From positions 1-26,177 of IMG/VR virus record IMGVR_UViG_3300049142_000056: a stretch of DNA of 26,177 bases, one strand, 5' to 3'. A program made the translations under genes and the position numbers. This DNA is from a virus. Lineage: Duplodnaviria; Caudoviricetes. Below, in pieces: positions 1-26,177 of this stretch; the stretch's first letter is position 1, and each line of letters opens with the position of its first letter. The notes beneath the pieces are model-generated. The model was given only the letters and a program-made list of their open reading frames with translations. It made no database searches and was not told the origin of the DNA.

Positions 1-67
1 CCATTAGGGGGGTTCCCCCCAGGTATGATCTTGCTGTTTATGCAGCCAATGAATCGTTATTCATTGA

Positions 68-379
68 TCATGCGATTCCAGGATGACGCTCGGCCGGCCG
101 AGCGCGCCTCTCCCTCGGCCTCGCCCGCCTGGCAGCACCCGACTCGTCGGCCGTCTTCCTCTTGTGGTGCCACGTACACAGCACCTGGAGGTTGGCGTCG
201 TCGTGATCGAGCGGATCACCGATGTGGTCGACTTCAAGGTCTGTCGTCGCGGGACAGCGCGAGCCATCGCGCATTGTGCGCGTGCACTGGTGCCCGTCCC
301 TGGCGAGGATGCGGGGGCGCCGGCTGGAGGACCAGTCGCTGGGCAGCTGGGCCCGGCGGTCGCTGCTCGTCCAGGCCAT
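68..379 (-). CDS. HNH endonuclease (phage terminase/packaging-associated type)
   Basis: ILARDGHQC...C...EVDH...DANLQVLCTWHHKRKT motif; C-terminal ERHPG tail typical of actinophage packaging HNH proteins; overlaps the upstream stop codon (TGATG). Confidence 0.9.
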   Translation of the reverse strand: MAWTSSDRRAQLPSDWSSSRRPRILARDGHQCTRTMRDGSRCPATTDLEVDHIGDPLDHDDANLQVLCTWHHKRKTADESGAARRARPRERRARPAERHPGIA

Positions 380-612
380 CAGCCGCCTCCTCGCTCCTGC
401 TTGGCGTGGGTGGCGGGGTAGATGCCGGTGGCTCGCTTGTGGAGGAGGTTGCAGTAGCCCTCGGCCTGGCCCGGCATGTACTTCTCCAGGTGACGCACGC
501 AGCGGTCGAAGTCACCCGGCGTGCCCCAGCGGATCTTGGCCGCGCCGGCGCCCTTAGTCCAGTACTCACGCAGTTGCTCGGCGCCCCCGTCTCCAGGGTG
601 CATGTCTGCCAT
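379..612 (-). CDS. Conserved actinophage small protein (IRWGTPGDFDRC...GYC..LH domain), 77 aa
   Basis: GGAGG RBS 7 nt before the ATG at 612; MADMHPGDGG...KIRWGTPGDFDRCVRHLEKY...GYCNLLHKRATG; 3' part of track ORF 379..930. Confidence 0.75.
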   Translation of the reverse strand: MADMHPGDGGAEQLREYWTKGAGAAKIRWGTPGDFDRCVRHLEKYMPGQAEGYCNLLHKRATGIYPATHAKQERGGG

Positions 613-629
613 GGGTTCACCTCCGTAGT

Positions 630-1511
630 TCAGGCTGTCAGCGCCCGCCTTATGCCCTCTTCGAGGGTGATCTTGGGGTCGTAGAAGGCGAGCATCTTCT
701 TCGGGTCGCAGACGCGGTGGTGGACGCCTTGCGGCGCGCTCGGCAGGTGCTTGATGACGGGGCTGTATCCGGCGGCCTGCGTGACGTACCCGGCGAGCTC
801 GTCGAAGCTGACGGGCCGGCCCCAGCCGAGGTTGACTGGGCCGTGCACGTCCTGGTCGACGGCTGCGAGGGTCGCGCCGACGAGGTCGTCTATGTGGATC
901 CAGTCGCGCGTCGAGTCGCCGGCGCCCCACACCTCGAACGGGTCCTGCCGCTCCTTGGCGCGGCGGATGAACGCGGGGAACGGGTAGCTCTCATCCTGGT
1001 CCGCGCCATAGCCAGAGAATGGGCGGAGCACCGTCATGCGCGTGCCCTCAGCCTCGGCGTACTGACACAGCTGTTCACCAGTCAGCTTGGCGAGCCCGTA
1101 GCTGGCGTCGGGCCGTCCGGGCTGCTCGTAGTCGATGTCGTCCTCAACGAGCCGGTGGATCTCGCCGGGCTGCTGGAGAGCGACCGGGTAGGCGGCGGAG
1201 CTGCTGAAGAACACGGCGCGCGGCGCGCCCGAGCGGACCAGCCAGCGCATGTACCAGGCGTCCAGCGCCAGGTTCGTGGCCACGCCGAGCGGTGAACCGT
1301 CGATGCTGGCCCGACCGCCGACGATCGCCGCGCAGTGGATCGCGAGGTCGAACGGTGCCTCAGTCGTGCGGAAGTAGTCAAGGGCGTCGTAGCGGTTGAC
1401 GCCGGGCGTTGCCCTCAGGTCGATGGCGGTGACGTGGTCGCCCCGCTCCGACAGCGCACGGTGCAGGTGACGGCCGACGAAGCCAGCGGCGCCAGTCAGA
1501 AGGACTCGCAT
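630..1511 (-). CDS. NAD-dependent nucleotide-sugar epimerase/dehydratase (extended SDR)
   Basis: VLLTGAAGFVG Rossmann motif, FSSSAAY, catalytic YGLAK (YxxxK), LRPFSGYG, RDWIHIDD, LEEGIRR. Confidence 0.93.
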   Translation of the reverse strand: MRVLLTGAAGFVGRHLHRALSERGDHVTAIDLRATPGVNRYDALDYFRTTEAPFDLAIHCAAIVGGRASIDGSPLGVATNLALDAWYMRWLVRSGAPRAVFFSSSAAYPVALQQPGEIHRLVEDDIDYEQPGRPDASYGLAKLTGEQLCQYAEAEGTRMTVLRPFSGYGADQDESYPFPAFIRRAKERQDPFEVWGAGDSTRDWIHIDDLVGATLAAVDQDVHGPVNLGWGRPVSFDELAGYVTQAAGYSPVIKHLPSAPQGVHHRVCDPKKMLAFYDPKITLEEGIRRALTA

Positions 1512-2212
1512 CAATCCGCCTCGACGAGGGCTCGGAGCTTCTTCAGGTCGCTGTCGAGGCCGCCTTCGTCGCGGTAGGCGTAATACGCGGCGGAGTCGCC
1601 GCTGACCCGCTCCTGGCTATTGGCTTCCTCGTAGCCTTCATCGACTGGAGCCTTGCCCGCCGCAGGGTGCAGGTGCTCGATGACCATGTCGGGCAGGTAC
1701 GTGATCCGCTGCATGCCGACTCCCCAGTCCTTCCAGACCAGATCGACACAAAGGTGCACGAACACCGGGGGCGCCATGTAGCCGAGCGTGCTGACGATGT
1801 CGGCGGTCATGGCTACGGCGGTCGGCATCAGCTCGCCCTGAAGCAGGTCGTTGCCGTAGACGATGCCGGGCCCGCCGGACAGGCACTCACGGATACGCGC
1901 GTCCCAGGCGGCCGTGCGCGGCCGGTGATCGTCGCCCATGAACCCGAGGAACCGGTAGCTCTTGGCGGCCTTCGCGGCCTGCTGGTTGAGGGTGCCGACG
2001 AGGCGCCTGCGCTTGCCGTAGGCGAACCGGACGCGGCCGTCGGCCTTCAGCTTGGCGGCTTCCGCCTTGTACGCGGCGAGTTGCGGGTCGTCGGTGTCGA
2101 CGGCGAACAGCACGTCGGCCGTGGCGCCGGTCGCATCCCAGGCGGCCATGATCTCGGGGATGGCCTGCGGCCGGCCGCGGGTGGGGATGATGACGAGCAG
2201 GTCGTCGGCCAT
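1511..2212 (-). CDS. Glycosyltransferase, family 2-like (GT-A fold)
   Basis: N-terminal LVIIPTRGRP, DxD-like FMGDDH, late IEHLHP motif; GGAGG RBS before the ATG at 2212; translationally coupled to the epimerase. Confidence 0.8.
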   Translation of the reverse strand: MADDLLVIIPTRGRPQAIPEIMAAWDATGATADVLFAVDTDDPQLAAYKAEAAKLKADGRVRFAYGKRRRLVGTLNQQAAKAAKSYRFLGFMGDDHRPRTAAWDARIRECLSGGPGIVYGNDLLQGELMPTAVAMTADIVSTLGYMAPPVFVHLCVDLVWKDWGVGMQRITYLPDMVIEHLHPAAGKAPVDEGYEEANSQERVSGDSAAYYAYRDEGGLDSDLKKLRALVEAD

Positions 2213-2251
2213 GTGCGCCTCCGTTGGGGTGGGGAGGCGCACAGGGCGGCT

Positions 2252-2809
2252 CTACTTGATGGTCCACTGGCCCGTCTGGTCGGCGAAGCCGCTGTTCATC
2301 GAGAACTGAATCGTGGTGATCTTCGAGTCCTTGGGGACTTCGAAGACGATCCATCCGAGCGCCTTGTCTCCAGGCGCGATCTTCAATGCCGCCTCCATGG
2401 ACGGCCCCGCGGTGACTTCGCCGAACGTCGCATGGAAGCGCTGCCCTTGGCTGTCGGCGACCTGCGCCCCGTTGGTGGGGCTGTCGCTGTAGGCCGCGGC
2501 GCCACTGTTGGTGAGCTGGAACTGGGCGGCGACCCAGCGCTTGCCGTCGTCCGGCTTCATGAACTCGTTGGCGCTCTTCGCCGGGTCAACCCACTGCTTG
2601 ACCGTGACGTCGAGTCGCTCGCCCTTGAGGTTGCCCTTGACGGTGATGGTGTCGCCTACTGCGGCCTTCATGGCTGCGCTTGGGCCGGCCTTGGCTGTGG
2701 CGGTAGCCGAGGCTTTCTTGGCGGGTGTCGTGGTCACGGTGCTTCCCTGACAGGCCGTTGCTGTCAGGAGCGCGCCGGCGACCGCCAGTCCGCCGAGGAT
2801 TCTTCGCAT
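2252..2809 (-). CDS. DUF4352-like Ig-fold lipoprotein
   Basis: Signal peptide MRRILGGLAVAGALLTATA-C (lipobox), Thr/Ala linker, then VGDTITV...KRWVAAQFQLTN...D..GQRF...IAPGDKALGWIVFEVP. Confidence 0.85.
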   Translation of the reverse strand: MRRILGGLAVAGALLTATACQGSTVTTTPAKKASATATAKAGPSAAMKAAVGDTITVKGNLKGERLDVTVKQWVDPAKSANEFMKPDDGKRWVAAQFQLTNSGAAAYSDSPTNGAQVADSQGQRFHATFGEVTAGPSMEAALKIAPGDKALGWIVFEVPKDSKITTIQFSMNSGFADQTGQWTIK

Positions 2810-2926
2810 GGTGCCCCCAGGTGTTGCTGAGATGAGGGGAGCATTCTGCGACTGTCCAGGGTTCAACTGTGCCCGGTGTTGCCGGTTCGTGACGCACTGC
2901 GGACCGGTGGGGTACGTGGGGGCCTG

Positions 2927-3937
2927 TCAGGCGGTGGTGTTGTCGGTGACGAGGCCGAGGGCGGCGAGCGCGGCGAGCAGGGAGGCGTAGGCCGTTCCGT
3001 CGCCATGGGAGCCACTGACGACGGGCTTCGTGACGGCGGTCGCACCGTAGAACCCGGCGGTGCCGTTGGCGCCGTTGAGGAGGTGCCGCACGGATCCGTC
3101 GCCGCCGGTGATGTTGACCGGGCCGACCGAGTTGACGCCGGCCAGGAAGGCCGTGCCCTGCTCGATCGCGGCGAGCCGGTTGAAGATGTCGTCCAGGAAG
3201 CCGTTCAGCACGGTGACCGTGCCGGACAAGCTCGTGAGGTCTGTCGCCGTGGCTGCGCCGATCGCTGCCGGGGTGACGGGGTCGGAGCCGCCGGTGGCGT
3301 GGCTCGTCGCGTGTGCCGTCGGTGTACGGGAGTTCACCGTCGTCGGGTCGTCGCTCTTGAGGGCGATCGTCGGCCCGGCACCGGCGGCACCGAGTGGCGG
3401 CTGGGGTCCGGCCGGTCCGGTCGGCCCTGTCGCTCCGGCGGGGCCGGTTGCTCCAGTTGCCCCCGTGGCGCCTGTCGGTCCTGCGGGGCCCGTGTCGCCG
3501 GTGTCGCCTTTGGGGCCGGTGGCTCCTGTCGCGCCGGTCGGCCCTGCCGGGCCTGCGGGGCCGGGTACAGCGAGGTATTCGCCGGTGGACGGCTGGGAGA
3601 CGGGCGCCAGGTCGGCGAGCTCAACAGTGCCCATGCCGGCGGTCAGCAGGACCGGGTAGGAGCGGCCTGGTGCGTCGTAGGGCGCTTCGGTGACCCGGTA
3701 CGTCCAGCCGGTGGGGTTGATGCCGGTGGCGTCGCAGGCGAGGACGGTGAGGGTGAGGAGTCCGTTGACCCATTCGGCTCGCGCCTCGCCCATGACGATC
3801 AGCCCGTGGTCGGCTGAGGAGATCGCGTCGACTTCAGGCCGCAGGGTGAGCCGGCCGCGCATGGGGCCGCCGTCGGGGTGCTGGCGGGTGTCGACGATCG
3901 TGACCGTCTGGAGGCCTGGCGGGAGCGACACGGGCAC
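2927..3937 (-). CDS. Collagen-like (Gly-X-Y) protein, fiber/minor virion protein-like
   Basis: GTG start after GGAGG; N-terminal domain with [12 protein letters not shown] as in actinophage fiber proteins; 18 Gly-X-Y triplets; C-terminal [11 protein letters not shown]...LAALGLV. Confidence 0.8.
3401..3562 (-). repeat. Collagen-like triplet repeat ([12 protein letters not shown] etc., 18 triplets)
   Basis: [54 protein letters not shown], residues 126-179 of the ORF. Confidence 0.9.
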
Positions 3938-3957
3938 CTCCAGACGGCGAGTTGGGG

Positions 3958-4066
3958 CCCGCTCCGGCCCGAGGGTGAAGTCGGCCGGAGCGGGGTGTCC
4001 CGCCGCCGTGAGCCCTGGGGAGGCGGCGGGACGTCGGGGCGCGAGCCTGGGGGTCGGGCGCCCCGA
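3958..4066 (-). other. Three consecutive GC-rich stem-loops in an intergenic leader
   Basis: Inverted repeats 3958-3969/3983-3994 (12 bp), 3997-4007/4022-4032 (11 bp) and 4034-4042/4058-4066 (9 bp). Confidence 0.7.
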
Positions 4067-4075
4067 GCTTGGGAG

Positions 4076-4297
4076 TCAGGCGGCGTGTGCGCCTTCGGGC
4101 AGCGGGGGCGGCTCACCGAGGTGCCGCTCGCCCCACTCGTCGACGGTGAGGCGCGGCAGTTCACGCAGGTCGTAGCGGACGCCTCTACCGTGGCCGTAGC
4201 GATGGATGCGGCCTTCGGAGGCCCATCGCCAGATCGTGCCGACGGGCCGTCCGGTGTAGTAGGCGGCGTCGGCTGCGGTGACGAGCTGGGGGTCCAT
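4076..4297 (-). CDS. Small helix-turn-helix DNA-binding protein (excisionase/MerR-like HTH), 73 aa
   Basis: MDPQLVTAADAAYYTGRPVGTIWRWASEGRI...VRYDLREL; start chosen at the ATG at 4297. Confidence 0.8.
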   Translation of the reverse strand: MDPQLVTAADAAYYTGRPVGTIWRWASEGRIHRYGHGRGVRYDLRELPRLTVDEWGERHLGEPPPLPEGAHAA

Positions 4298-4320
4298 GGA
4301 GGTCACCCCCAACATGCAGA

Positions 4321-4345
4321 AGGCCACCCGGTGTTCGGGTGGCCT
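4321..4345 (-). terminator. Hairpin, possible terminator/attenuator downstream of the putative late promoter
   Basis: Perfect 10-bp stem AGGCCACCCG/CGGGTGGCCT with 5-nt loop, followed on the minus strand by TCTGCATGTT. Confidence 0.55.
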
Positions 4346-4372
4346 CAGAGCGCAAGATTTCCAGATGAGCAC

Positions 4373-4402
4373 AGAGTGGCTTCGGTGATCGGCTTCTGTC
4401 AA
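4373..4402 (-). promoter_or_regulatory. Putative HrdB/sigma70-type promoter facing the late region
   Basis: Minus strand TTGACA (4402-4397) - 18 nt - CACTCT (4378-4373), in an intergenic gap of lower GC. Confidence 0.55.
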
Positions 4403-4421
4403 GCCAAACCGGCCATCGGCT

Positions 4422-4754
4422 CTAGGCGGATTCCGGCCGGGCCATCGCCCGGCACTCCTCAGCATGCGCCTGTGCCCAGTCGCGGGCGTCCCGCTCGGCG
4501 GCCTGAGGGTCTTTCACTTCCCACTGCGCAATGGTGCCGCGACGCATCCGCCAGTACGAGACCTCGATGGATGCCGAGCAGCCAGCGCAGGCGGCCCGGA
4601 TCAAGGGGCGGTCTGCGACGCTCCCGTCCGGGAAGTGGTGGGGCTTCTCAATGACGGCGAGATCGACTGTGGTCACGCCGTCGGCCACGCCTGCGACGGT
4701 GACGTACCGGGCGAGGATGCCCTCGGGCCAGGCGGTCTGCGATGCGGTAGTCAT
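4422..4754 (-). CDS. Hypothetical protein with CxxC...HxxxC putative zinc site
   Basis: AAGGAG RBS; ACAGC...WAQAHAEECRAM. Confidence 0.7.
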   Translation of the reverse strand: MTTASQTAWPEGILARYVTVAGVADGVTTVDLAVIEKPHHFPDGSVADRPLIRAACAGCSASIEVSYWRMRRGTIAQWEVKDPQAAERDARDWAQAHAEECRAMARPESA

Positions 4755-4765
4755 AGCGGGCTCCT

Positions 4766-4978
4766 TCAGTAGGCTGGGCCGTCGTATTCGACGGCGTAGA
4801 TCTGGGCGTCGGGGTTCTCGCGAGACGTGCGCAGTACGTCGGTGACGAGCGAGTCGATGCTGTTGGTCGAGTTGAAGCTGAGCAGGGCACCCGTGCGCTG
4901 GTCGTACAGCCGGTAGTGGATCTCGGTGAACTCCAGGCCGCGCTCAGGCAGCGGCCTGCCCTTCCAGATGTCAGCCAT
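4766..4978 (-). CDS. Hypothetical protein, 70 aa
   Basis: AAGGGG RBS, protein-like composition, fits the operon packing. Confidence 0.7.
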   Translation of the reverse strand: MADIWKGRPLPERGLEFTEIHYRLYDQRTGALLSFNSTNSIDSLVTDVLRTSRENPDAQIYAVEYDGPAY

Positions 4979-4987
4979 GGGGCCCCT

Positions 4988-5413
4988 TCAGCGCTGATTA
5001 CCGGTGGCCGCAGCGAGGATGTCGGCGTGATCGAATGCAAGCGGCGGCAGGTCATTGAGGGGCCACCAGCGGGCGGCGCGGGCGTCGGTTCCGGCCGTCA
5101 GGGCGGTACTGGCGGGCACCCGGGCGACGTAGGCGATGGTGACGTACCGGCCCCGCGGGTCACGGTCCGGCTGGTCGAAGACGCCGACCGGCAGCAGATC
5201 GGCCGAGGCTACGTGCACGCCAGCCTCCTCGTGCAGTTCACGGGCCGCTGCGCAGAGGGCAGTCTCCCCGCGGTCCACGTGACCGCCGGGCAGCGCCCAC
5301 ATGCCCTCGTGGGGCGGCCAACCACGTTCAATCAACAGCACATGGCCGTCCGGGGTGATGGCCACGACGTCGGCGGTGTAGCGGATGTTCTCGGGCGTCT
5401 CGGTGTCGGACAT
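4988..5413 (-). CDS. Nudix hydrolase (ADP-ribose pyrophosphatase/AICE Pif-like)
   Basis: Intact Nudix box GGHVDRGETALCAAARELHEEAGV; PDRDPRGRYVTIAY and LAFDHADIL motifs. Confidence 0.92.
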   Translation of the reverse strand: MSDTETPENIRYTADVVAITPDGHVLLIERGWPPHEGMWALPGGHVDRGETALCAAARELHEEAGVHVASADLLPVGVFDQPDRDPRGRYVTIAYVARVPASTALTAGTDARAARWWPLNDLPPLAFDHADILAAATGNQR

Positions 5414-5473
5414 GACGGTCTCCTCAGAGGCTGATGCGGGAGCGGCCGAAGCCGCGGACGGCGGAAGTGTGGT

Positions 5474-5701
5474 TCACCAGTCGACGCTGCCTGGGCCGTT
5501 GTCCTTCTCGTAGCGGTCCCAGAAGCGGGCGCCGCGTTCCTTGCTAGCCCGCTCGGCGTCCCGCCAGCCCTCCTTCATGGCGGCATCAACGCGCCCTCGG
5601 TATTCGCGCTGCTTACGGTCGGCGCGGGATTCCCGGCGCTGCGGCTGCACATCGGCGCCGGGGGTGTCGGACTTCGGATACTTCGGGGTGAACAGGCCCA
5701 T
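5474..5701 (-). CDS. Small hypothetical protein starting MGLF, 75 aa
   Basis: AAGGA RBS; MGLFTPKYPKSD...; 3' part of track ORF 5474..6181. Confidence 0.7.
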   Translation of the reverse strand: MGLFTPKYPKSDTPGADVQPQRRESRADRKQREYRGRVDAAMKEGWRDAERASKERGARFWDRYEKDNGPGSVDW

Positions 5702-5703
5702 GA

Positions 5704-6051
5704 CTACTTTTCCTTTGACTCCTGCATCTCCTGCCACATGCCCATGAGCATGCGGAGGCAGATGACGACGACGATCAGGGCGACACAGAGGACGGCCGCG
5801 ACGACGGCGAGGCCGAGGATGAACAGCAGCACGATCCCGACGACCGCGATGAGCGCCATGACGCCGAGGCAGCCGGCGCCGAGGTAGGCGCCCCACGGCC
5901 GGACGGGAATAGCCTGCTGCGGGGGGACGGGCGACGGGTCGCGGTAGGCGTACAGAGGCTGGCCGTCGTTGCCGATGCCGATCTGCGTGACGACGGCGAG
6001 GGGCTGCTGCCCGGCCTCGATGGTCGGGCGCTGGCCGGGCAGCGGGGACAT
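5704..6051 (-). CDS. SpdD-like membrane spread protein
   Basis: Pro/Gln-rich N-terminus, then a long hydrophobic stretch (GAGCLGVMALIAVVGIVLLFILGLAVVAAVLCVALIVVVICLRML) resembling Streptomyces SpdD; lies downstream of traB; GGAGG RBS. Confidence 0.6.
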   Translation of the reverse strand: MSPLPGQRPTIEAGQQPLAVVTQIGIGNDGQPLYAYRDPSPVPPQQAIPVRPWGAYLGAGCLGVMALIAVVGIVLLFILGLAVVAAVLCVALIVVVICLRMLMGMWQEMQESKEK

Positions 6052-6056
6052 GGTGG

Positions 6057-6245
6057 TCAGTCCTCCTGCGACGTGTAGTCGACGCTGCGGGCGAGGATGG
6101 CCATGGCGACGCGCTGCGAGTCGGCGCCGGCCCGGTCGCACAGGCGGTCGGCGGGGCCGCTGTCGTTCTTGGCGATGGCACGTGCGGCGTGGTCGATCTC
6201 AGCGCTGGAGGCGATGACTTCGGTCTTGCGGTTGAACAGGCCCAT
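6057..6245 (-). CDS. Small hypothetical protein starting MGLF, 62 aa
   Basis: AAGGAG RBS, ATG; MGLFNRKTEV... Confidence 0.75.
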   Translation of the reverse strand: MGLFNRKTEVIASSAEIDHAARAIAKNDSGPADRLCDRAGADSQRVAMAILARSVDYTSQED

Positions 6246-6257
6246 GACGGGCTCCTT

Positions 6258-6410
6258 TCATTTGACGACCATGTGGTCGGGATGGCCGTTGATCATGTGG
6301 TCGACGCACTCGGGGCAGTCCTCGCGCGGTGCCAGGCGGGCATGGACGCGGCGGCTGTCGTGGGCGTGCTGCCAGCACTGGCGGCACTCGCCTCGCGGTG
6401 CGAGGCGCAT
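6258..6410 (-). CDS. Small Cys/His zinc-binding protein (pRL2-8-like), 50 aa, not in ORF track
   Basis: Hand translation: MRLAPRGECRQCWQHAHDSRRVHARLAPREDCPECVDHMINGHPDHMVVK; two CxxCxxH motifs; TGATG overlap with the upstream gene. Confidence 0.75.
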   Translation of the reverse strand: MRLAPRGECRQCWQHAHDSRRVHARLAPREDCPECVDHMINGHPDHMVVK

Positions 6411-6673
6411 CAGAGCCAGCTGCGCCGCGTGGCCCGGTCGACGGCCTTCTGCTTCTTCGCCTCGAACCGGGCCCGATCGCGGGCTGCGGCGGCGGCCTCA
6501 CGGATCTCGCGCTTCTCCGCCTCACGGATCCGGGCGCGCTCGATGGTGCGGTCGATGCGGCGCTCTTCGGCTGGCGTCAGGTGACCGCCGCGGCGAAGAC
6601 CGGCCCACAGACCAGTGCCGAGGATCTTCGCGAGTTCGCGGTGGTTGATGTCGTCACGGTCGTTGATCGGCAT
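6410..6673 (-). CDS. Hypothetical helical basic protein, 87 aa
   Basis: GAGGAG RBS; coiled-coil-like C-terminal half ending RRSWL. Confidence 0.7.
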   Translation of the reverse strand: MPINDRDDINHRELAKILGTGLWAGLRRGGHLTPAEERRIDRTIERARIREAEKREIREAAAAARDRARFEAKKQKAVDRATRRSWL

Positions 6674-6675
6674 GG

Positions 6676-6792
6676 CTACTTCTCCTCGTCGGTGGGCGTG
6701 GTCGGCTGCGGCAGGCGCATGGAGAAGGTGACGGTGAAGTCGCCGTCGTCCTCCATCTCGATGTCGCTGCCGGTTTGCGGATTGGCGGGCAT
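6676..6792 (-). CDS. Small acidic protein, 38 aa
   Basis: AGGAGGA RBS, ATG; MPANPQTGSDIEMEDDGDFTVTFSMRLPQPTTPTDEEK. Confidence 0.5.
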   Translation of the reverse strand: MPANPQTGSDIEMEDDGDFTVTFSMRLPQPTTPTDEEK

Positions 6793-6849
6793 GGCGGTCC
6801 TCCTGGAGGTGGTGGGTGATGCGCGGAAGTGCCGTTTCGGGGGGCTTGA

Positions 6850-6967
6850 TGAGGTGATGGCGAGGCGCCTCACCTCCTCACCAGATCGCCGTTTGCGCAG
6901 GTCACGGCCGGTGGGGCGGCTTGGTGGGGCAGTTGGTGGAAAGTCACCGCCCCACCCGAGCCTCACC
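6850..6967. repeat. Cluster of 8-bp repeats at the 3' end of traB; candidate clt (cis-acting locus of transfer)
   Basis: GCCYCACC or its complement GGTGRGGC at 6867, 6910, 6923, 6949 and 6960, plus a 7-bp CCTCACC at 6876. Confidence 0.5.
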
Positions 6968-9103
6968 AAGGTCGTTCTCGTCGTCCTGGCGGCCGTCGAG
7001 CGCCTTGAGGACGCGGCTCAGATGGATGACGGGATAGCCCTGGTAGATGTCCGTGTCCTCGCCGTGATCAGTCATCAGGCGCCTGAGGCGGACGCCGTCC
7101 CAGTCGGTGTAGACGGCCGGGTTGAGGTTCTTCAGACGGTGGATGATCTCCGGTGTGCGGACGCGCTTCTCGCCTTCGAGTACCTGCTCCAGATCGGCGA
7201 GATGGTCGACGTCCTCAACGGCTTCGAGCTTGGGCACCGCCGCGACGCGAGTCCGCAGCGCCAGCGCCCGGTCCGCGATTTCCTGGGCGTCGGGCTCGGT
7301 GTCCACGAAGTGCGTGCGCACCGTCAGCGCCGCCTCGCCGGGCGGAAGTTCTACACCGTCCCCGGCGACGACCAGGGTTCCCTTGTCCAGGCCCTGACGC
7401 AGCAGGTGGGGCGCCGCGCCGCCGTCGACGGCCTTGTCGCCGAGCGCCATCCGGGCCTGCGACTCGGTACCCACCACCAGAGAAGCGCGGATGTGCGCCC
7501 CCTCGCGGACCAGCTTCGGCAGGTTCTGGTCCGTCGGGTCCTGGGTTCCCTCCCAGAGCACCACGTCGACTGCGCGGCCCTGGTTGTGAATCCTTCGGGC
7601 ACCCATGAAGTACCTGCTCGTGGACTTGGAACCCCCGTAGGGCGGCCCGTCCTTGATCTTGTCGTCGTCCGTGTAGATCCGGGTCTTGGCGGGGTTCATG
7701 AACGCGACCTGCGCCTCGTCGACGATGACGACCAGTGGATTCCACTTGGTACCAGCGGGCGCCAGGAGCCGGCGGTTCATCTCCTCGACGGCATCCTCGA
7801 CCATCTCGGTGACGTCGATGGCGTGCTCGTCAGTCGGTCCTTCGATCAGGCGGTTGGCGATGCCGGAGAACATGCGCCAGTCGCCGATGCCCTTGAGGTC
7901 GCCGATCCAGAACTCAACGCTGCGGTCGAATGCCAGCCACAACGCCAGGGCCCGCAGCGCGGCGGTCTTGCCCTGGTTGGACAGGCCAGTGATCAGGACG
8001 TGCCTCTGGTACAGGCTGAGCGTCACCGGCTCACCGCGCAGGTTCTGACCCCAGGGAGCCCGCCCGGTCTTGTAGTTGGCGGACGGCTCCGGGTCGGTGA
8101 CCAGCGGCGACGGCCCAATCGGCTCGTCAAGGGCGCCAGAGTCGGCAATCCACAGCTTCACCGTTCGCGGCTGCGGCGACTTGAGAATGAACACCTCGTG
8201 CTCGTGGCGCCCGAGGTTCTCGGCGAGCTTGCGGCGCCGGGGTTCGATCTCGTCGGTGGAGACGCTGGACGGCAGCGTGACGTCGACCTCGACGCCACAG
8301 CCGGCAAGGACAATCGGCGACAGCATCGACGCGCCACCGTCCTCCATAGCCACGATGGCCTTCTTGAGCTCGGAGATCCGCAGGTCACGGAACGCCTTGA
8401 CCACGATCGACGGAGTGATCAGCTCCCCCTCCACGCTGCGCTGCTTCGCCGGGAGCGCCCACTGCGGAGCGGTCTGGCGCTGACGCCCAACACCCCACAG
8501 TGAGAGCAGGGCAAGCCACGGCGCAGTGATGATGAACGGGCCCCACACGACGGACGCGACAACGACCGCCCAATGCACCAGGTCGATGGCCGTAGCGATC
8601 GGCACAAGAGTCTGAGCTGGGTCTTTCTCGGCTATGGCCATGAGGACGCCGAGCCCGATCAAGCTGCCTGCTCCGATACCGGTGGCGACGGCAACCCCCT
8701 TGGCGGCGTCGACCGGGGACTTGAGGAGGTCCATGCGGCGTGCGTGGCGGGCGGCACGGTACTGGCGGCCCTTCTCCTCCCACTCCTTGATCTCCTCATA
8801 CTTCCCGGCCGCCTCGCAGGATCGGATCATGCGCTCGTAGCGGGCCGCAGTCCGTCCGTCCCAGGTGCGGCGCGCGACGATGCGGGTGCCGCCGACGACG
8901 TACATGCCGTGCCGTACTACCAGGCGGCCGGTGGCACGGGTGCGCTCGTGGGTGATGACGTACTTCGCGCGGCGGGCTGCCCGCCGGTACAGGGCTTGCC
9001 GTGGCAGCTCTGCGGCTGGCCCGCGGTCCACTGGCTCCGGTACCAGAGTGAGCGACGGACGCTCGTCCTTGACGAGGCTGACGGGTTCGGCGGTGGTGGT
9101 CAT
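6944..9103 (-). CDS. traB: TraB-like FtsK/SpoIIIE DNA translocase of actinomycete plasmids/AICEs, 719 aa
   Basis: N-terminal transmembrane segments, Walker A GLSNQGKT, GDLKG, Walker B VVIVDEAQ, QGRAV, GTQDP, short C-terminal wHTH-like domain; neighbours are spd-like genes. Confidence 0.85.
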   Translation of the reverse strand: MTTTAEPVSLVKDERPSLTLVPEPVDRGPAAELPRQALYRRAARRAKYVITHERTRATGRLVVRHGMYVVGGTRIVARRTWDGRTAARYERMIRSCEAAGKYEEIKEWEEKGRQYRAARHARRMDLLKSPVDAAKGVAVATGIGAGSLIGLGVLMAIAEKDPAQTLVPIATAIDLVHWAVVVASVVWGPFIITAPWLALLSLWGVGRQRQTAPQWALPAKQRSVEGELITPSIVVKAFRDLRISELKKAIVAMEDGGASMLSPIVLAGCGVEVDVTLPSSVSTDEIEPRRRKLAENLGRHEHEVFILKSPQPRTVKLWIADSGALDEPIGPSPLVTDPEPSANYKTGRAPWGQNLRGEPVTLSLYQRHVLITGLSNQGKTAALRALALWLAFDRSVEFWIGDLKGIGDWRMFSGIANRLIEGPTDEHAIDVTEMVEDAVEEMNRRLLAPAGTKWNPLVVIVDEAQVAFMNPAKTRIYTDDDKIKDGPPYGGSKSTSRYFMGARRIHNQGRAVDVVLWEGTQDPTDQNLPKLVREGAHIRASLVVGTESQARMALGDKAVDGGAAPHLLRQGLDKGTLVVAGDGVELPPGEAALTVRTHFVDTEPDAQEIADRALALRTRVAAVPKLEAVEDVDHLADLEQVLEGEKRVRTPEIIHRLKNLNPAVYTDWDGVRLRRLMTDHGEDTDIYQGYPVIHLSRVLKALDGRQDDENDLGEARVGR

Positions 9104-10164
9104 CAGTTATATCCCCCTCCGCCGGCTCCGACTTCACCGTCGTCGGCGGGCTGCTCGTCGGGTGTTGCGCCCGGCGCAACAGGGCGCTTCTTAGAGCGCG
9201 ACAGGACGGACCGGACCTGGTTCGGCTTGACGTCTAGGGAGTGCCGGACGGCAACGTGCTCGACGATGGCCGCGGCGGGCGCATCAGGGCCGAGCAACTG
9301 CGCAACATCCTGAATTGCCTCGGACTTGGTCAGCGCGGGACGATCCGCACTGACCTGCGGCGCAACACGTGTTGCGCCCTGTTGCGCCTGCCGCTCCACG
9401 GTCACCTCAATGGGACGGAAGCCGAGGACAAGCGCCACCTGCACCGCATCAACGATCACGCCGTAGGAGATCAGTTGCGACGCCAGTTCGCCCGGCGCCA
9501 GAGCGGGTTGCGCCTCGTGTGCGATGCGGATCGCCTCGGCGGGATCCATCTCCGCGAAGCGTCGCCTCAGTACCGCCGTAGCCGAACGGTCCTTGCCGTC
9601 CGCTGCGGGCGTTGCGCTCGTGTTGCGGGCAGCGTGCTCAATGTGCTCGACGGCGCGCTGCTTGACGCTGCGACCGGCCCGAGCCGGCGCCAGGAGCCAT
9701 ACCCAGCCACCGAAGGCTGGCAGCCGGAACGGAATCTCACCGCGCTCGACACGGGCCCGGTATCGGGCCGCGGACCACGCGAGGCCCGATGGCAGCAACA
9801 GGGCCAGCGTGGGGCTGGAGAACAGGATCGCGGCCGGAATGACGGGCAGGTTCCCATCGAGGAGCCGGGCGTGGGTGGTGTTGAGATAGCAGGAGAGGCC
9901 AGCCATGACGAGCGTGCCGAGCACGGCGCCGATTGCAGCGCGGCCTTCCTGCACGGCGACTGAGGCCAAGAACATGCAGGCGATGGCCGCACCGTCGAAG
10001 ACGGCGACCGCGCCGAACGCGAACAGCTTGGGTACGCCGTAGGTGTCGTGCGCGATGACGTACAGGGACCAGCCGGTCATGGCGAGTGCGGCCAGCGACA
10101 CGACAGTGATGGATACCCGCCACGGGGCGCGACTGACGAACGAACGCCAGGCGTTGCGGTTCAT
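9103..10164 (-). CDS. DUF2637/SpdA-like membrane transfer-spread protein, 353 aa
   Basis: About four N-terminal transmembrane helices (LAMTGWSLY...AVAVFDGAA...LNTTHA...SSPTLAL), soluble C-terminus with an HTH-like end; directly upstream of and coupled to traB. Confidence 0.7.
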   Translation of the reverse strand: MNRNAWRSFVSRAPWRVSITVVSLAALAMTGWSLYVIAHDTYGVPKLFAFGAVAVFDGAAIACMFLASVAVQEGRAAIGAVLGTLVMAGLSCYLNTTHARLLDGNLPVIPAAILFSSPTLALLLPSGLAWSAARYRARVERGEIPFRLPAFGGWVWLLAPARAGRSVKQRAVEHIEHAARNTSATPAADGKDRSATAVLRRRFAEMDPAEAIRIAHEAQPALAPGELASQLISYGVIVDAVQVALVLGFRPIEVTVERQAQQGATRVAPQVSADRPALTKSEAIQDVAQLLGPDAPAAAIVEHVAVRHSLDVKPNQVRSVLSRSKKRPVAPGATPDEQPADDGEVGAGGGGYN

Positions 10165-10238
10165 GAGAGTGCCCGTTCCAGGAGGTACGCGAACAGGATG
10201 AGCGGCCAGATCATGGCCAGGAGATAAAGGGCTTTCAC
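10161..10238 (-). CDS. Putative 25-aa single-TM micropeptide
   Basis: VKALYLLAMIWPLILFAYLLERALS; 4-nt start/stop overlaps at both ends (GTGA, ATGA). Confidence 0.5.
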   Translation of the reverse strand: MKALYLLAMIWPLILFAYLLERALS

Positions 10239-10411
10239 CACGTCACGCTCCGGTGGACACGGTGGACGATGATCCCGGCGGCGAGGGCTGCGACGAGGGC
10301 GGTCTGGCCGAGGAGCCAGCCGAGCCCGCTCGGCGCGGCGTCGGCCAGCCACGGGGCGCGCTGCCACAGAACAAGCAGCAGGAAGATCAGGACGTAGGTG
10401 GACGGTCGCAT
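10235..10411 (-). CDS. Small two-TM membrane protein, 58 aa, not in ORF track
   Basis: Hand translation: MRPSTYVLIFLLLVLWQRAPWLADAAPSGLGWLLGQTALVAALAAGIIVHRVHRSVTW; AGGAGG RBS. Confidence 0.65.
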   Translation of the reverse strand: MRPSTYVLIFLLLVLWQRAPWLADAAPSGLGWLLGQTALVAALAAGIIVHRVHRSVTW

Positions 10412-10496
10412 CACGGCCTCCTAGGCAGGTGCGCGGTTGAGCGGTACGGTCAACTCCCCTCACCGCCGGTCAGGGACCGGCGGATCGGGCAGCTGG

Positions 10497-10676
10497 TCAG
10501 CCGAGTCGGCGCCAGCACGGCAGTGCCTTCTCGGCCTGGGCGACGCGGTCGTTGGCGTCCAGGTAGTCGTCGCTCTCGCACCGGTCTCGTCGGCTGATCC
10601 GGTCGAGCTCGGCCTTGGCGGCGCTGTGCTGGGCTCGGGCCTCAGGGCTGCCAGCGATCTTCTTGAACAGGCCCAT
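10497..10676 (-). CDS. Small hypothetical protein starting MGLF, 59 aa
   Basis: GAGGAG RBS; MGLFKKIAGS...ALPCWRRLG. Confidence 0.7.
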   Translation of the reverse strand: MGLFKKIAGSPEARAQHSAAKAELDRISRRDRCESDDYLDANDRVAQAEKALPCWRRLG

Positions 10677-10763
10677 AACGGGCTCCTCTCGCAACCGGCC
10701 GGACTGTCCGGCCGCTGCGCCCCACACCCGGGCAGGCGTGTGGAGCACAGCGGGCAGACAGGG

Positions 10764-11012
10764 TCAGCGGATTGCGGTCCATTTACCGTTCTTGCCGCGC
10801 GCGTAGGGCTGGCTGGTACTGATGGTCCCGCCGCGCTCGCCCTCTTCCTTCGTGGCGACGACGGCGGTGTCCTTGCCGTACATGCGGACCGTGCCGCCGA
10901 GAGCCAGAGCGCGACGCCGCAACTGGTCATCGGTGAGCTCACGCTGAGTGATTTCAGCGAAGTAACGCTGCTCGGGAGTGGTGTCGACGTGGCGGCGACC
11001 GAAGATTCCCAT
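10764..11012 (-). CDS. Small hypothetical protein starting MGIF, 82 aa
   Basis: AAGGAG RBS; MGIFGRRHVD... Confidence 0.75.
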   Translation of the reverse strand: MGIFGRRHVDTTPEQRYFAEITQRELTDDQLRRRALALGGTVRMYGKDTAVVATKEEGERGGTISTSQPYARGKNGKWTAIR

Positions 11013-11081
11013 GGTGGGACTCCTTGATGTGGCGTGGGGTGGGCGATGTCGAGTGCGCTGGTCAGCGTCGGCGGTTGCGGG

Positions 11082-11237
11082 TCAGCTCCCCTTGACGCCG
11101 GGCCGCCGCCGGACCGTGGCAGGCTGCGGCTGCGTGCCCGGCCGGTCGCCAGAAGCGCCGCTGGTCGTGGTGCCGGTGGAGTGGCCGTAGGGGCGGCGGG
11201 TCTCCCAGCCGCGCTCACCGCGCTGACGGAACGGCAT
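11082..11237 (-). CDS. Putative small basic protein, 51 aa
   Basis: Hand translation MPFRQRGERGWETRRPYG...VKGS; TGATG overlap with the upstream gene. Confidence 0.4.
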   Translation of the reverse strand: MPFRQRGERGWETRRPYGHSTGTTTSGASGDRPGTQPQPATVRRRPGVKGS

Positions 11238-11386
11238 CACGCCTCACCACCGTCAACCTCGTCGTGCGAGCCGGGCGGGCACTGGTCCATCCAGCAGTGA
11301 TGCACGCGGCAGGCCTCGGGCAGCTCGTAGCCGAGCGCGTGCCACAGGTCGTCGGAGATCGCCAGCGGTTCGGTCGCGGCAGTCAC
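11237..11386 (-). CDS. Small Cys/His protein, 49 aa, not in ORF track
   Basis: VTAATEPLAISDDLWHALGYELPEACRVHHCWMDQCPPGSHDEVDGGEA; GTGA overlap; GGAGG upstream. Confidence 0.55.
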   Translation of the reverse strand: MTAATEPLAISDDLWHALGYELPEACRVHHCWMDQCPPGSHDEVDGGEA

Positions 11387-11679
11387 GACCACCACCTCCG
11401 CTTCCGCTTCGCAGACTGAGCAACCTCGGCCTCAGACCGCCGGGCAGACTCCACCAGCCCATCCCGGCGGGCCCGCTGACGGTCCGCCTCTCGCCGAGCA
11501 GCAGACGCCTTGGCCGGATCGCTGTAATCGCGGCCCTCCCGCCCATACACGTCGGCGCCCATCTGGTGCCGCTGCGCCTCCTGATCCGCCGCATGGGCGA
11601 GCCGATACAACGCAGGCGCCTGGCGGGCTGCGTACCGCTGCTCCTCCGTCGGCATGTCCTTGAACCGGCGCACCATCAC
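11383..11679 (-). CDS. Hypothetical helical protein, 98 aa
   Basis: Coupled ORF; ends KRKRRWWS. Confidence 0.7.
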   Translation of the reverse strand: MMVRRFKDMPTEEQRYAARQAPALYRLAHAADQEAQRHQMGADVYGREGRDYSDPAKASAARREADRQRARRDGLVESARRSEAEVAQSAKRKRRWWS

Positions 11680-11843
11680 GCGGCCTCGGCATTCGCTCGG
11701 ACGTAGCTAGCGGCCTCGTGCGCGGCACGGTCGGCAGCGGATACGCCCGGGCCGGCGTCGACGGGGACAGCCAGGGCACGCTCCAACCGGAGCAGTGCAG
11801 CCTCAGCGGCCGGGGAAAGCGGAGCAGTCAGGTCGGTGTCCAT
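11676..11843 (-). CDS. Hypothetical protein, 55 aa
   Basis: MDTDLTAPLSPAAEAALLRLERALA...; stop/start overlaps at both ends. Confidence 0.6.
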   Translation of the reverse strand: MDTDLTAPLSPAAEAALLRLERALAVPVDAGPGVSAADRAAHEAASYVRANAEAA

Positions 11844-12142
11844 CAGGCCACCGCCCCGCACCGCACGCCGAGGAGCTCGTCGACCAGCGGCACCTCGTCC
11901 GGGTGAGCCTTGTCGTAGCGGCGGGCCTCCTCGCGGAGCTCAGCCTTGACCCGCCAGTCGCCGGCCGTCGCATACAGCTCGATCAGCCGGGCCCGGTACG
12001 CCGAGTCGTCGACGTGCAAGTCGGACGCCAACGGGGCCGGCTCGCCGAGAACGCGGCGCAGAGGCTCACGGGCCGCAGCGACGGCGAAGGGGGACGGGTG
12101 ATCGTCACCCAGGCGTACCTGGGTAAGGTGCTTGTTAGCCAT
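11843..12142 (-). CDS. Hypothetical protein, first gene of the transfer operon, 99 aa
   Basis: GAAGGG RBS before the ATG at 12142; MANKHLTQVRL... Confidence 0.65.
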   Translation of the reverse strand: MANKHLTQVRLGDDHPSPFAVAAAREPLRRVLGEPAPLASDLHVDDSAYRARLIELYATAGDWRVKAELREEARRYDKAHPDEVPLVDELLGVRCGAVA

Positions 12143-12286
12143 CAGGGGACCCTTCAGAGATTCCTGGTGGTAGGCCCTGGCACGGGAGTGGAGTCCCGGC
12201 GCTGGGGCCGTTCTGTTTTTGGTTGTGCGCACAGCTGGTGGAGCAGCTGCTGAAGCCTCGGGCGGTGGAGCGCCGTTCGCTTCTGT

Positions 12287-12363
12287 ACCCTATTGAAGGG
12301 TGCCGACTGACGCCTTGTCAACACCCTATTGAGCGTTGGCGAGTTGACTTCTACTCTGACCTC
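12287..12363 (+). promoter_or_regulatory. Divergent control region: leaderless HrdB-type promoter with repeated operator-like boxes
   Basis: TTGAGC (12329-12334) - 17 nt - TACTCT (12352-12357), 6 nt before the ATG at 12364; ACCCTATTGA at 12287 and 12323; minus-strand TTGACA at 12321-12316. Confidence 0.6.
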
Positions 12364-12708
12364 ATGACAGATGCGTTCACGGAGTCCCTGGAGGCGAAAG
12401 TCGCCGAAGTCGCGGCCATCGAAGACCTCGTCCAACGCGTTCTTGCTGCCCGTCTCGCACGCGACCAACTGGCGACGAGTGACCGCGCGCTGCACGCGAC
12501 GACGCAGGCCGCGCTGAGGGATCTCAAGCCGGGACGCACCTGGGCGGAAGTGGGGCGGATGTTCGGGCGTAGCCACTCTTGGGCGGAAGCTCTGGCAACG
12601 GGACGCAGCGCCAAGCGGCGAAGGACTGCACATGCCTCTGAGTCAACGGCCCCCGCGGGCGCGGCAGAAGGACAGCCGCCCGTCACCGACGCGCCAACGG
12701 AGCCGTAG
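12364..12708 (+). CDS. HTH DNA-binding protein, probable Kor-like repressor of the divergent transfer operon
   Basis: RTWAEVGRMFGRSHSWAEALATG HTH; divergent from the tra operon; no RBS (leaderless geometry). Confidence 0.65.
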   Translation: MTDAFTESLEAKVAEVAAIEDLVQRVLAARLARDQLATSDRALHATTQAALRDLKPGRTWAEVGRMFGRSHSWAEALATGRSAKRRRTAHASESTAPAGAAEGQPPVTDAPTEP

Positions 12709-12780
12709 CCGGACGCCGCCGCGCCACGCACCAGACACCGCACAGCCAAACCCGAGCACGATCAGCACGGGAGCGTTTTG

Positions 12781-13416
12781 ATGGACGTCGTTGACTCCTG
12801 GACCGGCCGGACGGCCTGCCTCCTCCAGAGCGCCATGCGAATGACCAACGAGGACTTCGCAGAGCGCCTCGGGATCTCCGTCCGGACCGTGACCCGGTGG
12901 CACGCGGCACCGAACATGACCCATCGGATCGAGGTGCAGCAGATCCTCGACACAGCTTACGAACAGGCAGGTGAGGCGGTGCAGCGGCGATTCCAGCTCC
13001 TCGTCCGGCCGCCTGAGCCAGCCGCGCAGGCGCAGGCTCTTCGTGTCGCTATAGCGATCGTCACCCGCGGGGACGATGTGCTCCTCGTCTGCCGCCGCGG
13101 CGACGCCTCGCTGTCATGGCAGTTCCCGGCAGGGATGGTGAAGCCCGGTGGCAGCGTCGAAGCGGTCGCCGTCCAGGAGACTCACGCGGAAACCGGCGTG
13201 CACTGCGCGGTCCGCCAGCAGCTCGGGTCCCGCGTCCACCCGCAGACGGGAGTACTCGCGTCCTATGTGCTGTGCGACTACCTGGCCGGCGAGGCGGCGA
13301 ACCTCGACAGCGTCGAAAACCTCGACGTCAGCTGGGTCCCGCGCGCGACCCTCACGCGTTTCATTCCAGCAGACCGCATCTACGCACCGATCCTCACGGC
13401 CCTGGAGGCAGCATGA
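12781..13416 (+). CDS. XRE-type HTH fused to a degenerate Nudix domain
   Basis: MRMTNEDFAERLGISVRTVTRW HTH; WQFPAGMVKPGGSVEAVAVQETHAETGV Nudix box lacking several conserved E/R residues. Confidence 0.85.
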   Translation: MDVVDSWTGRTACLLQSAMRMTNEDFAERLGISVRTVTRWHAAPNMTHRIEVQQILDTAYEQAGEAVQRRFQLLVRPPEPAAQAQALRVAIAIVTRGDDVLLVCRRGDASLSWQFPAGMVKPGGSVEAVAVQETHAETGVHCAVRQQLGSRVHPQTGVLASYVLCDYLAGEAANLDSVENLDVSWVPRATLTRFIPADRIYAPILTALEAA

Positions 13417-13820
13417 CCGACACCGAGCCCAAGCCTGTCGTCTCGATGGCGATCATTGCCCGCGACGGTGCGGTGCTGATGATCCGCCGACGCCAGAAGG
13501 AGGGCGAACTCCTGTGGGCTTTCCCGGGGGGCGCCGTGGAGGAGGGCGAGACTGCCGAGCAGGCCGCAGTCCGCGAGGTCGCCGAGGAGGTCGGGCTGAC
13601 GGTCGAGTCGCAGAAGGCGCTGGGGCAGCGCATCCACCCGCAGACTGGCCGAGAGATGGTCTACACGGCCTGCACGGTGGTCGACGGAGAACCGGCGGTC
13701 CTCGACGAGGAGGAGATCGCCGAGGTCGCCTGGGTGAAGCACGCCGAGATCGACCAGCACGTACCGCGAGGCCTGTTCGAGCCGGTGCGGGAGTACCTGG
13801 ACCAGGTGCTAGTCGGCTAG
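13413..13820 (+). CDS. Nudix hydrolase, 135 aa
   Basis: Intact box GGAVEEGETAEQAAVREVAEEVGL; GGAGG RBS and ATGA overlap with the upstream gene. Confidence 0.92.
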   Translation: MTDTEPKPVVSMAIIARDGAVLMIRRRQKEGELLWAFPGGAVEEGETAEQAAVREVAEEVGLTVESQKALGQRIHPQTGREMVYTACTVVDGEPAVLDEEEIAEVAWVKHAEIDQHVPRGLFEPVREYLDQVLVG

Positions 13821-13928
13821 CGAGTGCACAAGTACGGCCGGAGTGCGTCAACACTCCGGCCGCAGAAACCAGCGGGTCATCACCCCGCTGATCAAGAAAT
13901 CCCACCTCGGCAGAGAAGGAATCCCGTC

Positions 13929-14225
13929 ATGAGCTTAACGCGCATGCCCATTGTCGACTTCAGCCCTTGGGGATTTTTGACCGTCCCGCTGGACGATCTC
14001 CTCACCAAGCTGGACGCCGTAGTCACCGACCTGCCCACCGACGAGCCCGACTTCTACGGTGCGATGCTCCGCCGGGACTGGGGGCTGCAAGTCGTGGTCT
14101 CGGCCCGGCTCGGCGAGGTCGAGCGGGACCTGGCGGTACGCGGTCTGCTGGCTGCCTGGTTCTGCGTCGACACCGTCGACTGGCCGCTGGATTTGCACTT
14201 CGAGGAGTTCCAGACCGCCGCCTAG
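13929..14225 (+). CDS. Hypothetical acidic protein with a TTA codon at position 3
   Basis: AGAAGGA RBS; ATG AGC TTA ACG; 98 aa. Confidence 0.65.
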   Translation: MSLTRMPIVDFSPWGFLTVPLDDLLTKLDAVVTDLPTDEPDFYGAMLRRDWGLQVVVSARLGEVERDLAVRGLLAAWFCVDTVDWPLDLHFEEFQTAA

Positions 14226-14235
14226 CCCCGGACGC

Positions 14236-14274
14236 ACGAAGCGCCCCCGACCGTGATGGTCTGGGGCGCTTCGT
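14236..14274. terminator. Probable bidirectional terminator between convergent genes
   Basis: ACGAAGCGCCCC/GGGGCGCTTCGT 12-bp stem extended by GACC/GGTC. Confidence 0.75.
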
Positions 14275-14903
14275 CATGCCGCGCTGCGTTCGGCGAGCGG
14301 CAGCCCGAGGACTTCGGCGTGCCCGTACTGCTGGCCGCAGCCGCCGCACTGCCGGCCGGGGGTGTCGAGGGTGACGCGGAGGATGGTGCCGCAGGGGCAG
14401 GTGACGGGGATGCGGCGGGGCGGGCGTTCGCCGTTGATGCCGCCTTCGCACTGGCGCCGCAGCTGCCATATTTCGCGGCCGAACTCATCCAGGGCTGGGT
14501 GTGCGGACGCCGCTCGGGCCAGGTTGAGGCGGAGGGTGCTGACGGCCTGGTCGACGCGGTGCTGGAGTCCGCCGCCGGCGCCGACTTGGGCGAGCCCGTA
14601 GGTGGCCCAGTCCTCGACCCACGTTTCGAGCGTGGAGACGATCCCGCCGTTCGCGGTCAGGTTGAGCACTTCGAGCCGCACGGGCACGGGTGCGGTGCGG
14701 GTGCCGGCGACGCTGGGGCCGTCACCGCTCCGGCCAGGGTGGATGCGGAGGCAGAGGCGGGCGTAGAGACCGCCGGGTCCGGCGAGTTCGCGAAGGTCGC
14801 CGTCGATGCGCTGTTCGCAGGGCCGGCAGATGTACCGACCGAGCTCGTCGGTGTAGAGACTGCGGGGGCAGATGACGCAGAAGGCGGCGGCTTCCTCGGT
14901 CAC
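14274..14903 (-). CDS. Cys-rich zinc-finger protein, putative late transcription regulator
   Basis: GTG after GGAG; CVIC...ICRPC at the N-terminus, RIPVTCPCG...CGGC at the C-terminus; last gene of the early region. Confidence 0.7.
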   Translation of the reverse strand: MTEEAAAFCVICPRSLYTDELGRYICRPCEQRIDGDLRELAGPGGLYARLCLRIHPGRSGDGPSVAGTRTAPVPVRLEVLNLTANGGIVSTLETWVEDWATYGLAQVGAGGGLQHRVDQAVSTLRLNLARAASAHPALDEFGREIWQLRRQCEGGINGERPPRRIPVTCPCGTILRVTLDTPGRQCGGCGQQYGHAEVLGLPLAERSAA

Positions 14904-14932
14904 GGCGTTCTCCGTTCGGACGGTGCGGTGGG

Positions 14933-15259
14933 TCAGGGGGTGGTGACGGTGATGCGGGTGCCGTCCCAGTGCAGGACGTCGCCGGATGAGGCGACGAGGG
15001 CGGGTTCGTCGTCGCGCTGGAGGGTGAGGCCGCCGTAGCCGAGGCTGGTCCGGTAGCCGTGCTGGCGGCACCAGCGCACGGGCAGGTCGAGGGGCATGTC
15101 CATGTGCAGGCGGAGCTGTGCGGGGTCCATCGCGTACCGGTTGGCGACCATGGACCTGAGCAGGCGGGCGTCGCGCTGGAGCCTGTCCCGCTTCTCGTAC
15201 CCGGCGGCACGCCGGGCCTGGTGTTCGTACTCGGCGGCGAGTTCGGCGAGGGTCGTCAC
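14933..15259 (-). CDS. Hypothetical phage protein, 108 aa
   Basis: GTGA overlap; VTTLAELAAEYEHQ...GDVLHWDGTRITV. Confidence 0.65.
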   Translation of the reverse strand: MTTLAELAAEYEHQARRAAGYEKRDRLQRDARLLRSMVANRYAMDPAQLRLHMDMPLDLPVRWCRQHGYRTSLGYGGLTLQRDDEPALVASSGDVLHWDGTRITVTTP

Positions 15260-15531
15260 GGCTGGGTCTCCGCTCCGTTGAGCGCGTCGATCGTTGGGCA
15301 GGGCCACGGGATGACGTCGCCGCTGATCTGGTTGCAGTGGGCGCACGAGTCGGTGGCGTCGTCGTACACGGACCGGTATTGCTGATGGAGCGTCCTGATG
15401 CGGGCGATGGCGGCCTTCGTCTGCCTTGCCGTCGCTTCGCCGCTGGCGCACATTTCGGCGAGGTCGAGCTCGTCCCAGTTCTCCAGGAAGAACCGGGCGC
15501 GTTCACTGAGTTCGTCGTAGCGGCTGGTCAC
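15256..15531 (-). CDS. Hypothetical phage protein with H...CxxC...WPCPT zinc motif
   Basis: IRTLHQ...CAHC...PWPCPTIDAL, a common actinophage motif; GTGA overlap. Confidence 0.75.
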   Translation of the reverse strand: MTSRYDELSERARFFLENWDELDLAEMCASGEATARQTKAAIARIRTLHQQYRSVYDDATDSCAHCNQISGDVIPWPCPTIDALNGAETQP

Positions 15532-15872
15532 AAGTTCTCCTGGTCGTAGCACGCGTTCCAGTACCGCCGGTCGGCGTTGCCTTCCTCGGCCGGGGTGGTG
15601 TCGCCAGGGGCCTGCCGCTCCAGCAGCGTGCTGGCGGCCTCGGGGTCGGGGCATTCGAGGTGGGAGCAGGTGACGTAGCCGCCGTCAGCGACGAACAGCG
15701 ACTCGCGGCGGCACGCCGGGCAATGGCCCTTGATCCACGGGGGGTGCGGCTCGTCGGGCTGGGCAACGGTGCTTGTCGCGATGACGTTGCGGGGTGGGCG
15801 GGCGGCGAGAACCGCGGCGGCTTCGGCCGTCTTCTCGGTGTTCCAGTAATGGATCTCGGGCTGGTCGTTCAC
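15528..15872 (-). CDS. Hypothetical zinc-ribbon phage protein, 114 aa
   Basis: GAGGAGG RBS; GHCPACRRESLFVADGGYVTCSHLECPDP. Confidence 0.7.
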   Translation of the reverse strand: MNDQPEIHYWNTEKTAEAAAVLAARPPRNVIATSTVAQPDEPHPPWIKGHCPACRRESLFVADGGYVTCSHLECPDPEAASTLLERQAPGDTTPAEEGNADRRYWNACYDQENL

Positions 15873-15946
15873 GGCCCCTCCTCGGGCAACTTCAGGTCGG
15901 TGATGGTCTCGGACCAGTCGCGGTACGCGGACCGGCGGGTGGCGGG

Positions 15947-16066
15947 TCAGGGCAGGCCGTCCGCGCCGAGCCCGGAGTGGGGGGCGGGGCAGTCGACATG
16001 CGCCTCCTCGCGCGGGGCACGGAGGTCGAGAAACGCCTGCTCGTCGGGGTCGAGTTCGGGGGTCAC
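15947..16066 (-). CDS. Possible 39-aa ORF
   Basis: VTPELDPDEQAFLDLRAPREEAHVDCPAPHSGLGADGLP; GTGA overlap with the upstream stop. Confidence 0.35.
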   Translation of the reverse strand: MTPELDPDEQAFLDLRAPREEAHVDCPAPHSGLGADGLP

Positions 16067-16521
16067 GGCTGGGCCTGGCGCCATGCGGCGGGGTCGTGCT
16101 TGTGCTCGCGGTCGGGCACGACGATGCGATCGCCGCGCAGGTCGTGACCGATGACCATGCCGGGCCGCAGCCGGGGATTGCCTGTCGATGTGCCGTCACA
16201 GTCGTCGGCAGGTCCACAGGGGTCGCCGATGTGGCGGCCATGCCTGCATCGGTCGAGGTCGGCGACGAGTGCGGCCCACGGCCCGTCGCTGCTCTGGGAG
16301 TCGAGTGTGGGCAGGGGCCGGTCGGTGCGGGCGAGCGCATGCTCGACACCCTGGATCGCGGCGGTGACTTTGGCGTGCAGGGGCGAATAGAACACCTCGC
16401 TCGCGCAATGCAGAGCGGCGTTCGCTTGGGCGTGCGCGGACAGGTGCGACTGCGCGGCGATGAGGGCGAGTCGGGTCTTCTCCAACTCGCGGCGAAGATC
16501 AGTGACGGTCGGGTCGGTCAT
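16063..16521 (-). CDS. Hypothetical phage protein, 152 aa
   Basis: GGAAGGA RBS; MTDPTVTDLRRELEK...DLDRCRHGRHIGDPC. Confidence 0.7.
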   Translation of the reverse strand: MTDPTVTDLRRELEKTRLALIAAQSHLSAHAQANAALHCASEVFYSPLHAKVTAAIQGVEHALARTDRPLPTLDSQSSDGPWAALVADLDRCRHGRHIGDPCGPADDCDGTSTGNPRLRPGMVIGHDLRGDRIVVPDREHKHDPAAWRQAQP

Positions 16522-16640
16522 TTTCGGTTCCTTCCAGGCAGGGTCAGGGAGGGCGGGGTGCCTGTGCGGCCCTGAGAGCCGCACAGAGCGCCCGGCTTAG
16601 CGGATTACCTGATTGGCGCGTTCGGGCGCGAGAGGGGCCC

Positions 16641-16928
16641 TCAGGGGCTTTCCTGGGGCTGTCGCGGCCCGGCGGCGGCCACCGAGTTCACGGGCGCCCC
16701 TGGGATCAGCCCCCGTTCCCGGGCGACCCGCACGGCCGCCGACCGCTTCAGCTCCCGCGGCAGGTACGCGACATCGAGGCGCTGGTACGCCGTCGACAGC
16801 AGCGTCGACACCCGCTCCCGGGTGACGCCCATTCGGCGGCCGACCTCGGCGAGGCTTGCCCCGTCGGCGGCCAGGGTGAGCGCTTCGGCCTGCCGCCCGG
16901 TCAGCGGCATCCGCGCCGGGCCCCTCAT
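16641..16928 (-). CDS. LuxR/sigma-region-4 type HTH regulator
   Basis: PLTGRQAEALTLAADGASLAEVGRRMGVTRERVSTLLSTAYQRL...AVRVARERGLI; ATGA overlap. Confidence 0.8.
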   Translation of the reverse strand: MRGPARMPLTGRQAEALTLAADGASLAEVGRRMGVTRERVSTLLSTAYQRLDVAYLPRELKRSAAVRVARERGLIPGAPVNSVAAAGPRQPQESP

Positions 16929-17155
16929 CGCTGCGTCTCCTCGGGCTCGGGCTCCTCGGTGACGGTGGTGGTGCGCCGCATCAGCCGATGCTCCCAACTC
17001 GGCTGCATGCGGCGCCGAGCGGCGAGTCCCTCCAGGGCCGCGTCCCAGGACTCCCAGATGCCCACGACGCCCGAAGCCCTCTGCCACGGCTGGCTCGCGG
17101 CGGGACGGGACTGGATGAAGTAGCTCACCGAGACTGCACTGCGATGGTCGGTCAT
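16925..17155 (-). CDS. Hypothetical phage protein, 76 aa
   Basis: GGAGG RBS plus ATG. Confidence 0.7.
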   Translation of the reverse strand: MTDHRSAVSVSYFIQSRPAASQPWQRASGVVGIWESWDAALEGLAARRRMQPSWEHRLMRRTTTVTEEPEPEETQR

Positions 17156-17192
17156 GGTTCCTCCGGTGGTGGTCGTGCTGGACTGGGCGGGT

Positions 17193-17219
17193 GCGGCCCC
17201 GGATAGGCGCCGGGGCCGC
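17193..17219. terminator. Intergenic hairpin
   Basis: GCGGCCCCGG/CCGGGGCCGC 10-bp stem just after the stop at 17223. Confidence 0.45.
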
Positions 17220-17222
17220 GCG

Positions 17223-17717
17223 TCAGACGTTGAGGCAGGTGTCGGGGTCTACCCCTTCGCAGTTGCCACAGGAGTGCTCGGGCTGCTGTGCCTCGTCGGC
17301 CTTGCGGCGGAGCTCCTTGGCCACCGCGTAGGTGCCCTGATCCCAGGCGTTGGTCAGGCTGCTCATCTCGGCGCAGTCGGGGGTGGGGAGCTGCGTGGCC
17401 ACATCGGCCGCTTCCCGCAGCACGGCCGGACGGTCGACGGGCGCGGGCACAGCGGCCAGCACGGCGTCGCGAATGGCGTCCTGCGGGCGCTCGTCGCCGA
17501 GCCCGGCCTTCCAACGGGTGAACACGTCATCGATGGCGGCGGCGACTTGGTCGCGCAGGGTGGGCTGGTCGGCCAGGGTGGCGGCGATCTGGTCCCGCAG
17601 TTCGCACCCAGCACAGCCGAGGTTTGCGGCGAGGTTGTCGTGGCGGGCGACGCTGCCGTGCAGCGCGGATAGGTACGCCTCGGCGCTGCGCAACAGCGCG
17701 AGGGTGTCGGCGGTCAT
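17223..17717 (-). CDS. Hypothetical phage protein, 164 aa
   Basis: GGAGG RBS; DRPAVLREAAD and ELRRKADEAQ motifs common in Streptomyces phage ORFs; C-terminal HSCGNCEGVDPDTC. Confidence 0.75.
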   Translation of the reverse strand: MTADTLALLRSAEAYLSALHGSVARHDNLAANLGCAGCELRDQIAATLADQPTLRDQVAAAIDDVFTRWKAGLGDERPQDAIRDAVLAAVPAPVDRPAVLREAADVATQLPTPDCAEMSSLTNAWDQGTYAVAKELRRKADEAQQPEHSCGNCEGVDPDTCLNV

Positions 17718-17763
17718 GGTTCCTCCGGGTCGGGTGGTCGGGGCGGTCAGGCGGGACGGTGGG

Positions 17764-18057
17764 CTACAGGCGGGCAGCGATGAACCGATGTCCTCCGAGG
17801 CGAGCATCACGGTCGTTTCCGGTCTTGGGGCGGAGGTCTTCGCGGTCGCGGTCCTCACCGAGCAGGTGCAGGGCGTCCCGCAGCGAGGCGGCGCTCACGG
17901 CGATCTCGGCGATTGCGGTCGTCGTCTCCGACTTGCCGTCCGTCGTGACCTTGCTGATGGCAATGAACGCCGTGTCGTCGGTGACGCCTACGACGAGCAC
18001 CCCCTGGGGCGGCGCGGAGGGTTCGAGACAGTCGTTCAGCGTGACGTGGTGGATCAC
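17764..18057 (-). CDS. Hypothetical phage protein, 97 aa
   Basis: GAGGAG RBS plus GTG at 18057. Confidence 0.65.
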   Translation of the reverse strand: MIHHVTLNDCLEPSAPPQGVLVVGVTDDTAFIAISKVTTDGKSETTTAIAEIAVSAASLRDALHLLGEDRDREDLRPKTGNDRDARLGGHRFIAARL

Positions 18058-18854
18058 GGCGTTCTCCTCGGTGAGGGTCGGATCAGGGGGCCACGGCGGT
18101 TGTCGTGGCACGGCAGGTCAGGCGGCAGGCCGTGCTCAACCTGCGTGTTGGCGGCGGAAAGCCACGACAAGCGGACGAACTCGAAGTCGCTCTCGTGGTC
18201 CCGGTACAGCGGGGATTCGCTGTGGGCTCCGCAGGCGGCGCAGCGTCGAAGGCGCTCCCCCTCGACCCAGGTGACGCGCCGGCATCCGGAGCAGCAGGTC
18301 ATCCAGGAGTTGACCTGTCGCGTGGACGTCCAGTGCACGCATCCGCCGCGGCTGCGGGCGAGCTTGGCTTTCACCCTGCCCGGCCAATGGCTGTACGCCT
18401 CGTCGTTCCACACATTGAACGGCCTGGGCGGGTGACCGACGATGACCATCTCGCCGCCCGGCCAGCGACAGTCGCAGGACATGGGCTTGCAGTGGCAGGC
18501 GAGCATCCGGCCGAGCTCGTAGGCCTTCTCGACCCTGGGTATGCCGGGCCCTTTGACCTCCACCCAGACGCCGATCTCGGTGAGGTGGAAATCGGGCAGG
18601 TAGCGCGCCCCGGATTCGAGCTGGAACGTCTCGGGCTCGTACTCCCAGACGATGCCGAGGGAGTCGAGGGTGGCGGCCCAGCCAGCTTCGAGGAGGGAGC
18701 GGAACTGGGTGCCGCGATAGATCGTCGGCAGGGCGGCGATCCCGGGTTCTCCGGTAGGGCTGTTGCCGTCGCACAGCTCGGCGGTCGCCTGACGGTCGGC
18801 GCAGTCCATGGTCAGCTGCTCCAGGTAGGCGGCCCAGTCGTTGTAGTCGCTCAC
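18054..18854 (-). CDS. PD-(D/E)XK superfamily nuclease
   Basis: YRGTQFRSLLEAGWA...WEYEPE...YLPDF...WVEVKG; C-terminal Cys clusters; GTGA overlap with the helicase stop. Confidence 0.8.
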   Translation of the reverse strand: MSDYNDWAAYLEQLTMDCADRQATAELCDGNSPTGEPGIAALPTIYRGTQFRSLLEAGWAATLDSLGIVWEYEPETFQLESGARYLPDFHLTEIGVWVEVKGPGIPRVEKAYELGRMLACHCKPMSCDCRWPGGEMVIVGHPPRPFNVWNDEAYSHWPGRVKAKLARSRGGCVHWTSTRQVNSWMTCCSGCRRVTWVEGERLRRCAACGAHSESPLYRDHESDFEFVRLSWLSAANTQVEHGLPPDLPCHDNRRGPLIRPSPRRTP

Positions 18855-20161
18855 CAGATCGCTCCCGTCTGCGAGTTGCCGTACATGTCGGCGTCGATGG
18901 GCTTGTAGGAGATCCAGGGCCACTTGTCGCCCTGGCGGACGAAGCGGGGCCAGTTGCGTTCGTCGCGCATGCCGCGCCAGGGCAGGAAGCGCCGGCCGCG
19001 GGCGCCGTCACCGTCCTCGGCGGACTTCTCGTCCTCGACGGGGCGCAGGCCGAACCCGAACTCGGGCCAGCGCATCCACAGCGACGAGCCGACGGGGCGC
19101 AGGGCCCGGTGCTGGCCGAAGCCGTTGTGGTGGGGGGCGTGGGCTTCCATGAAGACGGCGGCGCCGGCAGTCGCGCGGGCCTCGTCGAGGACGACCGAGA
19201 CCTTGCGGGCCAGCTCTTCGCTGTTCGGGTCGCCGGCGTGGAGGCGGTAGATCGGGCCGATGACGAGGAGTTCGGGCTTGAACTCCTCGACGCGGCGCAT
19301 CACCCAGGAGCGGTCTTGCGGGCGGGTGAGGTCGAGGCCTTCGGGCCGGCAGCGGATGTGGAACTGGCCGCGGTGGATGGGGCGGTCGAGGCTGTCGGCG
19401 GCAGCGAGCAGCGGCTTGTACTTGCGGCGGGAGGCGGCTTCGCCGTTCTCGCAGTCGAGGACCATGACCTTGATCGGGTCGATGGTCTTCCACGTCTCGA
19501 AGGGGTGGATGCCAGCGGCGAGGGTGATGGCGATCTGGCGGAGCATGACGGACTTGCCGCCACCCTCGCCCGCGGTGAGGATCATGCGGTCCATGCGTTC
19601 GAGGAGGCCGGGCACGATCCAGTCGTAGGTCTCCTCGTGTTCGACGAAGTCGAGGATGTCTTCGGTGGGTAGGTCGTCGTCTTCGCTGGTGCGGTCGCGG
19701 AGTTCGCGACACATGGCGACGGCGCGCTCGATGAGTTCGCTGGTCGCGCCGTCGGGGCTGTAGCCCATCTGTGTGAGCCGGTCGCCGAGCTGGATGAGAG
19801 CGCGGCGCAGGCCGCGGTCCTGGACGATCTCGGCGTAGTACTCGCCGTTCGCCGCGGTCGGCACGGCCTGAACCAGCTCGTACAGGTAGACGGCGCCCCC
19901 GATCCTGTGGAGTTCACCCTGGTCGGCGAGGTATTTGGCGACGGTGATCTGGTCGACGGGCTGCTTCTGCGAGAACAGCGCGGCGATGGCGCGGTAGATC
20001 GTGACGTGCCGCGGCTGGTAGTAGGCCTCGGCGGCGGATGCGGCGAGGACTTCGGCGCAGGCGAGCGGCGACAGGAGGCAGGCGCCCAGGGCGGACTGTT
20101 CGGCGAGGGTGTCGCGGGGCGGGGTCCGCTCAAGCAGCTCAGGATCGAGATCTGTGGTCAC
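18851..20161 (-). CDS. dnaB: Replicative helicase: DnaB N-terminal domain plus RecA-like (AAA_25/RepA-type) ATPase
   Basis: PPRDTLAEQSALGACLL...YYQPRHVTIY...VPTAANGEYYAEIV...RRALI (DnaB-N); YDWIVPGLL, Walker A GEGGGKS, LDCEN, GSSLW. Confidence 0.85.
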   Translation of the reverse strand: MTTDLDPELLERTPPRDTLAEQSALGACLLSPLACAEVLAASAAEAYYQPRHVTIYRAIAALFSQKQPVDQITVAKYLADQGELHRIGGAVYLYELVQAVPTAANGEYYAEIVQDRGLRRALIQLGDRLTQMGYSPDGATSELIERAVAMCRELRDRTSEDDDLPTEDILDFVEHEETYDWIVPGLLERMDRMILTAGEGGGKSVMLRQIAITLAAGIHPFETWKTIDPIKVMVLDCENGEAASRRKYKPLLAAADSLDRPIHRGQFHIRCRPEGLDLTRPQDRSWVMRRVEEFKPELLVIGPIYRLHAGDPNSEELARKVSVVLDEARATAGAAVFMEAHAPHHNGFGQHRALRPVGSSLWMRWPEFGFGLRPVEDEKSAEDGDGARGRRFLPWRGMRDERNWPRFVRQGDKWPWISYKPIDADMYGNSQTGAIW

Positions 20162-20404
20162 TTAGAAGATCCCTTTCTCGGCGTAGTACTCGTAGCTGGT
20201 CTTGGGCTTGACGCGGCGGACGATGTCGGCGGGCATGACGCGGGCGGTGTGCTGTCGGTAGTGGTCGCGCAGGGCGGCGCTGGCGGCGGCGAAGTCGATG
20301 TCGCCGAGGACCATGTGCCAGGCGCGGACGTCGGATTCGCCGATGGTGCGCTGGCTGATGCCGGCGTCGATGGAGAGCAGATCTGCGATTTCGGCGAGGG
20401 TCAT
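20162..20404 (-). CDS. Helicase loader/inhibitor, G39P-like
   Basis: MTLAEIADLL...VRAWHMVLGDIDF..A..ALRDHY...VMPADI; lies between the initiator and the helicase. Confidence 0.65.
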   Translation of the reverse strand: MTLAEIADLLSIDAGISQRTIGESDVRAWHMVLGDIDFAAASAALRDHYRQHTARVMPADIVRRVKPKTSYEYYAEKGIF

Positions 20405-21303
20405 GCGGGCTCCTGGTCTTCGCGTCGGGGTTCGATGGCGCGCTGCTCCTGTTCGCGGAACATGGCGGCGAGGGCCTGGCCTTGGGCGACGCGCTGGTCG
20501 GTGGTGGAGCGGGCAGTCGGCACGGACCGCAGGGGTGGACGGTCGGCACTGGGCTCGGGCAGCGGGGGGAGTTCGCTCCAGCCCTTGAGGAAGTAGTTGG
20601 CCGATTGGACGTCCGCTTTGGAGGCGGCTCTGACTGCGTAATCGACCATGGCGGGGACACCGCTCTTGGCGATCATGGCGAGGAGCGGGAACCAGCGGTT
20701 GCCCTTGAAGGGCCAGCGGACGATGACGCCTGCCGCGGTGAGCCCGTCGACGAGTGGGCGGGCGTCTCGCGGGATGCCGTGATCGGGGGCGGCGTCGGGC
20801 GCTGGCACGCTAGCTAGCTCTTTAGAGTCTGAGGAGTCTGAGGAGAAGGGGGGAGCCACGGCACCTTCAGAAGGTGCCGTGGCACCTTCTGAGTGAGCCC
20901 CTGCTCCCCCTTTGGGGGTCCTAGGGATAGCGGTGGCTCCCCCTAGGGGTAGCGGTGGCTCCCCCTTCTCGGCTCCGGAAGGGGGAGCCGTGGCTCCCCC
21001 TTGGAAGTCGGGCACGACGAAAGTCATCCGGGTCCCGGGCACCGCGTACAGAGCCCGGCCGTCCTTGCCCTTGCCGATCGGAACCCGGAACTCCCACCCG
21101 TTGGCAGCGAGCCGCTTGAGGGCGTTCCGCACGACGCCGCTGTCCTTCGCCCCGGTCCACCGGGCGAGGTCTTCAAGCGCGACCCAGCTCCTCCGCGTCC
21201 GCTCGTTCGCGTCGTCGGCGATCTCCAGGGCAACGGCACGCTGCAAGCCGGTGATGTCCGGCCCCAACGCCTCGCGCAGCTGGCGGCGGAGTTCGTAGCC
21301 CAC
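20401..21303 (-). CDS. Phage replication initiator (N-terminal wHTH, repeat-encoded linker)
   Basis: LQRAVALEIADDA...LEDLARWTG...VRNALKRLAANG; low-complexity linker; C-terminal STTDQRV motif; upstream of loader and helicase. Confidence 0.75.
   Translation of the reverse strand: MGYELRRQLREALGPDITGLQRAVALEIADDANERTRRSWVALEDLARWTGAKDSGVVRNALKRLAANGWEFRVPIGKGKDGRALYAVPGTRMTFVVPDFQGGATAPPSGAEKGEPPLPLGGATAIPRTPKGGAGAHSEGATAPSEGAVAPPFSSDSSDSKELASVPAPDAAPDHGIPRDARPLVDGLTAAGVIVRWPFKGNRWFPLLAMIAKSGVPAMVDYAVRAASKADVQSANYFLKGWSELPPLPEPSADRPPLRSVPTARSTTDQRVAQGQALAAMFREQEQRAIEPRREDQEPA
20825..21002. repeat. Iteron-like direct and inverted repeats inside the initiator gene; candidate origin
   Basis: TAGCGGTGGCTCCCCCT at 20928 and 20950; 14-bp IR 20855-20883; 11-bp IR 20979-21002; GAGTCTGAG tandem at 20825. 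Confidence 0.7.
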
Positions 21304-21384
21304 GGTCGTCTTCTTCCTGGCGGTACGGGTAAGGGGCGCGGGTGCCGGGCTAGTGGGGGCCGGCGCGGGCTGGGCGGGAGGCGG

Positions 21385-22065
21385 TCACGCGGCGGCCTCG
21401 ATGGCGAACTGCGCAGCGAAGGAAGATCCGATCGCCTCGGCGTAGGCGGGCGGGATCGCCTCGGCTATCTCTTTGCGGACGTCGGTCCAGTCGATGCCCA
21501 TGGCGCGCTGCCAGTCGGCGACCGTGCCCTTGCCGCCGCCGTCGCCGTACACGGCGAAGTAGGGGCCCTGGTACCAGACGCCGTGCCGCATGCCAGCTAC
21601 TCGCCCGCGGTGCTTGAGGTGTGCGGGCTTCGGCATGGTCCAGCCGCCGAGTTCGAAGTTGCGGTGCCTGATCACTTCGAGCCCGAACATCTCGCCGCAC
21701 AGGGTCAGGTCGACGCGCATCCGCTTCGATGCCTTGCCTGGCGGCTGCTCGATCACGTAGGGCCGGCCGGTCGCTTCGAGTGCTACGCGGGTGGGGTCGA
21801 GCAGGTCCGGGTACTGGAACTTCCCGGCGTTGGTGCCCGCGGTGAGCGTGCAGTCGTGCTGGCAGGGCGGGCCGGCATGGATCAGGTCGTACTCATGGCC
21901 GTGCGCCCTGATGAAGTCGACGGCATCGCCTTGGACGAACCGATCGCCGCAGTAACGGGGTTGGGGTGCGATGTCGACGCCGGTGACGTGGAAGCCAGCT
22001 CGTTGGTAGCCGCGGGTGCAGCCGCCGACCCCACAGAATGCGGCGAGGAGCCTGAGGTTCGACAT
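21385..22065 (-). CDS. DNA cytosine-C5 methyltransferase (compact, orphan)
   Basis: Motif I FCGVGG, VTGVDI, motif IV HAGPPCQ, motif VI variant YVIEQP, RHRNF, motif X-like AEAIPPAY. Confidence 0.85.
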   Translation of the reverse strand: MSNLRLLAAFCGVGGCTRGYQRAGFHVTGVDIAPQPRYCGDRFVQGDAVDFIRAHGHEYDLIHAGPPCQHDCTLTAGTNAGKFQYPDLLDPTRVALEATGRPYVIEQPPGKASKRMRVDLTLCGEMFGLEVIRHRNFELGGWTMPKPAHLKHRGRVAGMRHGVWYQGPYFAVYGDGGGKGTVADWQRAMGIDWTDVRKEIAEAIPPAYAEAIGSSFAAQFAIEAAA

Positions 22066-22898
22066 CACGCCGCCTCCTTGGCGCGGGCGACCGCCTGGTG
22101 GAGGTAGGCGCGGGTGATGCCGAGACGTTCGGCCGTCTGCTCGGCGTCGAGGCCGGAGGTGCGCATGATCCATGCGGCGTCTTCGGCGATGACTTCGGCG
22201 CGGAGCCTGCCGTACTCGGGAACGAAGTCCGGGTCGCCGATCAGGTCGGCGAAGTCGTCCCAGTACTCGGGGGTTGGCCAGCGCCGCGAGGCCGCACGGC
22301 GGCGGGCCATGTCGGCGGAGCGCCTGTCGACGCCTCGCCGTTCCGGGCGCAGGGTGCGAAGAGTGTCGTAAGCCTCCTCCACCGCGGTGGCGGTGTAGTG
22401 GTAGACGTACCGCTGGGTGGTGATCTTCTGGACGTGCTTGGCGTTGAGGCCGAGGCGAGGGCCGAGTTGGGTCATCGGCCAGCCCTTGGCGACGAGGGCT
22501 TGGATGCGTCGGCGGGATGCGGTGGCGTCGACGAAGCCGGGCAGGGTGGCCGCCGCCGAGACGGCGAGGATCTTGGTTGCGGTCTCCGGTGATGTGCGGC
22601 TACGGCGTGCGCGGCGATGGCCGTAGCTGTGGTGCAGGAACTCGCGGACGGTCTGGTACGGCAGGTCGGCTAGCACTGCGACCCGGTGGGCGCCGATGCC
22701 CGCTGCCTGGAGCGCGAGAAGGTGATCGCGGACGGGCTTGGCGTCGACGAGCGGCTGCCAGGTGCCTTCGTTCTCCGCCCTGCGCCGGTCGCGCCGGTAG
22801 GCGTTGTATCGCTCGGCGCATTCGGGCCGTCGGCATCGGTAGTCGGTGTAGCAGGTGAGCGTGTTGTGGTTCGGCGGCTCCTTGGTTGCGGTGGTCAT
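22065..22898 (-). CDS. Phage DNA-binding protein (N-terminal His/Cys finger, HTH repeats)
   Basis: HNTLTCYTDYRCRRPEC; RRRIQALVAKGWP; C-terminal AEQTAERLGITRAYL. Confidence 0.75.
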   Translation of the reverse strand: MTTATKEPPNHNTLTCYTDYRCRRPECAERYNAYRRDRRRAENEGTWQPLVDAKPVRDHLLALQAAGIGAHRVAVLADLPYQTVREFLHHSYGHRRARRSRTSPETATKILAVSAAATLPGFVDATASRRRIQALVAKGWPMTQLGPRLGLNAKHVQKITTQRYVYHYTATAVEEAYDTLRTLRPERRGVDRRSADMARRRAASRRWPTPEYWDDFADLIGDPDFVPEYGRLRAEVIAEDAAWIMRTSGLDAEQTAERLGITRAYLHQAVARAKEAA

Positions 22899-23182
22899 CG
22901 CGTCTCGTCCTCCCATGCGGGCATTTGGTAGAGCTGTTCGAGGCTGCGGTAGGCGTGGTCGTGGGGGCCGGCCTGGCGGGGCTGGCGGTGGAGGCGGTCG
23001 CCGAGGCGCTGGTCGGCTGCGGCGACGCGTGCCGCTTCGGCCCGCACGGCCCGGCGCCGGCGCCAGGCGCGGGTGGTGTGCCAGGCGGCGTACACGGCGG
23101 CGGCCAGGGCGCTGGGGATGACGACGGCGGGAACGTAGGGGGCGGCGGTCATCGCCCAGTCGGCGACGTCGAGGACGGTCAT
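22895..23182 (-). CDS. Hypothetical membrane protein
   Basis: MTVLDVADW...VPAVVIPSALAAAVYAAW transmembrane segment; coupled at both ends. Confidence 0.65.
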   Translation of the reverse strand: MTVLDVADWAMTAAPYVPAVVIPSALAAAVYAAWHTTRAWRRRRAVRAEAARVAAADQRLGDRLHRQPRQAGPHDHAYRSLEQLYQMPAWEDETR

Positions 23183-23568
23183 CACGCCGCCCTCCGCTGC
23201 TCGGCTCGGGCGGCGGTGCGCTGGGCGATGCGGGCTTCGAGGTAGCGCCGTCCGGCGCGGGTGAGCCGGTACTCCTGGACCTTCTTGCCGTGCGCCTTGG
23301 GGTTGATCGAGACGACTTCGCCGACGACTTCGAGGACGGTGGGGTGCTCCAGCTCGATCAGCGCCCGGAAGTACAGTCCGGCCTTGCGGCAGTCGTCCTG
23401 GGGGACGAGGAGTCGCACGTCGTTCATGCCGAACGGGTAGCTGCTGCGGCCGAGGTGGAGGACGACCTGGTCGAAGAGAGCGGTGGTCCAGTCGTCGACG
23501 GGGCCGAGCTGGCGCAGGAGACGGTTGGCGCGGGCCTTGGCCTGGTCGGGGGTGATGGCTGTCGTCAT
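23182..23568 (-). CDS. Hypothetical wHTH-like phage protein, 128 aa
   Basis: AAGGGA RBS; FGMNDVR...SINPKAHGKKVQEYRLT. Confidence 0.75.
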   Translation of the reverse strand: MTTAITPDQAKARANRLLRQLGPVDDWTTALFDQVVLHLGRSSYPFGMNDVRLLVPQDDCRKAGLYFRALIELEHPTVLEVVGEVVSINPKAHGKKVQEYRLTRAGRRYLEARIAQRTAARAEQRRAA

Positions 23569-23597
23569 GACGGTTCCCTTCTGAGACGCTGGGGTTG

Positions 23598-23628
23598 TGA
23601 GCCGGCCGCATTGCCCGCGGCCGGCTCA
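23598..23628. terminator. Intergenic hairpin
   Basis: Perfect 12-bp IR TGAGCCGGCCGC/GCGGCCGGCTCA. Confidence 0.55.
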
Positions 23629-23639
23629 GGTCGTGCGGG

Positions 23640-23888
23640 CTAGAAAGGCAGGTCGTCGACCTTCTGGATCGTCATTTCCACGAGGTGGCGGCCGATCTCC
23701 GGCGAGATGTCGCAGGCTTCGGTCTGCAACTCCTGGGCGAGTTCGCGGGCCCAGGCGTGCGCCTCCCTGGAGCTGCTCTTGATGAAGACCTGCGCGACGT
23801 GGAGGGCAACGACGCTCATGGCTGCCTGGTAGGCGCTGACGTCAGGACCCCACTGGCCCGGCGCGGGTTCGCGGAGTGTGCTGCTCAT
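23640..23888 (-). CDS. Hypothetical protein ending DDLPF, 82 aa
   Basis: ATGA overlap with the recT-like stop; MSSTLREPAPGQW...VDDLPF. Confidence 0.7.
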   Translation of the reverse strand: MSSTLREPAPGQWGPDVSAYQAAMSVVALHVAQVFIKSSSREAHAWARELAQELQTEACDISPEIGRHLVEMTIQKVDDLPF

Positions 23889-24643
23889 GCGGCACCGCCG
23901 GGCTGTGCGGCCTCGGGCCAGTCGGTGGAGTCCTCGACGGCGTCGGCGTCCCAGACGCCGTCTTCGGCTCCGGTGTCGGCGACGTGCGGCGGCTCGACGG
24001 CCGGGGCGACTGCGGCGGGCGCCTGTGTGGTGATCGCGGCGACGCTCAGGCGGGGCTTCGGCGGGGCGATCTCCCCGTGGACGTAGCCGTCGACCTCCTC
24101 GGCGGCATACGGCAGTCCGTGCAGGGCGTCGGAGGCGATCAGTCGGCAGAGTTCGCCAGTGGCGCGGGCGACGAGCATGGACTTCGGTTGCTTCTTCCAC
24201 TGGTCCTTGCCGAGGAGCCCCATGCGCTGTGCTCGCGGAATGTCCCAGACGACGGTCTGCCAGCTTTCGGCGCCGTTGCGGCGGCCCCGCATGACGCAGT
24301 GCAGGTCGTCGGACTCGACGAGTTCGATGTCGTGGCCCTGGGACTGGACGATGGCCCGCATGGCGTGGGCACGGAGGGCGGGCTGGCCCTGGATGACGTC
24401 GATGGACTTCAGGGCGGTCATCGGCTTGAGGCCGAGTTCCTGGCCGGTGAGGATTGCGGCGGTGATCTCGTCGGGTTTGCCGCGGTAGGCGCCGGCGAAG
24501 TCGGTCTTGGCGAGGGACTGGGCGACGATGTTGGCCTGGCGGGCGGACTCGACCCATTCCAGGAGTTCGGATGTCGGCGCGGATGGCGGCTGCTGTACGG
24601 CGACGGCCTGCTGCTCGTCGCGGGTGGCGATCTCGCTGGTCAC
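23885..24643 (-). CDS. recT: RecT-like single-strand annealing protein
   Basis: AILTGQELGLKPMTALKSIDVIQGQP...RAQRMGL...WKKQPKSML.ARA...LHGLPYAAEE; coupled to the exonuclease. Confidence 0.75.
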   Translation of the reverse strand: MTSEIATRDEQQAVAVQQPPSAPTSELLEWVESARQANIVAQSLAKTDFAGAYRGKPDEITAAILTGQELGLKPMTALKSIDVIQGQPALRAHAMRAIVQSQGHDIELVESDDLHCVMRGRRNGAESWQTVVWDIPRAQRMGLLGKDQWKKQPKSMLVARATGELCRLIASDALHGLPYAAEEVDGYVHGEIAPPKPRLSVAAITTQAPAAVAPAVEPPHVADTGAEDGVWDADAVEDSTDWPEAAQPGGAA

Positions 24644-25503
24644 TTCAGGTACTCCTCGGTCTGGCGGAGGGTGTCCCAGGTCGGCATTCCAATCTGGGGG
24701 ATTTCGGTGACGGGCCCGGTCCAGTCGGGCCAGATGCCGGTCTGCTGGCACTCGGCATAGATCCGCAGGGCGCGCTGGTTGCGGGCACGGCCGATGTCAC
24801 GGTCCTGGTCGGTCAGTTCGCGGACCGTGACCAGGTGCGGGGCCTGCTTGGAGACGAAGACGAAGACGAAGCGGACGTCCTCGGGCTGGAGCGCTGCGTA
24901 GATCCCGTCGATGTAGAAGGGATCTTGCTGGTGGTAGTTGTGGTCGCGAATAGCGCGGGAGATCGTGTCCGGGTCCGAGGCGCGAATGGTCTTGAGGTCG
25001 ACGCACAACGCCAGGCCGGGCAGCTGCTTCAGCCAGTCCGGGCGGACCCGGCAGCGGACGCCGGTCGCGGGATCGGTCCAGTAGATCGACTGCTCGGCCA
25101 CACCCGTGCCGGGCGCGAACAGCGACCCGGCCACCGGGTGCTGGCGGATCGCTGCGGCCATTGCGTCGACCTGGAGCTTCTCCTTCGGCAGGAGCGGCAC
25201 CTTGCCCGCGGCGTAAGCCTCGCGCTTCGCTGCCTGCGCCGCGCCGGTCTTGTAGTCGGCGTATTCGATCTCGACGATGTCGTGGCCCTCGCCTAGCACC
25301 TCGGCATGCACTGCGTTGCCGAGGTCGAACTCCTTCTTCGGCGGCTGCGGGTTGTCCCGGTCGTACTTGAACTGGGCGGGGCAGCCCGGCGCGAGCAGGG
25401 CACGCAGCCCGGACGACGAGATCGACGTGCGATCCGCGTGGTACTCATCGGCGGGCAGACCGTCGACGATGCGCGGAGCCTCGACCTCAACGGCGGCGGT
25501 CAC
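24640..25503 (-). CDS. RecE/exonuclease VIII-like PD-(D/E)XK exonuclease (DUF3799-like)
   Basis: EYHAD..ISSSGL, FDLGNAVH, EQSIYW, CRVRPDW, VDLKT, YHQQDPFY, FVFVFVSK; GTG start at 25503 with GTGA overlap. Confidence 0.88.
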   Translation of the reverse strand: MTAAVEVEAPRIVDGLPADEYHADRTSISSSGLRALLAPGCPAQFKYDRDNPQPPKKEFDLGNAVHAEVLGEGHDIVEIEYADYKTGAAQAAKREAYAAGKVPLLPKEKLQVDAMAAAIRQHPVAGSLFAPGTGVAEQSIYWTDPATGVRCRVRPDWLKQLPGLALCVDLKTIRASDPDTISRAIRDHNYHQQDPFYIDGIYAALQPEDVRFVFVFVSKQAPHLVTVRELTDQDRDIGRARNQRALRIYAECQQTGIWPDWTGPVTEIPQIGMPTWDTLRQTEEYLK

Positions 25504-25913
25504 ATCGCACCGGCCAGTGGCAGCGGCCGGGCGCAGGCTTCGCACAGTCCGGAGGTGGTGAAGGGCCCGTCGTCGTCGGTGCAGCGGGCGCAGTGGATTG
25601 CGCGGGTCCCGGTGCAGGCCACGCAGTCTTCGATGCCGCAGTCGACGCTGTGGGTGTGCTCGGTGGCCTGGGTCCAGGCGTACCCGTGGTGCAGGACGAC
25701 GGCGTACAGAACGGGCGCGTACTGGCTGCTGTCGCGCATGCGCATGTCGGCGAAGCAGGCGTTGTGTTCGGCGGCGTACTGAAGGGCATCGGTGATGGAT
25801 GCCTGCGGGTGGATGTCGTCGGTGCCGAGGATCCAGACGGACCATTCGTGCTCTTCGTAGCCGACTCGGGAACGGTCGGGGCCGAAGAGCTCGGTGCGCT
25901 TCTCGGTGCTCAT
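25500..25913 (-). CDS. Hypothetical protein with Cys-rich C-terminus, 137 aa
   Basis: GAAAGG RBS plus ATG at 25913; several CxxC pairs. Confidence 0.7.
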   Translation of the reverse strand: MSTEKRTELFGPDRSRVGYEEHEWSVWILGTDDIHPQASITDALQYAAEHNACFADMRMRDSSQYAPVLYAVVLHHGYAWTQATEHTHSVDCGIEDCVACTGTRAIHCARCTDDDGPFTTSGLCEACARPLPLAGAM

Positions 25914-26070
25914 GGTGCGGGCCTTTCGGGAGTGGGAGACCAGGCCGCCCCGGTCGAAGGGGGCGAGGCGGCCTGGCTGGCCGCGGGGCCGGGGGGAACT
26001 CGACGCGGCCGGTGTGGGTGGTGGTGGGGTCCGCGCCACTGGCCGGTGGCATCCGGAGGCGCGGACCGGT

Positions 26071-26177
26071 CTAGGCGGCGCCGACGTCGGCCTGCTTGCC
26101 GGCCGACTTGCTGACGCGGTACTCGTCGACGGCGAACAGCTCGTCCGTCTGCGGCTCCAGCGCCTTCTCGGCAGCCC
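26071..26177 (-). CDS. 3' end of a CDS running in from outside the window
   Basis: ...AAEKALEPQTDELFAVDEYRVSKSAGKQADVGAA-stop with GC-rich third positions. Confidence 0.55.
   Translation of the reverse strand, partial: AAEKALEPQTDELFAVDEYRVSKSAGKQADVGAA

Follow-up and report, generated by a model that had tools for sequence, protein, structure and literature searches.

A probable TraB-type DNA transfer module in a slot beside a conserved phage gene

Introduction

What is machinery of the kind that conjugative plasmids use doing inside a phage genome? TraB binds the 8-bp repeats of clt and translocates double-stranded DNA, and a divergent repressor restrains it. The DNA analysed here, a 26,177-nt virus record from a temperate-type Streptomyces phage that we call the window, was described in an earlier note as a prophage with a ~10 kb TraB-type module lying between an early gene (14274) and a late promoter followed by an HTH gene; the module was thought to be domesticated and to let the phage genome move from hypha to hypha without virions. 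In the literature searched, with most subscription journals outside its scope, we found no account of TraB modules in integrating prophages.

Results

The module occupies a slot between conserved phage features

All the parts of the described module were found (Table 1). Taken as positions 4420-14225, it holds an intact FtsK-fold TraB with a clt-like array of repeats, and also a membrane gene related to DUF2637, a putative repressor in divergent orientation and three domains of the Nudix type; a conserved late-regulator-like gene (14274) and a putative late promoter (~4400) flank it. A sigma-70 consensus scan returned no promoter, the putative late promoter included. The order of TTGAC, hairpin and ribosome-binding site upstream of the HTH_17 gene recurs in relatives, and comparison of relatives places this gene directly behind the late gene in phages whose slot is empty. 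At the opposite boundary, the hairpin is 87% identical in the nearest phage, G001. The product of the 14274 gene gave a weak match to a ribosomal zinc ribbon and other chance-level matches in the PDB, and its neighbours are DUF7341 or hypothetical proteins; we regard it as a putative late-gene regulator, and an antiterminator-like role would be a guess from its position alone. Misassembly at the junctions was rejected: single contigs span both with zero differences, in the sole run that contains them, though that run may itself be the source.

Table 1. Features of the module and its borders in the window
Feature	Coordinates	Strand	Basis or remark
HTH_17 gene (excisionase-like fold); phage backbone, outside module	4076..4297	-	PF12728, 29.8 bits; first gene past late promoter
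Putative late promoter (TTGACA 4402-4397), then GC hairpin (4344-4322); left module boundary	4322..4402	-	By eye
Two small ORFs (110 and 70 aa)	4422..4978	-	Gene calls
Nudix hydrolase, intact box	4988..5413	-	PF00293, E 4e-24
Small ORFs behind traB, including Pro-rich two-TM protein (5704-6051) in SpdD position	5474..6792	-	Gene calls
clt-like array, 12 GGTG(A/G) half-sites in both orientations	6808..6967	-	Layout as in GGGAG arrays of AICE homologues
TraB/FtsK-type DNA translocase, 719 aa	6944..9103	-	Pfam, motifs, structure model
Multi-TM membrane protein, Spd-like, DUF2637-related	9103..10164	-	5 hydrophobic segments; translationally coupled to traB
Small-ORF run heading transfer operon; single-TM protein (10235-10411)	10235..12142	-	Gene calls
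Divergent promoter region, 10-bp direct repeat at 12287 and 12323	12143..12363	.	Possible operator
Small divergent protein, putative Kor-like repressor	12364..12708	+	Weak HTH signal; 82 homologues
HTH-Nudix fusion (12781-13416, degenerate Nudix box) and Nudix hydrolase (13413-13820)	12781..13820	+	Pfam
98-aa conserved ORF, last in module	13929..14225	+	72% identical in G001; homologues in 7/9 virus records
Hairpin, likely terminator; right module boundary	14237..14273	.	Between converging 13929 ORF and late gene
Cys-rich conserved phage gene, DUF7341-related, end of early region; slot marker	14274..14903	-	Putative late-gene regulator

The label prophage is borrowed from relatives, because the window itself holds no integrase or virion genes: searches of its 26,177 nt returned no integrase, terminase or capsid gene, and no tRNA, and the integrated state is not seen there. 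The flanking genes that the earlier note expected are found in the relatives. Terminase and portal genes are present in all eight related virus records, four of which have a long tyrosine integrase, and all eight encode a Walker A/B ATPase of this kind (18-91% identical to the window TraB) next to their 14274-type gene. The suggested search for the same gene order in Streptomyces prophages was also productive: of 78 related loci, 37 have TraB beside the 14274-type late gene, and these lie in 35 of the 401 Streptomyces genomes sampled (a lower bound). Thirty of the 37 have terminase or portal within 20 kb, and each of the seven TraB-positive chromosomal prophages examined has a tyrosine integrase that is not part of the module but sits 10-22 kb upstream.

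The remaining 41 loci gave no TraB match, upstream DNA being covered for 20 of the 46 that lack a downstream TraB. At least nine loci without a match, and likewise the complete provirus G411, retain a Spd-like membrane operon; empty slots also occur, and the TraB of locus L191 is a fragment. Since relatives exist without TraB, with Spd genes only or with a fragment, the pump is dispensable. Among the 40 phage TraBs there are 12 unrelated types, which share one neighbourhood, and four full-length TraBs have AK in place of GK in Walker A. Because their FastTree tree has long branches, we claim neither a direction of capture nor a number of origins.

TraB is an intact FtsK-fold protein under purifying selection

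The claim of an intact FtsK/TraB holds. Walker A (GLSNQGKT) and Walker B (DE) are present, the FtsK Pfam profile matches at E 1.5e-5, two TM helices are predicted at the N-terminus, and the structure model is nearest the FtsK motor (VIA Z 28.4, rmsd 3.7, 329 aligned), with HerA lower (Z 22.0). The membrane anchor is followed by the motor (~224-618) and a C-terminal helix/strand domain (~630-705). TraB/clt systems have a winged helix at the C-terminus that binds DNA, and modelling suggests that this last domain is likely a winged helix: the full TraB model has a confident helix/strand pattern at 634-703, and the structural neighbours of the domain are an OST-HTH domain (TM 0.59) and the C-terminal parts of FtsK proteins from actinobacteria. 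Modelled alone, the domain reached a pLDDT of 47, too poor for use.

Decay of traB, for which a check had been proposed, was not found: dN/dS is 0.109 at dS 0.50 against G001, the whole protein, including its C-terminal domain (dN/dS 0.12), is under purifying selection, and the traB pair of two relatives, G004 and G006, gives 0.089. We place the window TraB in a separate subfamily because it scores 15 bits against NCBIfam plasmid_TraB, for which the cut-off is 800. It had no match at 1e-5 in 50,697 annotated phages, and a metagenome scan found one contig only, G002.

The repeats behind traB vary with the TraB C-terminus

The 8-bp repeats that had been reported do form an array. The GGTGAGGC family has 8 copies in 250 nt at the traB end (at most one mismatch, both strands), against a mean of 4.4 and a maximum of 7 in 40 random windows. 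GGTG(A/G) sites number 12 in the window and in G001 versus a mean of 1.1 in 78 AICE loci, whereas GGGAG sites number 0 versus a mean of 8.9; TraB residues 661-695 are 94% identical to G001 and 28% identical to AICEs. At the level of sequence, the clt layout of the AICEs is thus retained and the repeat word is changed, alongside a diverged TraB C-terminal domain. The array is a putative, and likely, TraB loading site.

Across 39 TraBs, repeat similarity goes with that of the C-terminus (partial rho 0.27) but not with that of the motor (0.05) in 741 pairs, which are not independent; the G008-type TraBs (G008, L151 and L155) were left out of this test, and G008 and L155 have no array directly behind traB. 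One pair, G007 and L158, is alike in the motor (0.96) but not in the C-terminus (0.13) or the repeats (0.00), and G007 and L161 show the reverse, with C-terminus and repeats alike and the motor not. The C-terminus adjoins the repeats, and recombination alone would therefore exchange both at once. Motif-versus-spacer conservation in clt, compared between the window and G001, was not significant (34/5 vs 71/23, p 0.16).

These arrays bear on an alternative in which TraB mobilises the host chromosome from the integrated prophage, in Hfr-like fashion, the phage travelling along or the host gaining fertility. When traB/korA of pIJ101 is integrated in the chromosome, it promotes DNA transfer (PMC4447253), and genes for excision or replication are missing from the module itself. 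The private repeats right behind traB, however, suggest phage DNA as the cargo, and the phages carry their own integrase and replication genes; we consider chromosome mobilisation improbable.

The module is probably domesticated rather than a nested element

The 80 nearest chromosomal TraB homologues lie in AICE-like elements, with integrase in 70 and terminase or portal in none; the Streptomyces ones among these nearest homologues are 59-64% identical to the window TraB, and Streptomyces AICE TraBs overall 53-64%. An AICE has an integrase, a replication initiator (RepSA, RepAM or Prim-pol), att direct repeats on its flanks, usually at a tRNA, and an FtsK-domain Tra protein, and of these the last is present in the module. 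As the earlier note had it, Pfam, PHROG and NCBIfam searches of 4420-14225 returned no integrase or rep, and no flanking att repeat was found, the longest word shared by the junction zones being 10 nt, the modal chance value. Empty slots exist in relatives, yet no insertion scar or duplication marks the junctions. Integrase or Prim-pol/DUF3631 is likewise missing from the 78 related phage loci, except for one Xer-like match. A nested autonomous AICE was rejected for lack of int, rep and att. That the module is domesticated instead is well supported by the missing int and Prim-pol, the recurrent phage neighbour, the purifying selection and the type-specific repeats.

Seen instead as what is left of an AICE or plasmid that entered a phage and lost int, xis and rep, the module would now be decaying. 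This would account for the AICE-like gene set and nearest homologues, for the empty slots and for the broken TraB of L191. It sits poorly with junctions free of att or duplication, with 12 TraB types sharing one neighbourhood in loci that lack integrase and Prim-pol save for the one Xer, with strong purifying selection at dS 0.5, and with several small module genes that are present in prophages and absent from 81 AICE loci. This reading is already largely refuted, and we find it barely credible.

Accompanying genes

The three Nudix domains are present at 4988-5413, 12781-13416 and 13413-13820, the middle one with a degenerate box. The first shares 69-71% identity with copies in AICEs and prophages and is a candidate Pif-like transfer-immunity factor; the other two occur together in 10 prophage loci and also in the AICE locus L022. 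Homologues of the 110-aa ORF occur in seven prophage loci, four small ORFs behind traB have dN/dS of 0.17-0.31 against G001, and some ORFs at the head of the operon are common to G001, AICE or other prophage loci.

Three of the earlier annotations stood in part. The SpdD-like protein (5704-6051) has the right position and shape, being Pro-rich with two TM segments, but no BLAST match at 1e-3 in the AICE loci. Homologues of the DUF2637/SpdA-like protein (9103-10164) are annotated as DUF2637 or conjugal transfer proteins, with PF10935 in 10 of 120 among the matches listed, but the protein itself has no direct DUF2637 match. The divergent gene (12364-12708) is there, but its product has no Pfam HTH match, and the one signal is a weak Sigma70_r4 match (E 0.002) in 1 of 15 aligned homologues. 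The Kor/TraR repressor of TraB/clt systems is usually a GntR protein. No GntR regulator was found in the window, where the small divergent protein and the HTH-Nudix fusion take that place; a GntR-UTRA protein occupies it in G001, G002 and G006. The repeat at 12287 and 12323 has no close pair in relatives.

Could these membrane and Nudix proteins instead block incoming conjugative elements or phages, with TraB carried along as a passenger or acting as a conditional kill gene? The immunity factor Pif of pSAM2 is a Nudix protein (PMC2440964), unregulated traB is toxic (PMC4447253), many prophages have the membrane operon without TraB, and HerA/FtsK-fold ATPases of defence complexes appear among the lower-ranked fold matches. 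Exclusion nevertheless leaves unexplained both the purifying selection on the whole of TraB and the type-matched repeat arrays, and the top fold match is FtsK, not HerA; it is very improbable.

Discussion

The locus is probably a domesticated module for DNA transfer, through which excised phage DNA is pumped from one hypha to another, and we infer that this movement proceeds without virions. An intact TraB pump, its adjoining repeats, membrane partners and a divergent putative repressor would form one kit in a swappable genome slot. In the lysogen, the repressor would silence traB. TraB would drive the phage circle, once excised and replicating, into an adjacent hypha in the form of double-stranded DNA and then through the mycelium, the phage integrase and replication genes (HTH replication protein and DnaB) presumably substituting for the int, xis and rep of an AICE. 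In the recipient, phage DNA might integrate or enter the lytic cycle, and the Nudix genes might restrict transfer between lysogens, as Pif does.

Known systems share many of these parts. In the plasmids pSVH1 and pIJ101, an FtsK-fold pump that includes a C-terminal domain lies beside short repeats and is accompanied by Spd-like partners and by a regulator of the Kor type (PMC4447253); the window system differs in sitting inside a phage. AICEs of the pSAM2/SLP1 type (the 13.5-kb NZ_CP108827 and 80 GTDB loci) share the clt layout behind traB, a divergent regulator, Nudix and Spd-like genes, but the module has no int, xis, rep or att, and GGTG(A/G) replaces GGGAG. The TraB of a related prophage is 45% identical to an FtsK/SpoIIIE-domain protein of plasmid NC_007431, which we take to be pSVH1. 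Besides pZL12, phiSF1 and pFP4 are precedents for plasmid-phages. pZL12/phiZL12 (NC_013420), which is reported to undergo conjugative transfer (PMC3583192), resembles the module in having an FtsK gene and a divergent GntR just ahead of the packaging region. It is, however, a circular 90-kb replicon with ParA/ParB, whereas the relatives here are proviruses or carry a tyrosine integrase, and the two TraBs are distant, with no match at 1e-5. Single-sequence profiles of its ParA/ParB, of low sensitivity, matched nothing in G000-G008 or in 40 flanking stretches, the window being a fragment.

A further parallel lies in isolated phages (Hiyaa, Spocter, Keanu, Galactica and Thermobifida phage P1312), which have an FtsK-like gene, but with a very distant TraB. 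In Hiyaa it occupies this slot, ~5 kb downstream of the 14274 homologue and after a membrane protein. A role in lytic growth fits the Hiyaa FtsK, because there is no repeat excess behind the gene (5 copies, a count that 18 of 40 controls reach) and bases 1-79,349 of 83,219 carry no annotated integrase; the P1312 gene was read by its authors as serving DNA segregation (PMC4569894). Such genes favour the alternative that TraB and the membrane proteins act solely within the infected mycelium, taking phage DNA, as it replicates, through vegetative cross-walls or into spore compartments during infection or induction, and that strains do not mate. So do the interaction of TraB with Spd proteins and its role in intramycelial spreading (PMC4447253), as well as the frequency of Spd-only cassettes. 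Yet TraB by itself is enough for transfer between hyphae (PMC4447253), the module retains Nudix genes and a divergent repressor, the kinds of gene that control donor-recipient transfer in pSAM2 (PMC2440964), and a hairpin and converging genes set it apart from the early operon. We regard a purely intramycelial role as unlikely.

If transfer between hyphae is indeed the function, about 1 in 11 sampled Streptomyces genomes, as a lower bound, harbours a contact-spreading prophage. Receptor-level resistance would then be bypassed, a point relevant to phage control in fermentations, and the finding would bear on gene flow among soil actinomycetes and on the boundary between phages and conjugative elements. 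A broader proposal falls a little short of an even chance: that dual-route phages, which both integrate and conjugate, make up a large share of the temperate phages of Streptomyces, through repeated capture of TraB/clt from AICEs and plasmids into one pre-packaging slot, each with a private pump-address pair. Were it true, these phages would enter hyphae without a phage receptor and could be a hidden cause of pocks and of chromosome mobilisation. The natural pairings of a C-terminal domain with a repeat word, drawn from 12 TraB types, are a ready test set for DNA reading by TraB.

TraB occupies a recurrent slot in Streptomyces prophages

An FtsK-type ATPase with Walker motifs, 18-91% identical to the window's TraB, is present together with terminase and portal genes in all eight related virus records (three retrieved by a TraB search, five by a search with the Cys-rich gene at 14274). 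Among these phages the membrane genes are freely interchanged, and so are the regulators, of GntR-UTRA or HTH-Nudix type. Homologues of the Cys-rich gene occur at 80 places in 72 of 401 Streptomyces genomes; we analyzed 78, after removing a duplicate and counting only once a match that was split in two. Within the 20 kb covered at each place, TraB was matched at 32, and five more were found among the 20 of the 46 remaining places that were covered upstream. The total of 37 places (35 genomes; 23 of the 30 best-scoring places) includes L191, whose TraB is a fragment, and L224, which is the module lying upstream of a different place in the set. Clustering at 40% identity divides the 40 phage TraBs into 12 groups. 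The synteny that the earlier note proposed to look for in Streptomyces prophages is borne out. It had also expected relatives lacking the module, with a clean scar, if its reading was wrong: empty slots do exist, as do these 37 occupied ones. Intact virion and integrase genes, likewise expected in the flanks, belong to the relatives and not to the window, whose 26,177 nt hold no integrase, terminase or capsid gene. A tyrosine integrase lies 10-22 kb upstream in all seven TraB-positive chromosomal prophages followed, adjoining a tRNA gene in two of them, and five have a tape-measure gene downstream. The TraB nearest to the window's overall (89-91%) is that of provirus G001, which shares the window's synteny and encodes head, tail and lysis functions.

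Features of the window
Feature	Position	Strand	Remarks
RecE/RecT, methyltransferase, HTH replication protein, DnaB		-	Early side, in this order, then the Cys-rich gene
Methyltransferase-like gene	21385-22065		
Cys-rich gene	14274-14903	-	DUF7341-related
Putative transfer module	4420-14225		
Divergently transcribed trio			Small protein, HTH-Nudix fusion, Nudix gene
Multi-TM gene			5' of traB; DUF2637 proteins among homologues (10 of the 120 matches listed)
traB	6944-9103	-	719 aa; Walker A and B intact; two predicted TM helices
Third Nudix gene			Downstream of traB
Putative promoter, then hairpin	4322-4402		
HTH_17 (late HTH gene)	4076-4297	-	
HTH_17, collagen-like, DUF4352, glycosyltransferase, epimerase, HNH genes		-	Order beyond the module
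Epimerase, glycosyltransferase, DUF4352 lipoprotein genes	630-2866		Between late HTH and HNH
G6/C6 hairpin	1-60		Just beyond HNH gene

By gene calls and profile searches, nearly all window genes are encoded on the minus strand. Directly after the late gene, empty-slot phages have a TTGAC promoter, a hairpin and the HTH gene, which is the layout of window 4402-4076; the module thus occupies the gap between the late-gene stop and the promoter. With the DUF7341-related gene standing before promoter and hairpin in those phages, the arrangement is, we presume, reminiscent of lambda Q/pR' antitermination. Contigs of the one public run that contains the window, a soil metagenome and possibly its source, match 1-7393, 7377-12372 and 12354-15794 with zero differences, so that both module junctions are bridged. 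Base 1 is the start of both the record and one of these contigs; this point, at the hairpin, may be an end made by packaging or the place where assembly stopped.

The module is related to AICEs but is not one

The 80 best chromosomal TraB homologues sit in AICE-like elements; a profile search around them found integrase at 70, Prim-pol at 39 and terminase or portal at none. One 13.5-kb circular element has a complete AICE layout and a TraB 53% identical to the window's. An AICE by definition combines Int, Tra and Rep (available text of PMC3218068). Profile searches matched neither integrase nor rep in the module, and words common to the two junction zones are no longer than expected by chance. 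The claim that this is not a nested AICE is thereby upheld. The window's methyltransferase-like gene is 40-60% identical to traB-adjoining genes in many AICE loci, a sequence likeness that suggests further exchange between phages and AICEs.

TraB is constrained and apparently paired with its repeats

The predicted TraB structure (mean pLDDT 78.5) has the FtsK motor as its best structural match (Foldseek E 6e-15; VIA Z 28.4), and residues 634-703 form a confidently modeled helix/strand domain, likely a winged helix. Decay of traB had been named as evidence against transfer; the opposite was seen. Against G001, dS is 0.50 and dN/dS 0.109, even along the gene (0.08-0.12), which makes a decaying remnant very improbable. 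The G004/G006 virus pair gives 0.089, and more distant pairs 0.23-0.57, with dS probably underestimated at such GC content.

An array 3' of traB holds eight copies of the GGTGAGGC family, compared with a maximum of seven in 40 control windows. The array lines up site by site with those of AICE homologues but uses a different word: the window and G001 each have no GGGAG and 12 GGTG(A/G), whereas 78 AICE loci average 8.9 and 1.1. TraB 661-695, at the C terminus, is among the least AICE-like parts (28%, versus 94% to G001), and most other phage TraBs also have a private repeat word. Across 39 TraBs, repeat similarity follows the C terminus (partial rho 0.27) and not the motor (0.05), although the two are physically linked and the pairs not independent. 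Natural swaps between TraB parts occur (for example, phage record G007 with loci L158 and L161). Motif positions showed no significant excess conservation over spacers. At L198, L182, L216 and L003 (G003) the array leads straight to the late HTH gene, with no sign of a promoter in between. L200 has no TraB and retains the end of an array like these.

A model for transfer, and evidence against it

TraB is on its own enough to drive conjugation; it binds 8-bp clt repeats, becomes toxic when its repressor is missing and cooperates with Spd proteins in spreading (available text of PMC4447253). The Nudix protein Pif keeps pSAM2 from transferring redundantly (available part of PMC2440964). We consider it somewhat probable that excision and replication come from the phage, while the module would load the phage circle at the putative clt array and pump it into another hypha. 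That the same pump would instead mobilize the chromosome seems improbable.

Several findings count against transfer. TraB was not matched at 41 of the 78 places (with upstream DNA covered for 20 of the 46 lacking it downstream); at least nine of the 41 have Spd-like genes alone, several more have similar membrane operons, and G411, a complete provirus, retains the membrane gene but lacks TraB. Walker A reads AK for GK in four phage TraBs (L159, L165, L230, L235) of at least two lineages. In the isolated phage Hiyaa this slot (L148:17124-22648) contains a distantly related FtsK, with no repeat excess found after it and no integrase annotated in bases 1-79,349 of 83,219. Spread in the lytic phase only, across cross-walls, is a less likely reading than transfer to another hypha, yet the leading alternative. 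FtsK-like genes also occur in the isolated phages Spocter, Keanu, Galactica and P1312, which with Hiyaa are available test systems.

An intact-looking small regulator and Spd-like membrane operon fill the slot without TraB in G411 and at L177, L188, L190, L194, L199, L201, L202, L205, L206, L209, L210, L212, L215 and L219. Such prophages may borrow another element's pump or have an exclusion role; for the window's own module, exclusion or defense is marginally less probable even than chromosome mobilization.

From these sequence comparisons, the module is real and widespread, and apparently functional. The precedent is pZL12, a plasmid-phage that carries ParA/ParB and in which, as in these phages, the FtsK gene precedes the packaging region; its conjugation is cited in the available text of PMC3583192. 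TraB modules in integrating prophages are unreported in the literature we found; AICE survey tables could list some of the loci as remnants. The window genes at 630-2866 possibly act in glycosylation of the virion or host surface.
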